Origin: Lachnospiraceae bacterium
GTDB lineage: Bacteria > Bacillota > Clostridia > Lachnospirales > Lachnospiraceae
DNA: 46,300 nucleotides
Reading direction: 5' to 3'
Assembly (NCBI GenBank): GCA_019421365.1
Contig: JAHZFJ010000005.1
Location: forward strand, 1-46,300
Of the stretch, positions 1 to 46,300 are shown piece after piece. A program made the position numbers and the translations under genes. The notes under the pieces are model-generated. The model saw only the letters and a program-made list of their open reading frames with translations. It was not told where the DNA came from and made no database searches. How positions within the stretch are numbered: the stretch's first letter is position 1; each line of letters opens with the position of its first letter.

Positions 1-85
1 CAACTTTTGGCTATGGAACTTATCAGTTCTTTAATTGCCATGAATATTTCAGGATAATTATAAATAAAATAAATTATATGAAAAT

Positions 86-436
86 GTGGAGGAAGAAATT
101 ATGAAAAATTTATACAAATGTTCAGTTTGTGGTTATATTGCAGAAGGGATTGAAGCACCAGATGTTTGTCCAAAATGCGGATTAGGAAAAGAAAAGTTTG
201 TTGAACTTAGTAAAGAAGAAGCTGATAAAATCTACGCTTCTGATAGAACTAACAGCATTCACGCTGAAATCATTGTATTAGCTGATAGAATTGCTGAGCT
301 TTCACAAGAAGGTATAGAGATAAATCTTGATCCAAAATGTGTATCTGGATTTGGAAAAGCTAAAGATGAAGCTTGGGTTATTAAACAAAGATGTAAAGCG
401 GAATTAGCAGGACACATGGCTAACGGTAAGTGGTAA
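86..436 (+). CDS. Rubredoxin-like zinc-ribbon domain protein. The N-terminus has CxxC...CPxCG. The true start is probably the ATG at 101, which follows GGAGGAAG.
   Basis: ORF track; C-x2-C-x~15-C-P-x-C-G motif read from the translation; RBS GGAGGA lies 7 nt before ATG 101. Confidence 0.55.
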
Positions 437-475
437 GAATTCAATATTTCTAAGTCAAAGAAAGTTTACCCAAAA

Positions 476-510
476 AGGTAGAGACCAAATAAAAGTCTCT
501 ACCTTTATTA
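476..510 (+). terminator. Rho-independent terminator. AGGTAGAGAC-loop-GTCTCTACCT followed by TTTATTAT.
   Basis: Perfect 10-bp stem and T-run read directly. Confidence 0.7.
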
Positions 511-660
511 TGTAATGTAACATAACGTGAAAACAATGAATATAACTGTATAAAATTGAGTAATAATGAATAAATCTGTTTGAAGTGAATAAAATTGAAG
601 CTAAAATTGCATAAAAGTTAAGAAAATCAAAAAAATATGCATGAAAATGTATTTTTATAC

Positions 661-688
661 TTGATTTTTAATGAATATGCGTTATAAT
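661..688 (+). promoter_or_regulatory. Sigma-A-type promoter (TTGATT-16-TATAAT) upstream of the amino-acid ABC operon
   Basis: Hexamers and spacing read directly. Confidence 0.5.
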
Positions 689-788
689 TATTATATTATT
701 AAGTGCGAGAGCAGTGGAAAATCTTTAGTACATAAGATGAGATTCACAATTAATTTAAGAAGTATAAAAGGAAGAGGAGATAATAGTT

Positions 789-1547
789 ATGAAGAAAAAA
801 ATAGTTTTAACAGGATTAATCCTAGCAATGGCAATCTCTACTATGGCATGTTCAAAGAAAGATGCACAAACAAGTGGTACTGCAGATAGTGATACATTAG
901 TAATGGCAACAAATGCAGAATTTCCACCATATGAATACCTTGATGGTAGTGATTTTAAGGGGATCGATATTGAAATTGCACAAGCAATAGCAGATGATCT
1001 TGGAAAAGAATTAGTAATCGAAGATATGGCTTTTGATTCAATTATTACAGCGGTACAATCAGGTAAAGCTGATATTGGTTTAGCAGGAATTACATCTACC
1101 CCAGAACGTTTAGAGAACGTGGATTTTAGTGATACTTATACAACAGCAACACAGGTTATTATTGTGAAAAAGGGTAGCGATATCACTACAGTAGATGGGT
1201 TAGAAGGCAAAATAATTGGAGTGCAATTAGGAACAACTGGAGATATCTATGCAGATGATGTTAAGGATGCAACAGTAGAACGTTACAATAAAGGATTTGA
1301 AGCAGTGCAAGCTTTAAGCCAAGGAAAGATCGATGCGGTAATCATTGATACTGAACCAGCGAAAGTATTTGTTAGTCAAAGCGATGATATTGAAATCTTA
1401 GACGAAGAATTTACAGTTGAGGAGTATGCCATTGCAATCAAAAAAGGCAATGAAGAACTTCAAAAGCAAATAAATGAATCGTTAGATAAATTAAAAGAAT
1501 CTGGTGAACTTCAAACAATTATTGATAAATATATCAATGAAGACTAA
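789..1547 (+). CDS. Polar amino acid ABC transporter substrate-binding lipoprotein (family 3 SBP)
   Basis: Signal peptide with a Cys lipobox (AISTMAC); SBP_bac_3-like sequence; operon with HisM-like permease and GlnQ-like ATPase. Confidence 0.85.
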   Translation: MKKKIVLTGLILAMAISTMACSKKDAQTSGTADSDTLVMATNAEFPPYEYLDGSDFKGIDIEIAQAIADDLGKELVIEDMAFDSIITAVQSGKADIGLAGITSTPERLENVDFSDTYTTATQVIIVKKGSDITTVDGLEGKIIGVQLGTTGDIYADDVKDATVERYNKGFEAVQALSQGKIDAVIIDTEPAKVFVSQSDDIEILDEEFTVEEYAIAIKKGNEELQKQINESLDKLKESGELQTIIDKYINED

Positions 1548-1566
1548 GTAGGATAAGGTAGAAAAA

Positions 1567-2256
1567 ATGGAAAAACTCATTGAACAATTTACACAGAATT
1601 TCATTGAGAAAGATCGATGGATGTATATAGTTGATGGTCTTAAAGTTACTTTGACCATTACATTTTTTGCAGTATTAATAGGTATCTGTATTGGTTTTAT
1701 AGTAGGAATGATTCGTTCTACCTATGATAAAACAGGAAAATGTAAGATATTAAATGTACTATGTAAGATATATCTTACTGTCTTTCGTGGAACACCAGTT
1801 GTAATCCAGTTATTAATCATTTACTTTGTTGTGTTTGGTAGTGTTCGAATTGATAAAGTATTCGTAGCTATTATTGCATTTGGTATAAACTCTGGTGCTT
1901 ATGTAGCTGAAATTATTCGAGGTGGCATTATGTCCATCGACGAAGGCCAGTTTGAGGCAGGTAGAAGTTTAGGTTTCAATTATATGCAAACGATGAGATA
2001 TATCATTATGCCACAAGCAATCAAGAATGTATTACCTGCTTTAGGTAATGAATTCATCGTATTATTAAAAGAAACGTCAGTATCTGGTTATATTGCAATT
2101 GCTGATTTAACAAAAGCGGGAGATATTATAAGAAGTCAGACATATTCGGCATTCTTTCCGTTGTTCGGTGTAGCTGCAATCTACCTTGTACTTGTTATGA
2201 TTTTTACTTTCTTAGTAGGACGATTAGAGAGGAGATTAAACAATGGAACACACTAA
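1567..2256 (+). CDS. Amino acid ABC transporter permease (HisMQ-type)
   Basis: Multi-TM protein carrying the EAA-like loop of polar-amino-acid permeases; operon context. Confidence 0.85.
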
Positions 2257-2992
2257 TATCGATAATTCTCTCATTCAAGTAAAGAACATAAAGAAACAGT
2301 TTGGAGAAAAATTTGCGTTAAATGATGTAAACTGTAATATTAATAAAGGTGAAGTAGTATTTATCATTGGACCTTCTGGCTCTGGAAAGAGTACCTTTCT
2401 TAGATGTTTAAATCTTTTAGAGACACCAACATCAGGCCAAATCATTTTTGAGGGCAATGAACTGACAAAGAAAGGCGTTAATGTTAATGCATTACGTCAG
2501 AAGATGGGAATGGTATTCCAACATTTCAATCTATTCCCTCACATGACCATCTTACAAAATCTTACCCTTGCACCAATGAAATTACAAGGAGTAAGCAAGG
2601 ATGATGCGGAGAAGGAAGCAATGCGTTTACTTAAGCGTGTAGGATTAGAAGATCGTGCTGATGCATATCCATCTCAATTATCGGGTGGTCAAAAACAACG
2701 TATTGCGATCGTACGTTCTCTATGTATGAAACCAGAAGTGATGTTATTTGATGAACCAACTTCGGCTCTAGATCCAGAGATGGTTGGTGAAGTACTTGGT
2801 GTTATGAGAGAACTTGCAGAAGATAATATGACAATGGTGGTAGTTACTCATGAAATGGGGTTTGCCAAAGAAGTTGCGAGTAGAGTAATTTTCATGGATC
2901 AAGGTCAAATAGTGGAAGAGAATAGCCCAGAAGAATTATTTGCACATCCAAAGAGTGAGCGTTTACAAAACTTTTTAAGTAAAGTATTATAG
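2243..2992 (+). CDS. Amino acid ABC transporter ATP-binding protein (GlnQ-like)
   Basis: Walker [10 protein letters not shown], signature LSGGQKQR, Walker [12 protein letters not shown]. Confidence 0.9.
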
Positions 2993-2997
2993 ATCAT

Positions 2998-3090
2998 AAA
3001 AAGATGAATCAAGTTTGAAAGATATCCAAATGCAAGTTTGTTTGACGAGTATTTGAGAAGCACTTTAAATTGATTCATCTTTTTTTGTTG
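2998..3090 (+). terminator. Putative intrinsic terminator. A 13-bp stem AAAGATGAATCAA/TTGATTCATCTTT encloses a large loop and is followed by a T-run.
   Basis: Stem and TTTTTTTGTTG read directly. The loop is unusually long. Confidence 0.4.
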
Positions 3091-3281
3091 ATTTGCAAGT
3101 AACTTTACTTAAAGTAAATTCCTATTATATTTTACAAAAGAAATTGTTAATTATTATAAATATGTACGTAATTGTGCTATACTATATGCAGGGGAATAAG
3201 GGAGATACCATTAATAAGTCTAGTTTACCGATTAAATAAATTGTTTATCTATAACTATATGAAGAAAGGAAGAATGATACA

Positions 3282-3578
3282 ATGAAATGTTTTATAGTAG
3301 AAGGAATATTAAAGACGGAACAAGTTGAAGAAAGCATAATGAAAGAACATATAGCCTATTCTCAAAAAGCGATGGACGAAGGACTAATAATGATGTCTGG
3401 GCTTAAGTCAGATATGAGTGGTGGTCTATTCATCATGAAAGCAGAATCTCTTAATCAAGTAGAGGACTATTTAGCTACTGAGCCTTTTAAAGTAGCAGGA
3501 ATACAAGAATATAGGGTTATAGAGTATATGCCACATTATATTAACCAATCCCCTAGTGAATGGTTTGATATGAAATAA
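3282..3578 (+). CDS. YciI-like (Dabb fold) protein
   Basis: About 98 aa with a typical YciI-family sequence (EPFKVAGI..YRVIEY). Confidence 0.6.
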   Translation: MKCFIVEGILKTEQVEESIMKEHIAYSQKAMDEGLIMMSGLKSDMSGGLFIMKAESLNQVEDYLATEPFKVAGIQEYRVIEYMPHYINQSPSEWFDMK

Positions 3579-3623
3579 GATCTTCGAATAGTAATATCTT
3601 TCTTAATTAAGTGTTAATCCATA

Positions 3624-3672
3624 AAAGAAGAATCAATTCAACTGATTAGTTGAGTTGGTTCTTCTTTGCGTT
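3624..3672 (+). terminator. Putative two-level hairpin terminator after the yciI-like gene
   Basis: AAAGAAGAATCAA..TTGGTTCTTCTTT with an inner TCAACT/AGTTGA pair. The T-tract is weak. Confidence 0.35.
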
Positions 3673-3743
3673 ATAAAAAGAGTAAGTATATGTTAATTAT
3701 AGTGAATATATTTTGCTGGTGTTATATAATGGTAAAAATACTA

Positions 3744-3774
3744 TTGACTTTGACACTGTGTCGTACTTTAAAAT
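3744..3774 (+). promoter_or_regulatory. MerR-type promoter. TTGACT, a 19-bp spacer and TAAAAT, with the palindrome GACACTGTGTC centred in the spacer.
   Basis: Hexamers, the suboptimal 19-bp spacer and the dyad were read directly. The promoter sits 24 nt upstream of the MerR-family gene. Confidence 0.55.
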
Positions 3775-3797
3775 GAATCCAGAAAGGAGATGAGTGC

Positions 3798-4781
3798 ATG
3801 GAAACAATGACAATCAGTCAACTATCAAAAGCGTTTGACGTATCAACTAGAATGCTTCGATATTATGAAAAAATGGGCCTCTTAGTTAGTCACCGTAAGG
3901 AAGATTATGCATATCGAATGTATGATGAAATTGCTGTAAGGCGCCTGCAGCAAATCATTATACTTCGCAAACTACATATTCCCCTAAAGCAAATCGCATT
4001 AATATTCGAGGATAAAGAACAAGTTGATACACTCAATATTTTTCAAGAAAACATTAGCGAAATTGAAGATGAGATTAATGCCCTTAGTACCATACGGGAT
4101 ATTTTGAACGTTTTTGTATCTAGACTTAGTGTAAGCTTACAAAATAATATAAGGTTGGATTTGCTTGAAGATAGTGAGTTAATAAAGGTCGTTGATACTC
4201 TTTGCCTTTCAAAATCAAATTTAAAGGAGGAACGGTCAATGGATGAACTTAATAAAGCAATTGAAACATTGAATAAAAACCTGGAGGTAAGAATGGTGTT
4301 GTTACCACCTTGTACAGTAGCTTCTTATCATTATGTGGGTGCAAACCCTGAAGAAGTGGTTGGGGAACAGATGAGTAAATTTGTTAAAGAGAGAAAGATC
4401 TATGAAATAAAACCAGATGCGAGGCTGTTTGGGTTTAACCACCCTAATCCATCAGAAACTAGAGAATTTTATGGATATGAGGACTGGGTGACTATTCCTG
4501 AGGATATGGAGGTTTCTGAACCTTTTACAAAGAAGCGTTTTGAGGGCGGTTTATATGCAGCACTTACAATTAACTTTCCTAATTTTAATGAATGGTCAGA
4601 TTTAGCAGATTGGGTTCACAAGAGTGATAAGTATGAAGCTAATTATAACGACCTTGGGGAGGAAATCATGAGCGGCTGTCTTGAAGAACATCTAAACTGG
4701 GTATATTCAGCGCACATGGGATGGCCAGAAAACGGTATTGATGGGCAAATAGATTTGTTGTTACCTGTTAAACTTAAATAA
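3798..4781 (+). CDS. MerR-family transcriptional regulator with a C-terminal GyrI-like/effector-binding domain (BmrR-like architecture)
   Basis: N-terminal MerR HTH (MTISQLSKAFDVSTRMLRYYEKMGLL) followed by a coiled-coil and a roughly 150-aa C-terminal domain. Confidence 0.8.
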   Translation: METMTISQLSKAFDVSTRMLRYYEKMGLLVSHRKEDYAYRMYDEIAVRRLQQIIILRKLHIPLKQIALIFEDKEQVDTLNIFQENISEIEDEINALSTIRDILNVFVSRLSVSLQNNIRLDLLEDSELIKVVDTLCLSKSNLKEERSMDELNKAIETLNKNLEVRMVLLPPCTVASYHYVGANPEEVVGEQMSKFVKERKIYEIKPDARLFGFNHPNPSETREFYGYEDWVTIPEDMEVSEPFTKKRFEGGLYAALTINFPNFNEWSDLADWVHKSDKYEANYNDLGEEIMSGCLEEHLNWVYSAHMGWPENGIDGQIDLLLPVKLK

Positions 4782-4944
4782 AATTCTCTTTGTTCTGAAA
4801 AAAATACAAAAAATCCTAACTTTTACAGTGATTTGCATTTGCTAAATATCGAATAGCTTATTATAATGTTGAATGGTGTGTTATTTACAAGACTTTAGAT
4901 AGGAATAACACAAAGCAAATCAAAATGATCAAAAGAGGTTAGGT

Positions 4945-5787
4945 ATGGAAAAAAATTATTTTACTCAGAGCGAAATCATTGAGAATACAATTAATGATTA
5001 TACGCACAAAGCAAATTATTCGGTAATTAAAATGGCACTATACGGACTACTTGCAGGTTTATGTATTGCCATTGGTGCACAGGGGAGTTTGCTAGCAATT
5101 CATAATATTGCTGATCCAGGTATTGCGAAGGCAGTAGCAGGTGTAGTATTCCCTGTTGGTTTGATGTTTATCGTATTAATTGGTGGACAGTTATTTACAG
5201 GTAATTGTTTATTGTTTATGGCTGGCTGGGATAAGAAAATATCTTGGGCTAAAATTGCAAAGAATCTTGCTGTCATTTGGGTTGCAAACCTAATTGGTGC
5301 ATTATTTATCGCAGCTATGTGCTATTTTTCTGGACAATTTGATTTTAACCACGGTGCATTAGGTGCTTACACGATTAAAAATGCAGTTGCAAAAGCTAAC
5401 GTAGATCCATTTCAAGGTTTCTTATCAGGAATCCTATGTAATATCATTGTTTGTGCAGCAATCTTAGTAGCAGCTAGTGCGAAAGATGTAGTAGGTAAGA
5501 TTTTTGGAGTGTTCTTCCCTATTTTCGTATTCGTAATTTCAGGTTTTGAGCACTGTATAGCCAATGCTTATTACTTACCAGCTGGTTTTTTTGCAGCAAG
5601 AAATAGTGAATACGTGGAAATTGCAAAAGAAGTGTATCATATAACAGAGGAACAGATTAACTCGTTAACAGTATCCAATGCATTCCTTAATAACTTAATT
5701 CCAGTTACAATTGGTAATATCATTGGTGGTGGAATTATAATTAGTGGAATTATGTTCCTATGCCATAGATCAAAAAAATTAAAATAA
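4945..5787 (+). CDS. Formate/nitrite transporter (FNT) family channel
   Basis: Six-TM protein with the FNT signature LFTGN and a typical FocA/NirC-like sequence. Confidence 0.8.
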   Translation: MEKNYFTQSEIIENTINDYTHKANYSVIKMALYGLLAGLCIAIGAQGSLLAIHNIADPGIAKAVAGVVFPVGLMFIVLIGGQLFTGNCLLFMAGWDKKISWAKIAKNLAVIWVANLIGALFIAAMCYFSGQFDFNHGALGAYTIKNAVAKANVDPFQGFLSGILCNIIVCAAILVAASAKDVVGKIFGVFFPIFVFVISGFEHCIANAYYLPAGFFAARNSEYVEIAKEVYHITEEQINSLTVSNAFLNNLIPVTIGNIIGGGIIISGIMFLCHRSKKLK

Positions 5788-5861
5788 AAGTTTTTCTTAA
5801 TGAATATAGCAATTATCTACTCTTAATAAAGTTTTTTATGTGCGAAGTTTGAGTTAATAAG

Positions 5862-5903
5862 AAGAGCCAAGTTACTAATTTAAGTAATTTGGCTCTTTCT
5901 TAT
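5862..5903. terminator. Bidirectional terminator between the convergent FNT and flotillin genes
   Basis: AAGAGCCAAGTTACT-loop-AGTAATTTGGCTCTT followed by a T-rich tract. Confidence 0.65.
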
Positions 5904-5907
5904 GTTG

Positions 5908-7884
5908 TTACGTATTAGGAATGTTATCCTCAGAGACCATGGTGTTGTCTTCTGGGATGGAGATTCCAAGTTTATCTAGAGTAATTAATCGAAGGAGTGT
6001 ATCTAGAATCATTTGTGATGATGAGCCAGTATCATCTGAGCCACCACCAAGTGATACCATTGTCTTTGGAACGATATCCACAGAAGTATTCTTAATTGCA
6101 TCAGCCAATTTCTCGGTAATTTCTTGTATGATTCGGTATTGAGCACCACCATAGGCTTTTACTTGAGCGTCAATTGCCTGTGCTTTGGCAAGGCCTATAT
6201 TCGTCTCTTTAGAGGCATCGGCTTCTCCTTCTAAACGAACCTTGGAAGCATTAGCTTTGGCGAGTGCAATAATTTGATTGGCTTCCTGTTCTGCTTTGCT
6301 AGCAAGAGCGGCACCACTATTGCCTTCAATTTCGATTTGAATCTTAGACTTAGTTAAGAAGCTTTGTTGTTCAGCAACTGCTTGTGCTTCGCGAAGTGAT
6401 TTTTCACTTTCCGCCGCAGATTGCTGTTTTTGATATGTAATTTTCTTTTCTTCTGCAATTTGTCGTTCTCTTAATTGAGTAAGGATATTCTCAATCTGTA
6501 CATCACCTTTGGTGGACTTTGGAGTTCCGATTAAGACTTCTTCTAGTTGAAGGTTATATTTTTCAAATTTGTTCTTCATCTCAATAACGGCGCGCTCGCG
6601 GATAGAACTTCGCTCCTGAATCAGTTCAATTAAGGTTTTGGTTTGAGCGACATCTTTAAAATAAGCACTTACTAACGGGTCAAGGGATTGATTTACAAGC
6701 ATACTGATGTCACCAAAACGTTGGATGACCCATGGGGCCTGTTTGTAATCAATGTGCATTACAACCGAAAGTGGAAGAGATGGTTCAAAGGCATCTTTGG
6801 TGATAATATCAACTTCTGATAAGTTTTGATCATATTTATGTTCACCAACTTCTCCGCGATTCCATTTTAAGATGATATTCGTAGTAGGAACTAGAATTAC
6901 TTTACCTGCATCGGTATTGAAGGCATATTTACCTGGCATGAGTGGTTTTTGTAACACACCCTTGCAGCCGTTTTCGACCAGTTCGCCATGACGATATTCT
7001 GCGCCGGTAGTATCAACTCCTTGTATTCCAAAGAATGAGACAACGACACCTACATAACCAATTGGGACTACGGTTTTGGAACGGAATTCTACAGTAGCGA
7101 ACAGACGATTGATATAGTAAGTACCATCTGTTAACACCTCAATCTGCTTACCTCGACGACCACCAAGCTCAATGAATTGCTCCGGATCTTGATAGCTTGC
7201 ATGGCCTTCGCCTACTTCTGGCGCTATGATTTCTCCTTGTTGAAGAGGAGAACTATCGTGAACAGTCACGATTCCCATTAAGTCGCTGCTATCATTTCCT
7301 TTTCCCATGATAACTACGGGAACAAAGGCATTTCTTAGAGTCAGAGTCTCTTGCATACTTTCTAGTTCTAGTCGTTCTTGTTTGTTACCAGTATAGATTG
7401 CTTTGATCTCATTCTGAGTAATTATTATAAACTGTGCTAAGTTAATTGCGTAGGTTCCTTCTCGAAGAATTCCACGCTGAGGACCTTTTTGGCCACCGTT
7501 TTGTAAGAAGCCTCTTACATCTTGAAAATTATTAGCTTCTGGTACAATTTTACCAAGCGTTTGAGTTGGAGATAGGGGAACGCCGTCTTTAGAAAATATA
7601 TAAGCAATTTGTCCTTGCGGGATGGTTATCAATGGGTATCGATGAATACGAAACATTAATGTGGAACGAAAATGGATACCACCACGAAGAAGATCAGGTG
7701 AATAACCTGCTTCCGCGTGTAAAGCAATGATAGAATCTTTTAGTGAACCATGAATGCTCCACCATTTTTCCACTACAGCTACTTCGTTTGACTTGATGAT
7801 ACGTAATCCAAGAATCTGAAAAATCAGAAGATATAAGAGGATGAGCCCTCCTACGATAAATAAAACAAGGTCAAAATTACTCAT
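5908..7884 (-). CDS. Flotillin-like SPFH/Band-7 domain protein (FloT/YqiK-like), 658 aa
   Basis: N-terminal TM, SPFH domain and a long EA-rich coiled-coil (flotillin repeat region). Confidence 0.8.
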   Translation of the reverse strand: MSNFDLVLFIVGGLILLYLLIFQILGLRIIKSNEVAVVEKWWSIHGSLKDSIIALHAEAGYSPDLLRGGIHFRSTLMFRIHRYPLITIPQGQIAYIFSKDGVPLSPTQTLGKIVPEANNFQDVRGFLQNGGQKGPQRGILREGTYAINLAQFIIITQNEIKAIYTGNKQERLELESMQETLTLRNAFVPVVIMGKGNDSSDLMGIVTVHDSSPLQQGEIIAPEVGEGHASYQDPEQFIELGGRRGKQIEVLTDGTYYINRLFATVEFRSKTVVPIGYVGVVVSFFGIQGVDTTGAEYRHGELVENGCKGVLQKPLMPGKYAFNTDAGKVILVPTTNIILKWNRGEVGEHKYDQNLSEVDIITKDAFEPSLPLSVVMHIDYKQAPWVIQRFGDISMLVNQSLDPLVSAYFKDVAQTKTLIELIQERSSIRERAVIEMKNKFEKYNLQLEEVLIGTPKSTKGDVQIENILTQLRERQIAEEKKITYQKQQSAAESEKSLREAQAVAEQQSFLTKSKIQIEIEGNSGAALASKAEQEANQIIALAKANASKVRLEGEADASKETNIGLAKAQAIDAQVKAYGGAQYRIIQEITEKLADAIKNTSVDIVPKTMVSLGGGSDDTGSSSQMILDTLLRLITLDKLGISIPEDNTMVSEDNIPNT

Positions 7885-8029
7885 AAAAACACTCCCTTCA
7901 TAAGAAAACTTAATACAGTATGATTTAGCACGTCTGAATCAATCTATTATATTCTAATCTTTCTTTGGATAGAATTAATAATATATGCTAAGAAAGTGGA
8001 AGTATAAGGATAATAAACTAGGAAAGAAC

Positions 8030-8058
8030 TTGATTTACAAGAGATATGTATGTATGAT
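8030..8058 (+). promoter_or_regulatory. Sigma-A-type promoter (TTGATT-17-TATGAT) upstream of the MATE gene
   Basis: Read directly. Confidence 0.45.
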
Positions 8059-8097
8059 ATTCTAGGTTAAGAAAATGTTAAGAAACAAAGGAAGAAG

Positions 8098-9456
8098 ATG
8101 ATGGAAAAAAACGTTAATTTATTAGAAGGTCCAATTTTTAGTGGACTGACTAAACTCGCAGTTCCTATTATGGCCACATCGATGGTACAGATGGCATATA
8201 ATATGATCGACATGATCTGGATTGGTAGACTTGGTAGTAATGCAGTTGCAGCAATAGGTGCTGCAGGTATGTACATGTGGTTAGCCAATGGAGTATCTAC
8301 TTTATCAAAGATGGGGGGCCAAATCAAAGTTGGCCAAGCTCTAGGAGCAGGCAACAAAAAAGAAGCTGGAGAATATGCCACCAGCGCGATACAACTAGCA
8401 CTTATATATGGCTTTGTTATATCTTTAATCATTCTGGTTATGGCCAATCCCTTCATTCGTTTTCTAGGTTTGAATGGAGCTGATGTAATAGCAGATGGAA
8501 TTATCTATCTTCAAATTGTCAGTATAGGTATTTTATTTACCTTTATCAATCAAGTGCTAACGGGAATCTTTACAGCCATGGGAAACAGTAGTATTGCGTT
8601 CCGTGCGACAGCCATAGGGTTAGTAATCAATATTGTGTTTGATCCAGTGTTAATCTTTGGAGCTGGTCCGATTCCAGCACTTGGTGTAGCTGGTGCGGCA
8701 ATAGCAACTGTAATGGCACAAGCAGTGGTAATGCTCTTGTTTATAGTAGCCTGTAGAAAGGATAAAGTGCTATTTGATCAAATTAAGATTCTTTGTAAAC
8801 CGAATACAAAGGATATGAAACAAATCACTAAGATTGGATTACCAGTCTCTATACAAAGCATGATGTTCACAGGAATATCTATGATTATCTCAAGATTAGT
8901 TGCTGGATTTGGAGATCAGGCGGTTGCAGTACAAAAAGTAGGAAGTCAGATTGAATCTATAAGTTGGATGACGGCAGAGGGATTTTCAGCAGCAGTTAAT
9001 TCATTCGTAGCACAAAACTACGGAGCAGGGAATTTTCCTCGTGTGAAAAAGGGCTACAAAGTTTCTATGCTTGTGGTTATTGCATGGGGAATCTTCTGTA
9101 CGGCATTATTAGTATTCTTACCAGGGCCAATCTTTAGAATATTCATACAAGAGGAAGCAGCACTTCCTATGGGAATTAATTATCTTAAGATTCTTGGAAT
9201 ATCACAGTTACTCATGTGTATGGAAATTGCTACACAAGGCGCATTTGGAGGAATGGGAAGAACAATACCACCTTCGATTGTTAGTATTACATGTTCAATA
9301 GCAAGAATACCGTTAGCAATGCTATTGTCTATGACAGTACTTGGATTAAGTGGTATATGGTGGAGTATTAGTATCACTAGTATATTGAAAGGTGTTTTAT
9401 TAGTAACTTGGTTTGCTTTCTTCTTACGTAAGTATGAAAAAAGGTTATCACAATAA
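8098..9456 (+). CDS. MATE family efflux transporter
   Basis: 12-TM protein with a typical MATE N-terminus (LLEGPIFSGLTKLAVPIM..). Confidence 0.85.
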   Translation: MMEKNVNLLEGPIFSGLTKLAVPIMATSMVQMAYNMIDMIWIGRLGSNAVAAIGAAGMYMWLANGVSTLSKMGGQIKVGQALGAGNKKEAGEYATSAIQLALIYGFVISLIILVMANPFIRFLGLNGADVIADGIIYLQIVSIGILFTFINQVLTGIFTAMGNSSIAFRATAIGLVINIVFDPVLIFGAGPIPALGVAGAAIATVMAQAVVMLLFIVACRKDKVLFDQIKILCKPNTKDMKQITKIGLPVSIQSMMFTGISMIISRLVAGFGDQAVAVQKVGSQIESISWMTAEGFSAAVNSFVAQNYGAGNFPRVKKGYKVSMLVVIAWGIFCTALLVFLPGPIFRIFIQEEAALPMGINYLKILGISQLLMCMEIATQGAFGGMGRTIPPSIVSITCSIARIPLAMLLSMTVLGLSGIWWSISITSILKGVLLVTWFAFFLRKYEKRLSQ

Positions 9457-9521
9457 ATCAGGTCTACGATACCGTCAACTCAGGTTGACAGTTTCGTAAA
9501 CAAAAAAATAGGAGATATATT

Positions 9522-9713
9522 TTGCAAGAAAAGATAACGAAATTATTAGAAGAATATAAGATATCATTTGGTGAACTAGCACAGACTCTTGGAATAAGTA
9601 AACAGACGTTAACGAAAAAAGTACTCGGAACAATGGATTGGACATATCCAGAGATGACCAAGTTAATTGACCTTTTTCATATTGATAATCCACAAGAGTT
9701 TTTCTTTAGCTAG
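9522..9713 (+). CDS. Small HTH-like protein, 63 aa, with a TTG start after AGGAGA
   Basis: ORF track; HTH-like ISFGELAQTLGISKQTLTKKV; RBS 7 nt upstream. Confidence 0.4.
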   Translation: MQEKITKLLEEYKISFGELAQTLGISKQTLTKKVLGTMDWTYPEMTKLIDLFHIDNPQEFFFS

Positions 9714-9872
9714 ATTACTCAAACTTCGCACATAGAATCTTCATTCAGAAAAACTATCTGAACACGTCAGTGCCCCAATTTTGTCACAAGGAAGATATAT
9801 CATGTAAATTGAAGATACGATCAACGTAATTGTTCGTAGTAAAAATCAATGTAAGTCAGAGAGGGTGACAAA

Positions 9873-10718
9873 ATGAATATTGAGAATAATGAAAAAAATC
9901 TAATCTTAAAAAGAATGTTATGTATGGTATTGGTGATAGCATTACTTATTCCAACACTGATAAGCTACAGCAAAGTAGCTCAGGCAGCAAGTAATACTAC
10001 AAAAGTAACAATTGCGAATTTTAAAGGTAGTTGGCAGGCTTCTGGTTATGCTCTTGGTAAGTCGGAGTATACTGCATATTTAGCTATGCGAGTAAAGGCA
10101 GATGGAAGTTTCTCTATATATGATCAAGAAGCAGGTAATCCAGGGATTTCGGGAATGATGACGGTAGTCGATGACGATACTATTTCATTAGAATGTGAAG
10201 CTGATGATTTTGACTCACCTTGGCCAGATCTACAATTAACCGATGAGTTAGAATATCACTTCTATAACGAAAATCAAGTTCGTATTACGTACCAAGATAA
10301 GTCAATTGTATTCTCAAAGGTTGGAAAGAGATTTGATTTCAATAAAACATTCTCAGGTAATTGGAATCAGGACTATTATAAAACATGGTATTCGAATAAC
10401 GGTATTAATGTGTCTGCAACCTATAAGCTTAAACTAGAAGGCGGCTCAATTTTGTTATATCGTGTGTACAAGAATAAAGAAACATTCTTAACAAGCTTTT
10501 GTGGTTTGAACTACAATAAGAAAACCCAAGTTGTAAAGACAATTACAGAGTTATCAGATGCTTCTAAATTACCGAAGAATTGGCGTACAATGAAAGAGGG
10601 TAGACATTTTCAGAGATTTAAGCTTAGTTATAATTCTAAAAAACATTGTTTAACGCTTACATTTAATAAAAAATCATATTCGTTCTATTCTAATGTAGTT
10701 TATGGGGAACGTAAATAA
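9873..10718 (+). CDS. Secreted hypothetical protein (signal peptide ..SKVAQA|AS)
   Basis: N-terminal hydrophobic segment followed by an AxA site. I recognise no domain. Confidence 0.6.
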   Translation: MNIENNEKNLILKRMLCMVLVIALLIPTLISYSKVAQAASNTTKVTIANFKGSWQASGYALGKSEYTAYLAMRVKADGSFSIYDQEAGNPGISGMMTVVDDDTISLECEADDFDSPWPDLQLTDELEYHFYNENQVRITYQDKSIVFSKVGKRFDFNKTFSGNWNQDYYKTWYSNNGINVSATYKLKLEGGSILLYRVYKNKETFLTSFCGLNYNKKTQVVKTITELSDASKLPKNWRTMKEGRHFQRFKLSYNSKKHCLTLTFNKKSYSFYSNVVYGERK

Positions 10719-10746
10719 TAAAACTAAATAAAGTTGTAATAGGTTG

Positions 10747-10798
10747 AAAACAGCCGTCATGCTAACCGTATGAAGTTAGTGTGGCGGTTTTTTTTGTT
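10747..10798 (+). terminator. Rho-independent terminator (stem followed by TTTTTTTTGTT)
   Basis: GC-rich stem CAGCCG../..CGGCGG(T) and an 8-T run. Confidence 0.7.
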
Positions 10799-10891
10799 AT
10801 TGTGCTACACCTAAATTGACAAATGAAATATAAGGGAATGAGTAAGAATTAAAGCTATTTATTGTGTTTACTAATATTTACAAAAAAATAA

Positions 10892-10920
10892 TTGAAGTGA
10901 TACTACGTACGTGATATAAT
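10892..10920 (+). promoter_or_regulatory. Near-consensus sigma-A promoter (TTGAAG-17-TATAAT) for the EPS operon. It is followed by a roughly 125-nt leader.
   Basis: Read directly. Confidence 0.55.
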
Positions 10921-11051
10921 CCCAATATTGTGAATAAAGTAATAAAGGTAATAATAAAGTATTTAATGATGGTAAATTGTCATATAGACATTTTTGACTT
11001 TTGAATTATATGGCGATCGCCCGGGAGATATATTTAATGGAGAGGAACAAT

Positions 11052-12371
11052 ATGATGATCTATGAGAATTTAATCAACAAGAAGGACAAATTAGCTATAG
11101 TAGGACTGGGATATGTGGGGATGCCTTTGGCGGTAGCTTTTGCTGAATTGGTAGAGGTTATCGGATTTGATGTTAACCGAAGAAAAATTGAGAGATATCA
11201 ACAAGGAATTGATGAAACACAGGAGATTGGAGATGAGATGATTCAATCAACCAGTGTTGATTTTACCAGTGATGAAGAAAGGTTGCAAGAAGCTAGATTT
11301 TTTATTGTAGCGGTACCAACGCCCATTAAGGAAGATAAAACACCAGAATTAGCACCTGTACAAGGGGCGTGCGAAGTGATTGGCCGTCATTTACAGTCAG
11401 GAAGTATCATTGTCTTTGAATCAACTGTATACCCTGGAGTTACGGAAGATATCTGCGTACCGATTTTGGAACAAGTGTCAGGACTTACTTGTGGGAAGGA
11501 TTTTGGGATTGGGTATTCACCAGAAAGAATTAACCCAGGCGATCAAATACATAGAGTACATAATATAGTAAAGATTGTATCAGGGATGAATGATGAGGTC
11601 TTAGAAGAAATCGCAAAGGTTTATGAATTAGTGGTAAAGGCAGGAGTACACAGAGCTCCTTCTATTAAAGTAGCCGAGGCTGCCAAACTAGTAGAGAATG
11701 CACAACGAGATATCAATATAGCATTTATGAACGAGTTAGCGGTGGTTTTTGAGCGAATGGGAATCTGTACGAATGAAGTGGTTGAGGCTATGAATACAAA
11801 ATGGAATGCTCTAGGTTTTGCCCCTGGATTAGTAGGTGGACATTGTATCGGTGTAGATCCATATTATTTTATATACGAAGCATCTAAGAAAAATTACCAT
11901 TCGCCGATTATATCTGCTGGGCGTAAGATCAATAATGATATGGGAAGTTTTATTGCAGATATTACGATTAAACATATGATTAATGCTAATAAACGTATTA
12001 AAGATTCTAAGGTATGCATACTTGGTATTAGCTTCAAAGAAAACTGTCCAGATATACGAAATACTAGAGTGATGGACATTATCATAAGATTACAAGAATT
12101 TGGTGCCCATACTATCGTGGTTGACCCCGTGGCGAATGTAGAGGACTTAAGGAATGAGTATGGTGTTGAACTTGTTTCATTAGATACGGTAAGAGATGTT
12201 GACTGTGTTATTGCTGCAGTTGCACATGAAAGATTTAGAAATATGGGAATGAATGAATACGATCGCTTGTTTAAGAAAGATAACGAAGAGAGGAATGTGT
12301 TTATTGATGTAAAGAGCATTATGAATAAAAACATAATGGAATCAAGAGGATATTCTTATTGGAGTTTATAG
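11052..12371 (+). CDS. Nucleotide-sugar dehydrogenase of the UDP-N-acetylhexosamine 6-dehydrogenase class (TviB/WbpA/WecC-like)
   Basis: Rossmann motif GLGYVGMPLA and catalytic GGHCIG motif. The ORF track starts at 11001, but the ATG at 11052 has the RBS GGAGAGGAA. Confidence 0.8.
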   Translation: MMIYENLINKKDKLAIVGLGYVGMPLAVAFAELVEVIGFDVNRRKIERYQQGIDETQEIGDEMIQSTSVDFTSDEERLQEARFFIVAVPTPIKEDKTPELAPVQGACEVIGRHLQSGSIIVFESTVYPGVTEDICVPILEQVSGLTCGKDFGIGYSPERINPGDQIHRVHNIVKIVSGMNDEVLEEIAKVYELVVKAGVHRAPSIKVAEAAKLVENAQRDINIAFMNELAVVFERMGICTNEVVEAMNTKWNALGFAPGLVGGHCIGVDPYYFIYEASKKNYHSPIISAGRKINNDMGSFIADITIKHMINANKRIKDSKVCILGISFKENCPDIRNTRVMDIIIRLQEFGAHTIVVDPVANVEDLRNEYGVELVSLDTVRDVDCVIAAVAHERFRNMGMNEYDRLFKKDNEERNVFIDVKSIMNKNIMESRGYSYWSL

Positions 12372-12380
12372 GGGAAAGAT

Positions 12381-15300
12381 ATGATGAAGAGAAAGAGAAG
12401 TTGGTTTGTGATAGCAGGAGTAATTCTGCTTGTAGTGCTAAGCTTGGTTTTAGTACTCAATATTAAGAATAAGAAAGATACACCGGCGATAAAGCAAGTT
12501 AAACAGTATGTGAAATATGATGTCGACAAGGCCTATGAATTAGCTTTAGCGGAAGTGGAAAACAATTGTGATCTTGCAAGTGTTTTAACAGATGTGAAGA
12601 CTCTAGATTATGTAATGTCTTTGAATTTTATTGGACTTTCCGATAGTATGACTAATAACGCTATTGTTGATCTATTATCATCATATGATACTAAGGCTAC
12701 ATTCTTTATCTCGGGAATTTTAGCTGCTGAAGATTCTGATCTATTGCAACGGTTAGATAAGGACGGACATAAGATAGGTAGCAATGGACTAAACGGAGAT
12801 GCATTTATGGAGAAACTTTCTTCAAAGGAGTTAGTAAATTCTTTTGTACGTACTAATGGAATAATTAATACATATGTAGATCAAAAGGAACCTATTCTCT
12901 TGTATTGTACAGCTACAGAGTATACTGATCAAGTACTACAAGCGGCATATGCTAGTGGGAATGAGGAAGTAGTAAAGAGTGAGTATGTAATCAATTACGG
13001 AAGTTTTACCTCCTATGAACAAGTGCAGGGATACATACATAAGCTTCCAAAAGGTGCAATACTCACCGTTAAACTAGAAGGAGAACTTGAAGAGATAGAA
13101 TATCAGCCTTCCGTAACAGAAGAAGATCCGGCAAAGGATATGCAAGCAAACATAGAAGAATCGGAAGTACTTGAAGGGACTAATGAAGAGAAGATTCTAC
13201 AAATTACGGAATGGATATTGCGTGCAATGAAAGAAGAGGGAAGAGAGAATGTATTATGTAAGGACTTAACTTCTTATTATGATGCATCTTTGGATCAAGA
13301 CTATAGTAATGTAATACAAAAACTAGGAGAACCAGCATTTGCATATAAATCCATACCGAATAAGACAGGCAAGGTAGGTTTTGTATTCCGCGGTATTAGT
13401 GATGAAGATCAATTAGAAATAGCATTAACATTCCTAAAGGAACAAGATTACCGAGCAACTTTCTTTGTAACAGGAGATGAGGTAATTCGGTATCCAGAGA
13501 GAATTGAAGAAATTGTCTCTAAGGGTCATGAGATTGGTAATGGTGGTATGACAGGTAAGGATATAACAGAGATGAATTCTCAGGAAACATATTTTGAAAT
13601 TATGAAATGTGATGAGTTATTAAAGGAGAAGTTAGGGGATACGGTGAAGATCTTTATGCCTGGTTATGGTAAATACAATGAAACAACAAAACAGGTTGCG
13701 GGATTATTGAATTACAACATTGTTACTTATAACAAATATCCGATTGCTAACAAGGAAGTAAGTATAGAACAAGTAGAAGAATATTTTAATTTGCCGCTTA
13801 AGTCAGGAGATATTATCTATATTCCGTTAGGTGTTAGCACTCAATTTAATGAGATACTTAATGCTTTATCAAAGAAAATTGAGGATGACAATCGTGCAGT
13901 TGATATGGTAAGTGTCTTATTGCAAAATTTTGAATTACAGACGGAAGAACAAACAGTAACGACTATAGTAACGAATAAAAATAATTCTAAGAAAGATCCG
14001 ACTGTTACGGTTGTAGATAAGAAGAAGGAGAAAGAGAAGGAAGAAGAGAAAAAGAAGCAGGAAGAAAAAGATAAAGAAATAGAAAAGGCAAAAGCAGAAG
14101 AGGAAGTAATCATTAAAGAAGCAGATAGGTTGAGAAAGCTGAATAAAGGTCGATTATCTACAGTAAATCGTTTGGTTCACACGACAGATTTGGTAGTTGG
14201 ATACGGTTTTTCAGGTGTCAGCCGCGGTGATGTTGTTAATAAAGTGTTAGCAAAATTGAAAGAATTAAATATACATGCGACATTTTTTGTTTCTATAAAA
14301 GATATCAATAATTCTAAGAAAACCATCGACAAGATCGTGAAAGAAGGGCATGAACTACAGATTCTTTTACTAGATTCTAATGGAACGACATACACAGAAG
14401 TAGCAACGACTATTTTAAAAGTTAAAGATTTCATATATGAGACTTATAATCAAGATTCCACACTAGTAAGATATGCGTATGATGTTGACTATCAGAAAGA
14501 GGCTTTGGAAGCAATTTCAGCTACTTCTTGTAAAGTAATTGGTCAAAGTGCTTCTATTGCAACCTCAAAAGTAAGTAAAGATGCTACTGTAAATGAAATC
14601 ATGGACGCCACCTCTCATGAAGGTCTTTTGGTTGCAACAAGAGGATATATCGCATATTTTCGTATGGATTATTATGATAGTCCAACTGTAATTGCTAAGG
14701 TTATGGAGAAGATAAAGAAAGAAAAAGTAGACACCATTGGTTTCGTTGATGGAGGTACTAAGAGGGATGGATATCAATTTAAAACATTAAGTGAGATTAC
14801 ATCAGGTGAGGGAGTCTATCAATATCCACTTAAGGAATCATCTATATTAAAGGAAACAAAAGGTAAGATCGGTAAAGGTAGATTGGCTTCTGAAAATCTA
14901 TTTGAGTATATAGCCAAACGTTATGTTGGAAGTGATACGACTAAAACAATTTACTCACTGCCAGGATTTACAGAGGAAGAGATTGAGAAGCTTGATAAGA
15001 CAGGAAGGTTTACTGCTGATAAGGTACTCTTCTTAAGTTTTGATGACTGGGGTAGCGATGCTGCTATTACGAAGTTATTATATGTCTTAGATAAATATAA
15101 TGTAAAAGCGACCTTCTTTATACGAACGAATTATGTATTAGAGAATCCAAATCTTCTTCGTGCAATAGCACTTGCGGGACACGATGTTGCAAGTCATACC
15201 AATTCTCATATGGTATTAGCAAATACCACAGATGAGGCAGGGGTATATAGCAATCTTGACGATAAACAGGCAAATGATTTACAAGATGATTTTATTCTAT

Positions 15301-15707
15301 CGTACGATATCTTACAAGGCATCATTGGTGACATTCAGATTGACAATAGACCTTCGTTACAGACATATATGCGTCCACCGACGCTAGCGGTTAGTAAGAC
15401 GGGGCTTGAAGCAATCTTTGATGCAGGTGCTACAGGGGCTATATCAGGTGATTTCTCTACCCATGATTATGAAGCGAAGAGTGTTGTAGAGGTAGTCGAT
15501 AAGATGAAGAATGGTATTGTAATGAGTAATGATGAGATAAAGGTGATTCAAAATGGAAGTATCATAGTTATGCATATGTCAGATGAGGCAAAATATACAG
15601 CAGAGGCACTTGATGAAGTAATTCCATATTACTTATCAAAGGGGTATCATTTTGCACGAATAAGTGACTATTTAAGCAATGGAGAGTTGATTTCTAGTAA
15701 GGAGTAA
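12381..15707 (+). CDS. Membrane-anchored protein with four tandem CE4 (NodB-homology) polysaccharide deacetylase domains. Only domain 4 is catalytically intact. There is a KE-rich linker.
   Basis: Four ..ATFF(I/V).. NodB-type repeats. Domain 4 has SFDDWG and HDVASHTNSH (TFDDG and HTxxH motifs). Domains 1-3 keep GHxIG but lack the Asp-Asp and HTxxH motifs. Confidence 0.75.
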   Translation: MMKRKRSWFVIAGVILLVVLSLVLVLNIKNKKDTPAIKQVKQYVKYDVDKAYELALAEVENNCDLASVLTDVKTLDYVMSLNFIGLSDSMTNNAIVDLLSSYDTKATFFISGILAAEDSDLLQRLDKDGHKIGSNGLNGDAFMEKLSSKELVNSFVRTNGIINTYVDQKEPILLYCTATEYTDQVLQAAYASGNEEVVKSEYVINYGSFTSYEQVQGYIHKLPKGAILTVKLEGELEEIEYQPSVTEEDPAKDMQANIEESEVLEGTNEEKILQITEWILRAMKEEGRENVLCKDLTSYYDASLDQDYSNVIQKLGEPAFAYKSIPNKTGKVGFVFRGISDEDQLEIALTFLKEQDYRATFFVTGDEVIRYPERIEEIVSKGHEIGNGGMTGKDITEMNSQETYFEIMKCDELLKEKLGDTVKIFMPGYGKYNETTKQVAGLLNYNIVTYNKYPIANKEVSIEQVEEYFNLPLKSGDIIYIPLGVSTQFNEILNALSKKIEDDNRAVDMVSVLLQNFELQTEEQTVTTIVTNKNNSKKDPTVTVVDKKKEKEKEEEKKKQEEKDKEIEKAKAEEEVIIKEADRLRKLNKGRLSTVNRLVHTTDLVVGYGFSGVSRGDVVNKVLAKLKELNIHATFFVSIKDINNSKKTIDKIVKEGHELQILLLDSNGTTYTEVATTILKVKDFIYETYNQDSTLVRYAYDVDYQKEALEAISATSCKVIGQSASIATSKVSKDATVNEIMDATSHEGLLVATRGYIAYFRMDYYDSPTVIAKVMEKIKKEKVDTIGFVDGGTKRDGYQFKTLSEITSGEGVYQYPLKESSILKETKGKIGKGRLASENLFEYIAKRYVGSDTTKTIYSLPGFTEEEIEKLDKTGRFTADKVLFLSFDDWGSDAAITKLLYVLDKYNVKATFFIRTNYVLENPNLLRAIALAGHDVASHTNSHMVLANTTDEAGVYSNLDDKQANDLQDDFILSYDILQGIIGDIQIDNRPSLQTYMRPPTLAVSKTGLEAIFDAGATGAISGDFSTHDYEAKSVVEVVDKMKNGIVMSNDEIKVIQNGSIIVMHMSDEAKYTAEALDEVIPYYLSKGYHFARISDYLSNGELISSKE

Positions 15708-15709
15708 AG

Positions 15710-17512
15710 ATGATTAAGATAAAAAGAAAGAAAAATGTGCAAGATATCTTACTGGAACATAAAAAGGACAGAAGGTTATTACCCAATGTCCCTGATGCTA
15801 AGAAAATGCGTTCGGGGCAAGAGAGAAGAGGTAGTAGTGTAGAACACTTTGATCCAATTAGTAGAACGAGGTACCTGGTGCAGTATCCGGTTATGATTAT
15901 TTGCCGGCGAGGAATTGAGAAAAAGAGAATTAATGCAAGCGCAATTGATATTTCTACCAGTGGTATTTTAATTAAGGTGGAGCAAGAAGAGGATATTAGA
16001 ACATTAGAAGATTCTGGAAGTGCAACTTTGCGCTTCCAAGTGGTTCCAGGTACGATGCCAGAAGGCTTAGAGATGAAGATGCGAATTAAAGCGGATTTTG
16101 TTCGTAAGGTAGAACAAGAAGATGAAATGCTAGTAGCTATGAAGTTTCGTAAGGACTTAAAGCAAAAGGCGAAAGAAAAAAGAGGTAATTATGCTTTAGT
16201 ATCGTCTTGTATCCTACTAATATTTATTACGTTGTTTATTATGTTAATGAGAGCGGAAAGTATCCTTTATTTCAAGTTTAATAAGTGGTTATACTTGTAT
16301 AGTATTATTACAGCGGTTTTCTTGCTAACGAGATATCTGTTTGGATCATTTTATCGTCCTGTTAAAGTAGATCCTGAATATACACCATCTGTTACCATTA
16401 TTATTCCTTGTTTTAATGAGGAAATATGGATTCAACAGACCATACTTAGTTGTATGAATCAGAATTATCCGATGGATAAGTTAGAAGTAATAGTTGTTGA
16501 TGATCATTCAAGTGATGGATCGGTTGAGAAGATTAAGGAAATAACAGAACGTCTTTTTCGTGAGGGAGAAGAATATGATATTCCTAACCGATTACGATAT
16601 TTTGTACAGGAACGCAATGGAGGGAAAAGAGAGGCGCTTACAAGAGGAACATTAGAAGCAAAACATGATCTTGTAGTATTCGTTGACTCAGATAGTTTCC
16701 TTGATTCTGATGCGATTAGGAATCTAGTGCAACCATTCAAAGATCCTAAGATGGGAGGCGTCACTGGTCGTACGGATGTAGCTAATACATATACGAATGT
16801 ACTGACTAAGATGCAATCTGTAAGGTATTATATAGCATTTCGAATTATGAAAGCAGCTGAAGGATATTTTGATGCGGTGACTTGTTTATCAGGTCCACTT
16901 GCTTGCTATCGTAAGGAACTTGTAGTGAAGAATATTGATAAATGGTTAAGTCAAAGCTTTTTGGGACAGAAAGCAACTTTTGGAGATGATCGTGCTATGA
17001 CGAATTTCATACTCAAGGGGTATCGAACGGGATATCAAGATACTGCCGTATGTTCAACTGTTGTGCCCAATAGATATAAGGTTTTTCTTAAGCAGCAGAT
17101 GAGATGGAAGCGTTCTTGGCTTAGGGAATCTCTCATGGCTTCAAGATTCATGTGGAGAAAGGAACCCTTTGCTTCCGTTAGCTTTTATATGGGATTATTA
17201 GTTCCTGTCGCAGCACCAGTGGTGGTTGTTTATAATTTAATAATCGCACCAATTAGGTTTGGAATCTTTCCTACTACATTTTTAGTTGGTATGCTTATGA
17301 TGGCAATGATGATGAGTGTGGTACAGCTCTTATTACGTAAAAGTACCACTTGGATCTTTGGATTAGTATTTTGTTTGTTTTATGAAGGGGTACTATTATG
17401 GCAGATGCCAATAGCGTGGGTAACCTTTTGGAAATCAACATGGGGAACGCGTATGACACCAAATGATATTAGGGTGCAAGAAAAAAGAGAAAGTAGGAAG
17501 AAAATAGTGTGA
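15710..17512 (+). CDS. PilZ-domain fused to a processive GT2 synthase of the hyaluronan-synthase/NodC/chitin-synthase type
   Basis: N-terminal DISTSG (DxSxxG) PilZ motif with upstream Arg cluster; TM segments; DDHSSDGS, FVDSDS, GDDRAMTN and QQMRWKRSW (QxxRW) motifs. Confidence 0.75.
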   Translation: MIKIKRKKNVQDILLEHKKDRRLLPNVPDAKKMRSGQERRGSSVEHFDPISRTRYLVQYPVMIICRRGIEKKRINASAIDISTSGILIKVEQEEDIRTLEDSGSATLRFQVVPGTMPEGLEMKMRIKADFVRKVEQEDEMLVAMKFRKDLKQKAKEKRGNYALVSSCILLIFITLFIMLMRAESILYFKFNKWLYLYSIITAVFLLTRYLFGSFYRPVKVDPEYTPSVTIIIPCFNEEIWIQQTILSCMNQNYPMDKLEVIVVDDHSSDGSVEKIKEITERLFREGEEYDIPNRLRYFVQERNGGKREALTRGTLEAKHDLVVFVDSDSFLDSDAIRNLVQPFKDPKMGGVTGRTDVANTYTNVLTKMQSVRYYIAFRIMKAAEGYFDAVTCLSGPLACYRKELVVKNIDKWLSQSFLGQKATFGDDRAMTNFILKGYRTGYQDTAVCSTVVPNRYKVFLKQQMRWKRSWLRESLMASRFMWRKEPFASVSFYMGLLVPVAAPVVVVYNLIIAPIRFGIFPTTFLVGMLMMAMMMSVVQLLLRKSTTWIFGLVFCLFYEGVLLWQMPIAWVTFWKSTWGTRMTPNDIRVQEKRESRKKIV

Positions 17513-19254
17513 AAGATATGAGTAATATAGATGAAAATAAGAAGGATATAGAAAAAAGCAAAAAAGAAAAAGGTAGAAAAGTTATAAGTAAGAAAGACAT
17601 TAAAAAAACAATCTGTGGAACGTTTCAAGGAATTATATTACTTCTACTAGTTTTTCTGTTATTGCGTGCATGGTTAACTACAAACTCTTATGCTCCATAT
17701 GACGATGCAGATATACAAACAAAAGATTCAGGATTTATAGCTTTATCATACTTTGGAGTTAGTAGAATTGGCGATGATGTAACTATAACAACAAAGAGAT
17801 TTGAAGAGCATATAAAAGCCCTTAAGGAAAACGGTTACGTAACCATAACACAACAAGACATATTAGATTATTATCTTAATGGAAAAAAACTACCTGAGAA
17901 GGCTCTTTTCCTAATGTTTGAAGATGGATACGCAGGAACTGCAATATTTGCAGGAAAACTGATGCAGAAATACAACCTGAAAGCAACTATGCTTACATAT
18001 GGTGATAAACTAGCAATAAAGGATCCTAAATTCCTAACACCAAAAGACCTTAAACAATTAGAAAAGGAGACGTACTGGGAGATTGGAACGAATGGATATC
18101 GGTTATCCTATATTAACGTGTTTGACAAAGAAGATAATTATCTAGGAGAGTTATCATCTTATGAGTTCGTCGAAGTTAGAAATGAACTGAACAGAAAGTA
18201 TAATCACTATCTGATGGATTATATACGCGATGAGTACGGAGTTCCAAAAGAAACGTATCAGCAGATGAAGAATCGTATAATAACAGATTATCAATTACTA
18301 GAAGACAGTTATACCGAAGGGATTAATTATGTACCTAAATTACATGTACTGATGCATGCTAATACAGAGATGTATGGAAACAATCAAAGAGTAAGTGATG
18401 TTAATGAAGAGATGATTAAAGATATGTTTGCAATGAATTTTAACCGAGAGGGATTCAGTGTAAACAATGAGGAATGTAATCTCTATGATTTAACAAGAAT
18501 GCAACCACAAGCATATTGGTCACCAAATCACTTATTAATGCGAATATGGGATGATACCAAACAAGATGTTACCTTTGAGGTTGGAGATAAGGAAGAGAGT
18601 AAACAATTTGAATCTTTAAAAGGTGCTACACAGTTTGCAGAGGAATCTATAACCATTACATCACTTCCTAGTGATTCAGGTTTAATTAAATTAAAGGACA
18701 GTGAGGATTATCAGGATGTTCAATTAGACGTAACCGTTAGTGGTAATGTCTTAGGAGGACAGGGGATATATCTTCGTGCAGATGAGACCTTGCAAAATTA
18801 TGTTAAGGTACAACTAATCAACAACGAGTTAAGAATTATTGAATGCGTAGAGGGTGTAGAATCTATCATAAAGAGCGAGAATCTAGAAAGTTTAGAGGAT
18901 ATCGATACGTCTAATATTCAACTATTCACTTCGGCAAAACGGCAACTTAAGATTGGATTGAAGGACGATGCTATTACGGTTTCAGTTAATGGGAAAGACT
19001 TTAGTCCAGAAGGTACTTTACAACAAGTGAAACCAGGATCTTTGCTGTTAGAATCCGTATGTGATGAAGAAGCATATAGCCAAAGAAATCTGTATGATGA
19101 TGTATATGACGGTGTATTTGAAAAACTTGTTGTCTCTTTAAGTGATTCGGAAGAGATCTTATATGATAATCAACTTCATGGCCTTAATAAAGTATGGAGT
19201 AGTATAAAGACAGAGTGGAGTAATATATTAAACTGGTTTGTAGAGAATCTATAA
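17509..19254 (+). CDS. Membrane-anchored protein with a degenerate CE4/PgaB-like deacetylase-like N-domain and a beta-rich C-domain
   Basis: GTG start 8 nt after AGGAAG; TM; LMFEDGYAGT resembles TFDDG; no HTxxH motif. Confidence 0.45.
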   Translation: MKDMSNIDENKKDIEKSKKEKGRKVISKKDIKKTICGTFQGIILLLLVFLLLRAWLTTNSYAPYDDADIQTKDSGFIALSYFGVSRIGDDVTITTKRFEEHIKALKENGYVTITQQDILDYYLNGKKLPEKALFLMFEDGYAGTAIFAGKLMQKYNLKATMLTYGDKLAIKDPKFLTPKDLKQLEKETYWEIGTNGYRLSYINVFDKEDNYLGELSSYEFVEVRNELNRKYNHYLMDYIRDEYGVPKETYQQMKNRIITDYQLLEDSYTEGINYVPKLHVLMHANTEMYGNNQRVSDVNEEMIKDMFAMNFNREGFSVNNEECNLYDLTRMQPQAYWSPNHLLMRIWDDTKQDVTFEVGDKEESKQFESLKGATQFAEESITITSLPSDSGLIKLKDSEDYQDVQLDVTVSGNVLGGQGIYLRADETLQNYVKVQLINNELRIIECVEGVESIIKSENLESLEDIDTSNIQLFTSAKRQLKIGLKDDAITVSVNGKDFSPEGTLQQVKPGSLLLESVCDEEAYSQRNLYDDVYDGVFEKLVVSLSDSEEILYDNQLHGLNKVWSSIKTEWSNILNWFVENL

Positions 19255-19266
19255 TTGGAGGAATAC

Positions 19267-20388
19267 ATGAAAAAGAAGTGCATGAATAGGAAATGCATGA
19301 TAAAAGTACATCGATTATATCTAGTAGCAATGATAGTGTTGTGCTTGCTTAGTTTAGCTAGCTGCGATAGGGTGAAAGAACAACAGAATACGAAAATAGA
19401 GAATGCAGAAGATGACAATACGAATATGCAAGAACCTCAAGCTAATTCTTCCTTAGAAGATGATATTGAAGAAGAGAATAAAGTAAGTGTTTGGGTAACT
19501 TATTGGGATACAGAGGGACTAATAGAAGAACTGAGTGTGTGGGAACCATACATCAAACAAATAAATTATTTTGCTGCCTATTTTAAGAAAGATGGAAGTC
19601 TGTTTGTGCCAAAACAAACGAAAGAAAGTAAGGAATCCATAAACAGACTTCTTGATGGTAGTAAGCTATTCGAATATCTTACTATTGTAAATGATCAAGA
19701 ATTAGAAGATGGAACGTCAGCCTTAAAGAGTACCGAGTTATTATATTCCTTATTCGAATCAGAAGAAACCATGATAAAGCATATTAATGATATTCTTCAA
19801 GTCACTTTAGACGGTGGTTATGATGGAATAGAAATCGACTATGAGGCAATTCGTGATGATAGGGCCTTATGGGATAAGTATCTAGTTTTCCTTAATTCAC
19901 TAACAAAGGTAGCAAAGGATAATAATCTTTCCCTTCGTGTGTTGTTAGAACCTTCGACTCCAGTTGACGACATTCAATTTCCTGAAGGAATTGAATATAT
20001 AATGATGTGCTACAATCTATATGGCTATGGAACCGAACCAGGGCCAAAGGCGAATAGAGACTTTCTAATCGAAATGGTAGAAAAGATGAAGAAAGTCTCT
20101 ATTCGTCGAGGTTATGCACTTGCTACGGGAGGATTTGATTTTTCCTCTGATGGTAAAACAACAGCAGTAACAATGGTCGAAGCAATGGACCTACAATCAA
20201 CTGAGGCAAATGATAGCTACCGTGACGAACAGAGTCAGTGTGTGGTTTTTACCTATACGAAGCAGAACATGACCCATGAAGTATGGTATGCCGATGAGGA
20301 GACACTTAAATATTGGACTACAGTAATAAATGAAGAAGGAGAGAAAAACATCTCCATATGGCGACTAGGTGGAACTATTCGCAATTAA
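19267..20388 (+). CDS. GH18-like glycoside hydrolase lipoprotein (chitinase-like fold)
   Basis: Lipobox LSLASC; YDGIEIDYE matches the GH18 DxxDxDxE region with Glu in place of the second Asp; start ATG 19267 after GGAGGAA (ORF track 19255). Confidence 0.55.
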   Translation: MKKKCMNRKCMIKVHRLYLVAMIVLCLLSLASCDRVKEQQNTKIENAEDDNTNMQEPQANSSLEDDIEEENKVSVWVTYWDTEGLIEELSVWEPYIKQINYFAAYFKKDGSLFVPKQTKESKESINRLLDGSKLFEYLTIVNDQELEDGTSALKSTELLYSLFESEETMIKHINDILQVTLDGGYDGIEIDYEAIRDDRALWDKYLVFLNSLTKVAKDNNLSLRVLLEPSTPVDDIQFPEGIEYIMMCYNLYGYGTEPGPKANRDFLIEMVEKMKKVSIRRGYALATGGFDFSSDGKTTAVTMVEAMDLQSTEANDSYRDEQSQCVVFTYTKQNMTHEVWYADEETLKYWTTVINEEGEKNISIWRLGGTIRN

Positions 20389-20453
20389 ATTATCTTTCTG
20401 AGTATATTTATAATTAAATCATGTATTCTATAGTTTATATCAGTATATAGGTG

Positions 20454-20798
20454 ATTGCGAAACTCTTTGTGAAAACGACAGACACAGATGTGTTGTTGTA
20501 TAGTGAAGAGGTTCGCAATTGACTATTAAGATTCGAGGGTCAAAAGGTCTCAAGAAACTTGCCTTCGTTAATTTGCACATTCATAAACCTGGCTAATGTG
20601 ATGCAGAACATAGTTTGATGAGCAACTGTATGAAGTCGTTGGTACTTAGGCTCTGTATTTTAGAGGCTTATGTACCACTACGAACTTCATCCAAGCGAGA
20701 GCGGGTTGCGATTAAACTATGTTTTGCATCACATAATAATCTATAAAGTGTGCAAATTGACGAATCAAAATATAAAACAAGCTTTTGACCCTCGAATC
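20454..20798. repeat. Structured intergenic element. A 14-bp-stem hairpin is followed by a roughly 270-bp imperfect inverted repeat whose terminal 17 bp are perfect (GATTCGAGGGTCAAAAG / CTTTTGACCCTCGAATC).
   Basis: Arms 20530-20645 and 20640-20798 align as reverse complements with several conserved blocks. Confidence 0.6.
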
Positions 20799-20824
20799 CA
20801 TAAATAGACTAGAAGGAGAACAAG

Positions 20825-21430
20825 ATGAATAAAGTGTTATACATTAAGGCAAACATCAAGAAGGAAGGGGAATCAAGAACCTTTAAGATATCTGATTGCT
20901 TTGCAGAAGAATATAAGAAGAACAATCCAGAAGATGAGGTAATCGTATTAGACTTATATAAGGAGAGAATTGGTTTTTTAAGACCAGGGGATTTAGAAAA
21001 TTTATTAGGAGTAAATGACGATGAAATCATAAAAAATACCATTCTGAAATATGTGTACCAATTCGTTGATGCAGACAAGTATATAATTGCAGCTCCAATG
21101 TGGAATCTAAGTTTTCCAGCGATTTTAAAGGCCTATATTGATTATATATGTGTTAAGGGCGTTACTTTCAAATATACAGAAAACGGACCAGTTGGTCTTT
21201 GCGAAGGAAAAAAGGCAGTTCATATTGTAACTCGAGGGGGTAATTATTCAGAAGGACCTGCGAAAGAGTATGAAATGGGCGATAGATATTTAAGAACTAT
21301 TTTTGCTTTCTTTGGAATCACTGATTTTATAACAATAGCAGCGGATAGGTTGGATGATAAATCTACAGATGGGAAGGTAACTGTTAACAAGGCAATGAAA
21401 ATAGCAACAAATGTAGCAAAAGAGTTTTGA
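20825..21430 (+). CDS. azoR: FMN-dependent NADH-azoreductase (AzoR-like flavodoxin-fold quinone reductase)
   Basis: About 200 aa with a typical AzoR N-terminus and FMN-binding region. Confidence 0.75.
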   Translation: MNKVLYIKANIKKEGESRTFKISDCFAEEYKKNNPEDEVIVLDLYKERIGFLRPGDLENLLGVNDDEIIKNTILKYVYQFVDADKYIIAAPMWNLSFPAILKAYIDYICVKGVTFKYTENGPVGLCEGKKAVHIVTRGGNYSEGPAKEYEMGDRYLRTIFAFFGITDFITIAADRLDDKSTDGKVTVNKAMKIATNVAKEF

Positions 21431-21514
21431 TTCTGTACTGGTATTTCTTCTTTGTTTGCGATAAAATGTCTTTATCAATGTGAATGAGACCATGAACAAA
21501 GGAGATTAATAGAT

Positions 21515-22681
21515 ATGAATCAAACAAAGAAACTATATGATTTGGATGCATATGCCATAGAGTTTGACGCTACGGTACTATCCTGTGAGGAAGTACAGAT
21601 AGAAGATCAGATTATGTATCATGTTATCTTAGATAAAACGCTCTTTTTCCCAGAAGAAGGTGGACAAAGCCCAGATAAAGGGACAATGAATCAGATAGCA
21701 GTTATGGATGTTCAAATCAAAGATGATGTTATAACGCACACGTTAGAAGCACCATTAGAAGTGGGCATAGGGGTTCATGGCTGTATTGATTGGAAACATC
21801 GTTTTAATAATATGCAACAACACTCAGGAGAGCATATATTTTCAGGGTTAGTGAATAAGAAGTTTGGTTACGATAACGTAGGTTTCCATCTAAGTGATCA
21901 AATTGTAACCATGGATTTTAATGGGGTATTAACGGCAGAAGATGCGGCAGATATTGAATATGCCGTGAATGAAGTAATTATAAATAATCTACCAGTTCAA
22001 GTGACATTTCCTTCAAAAGAGGAATTATCTGATATGAACTATCGTAGTAAGATTGAAATAGATGGACAAGTACGTATTGTCACAATTGAAGGTGTGGATG
22101 TATGTGCTTGTTGTGCACCACATGTAAGAAGCACTGGTGAGATTGGTATGTTAAAGATTCTGAATATGCAAAATTATAAGGGCGGAGTGCGTATCAGTAT
22201 CTTATGCGGTTTCCGAGCATTAGAAGAATATCGTAAGAAAACAGAAATCTTATCAGAGCTTACTTCTTCCTTATCAGCAAACCAAGATTCATTGATAGAA
22301 GCAGTAGATAAGTTGAAGAATGTGAATCAATCCTTAAAAGTTGAGGTATCCGTTGCAAAGAGGGAGTGTATGGAAGCAAAATTAAGAGGAATTCCAAAGG
22401 ATCAAGTAAATGTATATTTGTTTGAGAACAATCTAGATGCTCAAGTTATGCGTAACGCTGTTAATCAATTAGTAACCGAGCATGCTGGAATCTGTGGAAT
22501 CTTCTCTGGCGATGAAGAAGAAGGATACCGTTATATTATCGGCAGTAGTACAGAAGATGCCCGTACGATTGCTAGCATACTTAGAGAGAAACTAGGTGCT
22601 AAGGGCGGTGGTAGTGCGGCTATGGTACAAGGGTCTGTTGTTGCTAAGAAAGAGATGATTTTGGCGTTAATTAATCTATAG
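21515..22681 (+). CDS. alaX: AlaX-L type alanyl-tRNA editing protein
   Basis: HSGEH (HxxxH) and CCAPH (CxxxH) zinc motifs of the AlaRS/ThrRS editing domain. Confidence 0.75.
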   Translation: MNQTKKLYDLDAYAIEFDATVLSCEEVQIEDQIMYHVILDKTLFFPEEGGQSPDKGTMNQIAVMDVQIKDDVITHTLEAPLEVGIGVHGCIDWKHRFNNMQQHSGEHIFSGLVNKKFGYDNVGFHLSDQIVTMDFNGVLTAEDAADIEYAVNEVIINNLPVQVTFPSKEELSDMNYRSKIEIDGQVRIVTIEGVDVCACCAPHVRSTGEIGMLKILNMQNYKGGVRISILCGFRALEEYRKKTEILSELTSSLSANQDSLIEAVDKLKNVNQSLKVEVSVAKRECMEAKLRGIPKDQVNVYLFENNLDAQVMRNAVNQLVTEHAGICGIFSGDEEEGYRYIIGSSTEDARTIASILREKLGAKGGGSAAMVQGSVVAKKEMILALINL

Positions 22682-22688
22682 ATAAGGT

Positions 22689-23624
22689 GTGTGTGCAATG
22701 TATCATTTTATAATTAATTCCCATGCGAAGTCTAGATTGGGACATAGAATTTGGAACGATATCGAAGGATATCTTAAAACACAAAAATTTGAGTATAAGA
22801 AGTACTTTACTAGAGAAGCTGGACATGCAACACAGGTTGCTAAGCAGATTACAAGTAAAGGAGAAAATGCTATCACCATTGTTGTGTTAGGTGGGGATGG
22901 GACTTTGAATGAAGTACTCAATGGATTACGATACATTGACGGTGTAACGTTAGGATATATCCCTATTGGCTCTAGTAATGATTTTGCAAGAGGTATGGAC
23001 ATATCAACAGATTATATAAGAGAAGTGCGTAAGATTATAAATCCTAAGAAGTTTATTCAGTTGGATTATGGAGTGGCAACATACGGTGGTAAGAGTCAAC
23101 GATTCCTTGTTAGTTCAGGAATCGGATTTGATGCCGCTGTATGTCATGAGGTAAATCATTCTCCTCTTAAAAAGTTACTAAATCACTTACGAATTGGTAA
23201 GCTTACGTATGGGCTTGTTGCTATTAAACAGTTAGCAGGTATTCCGTATATTAAAGGCAAGATAATTTTAGATGACAAGAAAAGCAAGTCATTCGATAAA
23301 ATCTTCTTTTCTTCGGTGCATGTACAAAAATATGAGGGAGGAGGATTCATGTTTTGTCCTGATGCAGATGCTACAGATGGATATCTTGATCTATGTGTGG
23401 CAGAGAATATAGCTCGAAGCAGAGCTTTAGGTATATTACCCTATGCGAAGAAAGGCAAACATGTAACTTCACCTGGTATCCATATATATCGTTGTAAGAA
23501 AGCAATATTCCAGATGAGACGAAAACAATTCGTACATATCGATGGTGAAACAGAAGAGAAGACGATGTTTAATGAAGTGAGATTTGAAACCTCACCGGAT
23601 AAGATTCGGTTTATTGTCGGATAA
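22689..23624 (+). CDS. Diacylglycerol-kinase-family lipid kinase (YegS/BmrU-like)
   Basis: DAGK_cat motif VVLGGDGTLNEV. Confidence 0.8.
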   Translation: MCAMYHFIINSHAKSRLGHRIWNDIEGYLKTQKFEYKKYFTREAGHATQVAKQITSKGENAITIVVLGGDGTLNEVLNGLRYIDGVTLGYIPIGSSNDFARGMDISTDYIREVRKIINPKKFIQLDYGVATYGGKSQRFLVSSGIGFDAAVCHEVNHSPLKKLLNHLRIGKLTYGLVAIKQLAGIPYIKGKIILDDKKSKSFDKIFFSSVHVQKYEGGGFMFCPDADATDGYLDLCVAENIARSRALGILPYAKKGKHVTSPGIHIYRCKKAIFQMRRKQFVHIDGETEEKTMFNEVRFETSPDKIRFIVG

Positions 23625-23760
23625 ACCAACTAACAGTTCCTTCTTTTTCGTATATTGTAAAGAACTTATTCGAATACTATAGAAGATTAAAGTAGATTTA
23701 AAAATCTAGTTAGCCTATGGTACGAATAATAGTGAATATCAGAGAAAGAAGGAATCATGT

Positions 23761-25038
23761 ATGTCAATAAATCAAAGAATTCCAACAAATCAAAAAATCC
23801 CCAAAGAGAAAGGGATTGACCATACTTTAGATCTTATCAAAGAAGGATATCCATTTATTCAAAAACGTATTAAAAAATATCAGTCACCAATAGTAATATC
23901 ACGATTATTTGGAAAGAGAGCAATTTTTCTAAGTGGAGTAGAGGCGGCGAAGGTCTTTTATAATGATAAATATTTTAAACGGCATGGTGTGGCGCCTATG
24001 CGTGTTCAAAAAACATTATTTGGGAAACATGCAATTCAGGGACTTGATGGGAAAGAGCATCTGAAACGAAAACAATTGTTTATGTCCTTATTAACACCTG
24101 AGTATGAAAAGCAGTTAATCGATTTATGTGTATTGAACTTAGAACGTAAGGCAAAAGAATGGGAAAAGAAGCCAAGTATTAAGTTATTTGACGAAAGCAA
24201 AAAGGTACTGTTTATAAGTGTATGTGAATGGACCGCTGTTCCGTATCCCAAAGCAAAAGAAAAAGAGATTCTAGAAGACTTTGGATATATGATCTACTCT
24301 TTTGGTAGAATGGGTTCATATTATCGAAAAGGTAAACGTTCGAGAAAGTGTGTAGAACATTGGATAGAACAACTTATTGAAGATGTAAGAACTGGAAAAT
24401 TCGTAGTAGATGCAAGTACTCCGCTATATCAGATGAGTATGTGTCGGAATACGAAGGGTGAACTAGTGAATATAAAAATCGCTGCAAGGGAACTTATTAA
24501 TCTTCTGCGACCTATTATAGCAATTGCCACATACATTACCTTTGTGGCTGTAGCATTATATGAAAATCCTGAATGCAAAGATAAATTAAAGACGGAAGAT
24601 TCTTTATATCTAGAGATGTTTTGCCAGGAGGTAAGACGATATTATCCCTTTAGCCCATTCGTTGGAGCTAAAGTAATTAAGAGCTTTAGATGGAAGCAGT
24701 GTGTATTCAAAAAAAATACACTGGTGCTTCTTGATTTATATGGAATGATGCATGATGAGAAGCTTTGGAAACAACCCTATAGATTTAATCCAGATCGATT
24801 TAAGGACCGTAAGGAATGTCTATATGATTTGATGCCCCAAGGTGGAGGAAATATTCAAAAAGGACATCGATGTGCCGGTGATATACTAACATTGAAGGTT
24901 ATGATGGCCTTTACTGACTATCTGGTGAATAAAATAGAGTATACCGTGCCGAAACAAGATTTATGTATTCCACTTAATAAGATACCGACACTACCAAGAA
25001 GTGGGTTTGTTATGAAGAATGTAAGAACAATAATATAA
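23761..25038 (+). CDS. CYP152-family cytochrome P450 fatty-acid peroxygenase (P450 BSbeta/OleT-like)
   Basis: Matches remembered P450 BSbeta sequence nearly along its length: LLRPIIAI (Arg-Pro carboxylate site), PQGGG..KGHRCAGD heme-thiolate loop, RVQKTLFG with Gln at the BSbeta Gln85 position. Confidence 0.85.
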   Translation: MSINQRIPTNQKIPKEKGIDHTLDLIKEGYPFIQKRIKKYQSPIVISRLFGKRAIFLSGVEAAKVFYNDKYFKRHGVAPMRVQKTLFGKHAIQGLDGKEHLKRKQLFMSLLTPEYEKQLIDLCVLNLERKAKEWEKKPSIKLFDESKKVLFISVCEWTAVPYPKAKEKEILEDFGYMIYSFGRMGSYYRKGKRSRKCVEHWIEQLIEDVRTGKFVVDASTPLYQMSMCRNTKGELVNIKIAARELINLLRPIIAIATYITFVAVALYENPECKDKLKTEDSLYLEMFCQEVRRYYPFSPFVGAKVIKSFRWKQCVFKKNTLVLLDLYGMMHDEKLWKQPYRFNPDRFKDRKECLYDLMPQGGGNIQKGHRCAGDILTLKVMMAFTDYLVNKIEYTVPKQDLCIPLNKIPTLPRSGFVMKNVRTII

Positions 25039-25045
25039 GCTTAAG

Positions 25046-25087
25046 AATCACTTGTATTTATTAAAAGTACAGGTGATTTTTTTATCA
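25046..25087 (+). terminator. Rho-independent terminator (AATCACTTGTA/TACAGGTGATT followed by TTTTTTTAT)
   Basis: Read directly. Confidence 0.7.
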
Positions 25088-25260
25088 TATTTTTTTATTA
25101 AATTTGTTTTATTAAGGTTGTTATGTTAAGGTTAATTAGGAATATAAAAATGGACAATATCAAGAATTGATATTATAATATTGTAAATATGTACTATTTA
25201 CGGGTTTTTATGTTTAAAACTTAAGAAACTGTAGTTTATCACTTATAAGGGGCATTAAAA

Positions 25261-27144
25261 ATGGAAGATAAAAATTATATTGGGAATTTAATAAAAGGTT
25301 TACGGGAATCAAAAGGAATAAGTCAAACCAAATTATGCAGAGGTATTTGTGATAGAGCAGTATTAGTACGGATAGAAAGTGGTAAGAGTACACCGCAAAA
25401 ATTATTAACAGATGCACTTTTTCAAAGATTAGGTTTATCCATTAATAAATTTGGAATATCCTATACTATGGCGGAGAATAGAGCTATATTATTGCGAAGG
25501 GATATACTTGAATCATTATTTTGCGAACAATATGATAATGCTTTAGAGTTATTAGGAATATATGAAAATGAAGTAGGAAGTACAAGTAAAAGTGCGATAT
25601 TAGAGCAGTTTTGTTATGTTGTAAAGGTTGTTCTTGAAATAACTAAAGGAACGAATATTGAAGAGGTTATAGATTTAATACATAAGGGACTTAGAAAAAC
25701 ATTTACTCAATTTAAAGTTGAAGAGATTATAGATTATCTTTTACATGATGAAGAGATTATGCTAATTATATTGTTAGCAGAGAGTTTGTATATGCAAGGA
25801 AAGAAGAGTGAAGCAATTAACACCTTATTCAATCTGATTGAGTATATAGAGAAAAATATATTAGATGATGAAGAATTAGTGCGTATTTACCCAAAAGTTG
25901 CGTTATTATTAGCAGAGAAACTAGTGGAGGAAAACAGATATGCAGAATTATATATCTGTGATCGAGCAATTAATATCCTTATCGAAAATAGTAAGATTGC
26001 TTATCTAGCAGAATTATTAAACATACAGCTAAACTTTGGTCTCAACGGGGATCGTAGTAGTTATTCAAAAAATAAGAAGTTCTATAAGTCAGTTATACGT
26101 ATTTTGGAGGAACTTAGAGGAGATTATGAAAAAAGTGGAGTTGAGAAGGTATTAATACCTGCACCGATAACTCATGGGCATGTTATCGGCAATCAGATTC
26201 GAGCACTTCGTAAAATCCTTGGAATCACACAAGAAGATCTGAGCGAAGTATGTGATCCGTTAACTGTATCAAGGATAGAAGGTGGGAGAAAACCAACAGA
26301 CAGGCATTATGAAGAGTTAATGACTTCCATGGGGAGAGAAGGGATTCGCTACTATCCTTTCATCAAATCCAATGATTTTGAATTACATATGTTAAGGAGA
26401 GATTTTGGTAGGAGTATGGAAAACTATGATTTTGAGGAGGCTGAAAAGGCACTCTTATTGTTGGAAAGAAAACTGAATCGGTCAGAAGCAGTTAACGAGC
26501 AATATTTATTAAGGAGCAGGTCGTTATTAGAGGCATGTAAGGGACAGATAACTCAAGAAGCGCTAATTGAGAGATTAGTAGAGGCACTTAGGATTACTGC
26601 CCCCATTAACGAGAACCCTCAGCGCATAAAGAAGGAACTAAGATCTCTATTAACGGAAGAAGAATTAATTAATAGTTTAGATGGGTGGCCATTAACCCAA
26701 ACAGAGACTGTAATATGGAACAATATAGGAAACGCGAAGGGACAGCTTGGAGATAGTAAAGAGAAAATTAGAATATTGTCTATAGTTATGAATAATTATG
26801 AGAAGGATACGGTAAGCTTGCATAACAATCTAAAAGGATATATTCTTACGTGTTTTAATTTAGCAAATGAGCAAGATCGAATTGGAGACTATATGGAATC
26901 ATTGAAAACATGTGAAGAGGGGATTAGGTATTGTTTATCAGCTGGTGAGGGGTTTATGTTATTTAATCTATTAGCTGTTAAAGCTGACTGTTTAGTTAAT
27001 GTTAAAGAAAACAAGAAAGCTTGTAAAAAAATATTTCAACAAGCTTTCTTGCTGGCAAAGTTGCTAGAAGATAAAGTTATGTATGAATGGATCAAAATTC
27101 AATATAATGAACAATTTAAAATTGAAATTGAATACGAATATTAA
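25261..27144 (+). CDS. Tandem-duplicated RNPP/Rgg-like regulator: two HTH-XRE plus helical-repeat (TPR-like) modules in one 627-aa protein
   Basis: HTH 1 at about aa 7-60 (LRESKGISQTKL..) and HTH 2 at about aa 305-358 (LRKILGITQEDL..), each followed by roughly 240 aa of helical repeats. Confidence 0.65.
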   Translation: MEDKNYIGNLIKGLRESKGISQTKLCRGICDRAVLVRIESGKSTPQKLLTDALFQRLGLSINKFGISYTMAENRAILLRRDILESLFCEQYDNALELLGIYENEVGSTSKSAILEQFCYVVKVVLEITKGTNIEEVIDLIHKGLRKTFTQFKVEEIIDYLLHDEEIMLIILLAESLYMQGKKSEAINTLFNLIEYIEKNILDDEELVRIYPKVALLLAEKLVEENRYAELYICDRAINILIENSKIAYLAELLNIQLNFGLNGDRSSYSKNKKFYKSVIRILEELRGDYEKSGVEKVLIPAPITHGHVIGNQIRALRKILGITQEDLSEVCDPLTVSRIEGGRKPTDRHYEELMTSMGREGIRYYPFIKSNDFELHMLRRDFGRSMENYDFEEAEKALLLLERKLNRSEAVNEQYLLRSRSLLEACKGQITQEALIERLVEALRITAPINENPQRIKKELRSLLTEEELINSLDGWPLTQTETVIWNNIGNAKGQLGDSKEKIRILSIVMNNYEKDTVSLHNNLKGYILTCFNLANEQDRIGDYMESLKTCEEGIRYCLSAGEGFMLFNLLAVKADCLVNVKENKKACKKIFQQAFLLAKLLEDKVMYEWIKIQYNEQFKIEIEYEY

Positions 27145-27296
27145 TTTATATCGTGGTAATCTCTTGGTACGCCACCACGTGTTGTTATTATATTATTATC
27201 AGTAGAGTTAGCAAAACTAGTTGGCTGACTAAGAGGTAATACAATAGCCCCTAATAAAAAAAGTACAACAAGTGAGTTTCTAAGTTTTTTTAACAT
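27141..27296 (-). CDS. Unannotated 51-aa ORF with a signal peptide, a candidate secreted signalling-peptide precursor: MLKKLRNSLVVLFLLGAIVLPLSQPTSFANSTDNNIITTRGGVPRDYHDIN
   Basis: GAGGAGG 8 nt before the ATG; K/R n-region, hydrophobic core and SFA|NS cleavage-like site; convergent with the RNPP-like gene, with overlapping stop codons. Confidence 0.5.
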   Translation of the reverse strand: MLKKLRNSLVVLFLLGAIVLPLSQPTSFANSTDNNIITTRGGVPRDYHDIN

Positions 27297-27353
27297 AATG
27301 AATACCTCCTCAATTATTTGATGTTTTTATATTACTATAGATTTATAACAATA

Positions 27354-27397
27354 ACCATGACGTTTTGTGAACATATTTGTTTATTCTACGTCATGGT
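27354..27397. promoter_or_regulatory. Perfect 10-bp inverted repeat ACCATGACGT-N24-ACGTCATGGT between the divergent peptide ORF and the Nudix gene. It is a candidate operator.
   Basis: Read directly. Confidence 0.4.
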
Positions 27398-27483
27398 ATT
27401 TATTTCGTCATTAATTATATAATTGGTGATGGAATAAGGAATATTTACTCAAATCATATAGAATATTAGGAAGGTGTGAAAGT

Positions 27484-27948
27484 ATGCAGGATTCAATATC
27501 AATTTTTATATTTGATTCTAACGGTAAATTATTAATGCAAAAAAGGAAAGTTGATACGGATAACTCAGAGGGATTATGGACCAATGCTTGTAGCGGTCAG
27601 CCAAAAGAAAATGAAACAATTGAAGATGCAGCCCATAGAAGTTTAGAAGAAGAATTTGGGTTTGATTGCAAATTGGATAAACTGTCTGAATTTTACTATC
27701 GACTTGAACCTGGTGATGGTTTATACGAACACGAGTATCACCATATCTATATAGGATTTTACAATGGATATCCAGAACCAAATAAAGAAGAGATTGTATC
27801 ATGGAAGTGGATGAATGTCTTTGAGATATTGGATGAACTAAGACACAACCCTGATAGTTACATGTACTGGTTTAGATATACATATAGAGGTGTGCTTGAC
27901 AGAGTTTCAAAAAAACAGAGAAATAGAATATTAGGTCTTTATATTTAG
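27484..27948 (+). CDS. NUDIX-fold protein resembling type-1 isopentenyl-diphosphate isomerase
   Basis: Nudix box GQPKENETIEDAAHRSLEEEFGF; WTNACSGQP parallels WTNSVCGHP of Idi. Confidence 0.55.
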   Translation: MQDSISIFIFDSNGKLLMQKRKVDTDNSEGLWTNACSGQPKENETIEDAAHRSLEEEFGFDCKLDKLSEFYYRLEPGDGLYEHEYHHIYIGFYNGYPEPNKEEIVSWKWMNVFEILDELRHNPDSYMYWFRYTYRGVLDRVSKKQRNRILGLYI

Positions 27949-28111
27949 AAGAAATAATGAGATAGAACATAGAGATAGAATATTTAACATTAAAGACTTA
28001 CTCACTATAATTTCAGATTGTATCTTAATAAAAGGCAGTGTATACTGTTAATGACACTATACACTCAACTGTAACAAGAAAAATAATTTATTAAGAAAGA
28101 AATGTAGTGAG

Positions 28112-28888
28112 ATGACAATAGAATTAGAAAAACATTATAATAAATTTTGTGAAGATAAGAGACTAACAAGAAGACATGGCCAAGTAGAATATATCACGTC
28201 CATGAAATATATCCATGAGTATCTAAAAGACATGCCAGGTGCTAAGATCCTAGATGTGGGGGCAGGGACAGGAAGATATTCAGTTCCACTTTCGGAAGAA
28301 GGATATGATGTAACTGCAATCGAACTAGTGAAGTATAATCTAGGAATACTTAAGTCAAAGAAAAGCAATGTAAAAGCAATGCAAGGTACAGCTCTTGACT
28401 TATCAAGATTTGAAGATAATACATTTGATATGACGTTAGTTTTTGGTCCAATGTATCACTTATATCAATATGAAGACAAGCTAACAGCGCTTAAAGAAGC
28501 AAAGCGAGTTACAAAGGTTGGCGGTGTGATCTTGGTTGCCTACATTATGAATGAATATAGTGTAATCATCCATGGTTTCAGAGAAAACAATATTAAAGAA
28601 TGCATAGAGAATGGAAAGCTAACTGAAGATTTTCATGTAGTATCGAAACCAGAAGATCTATATGATTATGTAAGAATTGAAGATATTAATAAGTTAGATG
28701 AAGAGGCAGGTTTGCAGAGAATGAAGTTAATTGCTGCAGATGGTCCAGCTAATTATATGAGACCTGTTTTGAATGCAATGGATGAAGAGACTTTTGAACT
28801 GTTTGTAAAATATCATCTAACTACATGTGAACGACCAGAGTTATTAGGGGCAAGTTCACATACCTTAGATATCTTACGCAAGGAATAA
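28112..28888 (+). CDS. Class I SAM-dependent methyltransferase
   Basis: Motif I LDVGAGTGRYS; acidic end of the second strand DVTAIE. Confidence 0.75.
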   Translation: MTIELEKHYNKFCEDKRLTRRHGQVEYITSMKYIHEYLKDMPGAKILDVGAGTGRYSVPLSEEGYDVTAIELVKYNLGILKSKKSNVKAMQGTALDLSRFEDNTFDMTLVFGPMYHLYQYEDKLTALKEAKRVTKVGGVILVAYIMNEYSVIIHGFRENNIKECIENGKLTEDFHVVSKPEDLYDYVRIEDINKLDEEAGLQRMKLIAADGPANYMRPVLNAMDEETFELFVKYHLTTCERPELLGASSHTLDILRKE

Positions 28889-28915
28889 GTGAATGGAATA
28901 ATTACTTAAGGGAAT

Positions 28916-28967
28916 AAGGGCTGTAACACGGACGATTGTAAATCGTAAGTGCGATAGCCCTTTTTTC
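28916..28967 (+). terminator. Rho-independent terminator (AAGGGCTGT..ATAGCCCTT followed by TTTTTT)
   Basis: Read directly. Confidence 0.6.
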
Positions 28968-29093
28968 ATCCATAATATCTCATTGCAAATATAAGAATAT
29001 TGTTGTAGAATTAGAGCTAACTGTGTTTTTTTGTATAGATAAATATTATAATAACATATAAAGATAGTTATTAAACAATGAAGGAAGAGATCG

Positions 29094-30791
29094 ATGGCAT
29101 ATAAAGATTTACATCATTTTATAAAAGAGTTAGATGAAATTGGTGAGTTAAAGGTGGTTCAGAAAGAAGTTTCATCTGATTTAGAAATTACTGAGATTGC
29201 TGACCGTGTTTCGAAAGCACATGGGAAAGCGTTACTATTTAAAAATGTAAAAAACTCTAAATACCCAGTTTTAATTAATGCAATGGGAAGCTATAAAAGA
29301 ATGAGTATGGGACTTGGAGCAAAACAACTTGATGACATTGGTACGGAGATTGCTAAGTATCTAGATTTAAGTAATTATTTATCTATTAAGAAGTTATTCA
29401 AAAGTATTCCACGTATGTTCCGCCTTCTTCATGTATTTCCTATAAAGAGTAGATTTAGAGGTGCGTGTCAACAAGTGATAGAAAGAGACGTGAATCTGGA
29501 TACTATTCCGGTATTAAAGTGTTGGCCAGAAGATGCAGGGAGATTTATTACCCTTCCCTTGGTTTTTACAAAGGACCGTTATTCAAAACAGCAAAACGTA
29601 GGAATGTATCGAATGCAAATTCTTGATCAAACGACTACAGGTATGCATTGGCATAAGCACAAAGATGGTTCGGAGATTTTCAAAGGCTATGCTGCAGATA
29701 ATACAAGAATGCCAGTTTCCGTTGCGTTAGGATGTGATCCATCTATTACATATGCAGCGACTGCACCATTGCCTAAGATGATTGACGAGATGATGCTAGC
29801 AGGTTGGTTAAGAAAGTCAAATATAAAAATGGTTAAATGTATTACCAATGATATCTATGTGCCAAGTAGCGCTGAAATAGTTTTAGAAGGTTATGTGGAC
29901 CCATCAGAGGACCTTGTACTAGAGGGACCATTTGGTGACCATACGGGATATTATTCATTGGCGGATTATTATCCTAAGTTTCATGTTACATGTATTACTC
30001 ATAAAAAGAATGCAATTTATCCAGCAACAATAGTTGGAAAGCCACCGATGGAGGATTGTTATATGGCAAAGGCGACGGAACGTATCTTTTTGCCATTCCT
30101 TCGAATGCAAATACCAGAATTAGTAGATCTTAATTTACCTTTAGAAGGTGTATTTCATAATTGTGCAATCGTATCGATTCGTAATAAGTATCCAGGCTGC
30201 GCACGTAAAGTAATGAGCAGCATCTGGGGAATGGGTCAGATGATGTATACGAAATTGATTGTGGTGGTTGATGAAACAGTTGATGTACAAAACCTAAGTG
30301 AAGTTCGTGATACGGTACTGAATAATGTACATGGTCTAGAAAGTTTAATCATATCAGAAGGACCATTAGATGCATTAGACCATTCTTCTGATAAAGCTTT
30401 GTATGGTAGCAGATTGGGCGTTGATTGTACTTTGACGAATAAAGTAGAGGAAGGTAACATAACTAACACGTATCAGATACTTACCATTAATAAAGACAAG
30501 CCTTTTAAGGGAAGAGATACATTAGTAGAGTTCTTAAACCATAATCCAGATAAATTTGTCATAGTTGTAGATAATGATGTTGAAAAGTTTGATTTATCGA
30601 CTGTTATGTGGAAAGTATTTAATAATATAGATGCAAAAAGAGATATTACGGTTATCGACAACAAGTTTGGTATAGATGCTACGAAAAAATGGCCAGAAGA
30701 AGGATTAACAAGAGATTGGCCTAATGATATAAAGATGAGTGACGATATTAAAAAAATGGTAGATGAAAGATGGGATAGTTATGGTATCTAA
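29094..30791 (+). CDS. UbiD-family (prFMN-dependent) decarboxylase
   Basis: Typical UbiD N-terminus (DLHHFIKELDEIGEL) and length. Confidence 0.8.
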   Translation: MAYKDLHHFIKELDEIGELKVVQKEVSSDLEITEIADRVSKAHGKALLFKNVKNSKYPVLINAMGSYKRMSMGLGAKQLDDIGTEIAKYLDLSNYLSIKKLFKSIPRMFRLLHVFPIKSRFRGACQQVIERDVNLDTIPVLKCWPEDAGRFITLPLVFTKDRYSKQQNVGMYRMQILDQTTTGMHWHKHKDGSEIFKGYAADNTRMPVSVALGCDPSITYAATAPLPKMIDEMMLAGWLRKSNIKMVKCITNDIYVPSSAEIVLEGYVDPSEDLVLEGPFGDHTGYYSLADYYPKFHVTCITHKKNAIYPATIVGKPPMEDCYMAKATERIFLPFLRMQIPELVDLNLPLEGVFHNCAIVSIRNKYPGCARKVMSSIWGMGQMMYTKLIVVVDETVDVQNLSEVRDTVLNNVHGLESLIISEGPLDALDHSSDKALYGSRLGVDCTLTNKVEEGNITNTYQILTINKDKPFKGRDTLVEFLNHNPDKFVIVVDNDVEKFDLSTVMWKVFNNIDAKRDITVIDNKFGIDATKKWPEEGLTRDWPNDIKMSDDIKKMVDERWDSYGI

Positions 30792-31647
30792 AATAATTAA
30801 TAAATTAAAAGAGTATGGTAAACTTGTTATGTTTTCACATACAATATTTTCTTTGAGTTTTGCGCTTGTTTCAATGGTAATAGCAGCAAATGGTTTACCT
30901 GAGATTTCAACTTTGATATGGATTTTAGTATGCTTTATGGGGGCTAGGACTGGTGCCAATGCCATTAATCGAGTAATCGATGCGGAGATTGATGCGCGCA
31001 ATCCAAGAACTGCTGGACGTCAATTACCAAAAGGAGAGATGAAAAAAACAGAAGTAATTATATTTACTGCGGTATGTTTTCTAGTTATGCTTTTTGGGGC
31101 ATATAAACTGAACTGGATTTGTTTATTATTATCTCCAATTGCACTGTTTTTAATGATAATATACTCTTATTGCAAGCGATTTACATTTTTGTGCCATTTA
31201 GTACTTGGAGTTACTTGTGCTTGTGCACCAGTTGGTGCGTGGCTAGCGATTACAGGAGAGTTAAGTTTGATTCCATTATTTATGGGAGCTGCTAATACTC
31301 TATGGGTTGCTGGGTTTGATATCATATATGGTTCTCAGGATTATGATTTTGATAGAGAGAATGGGTTACACTCCATTCCAGCAAAGTTTGGTGTTGCGAA
31401 TGCTTTATTGATTGCCAGAATATTTCATATCATTACCTTATTATGCCTAATAGTGATAGGGGTACTAGTACCTCAATTTGGAATTATTTATTACCTAGGT
31501 GTAGCTATTATTGCAGGGTTATTTGTTGCAGAATATAAAATGGTATCACCTACTAATCTTACAAACGTTAATATAGCATCTTACAGTATCAACCAATTAG
31601 TTAGTTTGGTTTTATTAGCATTTGGATTATTAGATGCATTTATATAG
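30763..31647 (+). CDS. UbiA-family aromatic prenyltransferase (the alternative start ATG 30781 overlaps the UbiD stop)
   Basis: Multi-TM protein; Asp-rich NRVIDAEIDARN motif (NDxxDxxxD-like). Confidence 0.75.
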   Translation: MKDGIVMVSKIINKLKEYGKLVMFSHTIFSLSFALVSMVIAANGLPEISTLIWILVCFMGARTGANAINRVIDAEIDARNPRTAGRQLPKGEMKKTEVIIFTAVCFLVMLFGAYKLNWICLLLSPIALFLMIIYSYCKRFTFLCHLVLGVTCACAPVGAWLAITGELSLIPLFMGAANTLWVAGFDIIYGSQDYDFDRENGLHSIPAKFGVANALLIARIFHIITLLCLIVIGVLVPQFGIIYYLGVAIIAGLFVAEYKMVSPTNLTNVNIASYSINQLVSLVLLAFGLLDAFI

Positions 31648-31656
31648 AGGTATAAT

Positions 31657-32250
31657 ATGAAAAAGATTATAGTAGGGCTTACAGGAGCAAGTGGTAGTGC
31701 TTATTTCCTTCGCCTAATTGAAGTTTTACTGGAATATGAAATAGAAATACATGTTATAGCATCGGAACGTGGTAGTCAGGTGCTTAAGTATGAAACAGGA
31801 GTTAGTTTAGAAGAGCAAATCAAGGTTTGGAATGAACAATCTTCTAATACTACGATTACCTTAGAGGATAATAATAATATGTTCTCAGCAGTTGCTAGCG
31901 GATCATACCGATGCGATGGTATGATCATAATTCCTTGTTCAATGTCTACTATGGCTGAGATAGCTAATGGGATAACGAAATCACTGTTAACTCGTGCAGC
32001 AGATGTGATGATTAAAGAGCAAAGAAAATTAGTGATTGTACCAAGAGAAACACCACTCTCAACCATTCATCTAAAAAATATGTATGAACTTTCAAAGGTT
32101 GGAGTGACAATTTTGCCAGCAATGCCAGGGTTTTACAATCATCCTGAAACATTGGATGATATCATAAATCATATAGTAGGAAAAACTCTGGATTGTATAG
32201 GAATAGATAATAATAATTATAAGAGATGGAAAGGGAAAGAACTAGAATGA
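31657..32250 (+). CDS. UbiX-family flavin prenyltransferase
   Basis: MKKIIVGLTGASGSAYFLRL N-terminus and a roughly 195-aa flavoprotein fold. Confidence 0.8.
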   Translation: MKKIIVGLTGASGSAYFLRLIEVLLEYEIEIHVIASERGSQVLKYETGVSLEEQIKVWNEQSSNTTITLEDNNNMFSAVASGSYRCDGMIIIPCSMSTMAEIANGITKSLLTRAADVMIKEQRKLVIVPRETPLSTIHLKNMYELSKVGVTILPAMPGFYNHPETLDDIINHIVGKTLDCIGIDNNNYKRWKGKELE

Positions 32251-33251
32251 AAAAAAATGTTAGAGTAATTGCATTGTTATTAGTAATGGTTTTCTTAATT
32301 ACTGGATGTGCAAAGAACAACGAGACGAATAACTCCAATTCAAAGGATAATGTAGGAGAAACACAAACACCGGATTCAGCAGAATCAGATGCAGTTGAAA
32401 AAACTGTTTTACGTATTGGTATGATTTCATCTACTGATGCAATTCCTTTTGTGTTAATTGACAAAAACGGATTAGCTGATAAGTATAATCTTGACATACA
32501 GTTTGAAGTTTTTAAATCAGCAAAAGATAGAGATGCAGCATTACAAGCAGGAGAATTAGATGGATTCTTAGCAGATCTTATCGCTGTATGCATGTATCAA
32601 AATGCTAATTTAGATGTTAAGATTACTGGAAGTACAGATGGTGATTTTGTTCTTCTTGCAGGTAAGAATTCAGGAATTACAGATATTAGCCAAATTAAGG
32701 GTAAAAGTATCGCTATTTCAGAGAATACATTAATTGATTATACTTTAGATAAAATCTTAGAGGGTAATAATTTAAAAAGTGATGATGTAGAAAAAGAAAT
32801 CGTAGATAGAATTCCAGACAGATTAGAACTTTTACGTAATGATAAAATTGATTTAGGCTTAATGCCAGAACCATTTGCTTCATTAGCACTTGATAGTGGG
32901 GCCGTTAAGTTAGGAACTGCTAGTGAATATGGTCTATTTCCTGCGATTAGTGCTTTCACACAAACAGCTATAGATGAAAAAGCAGATGCAATCCGTGATT
33001 TTTATAAAGCATATAACGAAGCTGTTGAATATATGAATAATACAGATATTTCAGAATATGAAGATGCTGTAATTGAAGCAGCAGGATATCCAGAAGAAAT
33101 GCGTGGAAATATTAAATTAGAAAAATTCAGAACTAATGAACTTCCATCAAAAGAAGGTGTAGAAGCTGCGATTGCTTGGGCAAGTGAAAGAGAATTATGT
33201 AGTCCTTCACTTACTTATGATCAGTTAGTATATAATGTAGATTCTGAATAA
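32248..33251 (+). CDS. ABC transporter substrate-binding lipoprotein, NMT1/THI5-like (nitrate/sulfonate/bicarbonate-type SBP)
   Basis: Lipobox LITGC; SBP fold; ATG 32248 after GGGAAAG (ORF track 32226). Confidence 0.7.
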
Positions 33252-33269
33252 AATTAATAAGAATAAGCG

Positions 33270-34058
33270 GTGAATAGTATGCTACTATTGAAAAATGTAT
33301 CCATAAGTTACAAGAAGAAAAAAGAAACAATAAACGTAATCAATAACTTTTCTTTGAAGATAGAACAGGGAGAGTCAGTAGTGATACTAGGAGCTTCCGG
33401 TTGTGGTAAATCAACCTTAGTCAATACTTTGGCGGGAACAATAGCAGCTGACAGTGGAGACATAATTTACGTTAAGGATCAAAAAAGCCAGCCTTTGAAT
33501 CCGAAGATTCATAAGATAGGTATTATACCGCAAAATTGTGGATTGCTTCCTTGGAAGACGGTAAAAGAAAATTGTCTATTACCATTGAAAATTCGTAAGG
33601 AAAAGGTGAATGAGAGCCGAACTGAAGAAATAACTAACATTTATAAATCGTTAGATATAGATAGGTTACTTCATAAATATCCAAAGGAATTAAGTGGTGG
33701 ACAAGCACAAAGAGCTGCAATTGCAAGAGCCTTTATATTGCGCCCGGATCTATTGTTGATGGATGAACCATTTTCTGCATTAGATGAAATCACTCGTGAG
33801 GAAGCAAGAGAGTTATATCTTAAGATATGGAAACAGCATAAACCTACTACAGTATTAGTGACACATAGTATTGAGGAAGCACTTTATCTAGGTAATAGAA
33901 TAATTGTTATGGGAACAGATAAAGATAATATGAAATACCAGATGAATAATCCGTACTTTGGAGAGTCGAGTCCACAAAGTTTAGAGTACCTTGCTACTAA
34001 ACAACTACTGCGAAAGCAATTGATAAAGACAGAAGTGGGGGAAAAGACAAGTGAGTAA
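33270..34058 (+). CDS. ABC transporter ATP-binding protein (NitT/TauT family)
   Basis: Walker A GASGCGKST, signature LSGGQAQR, Walker B LLMDEPFSALD. Confidence 0.85.
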   Translation: MNSMLLLKNVSISYKKKKETINVINNFSLKIEQGESVVILGASGCGKSTLVNTLAGTIAADSGDIIYVKDQKSQPLNPKIHKIGIIPQNCGLLPWKTVKENCLLPLKIRKEKVNESRTEEITNIYKSLDIDRLLHKYPKELSGGQAQRAAIARAFILRPDLLLMDEPFSALDEITREEARELYLKIWKQHKPTTVLVTHSIEEALYLGNRIIVMGTDKDNMKYQMNNPYFGESSPQSLEYLATKQLLRKQLIKTEVGEKTSE

Positions 34059-34800
34059 ACTTATTAAACAATGTATGATTTTTATTCAAGGTTTTTTGTT
34101 GATCAATCTATTGTGGTGGCTGGCATCCGCACTCTTAGATATCAATGTTATTCCGGACCCGATTCTAGTATATAAGAATTTTCATAAAATCTTTGAGGAT
34201 AATATATATATTCATATCGGAGCAAGTTTAAAAAGAATTGGAATAGGCCTGTTTCTTTCACTTTTAGTAGGTATCCCAATTGGAATACTAATGGGGTATT
34301 CAAAGATAGCAAATAAAATATTATATCCATTGATTTATTTTAGTTATCCGATACCAAAGACTGCGTTTTTGCCAGTTACCATGTTATTATGGGGTATGCG
34401 TGATGGGTCTAAGATTGCGATAATATTTTTAATTATTGTTTTTCAGGTTATTGTCTCAGTTAGAGACAGTGTGTCGCATATAGATAGAACAATGTATCAG
34501 GTAACTAGGAGTGCAGGTGCAAACAAGAGACAGATTATTCGTCATGTTACAATACCGGCGATTCTACCAGAGTTACTTACTAATATTAGAGTGGCTCTTG
34601 GAACAGCAGTATCCATACTATTCTTCGTTGAAGCATATGGTACCAAATATGGAATGGGATATTATATATTAGATGCATGGTCAAGAATTAATTATATTGA
34701 AATGTATCTTGGAATTATAGTAATCTCAATTGTTGGACTGATTCTTTTTGTTTCTATTGATATAATTGCGGATAAGATTTGTAGATGGAGCAATCTATAG
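34051..34800 (+). CDS. ABC transporter permease (NitT/TauT family)
   Basis: Six-TM binding-protein-dependent permease sequence; operon context. Confidence 0.8.
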   Translation: MSKLIKQCMIFIQGFLLINLLWWLASALLDINVIPDPILVYKNFHKIFEDNIYIHIGASLKRIGIGLFLSLLVGIPIGILMGYSKIANKILYPLIYFSYPIPKTAFLPVTMLLWGMRDGSKIAIIFLIIVFQVIVSVRDSVSHIDRTMYQVTRSAGANKRQIIRHVTIPAILPELLTNIRVALGTAVSILFFVEAYGTKYGMGYYILDAWSRINYIEMYLGIIVISIVGLILFVSIDIIADKICRWSNL

Positions 34801-34981
34801 GATATATTAAGAAATAGCACTATCATTTTATGAGGAAGCTGTAGGGTAAAATCTACAGCTTCTTTTGGATTTATGAAAAGCAAAACAAAAGATAGTACTG
34901 AAAGTGAGTGGCTTACGGTGATTGCCGAGAAATAGATGAGTATGATATAATTGTGAAAAAATTAAGAAACGGAGATAAGAT

Positions 34982-35731
34982 ATGATTTTATATTTCACGG
35001 GTACGGGAAATAGTAGTTATACGGCAGAGATGATTCAATCAATTACCAATGATGAAATTATGTCAATGAATGATCAGTTAAAAAAAGGAACATGTGATTC
35101 GTTAGAATCCAAAAATCCATTTGTGTTTGTCTGTCCTACATATGCGTGGAGGATACCAAAGGTTATAGAAGAATATATAAGGAAAACACAATTTAGCGGA
35201 ACAAAAGATGTTTACTTTATATTAACTTGCGGGGGTGGAATCGGAGATGCAAAACATTATATACAGAAACTCTGCAAAGAGAAAGGGTTTAATTTTAAGG
35301 GAGTATCAGCCATTGTAATGCCAGATAATTATATTGTTATGTACAATACATCAGGAGGCGAAGAAGCAAGAGGAATTATAGAGAAGGCAAAGGGACAAAT
35401 TAATCTTGTAGCAGAATCGATTAAGAATAATAGGGAGTTAGAGGAAGAGAAAGTTCCATTCATGGGAAGAGCTATGAGTGGAGTGATTAACACCATGTTT
35501 TATTCCATGTACGTTAGTGCGAAGGGGTTTTATAGCACGGATCAGTGTATTAGTTGCGGTAAATGTGTTCAACTATGTCCATTAAATAATATACAGTTAG
35601 TAGAGGGAAAACCTCAGTGGGGAAGGGATTGTACACATTGTATGGCTTGTATATGTAGATGTCCGAAAGAGGCAATTGAATATAAGAAGAATACAAAGGG
35701 AAGAAATCGATATGATGCAACGAAGTTATGA
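34982..35731 (+). CDS. Flavodoxin-like protein with a C-terminal 2x[4Fe-4S] ferredoxin domain
   Basis: ILYFTGTGNS flavodoxin start; CISCGKCVQLCP and CTHCMACICRCP clusters. Confidence 0.75.
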   Translation: MILYFTGTGNSSYTAEMIQSITNDEIMSMNDQLKKGTCDSLESKNPFVFVCPTYAWRIPKVIEEYIRKTQFSGTKDVYFILTCGGGIGDAKHYIQKLCKEKGFNFKGVSAIVMPDNYIVMYNTSGGEEARGIIEKAKGQINLVAESIKNNRELEEEKVPFMGRAMSGVINTMFYSMYVSAKGFYSTDQCISCGKCVQLCPLNNIQLVEGKPQWGRDCTHCMACICRCPKEAIEYKKNTKGRNRYDATKL

Positions 35732-35825
35732 TGTTGAGCATGGTATTAATTTGCCCATTATTATAATTCTTATAATCTATAATTAAATTAGATAGCTTTA
35801 GAAGCAACTATTCTTTATTTTCAGA

Positions 35826-35861
35826 AAAGGGGTTGCCGTACTAAGTACGGTAACCCCTTTG
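35826..35861. terminator. Bidirectional terminator between convergent genes (GGGGTTGCCGTAC-TAA-GTACGGTAACCCC)
   Basis: 13-bp GC-rich stem with T-tracts on both strands. Confidence 0.7.
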
Positions 35862-35889
35862 AACATATAGATAGTTAAGTTAGCATTAA

Positions 35890-38800
35890 CTATTTATTAA
35901 TTGATATAATCTTGTCACTATCTTCTGAAAGGAGTCTCATGAAGCCCCACATACCTTGTTCAATATCCCATCGTATACTTGTCGATTGGTACATGTAGTC
36001 TCCGGGTTCAGTTTTTATGAATTTGTCTTGATTAATCACTTGGAGATTACGTGATCCACCAATTGTAACAGCACCATATACGCCATTTATCTGAGAATCC
36101 ATATTCGTTGGTTCATTATGACTTAATTGGTTGTGAACGAAAAGTGGAATTGCCCTAGGTTGACTGGCTGGTACGAAGAATTTCACTACAATAGGGTCAT
36201 CTACTTTTGCTAAGAATACAGGAGTAAGAGGATCATTCTTATTCTCTTCAATTGATCGGAATACTTCGCTGACCTTTTCGTTTGCTTTCAATCTGTTGAA
36301 GAATGGTTCGCTTCTTAGATTAAATCCTTTCATTCCTTGATCTTCTTTATCAAAATCAAATGGAGTTACTAGTGGTTCAAAGAACATCTTTGGCAGTAGA
36401 TTATCATCTTTATCTAAGAGATAGATTCCGTTATGAGCAAGCATTGAGAATTGTCGATAATTAGGTAGGAATGGATTTGTTATTGTCAACTGGTCACCAG
36501 TAGAAGCTATTTTCTCCATAGTGTTGGAAAGTGTAGTGGAACCAACAGGTGCAAGATTAATAGCTCCAAATAATCCATGATGTCGATGGTTTATTGTATC
36601 AGCGAAATCAACTAAGATTGCTTGTTGTGCGCTTTCTTCATAGAACCAGTAATACGTGAAGGTGTCGCCAACACCAATTGTTTGGTTAGGGTTGAAACCA
36701 ACTGTCGTACCATCGGAGTCCAGTATATTATAAACTGCCATTTGTGAATGCATAGAAACTCTTGAACTATTTGGCCATTTATCTTGTACCGGTACTTCAG
36801 GGAAGAATGGGACTTCAAGATTCTTTGGTAGTAGATTCGATAACTTAAGTTCTAATAATTCACCAGCATTAATGGTAATAATGAGTGGTTTAGGATTCAT
36901 CTCTCCACTTAAAACCTTAGGAACATCGTCGTACTCTACATATGTCATTCCAAATGGATCATGATCGCCAAATTTATTGTAGATAATATCAGAGTGTATA
37001 GCTGCAACATGGAATGTTCTAGTTTTTGTGCCTGCAGGTACATTCGGTTTTTTCGAAATTGCCATCTCTGGAGGTTCACCAGTTTTACATGGCAATGGTT
37101 TTGTTCTTAGTGGTAGTTTTTTACGATCCTTTAATGTATATAATTGAGGGATTCTTGTTCCTCTAACACGAGTAATACCCCAGGTACCGAGCCAGAAATC
37201 ATCTCTGCCTCCAGAATAATATAACACATCAAAGTCTTTGTTCTTATCTTCACCATCGGTACCATCAAGAGAGAATTCAAAAGTAAATGCTTCGGAAATA
37301 CCGATGTGATTTTCGTTAGTACGCTTTGAATTCATATTTCTAGTTTGTGTTCTCCAAGAGTACCGATTAAAATTAATGGCATGGGATTCCTCGTGAGAAC
37401 CATCTAGTAGACGTAATCTTACCGGATCACCAACATAACCTTCGAATATTGGAGTACAAGGATCTCCATGAACAAAAGAACTTAGAGCATATGCAGGATC
37501 GCCCTTTCTGAATTGAAGAGGGGCACTTGCATAGTTAAATCCCATGATACCGAAATCATCCATTGCTCCTAATTGCTCTGGTGGATTAAGCGCTTTACCA
37601 TTTTTATCTACAGCTGGAATAAAATCAGCTACGGCAAGGTTGAATTCTCTGAAATTTGGTAAAAACGGATTCTCAACCGCTATCTGGCTACCCACTTCAG
37701 TCTTATCTCCTGTATGACTATCAAAGAAGCAGGAACCTTCTGGCTCCACAATAAGTGCAGCATAAAGTCCATGTAATTGAACAGCATTAGGAAATAAATG
37801 ATCATGGAAGAAACAAGCACGTAATTCCACATCAGCATACCATCTAAATACAACTGTCTGATTAAAACTAGCACCTGTGAAGTAATTCCAACCAGAATTG
37901 GCTCCATCTGAGGATTGTACATCGAATTTAACTAAGTGAACATGAGTAGAAGCAAATAATGTCTCCGTTAATAATTGGAATGGATTAGGTCCTAGTTGTT
38001 CAGGGAATTTATTGGTAAAGTGAATCTCAATACATTCACCAGCATTAGCATGAATAAAGAGTGGTTCAGGGCGTTTTGTTCCATTCATTACAGCCTCTTC
38101 ATCCTTTGCGAGTACATACAAACGACCCTCTGGGTCATTCCAACATTCTTCATTATAGATAAGCTTACGCTGAATTCCTACAATGTCGTATCTACGAATA
38201 GGGGCTTCTTTAGGACATGGATTTACAAACAGTGCACCTAATTTTGCATCCGGTACTAGGGCATTCTTTTCTAATTCTGTAATAGGCAATTCTCTGTTCC
38301 AACCGCGAGGAGGTACAGGTGCTCGGTTTCCAACAGTACCAGGAATAAAAAATGGAAAACCAGGTATATCATCGGTTGGTATAGGTGGTTTAGGGCGGTC
38401 TGGAAGAGGCATTAATTTTGTAATTGGTGTTCCATCAGGATAACATCTTGTTCCATCTTCAAAAACATTATGAATTCTGTGTAATCCCCACATACCTTCT
38501 TCAAAATGAGGATATAAGTGGCAGTGATAGATTACATCTCCATATGCTTTTTGCAAACTACCAGCACCATATAATACATGAAAAGCAGCTGTTTGGCCGG
38601 GACTTAAGTGAATTGAATCAATAATATTAGAACCAGGGTCTTGTGTATCACTATTCCATTGTTGCAAATGTAGATGGAAGATATGTGTTTCTTGCATACC
38701 ACCACCAATAGCATACCAATGGATTGGATCTCCAACATAGGCTCTTGGAAGTACTGTAGGAGGTGGATCACCAAAGACCCAAGAATCATGGTGTACTTCT

Positions 38801-39525
38801 TCACCAATACATTCGGGACATACGATTCCTTTCTCGATTAGGTGCAGACGATTCCTCATTGGCTCAGAACGGTAATTGATAGAATGAGTCATAGCAGCAG
38901 ATCTTGAATGAGGGTCGAATGCGGGTTCTAAGCATCTGTTTTTAACTGGTGCCTCATCATGGAATATAGTTACATACTCACGAAAATCGGGTAAGAAAGG
39001 GTGATGAATATCTGCAAATACACCACTTTTTAGTTTATCACCTGTTTGTGGATCTGTCCAAGTGCTGCCCATTGGTTCAACAATTACTGCGCCAAAGAGG
39101 CCATGAACATTACTTCCAAGTTCACTGCTTAAAGGATTTCCAAGATCAGATAACTGAAATCCACCCTGAGTGGTAGCTTCCCATCTATATACAACTGTCT
39201 TGCCAGGTGCAACTAATGAAGAGTCGTTAGCTCCTACAAATGCGCCATCAGAAGTTTGTATTTCACAATTAAGCCCCTTTATATTGATCCCTGTTGAGAA
39301 GCAGAGCTTATTGGTGAAGGCAATTTCAAAGGTATCAAATTGATGCACACGAATTACTAAAGGCTGAACTAGGTTAACATACGTTCCTGGACATTTCTTA
39401 ACAGCCTCCTGTACTTTTGGTTCATTATCTTTTAATACGTACATTAATCCATCTGGATCTACATCCCCATATTTGTTATATACAATAGGGATTTGTATAG
39501 CCGATACTTCAAAATATTTAGTCAT
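35890..39525 (-). CDS. Giant six-cupredoxin-domain multicopper-oxidase-like protein (3 x ~400-aa repeats), with no signal peptide
   Basis: HIFHLH (HxxHxH) and HCHLYPHFEEGM (HCHxxxHxxxxM) in repeat 1; HVH and HDH (HxH) in repeat 2; triplicated blocks (..IYNKYGDVDPDG.. / ..IYNEECWNDPEG.. / ..IYNKFGDHDPFG..). Confidence 0.75.
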   Translation of the reverse strand: MTKYFEVSAIQIPIVYNKYGDVDPDGLMYVLKDNEPKVQEAVKKCPGTYVNLVQPLVIRVHQFDTFEIAFTNKLCFSTGINIKGLNCEIQTSDGAFVGANDSSLVAPGKTVVYRWEATTQGGFQLSDLGNPLSSELGSNVHGLFGAVIVEPMGSTWTDPQTGDKLKSGVFADIHHPFLPDFREYVTIFHDEAPVKNRCLEPAFDPHSRSAAMTHSINYRSEPMRNRLHLIEKGIVCPECIGEEVHHDSWVFGDPPPTVLPRAYVGDPIHWYAIGGGMQETHIFHLHLQQWNSDTQDPGSNIIDSIHLSPGQTAAFHVLYGAGSLQKAYGDVIYHCHLYPHFEEGMWGLHRIHNVFEDGTRCYPDGTPITKLMPLPDRPKPPIPTDDIPGFPFFIPGTVGNRAPVPPRGWNRELPITELEKNALVPDAKLGALFVNPCPKEAPIRRYDIVGIQRKLIYNEECWNDPEGRLYVLAKDEEAVMNGTKRPEPLFIHANAGECIEIHFTNKFPEQLGPNPFQLLTETLFASTHVHLVKFDVQSSDGANSGWNYFTGASFNQTVVFRWYADVELRACFFHDHLFPNAVQLHGLYAALIVEPEGSCFFDSHTGDKTEVGSQIAVENPFLPNFREFNLAVADFIPAVDKNGKALNPPEQLGAMDDFGIMGFNYASAPLQFRKGDPAYALSSFVHGDPCTPIFEGYVGDPVRLRLLDGSHEESHAINFNRYSWRTQTRNMNSKRTNENHIGISEAFTFEFSLDGTDGEDKNKDFDVLYYSGGRDDFWLGTWGITRVRGTRIPQLYTLKDRKKLPLRTKPLPCKTGEPPEMAISKKPNVPAGTKTRTFHVAAIHSDIIYNKFGDHDPFGMTYVEYDDVPKVLSGEMNPKPLIITINAGELLELKLSNLLPKNLEVPFFPEVPVQDKWPNSSRVSMHSQMAVYNILDSDGTTVGFNPNQTIGVGDTFTYYWFYEESAQQAILVDFADTINHRHHGLFGAINLAPVGSTTLSNTMEKIASTGDQLTITNPFLPNYRQFSMLAHNGIYLLDKDDNLLPKMFFEPLVTPFDFDKEDQGMKGFNLRSEPFFNRLKANEKVSEVFRSIEENKNDPLTPVFLAKVDDPIVVKFFVPASQPRAIPLFVHNQLSHNEPTNMDSQINGVYGAVTIGGSRNLQVINQDKFIKTEPGDYMYQSTSIRWDIEQGMWGFMRLLSEDSDKIISINK

Positions 39526-39535
39526 AATACATCAC

Positions 39536-39778
39536 CTACCATGTGTCAGGTATTTTATTTTGTTCGGTTTCAGCAAATAATGCTGATATAGCATCAATTC
39601 TAATTTGGAATACGTTATCTTTTAATGGAGCTGACACACCAAATTTAGCATTTATCCATATTTCTTCATTTTCGACATTTTCTAATATGCCGACTAAAAA
39701 GAAAGGATAATATTCTATCATAACTAATGCCTTCTTACCGATGCTAGCAGATAATTTACATTCAATACTTTTATTCAT
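39536..39778 (-). CDS. Small hypothetical protein, 80 aa, paralogous to the upstream 113-aa protein
   Basis: ORF track; shared pattern ..VG.I.E...EE...I.A...........F.I.I..I.A.. Confidence 0.5.
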   Translation of the reverse strand: MNKSIECKLSASIGKKALVMIEYYPFFLVGILENVENEEIWINAKFGVSAPLKDNVFQIRIDAISALFAETEQNKIPDTW

Positions 39779-39844
39779 AATAAACCATGCTCCTTATAAT
39801 ATATATATAGGTTGATAAAGGTACCCTATAACCCTTTAGCCGCA

Positions 39845-40186
39845 TTAATAAAGTGAAATTCTTACAGCTGGATCGAATGGCATATACCAAGCAATTTGAT
39901 TCAAAGGAATTATTAATGGAGTTGGGAATATGAATTCTGGAGCCTGATTCATTTTAATATTTGCAGTTTCAATCAGAACAAATTCATCCGTTAATTCCGT
40001 TATTTTGCCTACTATAATAGGACGAAAAACTTGGTTTAAGATATTAAGTTGATTTGCCTTTAATACAAACATCACGTCAGTACATAGATGATTTTTTAAC
40101 ATATCAGCTAACAAAGGATTTTTAAGTGTACTAGTAGTACACATTTTATTTTCATCAATATTTTCTATCATTTTACATGCCCCCAT
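39845..40186 (-). CDS. Small hypothetical protein, 113 aa
   Basis: ORF track; start lies 2 nt after the stop of the Cys-rich gene. Confidence 0.5.
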   Translation of the reverse strand: MGACKMIENIDENKMCTTSTLKNPLLADMLKNHLCTDVMFVLKANQLNILNQVFRPIIVGKITELTDEFVLIETANIKMNQAPEFIFPTPLIIPLNQIAWYMPFDPAVRISLY

Positions 40187-40188
40187 AA

Positions 40189-40914
40189 TTAATGATCATG
40201 ACCAATATTGTCAGGATATATATTAAGCTCTCCTTGTAGTAACTCAGAACCTACTTTAATCTCAGTTTCAAAAAGTGGTGCGGAATATACATATAGCGCT
40301 GCAGGAGATTCACAATTTTTGTTTTTTGCATATATCGTAACTTCTCTTGAAGTTTCATCTTCTAAGACCACATGGAAAATTGCTACCATATTATCTCCAG
40401 TTGGTGCATGATAACATTCAAGTTTCTTAGAACTAAATAAAAGTTTGCCTAATCCATCGTAAAGAGAAAACTCTCCTAAGTGTGCTGTAAATTCCCTATG
40501 AATGCGAATCGTGAATCTATATTGTTTTAAACAGTTTGTGTTTTCATCATAGCAACCTTTTTCACAGCGTTTTGTCTCATTTTCTTGATTGTTTCTCTCA
40601 TAGAGGGGAGCTTTGACAGTTTTTTCCTCGCAGGTACATTCATTATCTCCACATATGGTTCCATTACCAACAACTAAATCTGCGCTATGTGGGAAACGTG
40701 GAACATCACAAACTTCTGGTTCACAAATTGGACCAAAAACACTATTGCACATACTGTTTGATGTGCTAGAATTTGAACAGTCTTCTGCGTGAGCTTTGCA
40801 ATTATATCGACATTTACCCTGACAATTAGGATTATCACAAATACAATTCTCGTGGTAACATTTTGAACTTTGGTAATCATTATCTGTATTATTATAATTA
40901 TCCATCAAGACCAA
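40189..40914 (-). CDS. Cysteine-rich protein with a metallothionein-like N-terminal half and a globular C-terminal half
   Basis: About 22 Cys in the first 130 aa, arranged as CxC/CxxC clusters (CYHENCICDNPNCQGKCRYNCKAHAEDC..). Confidence 0.55.
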   Translation of the reverse strand: MVLMDNYNNTDNDYQSSKCYHENCICDNPNCQGKCRYNCKAHAEDCSNSSTSNSMCNSVFGPICEPEVCDVPRFPHSADLVVGNGTICGDNECTCEEKTVKAPLYERNNQENETKRCEKGCYDENTNCLKQYRFTIRIHREFTAHLGEFSLYDGLGKLLFSSKKLECYHAPTGDNMVAIFHVVLEDETSREVTIYAKNKNCESPAALYVYSAPLFETEIKVGSELLQGELNIYPDNIGHDH

Positions 40915-41040
40915 ACCTTTCTAGATTTTGAAGTTTAGTGTTAAATACTAATATACAGTATATGTCGAATATATGGGGAATGTGTCGAAATATAAAGAAA
41001 ATGTAAAGAATAATAAAAAATAAATAAAAAACCGTAAATG

Positions 41041-41086
41041 ACAGAAACAGTTATAATTGTTTCAGTCATTTACGGTTAAAGTACTG
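41041..41086 (-). terminator. Orphan intrinsic terminator oriented for the minus strand. An 18-bp stem is followed, in minus-strand sense, by TTTTTATTTATTTTTTATT.
   Basis: ACCGTAAATGACAGAAACA-GTTATAATT-GTTTCAGTCATTTACGGT. No minus-strand gene lies upstream of it. Confidence 0.45.
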
Positions 41087-41154
41087 TTATGTTAGAATAC
41101 AAAGGTAGTTGGTTAAGTGTTGCAATTATGATTCAATATGTAAGGGGAATACAG

Positions 41155-41892
41155 ATGCGTTATGAATTTAGTTTTTATAAGGAAGAAGATTTTGAAGAGA
41201 TTGAACAATTGGTCTTGGCTTCCTATAGCTTCGAGTATCCAGTTTGGGGGTTGAGCAGACAGGAATTTACAAAAGGTTTACATCCAGCTTTCACTGGTCA
41301 CTATCATACCTTTGAGCATACTGTTGGGGTATATAAAGAAGATGGTAAAATCGTTGCGGTTGTTATGAATGAAGGTAATTATGATGGCGAAGTTTTCTTT
41401 CTATTCGATTCACAAGAACGTGGTGAAGAGAGAGAGCTTCTAATAGAGATGATTAGATTTGCTAAGACCAACGTATCTGGAATAAAAGAGGATAGACGAA
41501 CGAAATACATAGATCTGTATGTACCAGAGTGGAACATAACATTAAAAGAATTGCTTAATGAAAAAGGTTTTACAAAGGAAGAGTGGAGCGAATCGTTATA
41601 CGTTTTACCATTTAATGATGAGCCTTTTGACGTCAAATTACCTGAAGGGTATACGTTTGCAGATGGGAATGCCACACCTGATTTCTATCTTTCCAATACA
41701 CATAGATTGTCATTTGGCTATGGTGGTGAAGATCATGCATGTACGCATGGGGAACAGGCATTTCATGACTTACGGCAAATGAAGCATTACAGAAAAGATC
41801 GAGATATCTGTGTACTTGATGAACTGAAAAGACCAGTTGAAATTGCAAATTCTCATGCCAAGCCTTCATGCAATATGCATATAGTAATATGA
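41155..41892 (+). CDS. Hypothetical protein. The start is probably ATG 41155 after AAGGGGAA; the ORF track extends to 41089.
   Basis: ORF track. I recognise no domain. A GNAT-like fold is possible but unsupported. Confidence 0.45.
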   Translation: MRYEFSFYKEEDFEEIEQLVLASYSFEYPVWGLSRQEFTKGLHPAFTGHYHTFEHTVGVYKEDGKIVAVVMNEGNYDGEVFFLFDSQERGEERELLIEMIRFAKTNVSGIKEDRRTKYIDLYVPEWNITLKELLNEKGFTKEEWSESLYVLPFNDEPFDVKLPEGYTFADGNATPDFYLSNTHRLSFGYGGEDHACTHGEQAFHDLRQMKHYRKDRDICVLDELKRPVEIANSHAKPSCNMHIVI

Positions 41893-42028
41893 CAATTGTC
41901 ACTTTTAATAAATACTATATTGTAATGAATAATAGCTTATGGTAATATATACCCTGCAAGGAACAATTTAGCTAGTATCGGTTGATGGCGCTAGCGACCG
42001 AACAGACGGAAAGTGAGGGGGGATTTCG

Positions 42029-43696
42029 ATGAAAGAGCTATTGTGGAATAAGAGAGGAAAGTTCATACAGTATTTGTTTGCTTCATTTTTGTTTATTGTA
42101 GACCATTTTGTACAGATTGTAACGTTCTCTGTTATACTAGGAGCAATTGAGCAAGGTACAGATACTGATATGAAGAAGATTATTGGGATTGCAATCTTCG
42201 CAGGCGTGTATAACGCAATCAATTTTATTATTTCAAGGATGCTTCGTATTGGATTTATGCGAGATATCATTCTTGAGGTAAGAAAACAGGCATTTGATAA
42301 AATCATGCGAATGTCTTTCAAACAATTTAGTAGAAAATCAAAAGACGTTTATTTATCTAATTTGATTAATGATATTAATACATTTGAGGAGAGCTTTTTT
42401 GTAAGCTTGTTAAATTTCTTAATCAATACGGGAATGTTTATCTTAAGTTTTATAGTATTGCTGTTCTTACAACCTGTATTGGCAGGGTATATGTTGATTG
42501 CTTCAGCAATCTTGTATGTAATATCCTATTTCTTCTCTAAGAAAACAGTGACATTACAAGAAGAAGTATCAAAAGAAAATGAAGTATTTACTACAAATAT
42601 CAATAACACCTTCCAAGGTCTTGAGATACTTAAGTTAAATCGTATGGAAGATAAGTTCTTACATAAGAGCTTAGATGGACTCCGTAAGTTAGAACTTAGG
42701 AGATATATATTTAATATCTTTGCTGAATGCCAGAAGAATTTAATTAATGTAATTGGTTACGTAATCTCTTGTTTTTTAATGTTATATCTATGTCTTAACT
42801 TTGATAAGGGAATGACATTAACAAATGCAGCCATTGTATTTCAGTTAGGAACAATGATGTTTTTTAATCTGATTGAAGCGTTTCCATTATGGAATAAGAT
42901 CAAGGCTTCTGCGAACATCTATGAAAAGATAACAAAGGACGATGAAGAGAACAATGAGGGCGAAAGTGAAATTAGTGACATTGAAAAGACAGAAGAATTC
43001 AAGATCAATAGGCAAATTGAAGTAAGAGATGTATCCTTTAGTTATGGTGACAAAGAGATTCTAAAACATGCAAACTTTGTGATAGAAAAAGGTAAGAAGT
43101 ATCTAATCAAAGGTGTTAGTGGTGCTGGTAAATCTACATTAATTAATTTACTTTCTATGACCTATGACAACTATGAGGGGCAGATCTTAGCAGATGGCAT
43201 AGATTATAAGAAAATAAAAGAATGTACTTTCCATGATAAAGTTTCATTCATTTATCAAAATGTATTCTTATTCGAAGATACGATTCGCAATAATATAACC
43301 CTATATAAGGAGATTCCTGATGAGCTGGTTCAATCTGCCATAGAAGCATGTGATTTGTCAGAATTAATAGCTAATCAAGAACATGGATTAGACCAAGTAT
43401 TAATGGAAAACGGAAAGAATCTGTCCGGAGGACAAAGACAAAGAATCTCTATTGCAAGAGCCATTGCCAAAGATTCAGAGATCCTATTCGTTGATGAGGG
43501 GACATCAAGTCTGAATGAAGAACTTGGACGGGAGATTGAAAAGGTATTTATATCTCTTCCTCAGACAGTAGTTGCTATTAGTCATAGATATTATGAAGGA
43601 ATATCGGAACAATATGACTATGTATTAGAAATCAAGAATGGTGAAGTATTGCAAAGCGTTGCGGCAGATTATTTTGGGGAGGTGGTTACATGCTAA
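42029..43696 (+). CDS. ABC exporter, fused permease plus ATP-binding protein (half-transporter, subunit 1)
   Basis: N-terminal TMD; Walker A GVSGAGKST, signature LSGGQRQR. Confidence 0.8.
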   Translation: MKELLWNKRGKFIQYLFASFLFIVDHFVQIVTFSVILGAIEQGTDTDMKKIIGIAIFAGVYNAINFIISRMLRIGFMRDIILEVRKQAFDKIMRMSFKQFSRKSKDVYLSNLINDINTFEESFFVSLLNFLINTGMFILSFIVLLFLQPVLAGYMLIASAILYVISYFFSKKTVTLQEEVSKENEVFTTNINNTFQGLEILKLNRMEDKFLHKSLDGLRKLELRRYIFNIFAECQKNLINVIGYVISCFLMLYLCLNFDKGMTLTNAAIVFQLGTMMFFNLIEAFPLWNKIKASANIYEKITKDDEENNEGESEISDIEKTEEFKINRQIEVRDVSFSYGDKEILKHANFVIEKGKKYLIKGVSGAGKSTLINLLSMTYDNYEGQILADGIDYKKIKECTFHDKVSFIYQNVFLFEDTIRNNITLYKEIPDELVQSAIEACDLSELIANQEHGLDQVLMENGKNLSGGQRQRISIARAIAKDSEILFVDEGTSSLNEELGREIEKVFISLPQTVVAISHRYYEGISEQYDYVLEIKNGEVLQSVAADYFGEVVTC

Positions 43697-45318
43697 AGAG
43701 AGTATTACGACCATTTCCACAACTTATTATTGCTTTGATTTGTCTCGCTGCTGGTACAATCTTAGATGGTATGGTATTTGTTAAGATGATGAGCTTTCTA
43801 GATTATGCACTTGTAGGGGATATGGCTACTTTGAAAGCAGAGATACCATTATTTTTGTTGCAAGCCTGTTTGCTAATCCCAGTAGGTTTACTAGGAACGA
43901 TAACAAAATCATGGTTTCGTAAAGATGCCAATCTTAGCATGAAGAAATACTATATACGAGGAATATTTAAGAAGAATATCTCAGAATTCCAACACGAGAA
44001 TACAGCAACGTATATATCAAGGTTAACCAATGATTGCAATACCCTTGATGCGAATTTTGTAGAGGGTCTATTCACAGTATTCAACGGTATCACTAACTTC
44101 GCTGTTGCTATCTGGATTCTATCAACAGTTGGAGAGGGGATGATTGGTTTTGCTGTGGGTATTACCTCAGTAACGGCAGTTGTATCCATGATATTATCAA
44201 GGCCAGTATCCAAGAAGGTAAAAGAACGAAGCGATCATTTTGATGGATATACCTCTTATATTAAGGAAGTATTATCTGCATTCCATATTGTAAAGAGTAA
44301 TAATCTAAAGGAAAAGGTTACGAATGATTATTATGAGAAAAGTACAGAGATTCAACATAAGGGATATATCATAGAGAAGATTTATACATTTATCAATGCA
44401 TTGCAAAATGGATCATTCTCTCTAATGATTTATCTGGGACTTTGCTATCTGACTTATCAAGCTGTTAAGGGAAATATTACTGCAGCAGGAGCATTAACCG
44501 TTTCCCAGGCGATTCAGCGTATTGCTTGGCCGCTTATGATGATGAGTGAAGCAGTACCTAAGATCTTTGCTTCCAAGGATCTTGGTAAGAAGATTAATGA
44601 GAGTTTATTGAATAAGAATAAACACGAAGAGACTATCGAATTACATGAATTTACTGACAAGATTGAATTGAAAGGTGTTGGTTTTGCTTACGAAGATGCA
44701 GAAGATAAAGCAAAGACACTTCATGACGTGAACATGGAACTTAAGAAGAATGGAAAATATCTAATTGTGGGACCATCAGGTGGTGGTAAATCTACATTAC
44801 TGAAATTGCTTCGTAAATACTATGACGCTACAGAGGGGAATTTATCTATAGATGGAAAATCATTAGCGAGTGTTAAGAAGGAAGATTATTTCTCATTGAT
44901 TGCAAATGTAGAGCAACAGGTGTTTATCTTTGAAGATACTTTGAAGAATAACATTACTCTTTACAAAGAATATTCAGATGAGGAAATTAAGGAAGCAATT
45001 GAAGTAGCGGGATTAACCTCTTTCGTAGAAAATCTACCAGATGGGTTAGATACTATGATTTATGATAATGGAAAGAATATCTCAGGGGGAGAACGTAGCC
45101 GTATTGTTATTGCAAGAGCGATGTTAGCAAAAGCAAGTATCCTATTCATGGATGAGGCATTTGCAGCACTTGATATGGAACGTGCCAGAGAAATTGAGAA
45201 GACAATCTTAAGACTTAAGAACATCACGGTAATTAATGTAAGTCATGTTATCTTTAAAGATACCATATCACAGTATGATAAGGTGTTTCATGTGAAGGGA
45301 ACTGTGACTGAAGGCTAA
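43690..45318 (+). CDS. ABC exporter, fused permease plus ATP-binding protein (subunit 2)
   Basis: TMD; Walker A GPSGGGKST, signature ISGGERSR; overlapping start suggests translational coupling. Confidence 0.8.
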   Translation: MLKRVLRPFPQLIIALICLAAGTILDGMVFVKMMSFLDYALVGDMATLKAEIPLFLLQACLLIPVGLLGTITKSWFRKDANLSMKKYYIRGIFKKNISEFQHENTATYISRLTNDCNTLDANFVEGLFTVFNGITNFAVAIWILSTVGEGMIGFAVGITSVTAVVSMILSRPVSKKVKERSDHFDGYTSYIKEVLSAFHIVKSNNLKEKVTNDYYEKSTEIQHKGYIIEKIYTFINALQNGSFSLMIYLGLCYLTYQAVKGNITAAGALTVSQAIQRIAWPLMMMSEAVPKIFASKDLGKKINESLLNKNKHEETIELHEFTDKIELKGVGFAYEDAEDKAKTLHDVNMELKKNGKYLIVGPSGGGKSTLLKLLRKYYDATEGNLSIDGKSLASVKKEDYFSLIANVEQQVFIFEDTLKNNITLYKEYSDEEIKEAIEVAGLTSFVENLPDGLDTMIYDNGKNISGGERSRIVIARAMLAKASILFMDEAFAALDMERAREIEKTILRLKNITVINVSHVIFKDTISQYDKVFHVKGTVTEG

Positions 45319-45329
45319 TAAGTAGAATG

Positions 45330-45379
45330 AATGGCTGTTGCAAAAGGAGTGGGAATCCATTTTGCAACAGCCATTTTAT
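45330..45379. terminator. Bidirectional terminator (16-bp stem AATGGCTGTTGCAAAA/TTTTGCAACAGCCATT)
   Basis: Read directly; lies between convergent genes. Confidence 0.7.
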
Positions 45380-45413
45380 GATATTTACTTGTTCATATCT
45401 AAAGAGTGTTATC

Positions 45414-46283
45414 TTATAGAGTATTAAGAAAAGCATATAGTGCTGGAGCAATCGGACGCTTATTACTGTAGATAACTTGGATATACATTTGAATCTGATA
45501 ATCAGCCATTTTTATAAGGGATATCTTACCTTCGTCTAGAGCCTCTTGTAAAGTAAAAGCTGGCAGTAGACCAATGCCAAGTTGATTAGAGACAGCATCG
45601 ATAATGTAATTAGTATAACCAATCTCAGTGGTACAGTTCAAAGATAGATTCCTCATTGTTATATCTGTTTCGAATACATCTCGATAGTTACAACCCTTCT
45701 CAGTCAAGATAAAGGGTTCTTGCAAGAGACGATCAAGATATACGACTTCTTCATTGGCAAGTGGATGAGACGAAGAACAGAAAAAAGAGATGTCTACCGG
45801 ATATTCTCTTACCGTCACTAGATCAGGTCGATGGATTTTATTATCTAATAAGAAGATAACATCAAAGGTACCATTATCAAGGTTTTCTAAGGCTTGTTGG
45901 GTAGTAATAATCTGTATGTTTAAAGAAACGGTTGGGTGTGTTGCTGAGAAATTCTGAAAATACTTTGTATAGTTTGAGGAGCATACCGTCTCCATGACTC
46001 CAATGTTTAAGTTGCCCTTTGGTTCATTCGTTATAGCAAAATGATTGATTGCCTTTGATTCGTACTTTATAATTTGATAGGCGTACTGTAAAAAATCTTT
46101 GCCATTATCTGATAATGTAAGTTTCTTACCATTTCTATTAAACAAGTCAACACCTAGCTCCTCTTCAAGTTGGCGAATCTGCAAGGTTATTGTGGATTGA
46201 GCATAGCCTAAGTGAATAGCTGCTTTAGTTATGCTACCTAATTCGGTTACTTTAATAAATGATCGTATATTTCTTATCTCCAT
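45414..46283 (-). CDS. LysR-family transcriptional regulator
   Basis: N-terminal HTH (IRSFIKVTELGSITKAAIHLGYAQSTITLQIRQLEEELG) and LysR substrate-binding domain; RBS AGGAGG. Confidence 0.85.
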   Translation of the reverse strand: MEIRNIRSFIKVTELGSITKAAIHLGYAQSTITLQIRQLEEELGVDLFNRNGKKLTLSDNGKDFLQYAYQIIKYESKAINHFAITNEPKGNLNIGVMETVCSSNYTKYFQNFSATHPTVSLNIQIITTQQALENLDNGTFDVIFLLDNKIHRPDLVTVREYPVDISFFCSSSHPLANEEVVYLDRLLQEPFILTEKGCNYRDVFETDITMRNLSLNCTTEIGYTNYIIDAVSNQLGIGLLPAFTLQEALDEGKISLIKMADYQIQMYIQVIYSNKRPIAPALYAFLNTL

Positions 46284-46300
46284 GTCTGGGATTCCTCCTA

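What the first reader, a model, noticed from the sequence alone, without database searches (positions are those of the whole stretch)
12381..15707. 1108-aa protein with four NodB/CE4 domains, only the last catalytically competent
Four repeats share the ..ATFF(I/V).. NodB core. Domain 4 keeps the Asp-Asp motif (SFDDWG) and the His-His metal motif (HDVASHTNSH). Domains 1-3 retain GHxIG but have lost both motifs (IGLSDS/HKIGSNG; RGISDED/HEIGNGG; FSGVSRGD/HELQ). This pattern suggests pseudo-deacetylase domains repurposed as polysaccharide-binding modules that feed one active domain. A KE-rich charged linker of about 60 aa separates domains 2 and 3.
Basis: seen in the sequence. Interest (0 to 1): 0.6.

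Follow-up and report, generated by a model that had tools for sequence, protein, structure and literature searches.

The report
Tandem deacetylase with three dead domains
A membrane-anchored bacterial surface protein carries four copies of a sugar-deacetylase fold, only the last of which keeps its catalytic residues, and it sits in a widespread five-gene cassette for a secreted polysaccharide on which I found no published work.

Summary
ORF 12381-15707 encodes a 1108-aa protein with an N-terminal membrane helix and four CE4/NodB domains, each significant on its own against Pfam PF01522. Only domain 4 keeps the catalytic set (Asp-Asp, His-His, Arg-Pro, Asp-Tyr, His). Domains 1-3 have lost the catalytic base, all three metal ligands and the catalytic acid.

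The pattern holds across the family. In all 80 related loci, and in relatives with up to seven domains, only the last domain has the catalytic set. The dead domains are old: paralogues share 18-23% identity. They are under purifying selection as strong as the live domain (dN/dS 0.06-0.15 against 0.12-0.13).

The gene is tightly packed into a conserved cassette:
- a HexNAc-type UDP-sugar dehydrogenase;
- this protein;
- a hyaluronan-synthase/NodC-like GT2 with a PilZ-like N-terminus;
- a degenerate PgaB-like protein with a CBM66-like domain;
- a GH18-like lipoprotein.

The most likely function is an extracellular de-N-acetylase for a GlcNAc-containing exopolysaccharide. Conservation concentrates at the old cleft only in domain 2, and weakly. 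Single CE4 pseudoenzymes are known. I found no description of tandem arrays like this one or of this cassette.

The parts
12381..15707 (+). Whole ORF: 1108-aa multi-CE4 protein (stop codon included)
   Evidence: The start lies 10 nt after the stop of the upstream gene, preceded by GGGGAAAG.
12390..12467 (+). N-terminal transmembrane helix (aa 4-29), read as a signal anchor, which places the rest of the protein outside the cell
   Evidence: The sequence is KRKRSWFVIAGVILLVVLSLVLVLNIKNKK. AF2 predicts helix 4-29. The topology is inferred.
12594..13142 (+). D1: pseudo-CE4 domain (aa 72-254). Key positions read IGNGYCNYK.
   Evidence: Pfam 45.9 bits. Motif states. dN/dS 0.06-0.09. G85, Y206 and K231 are conserved.
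13353..13901 (+). D2: pseudo-CE4 domain (aa 325-507). Key positions read RGGGMPANP. Absent from the roughly 800-900 aa relatives.
   Evidence: Pfam 78.7 bits. The best PDB match by sequence is 4m1b, BA0150. FRGI, NGG..G and FMP..GKYN are conserved. Architectures.
13968..14150 (+). K/E-rich linker (aa 530-590), with a predicted single long helix at aa 548-588 (nt 14022-14144)
   Evidence: Composition. AF2 predicts helix 548-588 at pLDDT about 59-84, with a disordered stretch at 520-549.
14175..14780 (+). D3: pseudo-CE4 domain (aa 599-800). Key positions read SGLSRYTSR. Only the Arg of MT3 is kept.
   Evidence: Pfam 39.2 bits. Motif states. dN/dS 0.14-0.15.
15006..15653 (+). D4: catalytically competent CE4 domain (aa 876-1091). 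It has D888/D889 (nt 15042-15047), H939 (15195-15197), H943 (15207-15209), R998-P999-P1000, H1028-D1029-Y1030 and H1065 (15573-15575).
   Evidence: Pfam 66.8 bits. Asp-Asp and H-x-x-x-H align with SpPgdA 2c1g. The residues are invariant in the homologues.
11001..12371 (+). Cassette gene 1: UDP-N-acetylhexosamine-type 6-dehydrogenase (TviB / WbpA / Cap5O-like)
   Evidence: Adjacent in 53 of 80 loci.
15710..17512 (+). Cassette gene 3: membrane GT2 synthase (hyaluronan synthase / NodC / chitin-synthase-like) with a PilZ-like N-terminus
   Evidence: Adjacent in 78 of 80 loci at about 60% identity.
17509..19254 (+). Cassette gene 4: 581-aa membrane protein with a degenerate PgaB/IcaB-like domain and a CBM66/ConA-like beta-sandwich
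   Evidence: Present in 73 of 80 loci.
19255..20388 (+). Cassette gene 5: 377-aa lipoprotein with a GH18-like barrel (SleL/YaaH/YdhD-like)
   Evidence: Present in 63 of 80 loci.
10752..10920 (+). Terminator-like hairpin (10752-10789), then a promoter-like site (10892-10920) in front of the cassette
   Evidence: These are consensus matches only. Their number in the region is no higher than in shuffled sequence.

Best explanation
The protein is the extracellular modifying enzyme of a synthase-dependent exopolysaccharide cassette. A single N-terminal helix anchors it in the membrane.

The C-terminal CE4 domain (D4) is a metal-dependent de-N-acetylase. It acts on the GlcNAc-containing polymer, probably also containing a uronic acid, that the adjacent hyaluronan-synthase/NodC-like GT2 extrudes.

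The three upstream CE4 domains are pseudoenzymes kept by selection for a non-catalytic job. Most likely, together with the rigid K/E helix, they form a modular array that holds or guides the nascent chain and positions D4 away from the membrane.

What is shown by computation:
- the fold of all four domains;
- the presence or absence of the catalytic residues;
- their conservation across about 80 species;
- purifying selection on the dead domains;
- the operon context.

What is inferred:
- the topology;
- the identity of the polymer;
- that D4 acts on it;
- what the dead domains bind.
For: - Four CE4 domains.
- D4 has the full catalytic set, invariant across the family.
- D1-D3 lack it everywhere, yet have dN/dS of 0.06-0.15.
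- Orthologous dead domains are more alike (30-34%) than paralogous ones within one protein (18-23%). The duplications are therefore ancient and there has been no concerted evolution.
- The number of dead domains ranges from 2 to 6, always followed by one live C-terminal domain.
- The five genes are near-contiguous or overlapping. Synteny with the GT2 holds in 78 of 80 loci, with the PgaB-like gene in 73, the GH18-like gene in 63 and the dehydrogenase in 53.
- The closest solved relatives of the GT2 are hyaluronan synthases (E 7e-37). Its best NCBIfam match is NodC.
- The dehydrogenase is closest to TviB, Cap5O and UDP-ManNAc dehydrogenases.
- The other CE4-like protein of the cassette lacks the His and Asp residues of PgaB. 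D4 is thus the only canonical deacetylase site in the cassette.
- There is precedent for non-catalytic CE4 proteins that bind glycan: BA0330 and BA0331 lack activity and pull down with peptidoglycan (PMC4505593). Ba0150/4M1B is called a pseudoenzyme in PMC10967932, and BA3943 is titled one in its PDB entries.
Against: - There is no biochemical or genetic data for any member of the family or the cassette.
- Conservation at the former cleft is significant only for D2, and weakly (P=0.026). It is not significant for D1 or D3.
- All four domain types are net acidic, so no simple charge argument for binding an acidic polymer can be made.
- The AF2 pTM is 0.53, so the arrangement of the domains is unknown. 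Coordinates could not be inspected, so the metal geometry of D4 was not checked.
- The dehydrogenase is missing next to 27 of 80 loci, so a uronic acid may not be universal.
- The PilZ match is below Pfam's threshold (E 0.0038).
Confidence: 0.6

Rival explanations
1. The dead domains bind peptidoglycan rather than the exopolysaccharide. They would anchor or thread the enzyme through the thick Gram-positive wall, with the K/E helix as a strut, so that D4 works at or beyond the wall.
For: - D1-D3 score best against the PdaB, YlxY and PdaA sporulation models, whose members act on or accompany peptidoglycan.
- The best match of D2 among solved structures is BA0150, which is thought to derive from MurNAc deacetylases (PMC10967932).
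- The inactive CE4 lipoproteins BA0330 and BA0331 bind peptidoglycan (PMC4505593).
- The variable copy number would suit a length-adjustable spacer.
Against: - D4 also scores best against PdaB and PdaA, so the affinity may reflect shared ancestry rather than ligand.
- The family also occurs in Negativicutes such as Sporomusa and Lucifera. From general knowledge, these have a thin wall and an outer membrane.
- No binding data exist.
Confidence: 0.18
2. The dead domains are protein-protein scaffolds. The protein would act as a co-polymerase or assembly platform, a functional analogue of BcsB or PgaD. It would dock on the synthase and recruit the PgaB-like protein and the GH18-like lipoprotein.
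For: - The cassette has no BcsB-, PgaD- or PssD-like partner.
- Gene order and tight coupling with the synthase are conserved.
- Conservation in D1 and D3 is spread over the domain rather than centred on the cleft.
Against: - The copy number of dead domains ranges from 2 to 6, and D2 is dispensable in 31 of 80 loci. That is unusual for a fixed docking interface.
- No interaction could be modelled with these tools.
Confidence: 0.12
3. D1-D3 are not dead. They would carry a different, metal-independent activity, for example an esterase or a lyase, that uses new residues.
For: - D1-type domains keep a recurring constellation at the old site: Gly at MT1, Asn-Tyr/His at MT4 and Lys at MT5. It is seen in the window, in most loci, and in all five D1-like repeats of P0200 and P0218.
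- D2 keeps FRGI, NGG..G and MP.
Against: - No conserved acid/base pair or His/Asp cluster replaces the lost residues.
- Long-range conservation is far lower than in D4: 30-34% against 52% median identity.
- The conserved positions are rich in Gly, which suits loop shape rather than chemistry.
Confidence: 0.06
4. It is a sporulation cortex enzyme of the PdaB/PdaA type, which is what an automatic annotation could suggest.
For: The whole protein scores 245.9 bits against TIGR02764 (PdaB), above the cut-off of 237.4.
Against: - That score is the sum of four domain hits. Each domain alone scores 41-96 bits, far below the cut-off.
- The synteny is with an EPS synthase, not with sporulation genes.
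- The family occurs in Lactobacillus equicursoris, which does not form spores (the spore statement is general knowledge).
Confidence: 0.03

Closest known systems
Single-domain CE4 pseudoenzymes of Bacillus anthracis: BA0150 (PDB 4M1B, PdaB-like) and BA3943 (PDB 7BKF, 6HM9)
   Same: - They have the NodB fold but lack catalytic or metal-binding residues.
- D2 is closest to 4m1b by sequence (E 5.6e-17).
- The AF2 model matches 4m1b and 7bkf at TM 0.64-0.85.
   Different: - Those are stand-alone one-domain proteins linked to the cell wall or to sporulation.
- Here two to six dead domains are fused in a row to one live CE4 domain, on a membrane anchor, inside an EPS synthase cassette.
- D2 is more degenerate than BA0150, because MT3, MT4 and MT5 are lost too.
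BA0330 / BA0331: CE4 lipoproteins without activity that stabilise the wall (PMC4505593)
   Same: They are membrane-tethered extracytoplasmic CE4-fold proteins with a non-enzymatic, glycan-binding role.
   Different: - They keep the Asp-His-His metal site and bind zinc, whereas D1-D3 have lost it.
- They carry an Fn3 domain, have one CE4 domain each, and are not fused to an active enzyme.
PgaB and PelA: multidomain modifying enzymes of synthase-dependent exopolysaccharides
   Same: - A deacetylase domain works together with further glycan-handling domains on a polymer just after synthesis.
- PelA is a four-domain enzyme with two activities (PMC12022489).
- The second barrel domain of PgaB binds and cuts PNAG (from memory: Little et al. 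2014 and 2018).
   Different: - In those enzymes the accessory domains have other folds (glycoside hydrolase, beta-rich).
- Their deacetylase belongs to the permuted NodB2 type or to CE21.
- Here the accessory domains are copies of the deacetylase fold itself, and D4 has the canonical MT1-to-MT5 order.
- This protein matches no PgaB or IcaB model.
Active peptidoglycan/chitin CE4 enzymes (SpPgdA 2C1G, Bc1960 4L1G, CtCE4 2C71)
   Same: D4 aligns with them through Asp-Asp, H-x-x-x-H and the C-terminal L-x-H region. The fold match has TM 0.84.
   Different: D4 reaches no NCBIfam equivalog cut-off, so its substrate cannot be transferred from them.
Streptococcal-type hyaluronan operon (synthase plus UDP-sugar 6-dehydrogenase) and PilZ-gated BcsA
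   Same: - A processive membrane GT2 is encoded next to a nucleotide-sugar 6-dehydrogenase.
- The closest solved relatives of the GT2 are hyaluronan synthases.
- A PilZ-type module is fused to the synthase.
   Different: - The dehydrogenase is of the N-acetylhexosamine type rather than UDP-glucose dehydrogenase.
- The PilZ-like module is N-terminal and matches weakly.
- The cassette adds a deacetylase array, a PgaB-like/CBM protein and a GH18-like lipoprotein.

Membership tests
CE4 / NodB homology domain (Pfam PF01522) | Each repeat scores above the Pfam gathering score (23.1 bits) on its own | tested here: met
   D1 45.9, D2 78.7, D3 39.2 and D4 66.8 bits. The fold is confirmed by Foldseek at TM 0.84-0.88.
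Catalytically competent CE4 deacetylase | MT1 Asp-Asp (catalytic base plus metal ligand) | tested here: met
   Met for D4 only: D888-D889, invariant. D1 has IG, D2 RG and D3 SG, so it is not met for D1-D3. Motif definitions are from PMC10967932.
Catalytically competent CE4 deacetylase | MT2 His-x-x-x-His metal ligands | tested here: met
   Met for D4 only: H939 and H943, invariant. D1 has N/G, D2 G/G and D3 L/S, so it is not met for D1-D3.
Catalytically competent CE4 deacetylase | MT3 Arg-Pro, MT4 Asp-(Trp/Tyr), MT5 catalytic-acid His | tested here: met
   Met for D4: R998-P999, D1029-Y1030 and H1065. D1 has YC/NY/K, D2 MP/AN/P and D3 RY/TS/R, so it is not met for D1-D3 apart from the Arg of D3.
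Catalytically competent CE4 deacetylase | Bound divalent metal and measurable deacetylase activity | not testable with these tools
CE4 pseudoenzyme (BA0150 / BA3943-like) | NodB fold kept, catalytic or metal residues lost, sequence still under selection | tested here: met
   For D1-D3: fold, loss of residues, dN/dS 0.06-0.15. Lack of activity itself was not tested.
PdaB (NCBIfam TIGR02764, equivalog) | One domain scores at or above the 237.4-bit cut-off | tested here: not met
   The domains score 52.7, 89.6, 41.2 and 95.8 bits. The whole-protein score of 245.9 bits passes only by summing the four.
PdaA delta-lactam de-N-acetylase (TIGR02884) | Score at or above 298 bits | tested here: not met
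   D4 scores 67 bits and the whole protein 138.6 bits.
PNAG deacetylases PgaB / IcaB | Match to TIGR03938 or TIGR03933, and the permuted NodB2 motif order (MT5 first) | tested here: not met
   This protein has no hit to either model. D4 has the canonical order MT1 to MT5.
Synthase-dependent exopolysaccharide system | A membrane GT2 synthase co-encoded with modifying and degrading enzymes, in conserved synteny | tested here: met
Synthase-dependent exopolysaccharide system | A c-di-GMP receptor (PilZ) that gates the synthase | tested here: inconclusive
   The Pfam PilZ match has E 0.0038 and 18 bits, below the 22.5-bit cut-off. D-x-S-x-x-G and an Arg cluster are conserved in 63 orthologues.

The most novel reading that the evidence does not exclude
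The cassette makes a so far undescribed Firmicute exopolysaccharide, a partly de-N-acetylated chitin- or hyaluronan-like GlcNAc/HexNAc-uronic acid polymer under c-di-GMP control. The row of dead CE4 domains would be a new kind of carbohydrate-handling array. These enzyme-derived lectin modules would thread the nascent chain to the single live domain. Their copy number (2 to 6), together with the rigid K/E helix, would set how far from the membrane the chain is deacetylated, or in what pattern.
Probability: 0.25. Interest if true: 0.7.

Novelty: new variant of a known kind. Interest (0 to 1): 0.5.

Why it matters
CE4 deacetylases set the charge, and so the adhesiveness and immune visibility, of chitin, peptidoglycan and biofilm polysaccharides. 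Single inactive CE4 proteins are known, but their roles are poorly understood. This family offers a natural experiment: two to six dead copies are always followed by one live copy, and the arrangement is conserved across Clostridia, Negativicutes and some Bacilli. If the dead copies bind the polymer, they would be a new class of carbohydrate-binding module derived from an enzyme fold. They would also suggest how deacetylation patterns are set.

The surrounding five-gene cassette is common in gut, rumen and soil anaerobes. About 200 clusters at 50% identity match the protein at E <= 1e-30, many of them partial sequences, and the neighbouring gene has more than 2000 relatives. The cassette appears not to be described in the papers searched, so it points to an unstudied matrix polymer.

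There is a practical point as well. Summing the four domain scores pushes the protein over the PdaB equivalog threshold, which could produce a wrong automatic name.

Tried and rejected
- **Riboswitch or other RNA upstream.** Rfam gave no match anywhere in the window.
- **Basic residues at the dead sites binding an acidic polymer.** R or K occurs at some former catalytic positions. However, all four domain types are net acidic, with medians of -2 to -4 per 100 aa. I dropped this as evidence.
- **Former cleft as the conserved surface.** The enrichment test supports this only weakly for D2 and not for D1 or D3.
- **PdaB or PdaA membership.** Rejected on per-domain scores.
- **Link to the Lactobacillus acidophilus gts operon.** That system has a different architecture: GtsA/GtsB plus an EAL-domain receptor, with no PilZ fusion and no deacetylase (PMC6123363). 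Rejected.
- **Literature on tandem NodB domains or on this cassette.** Eight searches and a reading of the EPS-operon survey PMC7112194 found nothing. The library lacks most subscription-journal papers, so this is absence in that library only.
- **Promoter and terminator scan.** The counts are no higher than in shuffled sequence, so the sites listed are only suggestive.


Full report
**1. The observation**

The window holds an ORF at 12381-15707 on the + strand that encodes 1108 aa. Pfam PF01522 (polysaccharide deacetylase, CE4/NodB) matches it in four stretches (E 7e-65). Scanned alone, each of the four segments passes the Pfam gathering score of 23.1 bits: D1 45.9, D2 78.7, D3 39.2 and D4 66.8 bits. 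ATFF occurs at aa 106, 359, 633 and 910.

A local-pair alignment of the four domains from 21 homologues aligns them over the whole fold, through all five CE4 motifs. The motif definitions are those of PMC10967932. At the nine key positions (MT1 D,D; MT2 H,H; MT3 R,P; MT4 D,Y; MT5 H) the residues are:

| Domain | Residues |
|---|---|
| D1 | IGNGYCNYK |
| D2 | RGGGMPANP |
| D3 | SGLSRYTSR |
| D4 | DDHHRPDYH |

D3 keeps the Arg of MT3. D3 reads GHELQ, so 'GHxIG' holds only for D1 and D2.

The charged linker is real. It spans aa 530-590 with 18 K, 13 E, 4 D and 2 R in 61 residues.

An AlphaFold2 model built on the 21-sequence alignment has mean pLDDT 82.3. It shows:
- an N-terminal helix at aa 4-29;
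- four confident beta/alpha domains;
- disordered stretches at aa 242-263 and 520-549;
- one unbroken helix at aa 548-588 in the linker.

Foldseek places the model on CE4 crystal structures with target TM 0.84-0.88 and rmsd 2.1-2.4 A. These include Bc1960 (4l1g), BA0150 (4m1b) and BA3943, whose PDB entries are titled 'a CE4 family pseudoenzyme'. The pTM is 0.53, so the relative arrangement of the domains is not known.

**2. Is the pattern accidental or selected?**

Homologues exist. The word-indexed search found 56 proteins at E <= 1e-10. The exhaustive search of 50%-identity representatives found 201 at E <= 1e-30. A scan of one genome per species found 190 loci, of which the best 80 were kept. 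The nearest named genome is Anaerosporobacter mobilis at 81% identity, so the window is from a related member of the Lachnospiraceae.

In 21 full-length homologues the following D4 residues are invariant: D888, D889, H939, H943, R998, P999, P1000, H1028, D1029, Y1030 and H1065.

I built an HMM from the domains and scanned all 80 loci.
- The last domain reads DDHHRPDYH in 78 of them.
- One locus has Ser for the Pro.
- In one locus the reading frame I extracted ends after the Asp-Asp, so the rest could not be read.
- No upstream domain in any locus carries the catalytic set.

The architectures are D1-D2-D3-D4 (35 loci), D1-D3-D4 (31) and D1-D2-D2-D4 (5). The rest are mostly cut by contig ends. 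Two representatives of about 1800 aa (P0200, P0218) have seven domains: five D1-like, one D2-like and one live C-terminal domain. The rule across the family is 'two to six dead domains, then one live one'.

Three measures describe how the dead domains evolve.
- **Age.** Paralogous domains within one protein share 18-23% identity. Orthologous domains across species share 30-34% (D1-D3) or 52% (D4). The duplications and the loss of catalytic residues are therefore ancient, and there has been no concerted evolution.
- **Selection.** Against the two closest genomes, dN/dS is 0.06-0.09 for D1, 0.11 for D2, 0.14-0.15 for D3 and 0.12-0.13 for D4. The dead domains are under purifying selection as strong as the live one.
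- **Long-range conservation.** Over the whole family D1-D3 keep mainly fold-core residues: F-x-G at MT1, ATFF and the Gly of GH. D4 keeps a dense set of residues.

**3. Context**

The gene is the second of five tightly packed genes. The gaps are 9, 2, -4 (an overlap) and 0 nt. A terminator-like hairpin and a promoter-like site lie upstream, but these are consensus matches only.

| Gene | Window coordinates | What it resembles | Calls |
|---|---|---|---|
| 1 | 11001-12371 | Nucleotide-sugar 6-dehydrogenase, closest to TviB (UDP-GlcNAc 6-dehydrogenase) and to Cap5O/UDP-ManNAc dehydrogenases | 7, 51 |
| 2 | 12381-15707 | This protein | see sections 1-2 |
| 3 | 15710-17512 | Membrane GT2. Best NCBIfam model is NodC. 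Closest solved relatives are class I hyaluronan synthases (E 7e-37). | 7, 50 |
| 4 | 17509-19254 | 581-aa membrane protein with a PgaB/IcaB/PplD-like domain and a CBM66/ConA-like beta-sandwich | 38, 64, 66 |
| 5 | 19255-20388 | 377-aa lipoprotein with a GH18-like barrel (SleL 4s3j, E 2.5e-7; motif G-x-E-I-D-x-E) | 38, 39 |

Further detail on two of these:
- The N-terminal 150 aa of gene 3 match PilZ weakly (E 0.0038, below threshold). D-x-S-x-x-G and an Arg cluster are conserved in 63 orthologues.
- In gene 4 the conserved residues are S-Y..V, E-D-G and W-E-x-G-x-N-G-Y. They lie where PgaB has His55 and Asp114-Asp115 (alignment) and where I place its two His ligands from memory.

Synteny across the 80 loci is as follows: GT2 in 78, the PgaB-like gene in 73, the GH18-like gene in 63 and the dehydrogenase in 53. 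The loci span Clostridia, Negativicutes, Lactobacillus equicursoris and Absicoccus. D4 is the only canonical deacetylase active site in the cassette.

**4. Mechanism**

This part is inferred. The layout is that of a synthase-dependent exopolysaccharide system: a processive membrane synthase, a precursor enzyme, an extracellular modifying enzyme and a hydrolase. The synthase type and the GH18-like hydrolase point to a GlcNAc-containing, chitin- or hyaluronan-like chain. The dehydrogenase suggests an N-acetylhexosaminuronic acid component where it is present.

The N-terminal helix would tether the protein outside the membrane. D4 would de-N-acetylate the emerging chain. The dead domains are selected, modular and variable in number, which fits a binding, guiding or spacing array. 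The K/E stretch looks like an ER/K single alpha-helix (general knowledge). At 41 residues it would be a spacer of about 6 nm (my arithmetic).

I tested whether conservation in the 21 close homologues concentrates near the former catalytic positions:

| Domain | P value |
|---|---|
| D4 | 5e-4 |
| D2 | 0.026 |
| D1 | 0.22 |
| D3 | 0.63 |

The specific idea that the old clefts are the binding sites therefore has weak support for D2 only. In D2 the segments FRGI, NGG..G and FMP..G cluster there, and GKYN is conserved just downstream. D1-type domains do keep a recurring Gly / Asn-Tyr(His) / Lys constellation, even in the five repeats of P0200 and P0218. A new site there, or even a new chemistry, cannot be excluded.

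The rivals are peptidoglycan binding or wall spanning, a protein scaffold or co-polymerase role, residual alternative catalysis, and a sporulation enzyme. They are weighed in the rival-explanations section.

**5. Comparison with what is known**

Single CE4 pseudoenzymes are known.
- Ba0150/4M1B is called a pseudoenzyme and catalytically inert in PMC10967932.
- BA3943 is titled a CE4 pseudoenzyme in its PDB entries.
- BA0330 and BA0331 lack activity and bind peptidoglycan (PMC4505593).
- Multidomain EPS modifiers such as PelA are also known (PMC12022489).

What differs here is the fusion of several dead copies of the same fold to one live copy, and the cassette it sits in. Eight literature searches found no description of tandem NodB arrays or of this cassette. 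That is absence in a library that lacks most subscription-journal papers.

On membership, all four domains belong to CE4 by Pfam. D4 meets every sequence criterion for an active CE4. No domain reaches any NCBIfam equivalog cut-off. The whole-protein PdaB score of 245.9 against a cut-off of 237.4 is an artefact of summing four domains.

**6. Verdict**

The statement that domains 1-3 are pseudo-deacetylases and only the last is competent is well supported by sequence. The 'binding modules that feed the active domain' part remains a reasonable but untested hypothesis. I rate this a new variant of a known kind, of moderate interest. It would be more interesting if the array proves to be a new enzyme-derived carbohydrate-binding system, or if the cassette proves to make a new matrix polymer.

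Noticed in passing
window 17509-19254 (+): The 581-aa cassette protein has a PgaB/IcaB-like domain in which the residues aligned with PgaB His55 and Asp114 are Phe/Tyr and Glu. The region where I would expect the His-His ligands reads W-E-x-G-x-N-G-Y. All of this is conserved in 71 orthologues. The domain is followed by a CBM66/ConA-like beta-sandwich. This looks like a second probable pseudo-deacetylase. NCBI names its relatives 'glycoside hydrolase', and more than 2000 relatives were found.
   Followed up: partly
window 19255-20388 (+): This 377-aa lipoprotein (lipobox LASC) has no Pfam or NCBIfam hit. It matches the GH18 cortex-lytic enzymes SleL, YaaH and YdhD in the PDB (E 2.5e-7). It carries a variant GH18 motif, DGIEIDYE.
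   Followed up: partly
window 15710-16160 (+): The N-terminus of the GT2 synthase is PilZ-like, with D-x-S-x-x-G and a conserved 'DRR...R....RR' Arg cluster. It falls below Pfam's PilZ threshold and lacks a clean RxxxR spacing. It may be a variant c-di-GMP site.
   Followed up: partly
P0200 (1847 aa) and P0218 (1804 aa): These relatives have seven CE4-like domains: five near-identical-pattern D1-like repeats (EGYGKGNHK), one D2-like domain and one live domain. In the live domain the Arg of MT3 is replaced by Gln or Tyr.
   Followed up: partly
L078, L079 (Lactobacillus), L070 (Absicoccus), L062, L069: In these loci the second domain matches only the first half of the domain model (about 100-130 aa). 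D2 appears to be eroding or shortened in some lineages, and it is absent altogether from the roughly 800-900 aa proteins.
   Followed up: no
window 11001-11090 (+): The TTG start listed for the dehydrogenase is probably too far upstream. Homology begins near aa 29-30, and Met codons lie at aa 18-19.
   Followed up: no
window 23761-25038 (+): This 425-aa ORF has a C-terminal cytochrome P450 match (E 2e-18). That is an unusual family for a strict anaerobe of the Lachnospiraceae.
   Followed up: no
window 9873-10718 (+): This 281-aa predicted secreted protein, just upstream of the cassette, matches no family. It is conserved only in the two closest genomes (L001, L002). A strong terminator-like hairpin at 10752-10789 separates it from the cassette.
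   Followed up: no
window 12381-15707 (+), annotation issue: The whole-protein score against NCBIfam TIGR02764 (PdaB) exceeds the equivalog cut-off only because four domain scores add up. This could lead to a wrong automatic name.
   Followed up: yes

What the first reader, a model, noticed from the sequence alone, without database searches (positions are those of the whole stretch)
35890..39525. Cytoplasmic ceruloplasmin-like six-domain multicopper oxidase with a single copper-ligand set split across repeats
The protein contains three roughly 400-aa repeats. The only intact HxxHxH and HCHxxxHxxxxM motifs, which hold the type-1 Cu Cys and two T3 His pairs, are in the second half of repeat 1. 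The two HxH motifs sit in the first half of repeat 2. Repeat 3 and the other half-repeats have lost the ligands (e.g. QSTSIRWDIEQGMWG replaces HCHLYPHFEEGMWG). A trinuclear cluster would therefore form at the repeat-1/repeat-2 interface rather than between domains 1 and 6 as in ceruloplasmin. There is no signal peptide. It is a large Cu oxidase in a Clostridia-like, presumably anaerobic, background.
Basis: partly seen in the sequence, partly recalled or inferred. Interest (0 to 1): 0.75.

Follow-up and report, generated by a model that had tools for sequence, protein, structure and literature searches.

The report
Spore manganese oxidase MnxG operon
The large copper protein is a clear relative of MnxG, the well-studied manganese-oxidising enzyme on Bacillus spores, and its two small partner genes sit next to it; the odd copper-site layout is the known hallmark of that family, and the only unusual point is that the host is a strictly anaerobic gut bacterium.

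Summary
ORF 35890-39525 (-) encodes a 1211-aa protein made of three ~400-aa repeats (six cupredoxin domains). It has one type-1 copper set and one trinuclear-cluster ligand set, split between domain 2 and domain 3, and no signal peptide.

It is not a new kind of oxidase. It matches Bacillus sp. PL-12 MnxG (PDB 9bxa) over its full length (1103 bits). An AlphaFold model superposes on 9bxa_A at TM 0.95. All 12 ligands are invariant in 118/118 family members, including Bacillus sp. SG-1 MnxG. The domain-2/3 placement was already described for bacterial six-domain oxidases, Clostridium ones included (PMC3600357).

Homologues of mnxE and mnxF lie directly upstream. A Cys-rich gene restricted to this clade lies before them. 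A sigmaK-type promoter motif precedes the cluster and strong terminators flank it.

Near-identical proteins are annotated 'copper oxidase [Anaerosporobacter sp.]' and 'manganese oxidase'. The exact sequence occurs in metagenome assemblies, one with a name that points to human gut.

Best reading: a mother-cell-made, spore-surface Mnx complex that oxidises Mn(II) using O2. 'Cytoplasmic' is probably wrong.

What remains open: the role of an O2-dependent enzyme in an obligate anaerobe, accessory subunits that have almost no histidines, and the extra gene.

The parts
35890..39525 (-). mnxG: 1211-aa six-domain multicopper oxidase, the catalytic subunit
   Evidence: Full-length phmmer hit to 9bxa_A MnxG, 1103 bits. 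AF2 model pLDDT 89, TM 0.95 to 9bxa_A. 42.8% identity to Bacillus sp. SG-1 MnxG.
38266..39525 (-). Repeat 1 (residues 1-420 = cupredoxin domains 1-2 plus Pro-rich linker). Domain 2 carries the only T1 site and half of the trinuclear ligands.
   Evidence: Repeat alignment; motif scan.
37051..38265 (-). Repeat 2 (residues 421-825 = domains 3-4). Domain 3 carries the two HxH motifs.
35893..37050 (-). Repeat 3 (residues 826-1211 = domains 5-6). The canonical ligands are lost.
38668..38685 (-). HxxHxH motif (H281, H284, H286). By the canonical multicopper-oxidase pattern these are one T1 His and two trinuclear-cluster His.
   Evidence: Invariant in 118/118 homologues. The assignment of individual His residues to Cu types follows the canonical pattern (my knowledge).
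38491..38526 (-). HCHxxxHxxxxM motif (H334, C335, H336, H340, M345): T1 Cys/His/Met and two T3 His
   Evidence: Invariant in 118/118. H340 is the residue mutated in the PDB entry 'Mnx H340A complex'; the 9bxa chain shows Ala at that aligned position.
37936..37944 (-). First HxH of domain 3 (H528, H530)
37798..37806 (-). Second HxH of domain 3 (H574, H576)
39536..39778 (-). mnxF homologue, 80 aa, no histidine
   Evidence: 9bxa_E MnxF, E 0.0085. HMM built from Bacilli MnxF: 45 bits, E 6e-14, the only hit in the window. His count.
39845..40186 (-). mnxE homologue, 113 aa (the true start may be the second ATG, at 40171)
   Evidence: 9bxa_B MnxE, E 2e-13. Bacilli MnxE HMM: 75.7 bits, E 2e-23. A similar ORF lies among the upstream ORFs in 72 of 77 related loci.
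40189..40905 (-). Gene X: Cys-rich protein of unknown function, first gene of the cluster, found only in this Lachnospiraceae-type clade
   Evidence: No Pfam hit. 17 homologues. Conserved CxxVFxPxCxPEVCDxPR motif plus three invariant His. Same position in L002-L004 and L080; L001 carries a split copy. No fold match.
40957..40983 (-). SigmaK-type promoter motif AC-N17-CATATACT
   Evidence: The same pattern lies about 50-70 nt upstream of the first gene (motif start) in L002, L003/L004 and L080. Intergenic background is 0.2 per kb per strand.
41030..41077 (-). Strong hairpin followed by a T-run, upstream of the promoter (an insulating terminator)
   Evidence: dG -25 kcal/mol, z -10.3.
35825..35857 (-). 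GC-rich hairpin plus U-run 33 nt after the mnxG stop. The operon terminator, probably shared with the convergent flavodoxin-like gene.

Best explanation
This is the catalytic subunit of a Bacillus-type Mnx manganese-oxidase complex. It is encoded in a four-gene unit, X-mnxE-mnxF-mnxG, in an Anaerosporobacter-like member of the Lachnospiraceae.

Inferred mechanism, by orthology:
1. The unit is transcribed late in sporulation in the mother cell from a sigmaK-type promoter, which is why there is no signal peptide.
2. MnxG assembles with a ring of MnxE and MnxF subunits (E3F3 in Bacillus sp. PL-12), and the complex is laid down in the outermost spore layer.
3. When the spore meets O2 and Mn(II), electrons pass from Mn(II)/Mn(III) to the single type-1 copper in domain 2 (H281, C335, H340, M345).
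4. They then travel through the H334-C335-H336 bridge to the trinuclear copper cluster. That cluster is held by H284, H286, H334 and H336 of domain 2 and by H528, H530, H574 and H576 of domain 3. There O2 is reduced to water and Mn(IV) oxide precipitates on the spore.
5. Domains 1, 4, 5 and 6 are copper-free scaffold.

Shown here: homology, fold, ligand conservation, gene neighbourhood, promoter motif and terminators.
Inferred: complex formation, spore localisation, Mn(II) as substrate.
For: - Full-length match to solved MnxG: 1103 bits, residues 2-1203 against 2-1208.
- Model TM 0.95, rmsd 2.5 A to 9bxa_A.
- 12 of 12 copper ligands invariant across 118 homologues, including SG-1 MnxG.
- mnxE and mnxF homologues immediately upstream, and similar upstream ORFs in related loci.
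- mnxEFG is the minimal set needed for an active Mn oxidase, and MnxG is the only characterised multicopper oxidase that requires accessory proteins for successful overexpression (PMC5622069).
- Domain-2/3 copper layout published for Bacillus and Clostridium MnxG-like proteins (PMC3600357).
- SigmaK-type motif in 4 of 5 independent clade loci, against about 0.02 expected per 100 nt.
- Unit bounded by strong terminators.
- Cluster mates annotated 'manganese oxidase' and 'copper oxidase [Anaerosporobacter sp.]'.
Against: - Only about 43% identity to the characterised Bacillus enzymes, so substrate specificity is not proven.
- The host genus is an obligate anaerobe, while the reaction needs O2.
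- mnxA-D of Bacillus sp. SG-1, including the 195-aa thioredoxin/Sco-like ORF, have no counterpart here.
- MnxF has no histidine and MnxE has one, whereas Bacilli MnxF averages 3.8 His and carries a conserved HxH. The type-2 copper site reported for Bacillus MnxEF (PMC5622069) is therefore probably absent.
- No Mn oxidation by Clostridia spores was found in the searched literature.
- The promoter is only a consensus match.
Confidence: 0.62

Rival explanations
1. The same Mnx-type spore-surface complex, but in this anaerobe its main role is not Mn mineralisation. It could act as an O2-consuming or oxidant-protective oxidase, or oxidise another substrate (Fe(II), Cu(I), or phenolic coat components as the spore laccase CotA does), protecting spores or helping germination after exposure to air.
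For: - Obligately anaerobic host lineage. The relative KM106-2 carries the same operon 3 kb from an [FeFe]-hydrogenase gene.
- The accessory subunits differ from Bacillus: they are almost His-free.
- An extra clade-specific gene X is present.
- Only about 43% identity to the characterised enzymes.
Against: All catalytic copper ligands and the overall fold are conserved. The E/F partners are retained. No residue-level evidence for a changed substrate site was obtained.
Confidence: 0.28
2. One reading: a soluble cytoplasmic copper oxidase of vegetative cells, with a novel ligand arrangement that is unrelated to spores.
For: No signal peptide. No sporulation genes in the window itself.
Against: - Bacillus MnxG lacks a signal peptide as well. 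Mn oxidation there is done by the spores, and the enzyme is reported in the outer spore layers.
- A sigmaK-type motif, not a convincing sigma-70 site, precedes the operon. Sigma-70-like matches are no more frequent than in shuffled sequence.
- The ligand arrangement is the family norm.
Confidence: 0.06
3. A decaying or non-catalytic relic: a copper-free structural spore protein.
For: Four of the six domains have lost their copper ligands.
Against: The remaining 12 ligands are invariant in 118/118 homologues. The ORF is intact and has 19 members in its 90% cluster from several sources. Loss of ligands in the other domains is shared with the active Bacillus enzyme.
Confidence: 0.03

Closest known systems
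Bacillus-type Mnx complex (MnxG-MnxE3-MnxF3) of marine Bacillus sp. PL-12, SG-1 and MB-7; PDB 9bxa
   Same: Collinear over the full length. TM 0.95. Three repeats and six domains. One T1 site in domain 2 and trinuclear-cluster ligands in domains 2 and 3, with identical numbering of H340. No signal peptide. mnxE and mnxF directly upstream.
   Different: - About 43% identity.
- Host is an anaerobic Lachnospiraceae, not an aerobic Bacillus.
- mnxA-D are absent and a Cys-rich gene X stands first in the cluster.
- MnxF is shorter (80 aa against about 100) and His-free. It lacks the HxH of the Bacilli consensus.
Ceruloplasmin, hephaestin and coagulation factors V and VIII (eukaryotic six-domain multicopper blue proteins)
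   Same: Six cupredoxin domains from a triplicated two-domain unit. They are the best non-MnxG structural matches, TM 0.64-0.66 normalised to ceruloplasmin.
   Different: About 12% identity. [quoted passage not shown] The eukaryotic proteins are secreted and work without E/F-type partners.
Green-algal ferroxidase Fox1 (Chlamydomonas)
   Same: A six-domain protein whose trinuclear-cluster ligands lie in domains 2 and 3, as in bacterial six-domain oxidases (PMC3600357).
   Different: It is a eukaryotic ferroxidase. It was not compared here.
Pseudomonas-type MnxG (NCBIfam NF041487, about 1900 aa)
   Same: A distant homologue and also a Mn oxidase. Nine local matches, 265 bits.
   Different: The score is far below the 3100-bit equivalog cut-off. 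Reported identity to Bacillus MnxG is about 25% (preprint 10.1101/2022.11.10.515945). That protein is much longer.
Two-domain laccases (SLAC type, e.g. 3cg8, 7w6v)
   Same: Each repeat resembles a two-domain oxidase. Residues 230-352 match their C-terminal copper domain at E about 1e-10.
   Different: Those enzymes are trimers of two-domain chains with three clusters at subunit interfaces. Here the three units are fused and only one interface keeps its cluster.

Membership tests
Bacillus-type MnxG / Mnx complex | Full-length sequence homology to MnxG of Bacillus sp. PL-12 and SG-1 | tested here: met
   1103 bits, residues 2-1203 against 2-1208 of 9bxa_A. 42.8% identity over 1216 columns to SG-1 MnxG.
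Bacillus-type MnxG / Mnx complex | Same three-dimensional architecture as solved MnxG (six cupredoxin domains) | tested here: met
   AF2 model pLDDT 89.1, pTM 0.89. Foldseek TM 0.95/0.94, rmsd 2.5 A to 9bxa_A. This is a predicted model, not an experimental structure.
Bacillus-type MnxG / Mnx complex | A single T1 copper site in domain 2, with trinuclear-cluster ligands split between domains 2 and 3 | tested here: met
   Motif positions. Repeat alignment. Invariance in 118/118. Published layout (PMC3600357). Inter-ligand distances in the model could not be measured with these tools.
Bacillus-type MnxG / Mnx complex | mnxE and mnxF encoded immediately upstream of mnxG | tested here: met
   HMMs built from Bacilli loci give 75.7 and 45 bits, each the only hit in the window.
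Bacillus-type MnxG / Mnx complex | His-based copper sites in the MnxE/MnxF accessory subunits | tested here: not met
   Window MnxF has 0 His and MnxE has 1. Bacilli MnxF averages 3.8 His with a conserved HxH. This feature belongs to the Bacillus complex and is not needed to assign MnxG.
Bacillus-type MnxG / Mnx complex | Full mnxABCDEFG operon as in Bacillus sp. SG-1 | tested here: not met
   No homologues of the SG-1 ORFs upstream of mnxE were found near the window operon. Only mnxEFG are required for activity (PMC5622069).
Bacillus-type MnxG / Mnx complex | Late-sporulation (sigmaK) mother-cell expression and location in the outer spore layer | tested here: inconclusive
   An AC-N17-CATAnnnT motif precedes the operon here and in 3 other independent clade loci. 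This is a consensus match only. Localisation cannot be tested.
Bacillus-type MnxG / Mnx complex | Mn(II) to Mn(IV) oxidase activity | not testable with these tools
   Needs biochemistry on spores or on the recombinant complex.
Ceruloplasmin-type six-domain multicopper proteins | Trinuclear cluster between domains 1 and 6; T1 sites in domains 2, 4 and 6 | tested here: not met
   The ligands lie only in domains 2 and 3. Reference layout from PMC3600357.
Ceruloplasmin-type six-domain multicopper proteins | Six-cupredoxin-domain fold | tested here: met
   TM 0.64-0.66 to 4ejx, 4enz and 1kcw, normalised to the target.
Pseudomonas-type MnxG (NF041487 equivalog) | Score at or above the curated cut-off of 3100 bits | tested here: not met
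   265 bits.

The most novel reading that the evidence does not exclude
Spores of obligately anaerobic gut Lachnospiraceae (Anaerosporobacter and relatives such as KM106-2 and Zhenhengia) may carry a streamlined, O2-dependent Mnx-type oxidase. In this version the accessory ring has lost its histidine copper sites, and in most of these loci (not Zhenhengia) a clade-specific Cys-rich, three-His protein (gene X) joins the complex. Outside the host such a complex would coat the spore with Mn oxide or consume O2 as a shield. That would link a geochemical enzyme to the transmission of gut anaerobes.
Probability: 0.25. Interest if true: 0.55.

Novelty: new member of a known kind. Interest (0 to 1): 0.3.

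Why it matters
As a protein architecture it adds nothing new. The 'split' copper-ligand set is the defining and already published feature of MnxG, which now has a solved structure.

The modest value lies in context. Intact mnxEFG operons with every catalytic ligand preserved occur in strictly anaerobic bacteria, and the exact protein occurs in metagenome assemblies (one name points to human gut). Here the accessory subunits lack the copper-binding histidines of the Bacillus complex, and an uncharacterised Cys-rich partner gene is present.

That makes two questions testable. Do spores of gut anaerobes oxidise Mn, or scavenge O2, after leaving the host? What are MnxE and MnxF really for, if their copper sites are dispensable?

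Tried and rejected
- Pfam alone gives only weak Cu-oxidase_3 and Cu-oxidase_2 hits. It gives nothing for MnxE, MnxF or gene X, so it would not have identified the system.
- NCBIfam's MnxG model is the Pseudomonas type and the score is far below its cut-off. Membership of that equivalog is rejected.
- The paper describing 9bxa was not in the searchable library, so Mn-binding residues could not be mapped. van Waasbergen et al. 1996 was not held either. The statement that the SG-1 mnx operon has a sigmaK site rests on my memory of that paper. My regex found no such site in the 250 nt before SG-1 mnxA.
- Rfam found no RNA family in the window.
- The sigma-70 promoter scan was no better than shuffled sequence, and the simple terminator scan missed the two long hairpins. 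These were then confirmed by folding.
- Gene X: the structure prediction gave a confident C-terminal beta domain but no significant fold match in the PDB, best E 0.2. Its function remains open.
- Recent horizontal transfer from Bacilli was considered and is not favoured. The closest relatives (62-95% identity) are Clostridia or unnamed MAGs, while Bacilli sit at 43-49%. Composition is unremarkable.
- The tools do not return model coordinates, so ligand-to-ligand distances could not be measured. Convergence of the ligands is inferred from the superposition on 9bxa_A plus the one-to-one ligand alignment.
Full report
**The observation**

The ORF at 35890-39525 on the minus strand is real. It encodes 1211 aa and starts at an ATG preceded by AGGTGA.

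Splitting the protein at residues 420 and 825 gives three segments. They align pairwise at 25-28% identity with E values of 1.6e-39, 8e-23 and 1.3e-27, so the triplicated ~400-aa repeat is far beyond chance.

- HxxHxH at 281-286.
- HCH at 334-336, followed by H340 and M345.
- HVH at 528-530.
- HDH at 574-576.

In the repeat alignment the equivalent positions elsewhere are degenerate. For example, YQSTSIRWDIEQGMWG in repeat 3 and YYSGGRDDFWLGTWG in repeat 2 stand against HCHLYPHFEEGMWG.

**Identity**

A sequence search of the PDB returns a full-length match to chain A of 9bxa, named MnxG. The score is 1103 bits, covering residues 2-1203 against 2-1208.

An AlphaFold2 model built on 59 homologues (pLDDT 89.1, pTM 0.89) superposes on 9bxa_A, 'Structure of Mnx H340A complex from Bacillus sp. 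PL-12', with TM 0.95 and rmsd 2.5 A. The mutated residue, H340, is the T1 histidine of the HCHxxxH motif and has the same number in the window protein.

The next-best structures are ceruloplasmin (TM 0.64-0.66 normalised to the target, 12% identity) and coagulation factors V and VIII. This confirms the six-domain, ceruloplasmin-like fold.

Identity to MnxG of Bacillus sp. SG-1, the strain in which the mnx genes were found, is 42.8% over the full length.

**The copper layout is the family norm**

I aligned 118 full-length homologues, including SG-1 MnxG. All twelve canonical ligands are invariant: H281, H284, H286, H334, C335, H336, H340, M345, H528, H530, H574 and H576.

Vasin et al. 2013 (PMC3600357) already reported two things for all analysed bacterial six-domain oxidases, explicitly including MnxG-like proteins of Bacillus and Clostridium. 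[quoted passage not shown] They found the same domain-2/3 placement in green-algal ferroxidases, and they noted residual ligands at the lost sites.

**Neighbourhood**

- Immediately upstream on the same strand lie a 113-aa ORF (39845-40186) matching MnxE of 9bxa (E 2e-13) and an 80-aa ORF (39536-39778) weakly matching MnxF (E 0.0085).
- Profile HMMs built only from the corresponding ORFs of Bacilli loci score these two ORFs at 75.7 bits (E 2e-23) and 45 bits (E 6e-14). Each is the single hit among all reading frames of the window.
- By plain BLASTP, an MnxE-like ORF lies among the ORFs upstream of the MnxG gene in 72 of 77 related genome loci, and an MnxF-like ORF is detectable in 22.
- According to Romano et al. 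2017 (PMC5622069), mnxE, mnxF and mnxG are the minimal set that yields an active Mn oxidase. The complex is MnxG plus an E3F3 hexamer, oxidation is carried out by spores rather than vegetative cells, and MnxG is the only characterised multicopper oxidase that needs accessory proteins for successful overexpression.

**Differences from the Bacillus system**

- The SG-1 genes upstream of mnxE (two membrane proteins, a thioredoxin/Sco-like protein and the 267-aa ORF next to mnxE) have no counterpart here.
- Instead the cluster begins with a Cys-rich 238/241-aa gene, X (40189-40905). It has no Pfam family and only 17 homologues in 5.8 billion proteins.
- X lies in the same position in the nearest relatives: L002-L004 and Lachnospiraceae bacterium KM106-2 (L080). 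L001 carries a split copy. X is missing in Zhenhengia (L072) and in Bacilli.
- X has an invariant CxxVFxPxCxPEVCDxPR motif, three invariant histidines and a confidently predicted C-terminal beta domain with no structural match.
- The window MnxF contains no histidine and MnxE contains one. Bacilli MnxF averages 3.8 His and has a conserved HxH in '...W.IHIHNIEVFY'. The type-2 copper centre coordinated by three histidines that was reported for Bacillus MnxEF is therefore unlikely to exist here.

**Expression signals**

- A sigmaK-type pattern, AC-N17-CATATACT, lies at 40957-40983 (-), starting 69 nt before the gene X ORF.
- The same pattern lies about 50-70 nt before the first gene (motif start) in L002, L003/L004 and L080.
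- The pattern occurs only 0.2 times per kb per strand in the intergenic DNA of the window. Four of five independent loci is therefore well beyond chance, roughly 1e-6 by a simple binomial estimate.
- Sigma-70-like sites are no more frequent than in shuffled sequence.
- The unit is bracketed by a strong hairpin plus T-run upstream (41030-41077, dG -25 kcal/mol, z -10.3) and by a GC-rich hairpin plus U-run 33 nt after the mnxG stop (35825-35857).
- From memory of van Waasbergen et al. 1996, which I could not retrieve, the SG-1 mnx cluster is also preceded by a candidate sigmaK site and is expressed in mid to late sporulation.
- Mother-cell synthesis explains the missing signal peptide. Bacillus MnxG starts at the same residue and has none either. 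Mn oxidation there is done by the spores, and the enzyme is reported in the outer spore layers (Francis et al. 2002 title; preprint).

**Host**

- The exact protein is found in several metagenome assemblies. One is named HALL17-1_SAMN07199946; I take this from the name to be a human gut sample.
- Members of its 90%-identity cluster are annotated 'copper oxidase [Anaerosporobacter sp.]' (WP_455718104.1) by NCBI and 'manganese oxidase' by IMG.
- Anaerosporobacter belongs to the Lachnospiraceae, class Clostridia. That it is a spore-forming obligate anaerobe is my own knowledge.
- The 65%-identical orthologue in Lachnospiraceae bacterium KM106-2 sits 3 kb from an [FeFe]-hydrogenase gene.
- Other named homologues come from strict anaerobes, Orenia metallireducens and Caloramator australicus. 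Clostridium perfringens and C. methylpentosum homologues were listed in 2013.
- I found no paper addressing Mn oxidation by spores of Clostridia.

**Conclusion**

The finding is an orthologue of a known, structurally solved enzyme system, and the 'split' ligand set is that system's signature.

Assignment to the Bacillus-type MnxG family is very secure. I put Mn(II) oxidation on the spore surface as the actual function at about 0.6. The main rival is that the same complex serves O2 or oxidant protection, or acts on another substrate, in an anaerobe.

The reading 'cytoplasmic oxidase' is not supported.

Three things are mildly new. The system is intact in gut anaerobes, the accessory subunits have lost their histidines, and a fourth gene specific to this clade is present.

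I rate the novelty as a new member of a known kind, with interest 0.3.

Noticed in passing
window 40189-40905 (-): Gene X is the first gene of the mnx cluster. It is Cys-rich and has only 17 homologues, all in the Lachnospiraceae-type clade. It has an invariant CxxVFxPxCxPEVCDxPR motif and invariant H169, H181 and C-terminal H241. The predicted C-terminal beta domain (residues 130-232, pLDDT >=90) has no PDB fold match. It may be a fourth subunit, an anchor or a metal donor of the complex.
   Followed up: partly
window 39536-40186 (-): MnxF (80 aa) has no histidine and MnxE has one. Bacilli MnxF carries a conserved HxH and averages 3.8 His. The accessory-subunit copper sites of the Bacillus complex therefore seem to be dispensable or absent here.
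   Followed up: partly
window 35890-39525 (-), residues 236-246, 715, 926, 980-983, 1131: MnxG has conserved residues outside the 12 canonical ligands. A CxxC...HH insert (C236, C239, H245, H246) is unique to repeat 1. H715 and H980 are invariant, with H715 at the T1-His position of domain 4. H926, H983 and H1131 are nearly invariant. These could be vestigial sites or additional metal or substrate sites.
   Followed up: no
window 23761-25038 (+): A CYP152-family cytochrome P450 fatty-acid peroxygenase (E 4e-130 to 9iy1 and 1izo). From my own knowledge this P450 type runs on H2O2, so it is plausible in an anaerobe.
   Followed up: partly
window 11001-20388 (+): A polysaccharide gene cluster. 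It comprises a UDP-glucose dehydrogenase, a 1108-aa protein with four polysaccharide-deacetylase domains, a 600-aa GT2/chitin-synthase-like glycosyltransferase, and two large ORFs (581 and 377 aa) with no Pfam family.
   Followed up: no
window 41030-41077 (-) and 35825-35857: Two very stable terminator hairpins bracket the mnx unit. The upstream one (dG -25 kcal/mol, z -10.3) has no obvious minus-strand gene to terminate and may insulate the sporulation promoter. The downstream one probably serves both convergent genes.
   Followed up: partly
window 5908-7884 (-): A 658-aa SPFH/Band-7 protein on the opposite strand, in the segment with the highest G+C (0.395) of the window.
   Followed up: no
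window 25039-25260 (+): This is the only other intergenic match to the sigmaK-type pattern in the window. It lies upstream of a 627-aa protein with two HTH domains (25261-27144).
   Followed up: no
window 41089-41892 (+): A 267-aa ORF divergent from the mnx unit, with no Pfam or PDB match. Its true start is probably a later Met (about 41155).
   Followed up: partly
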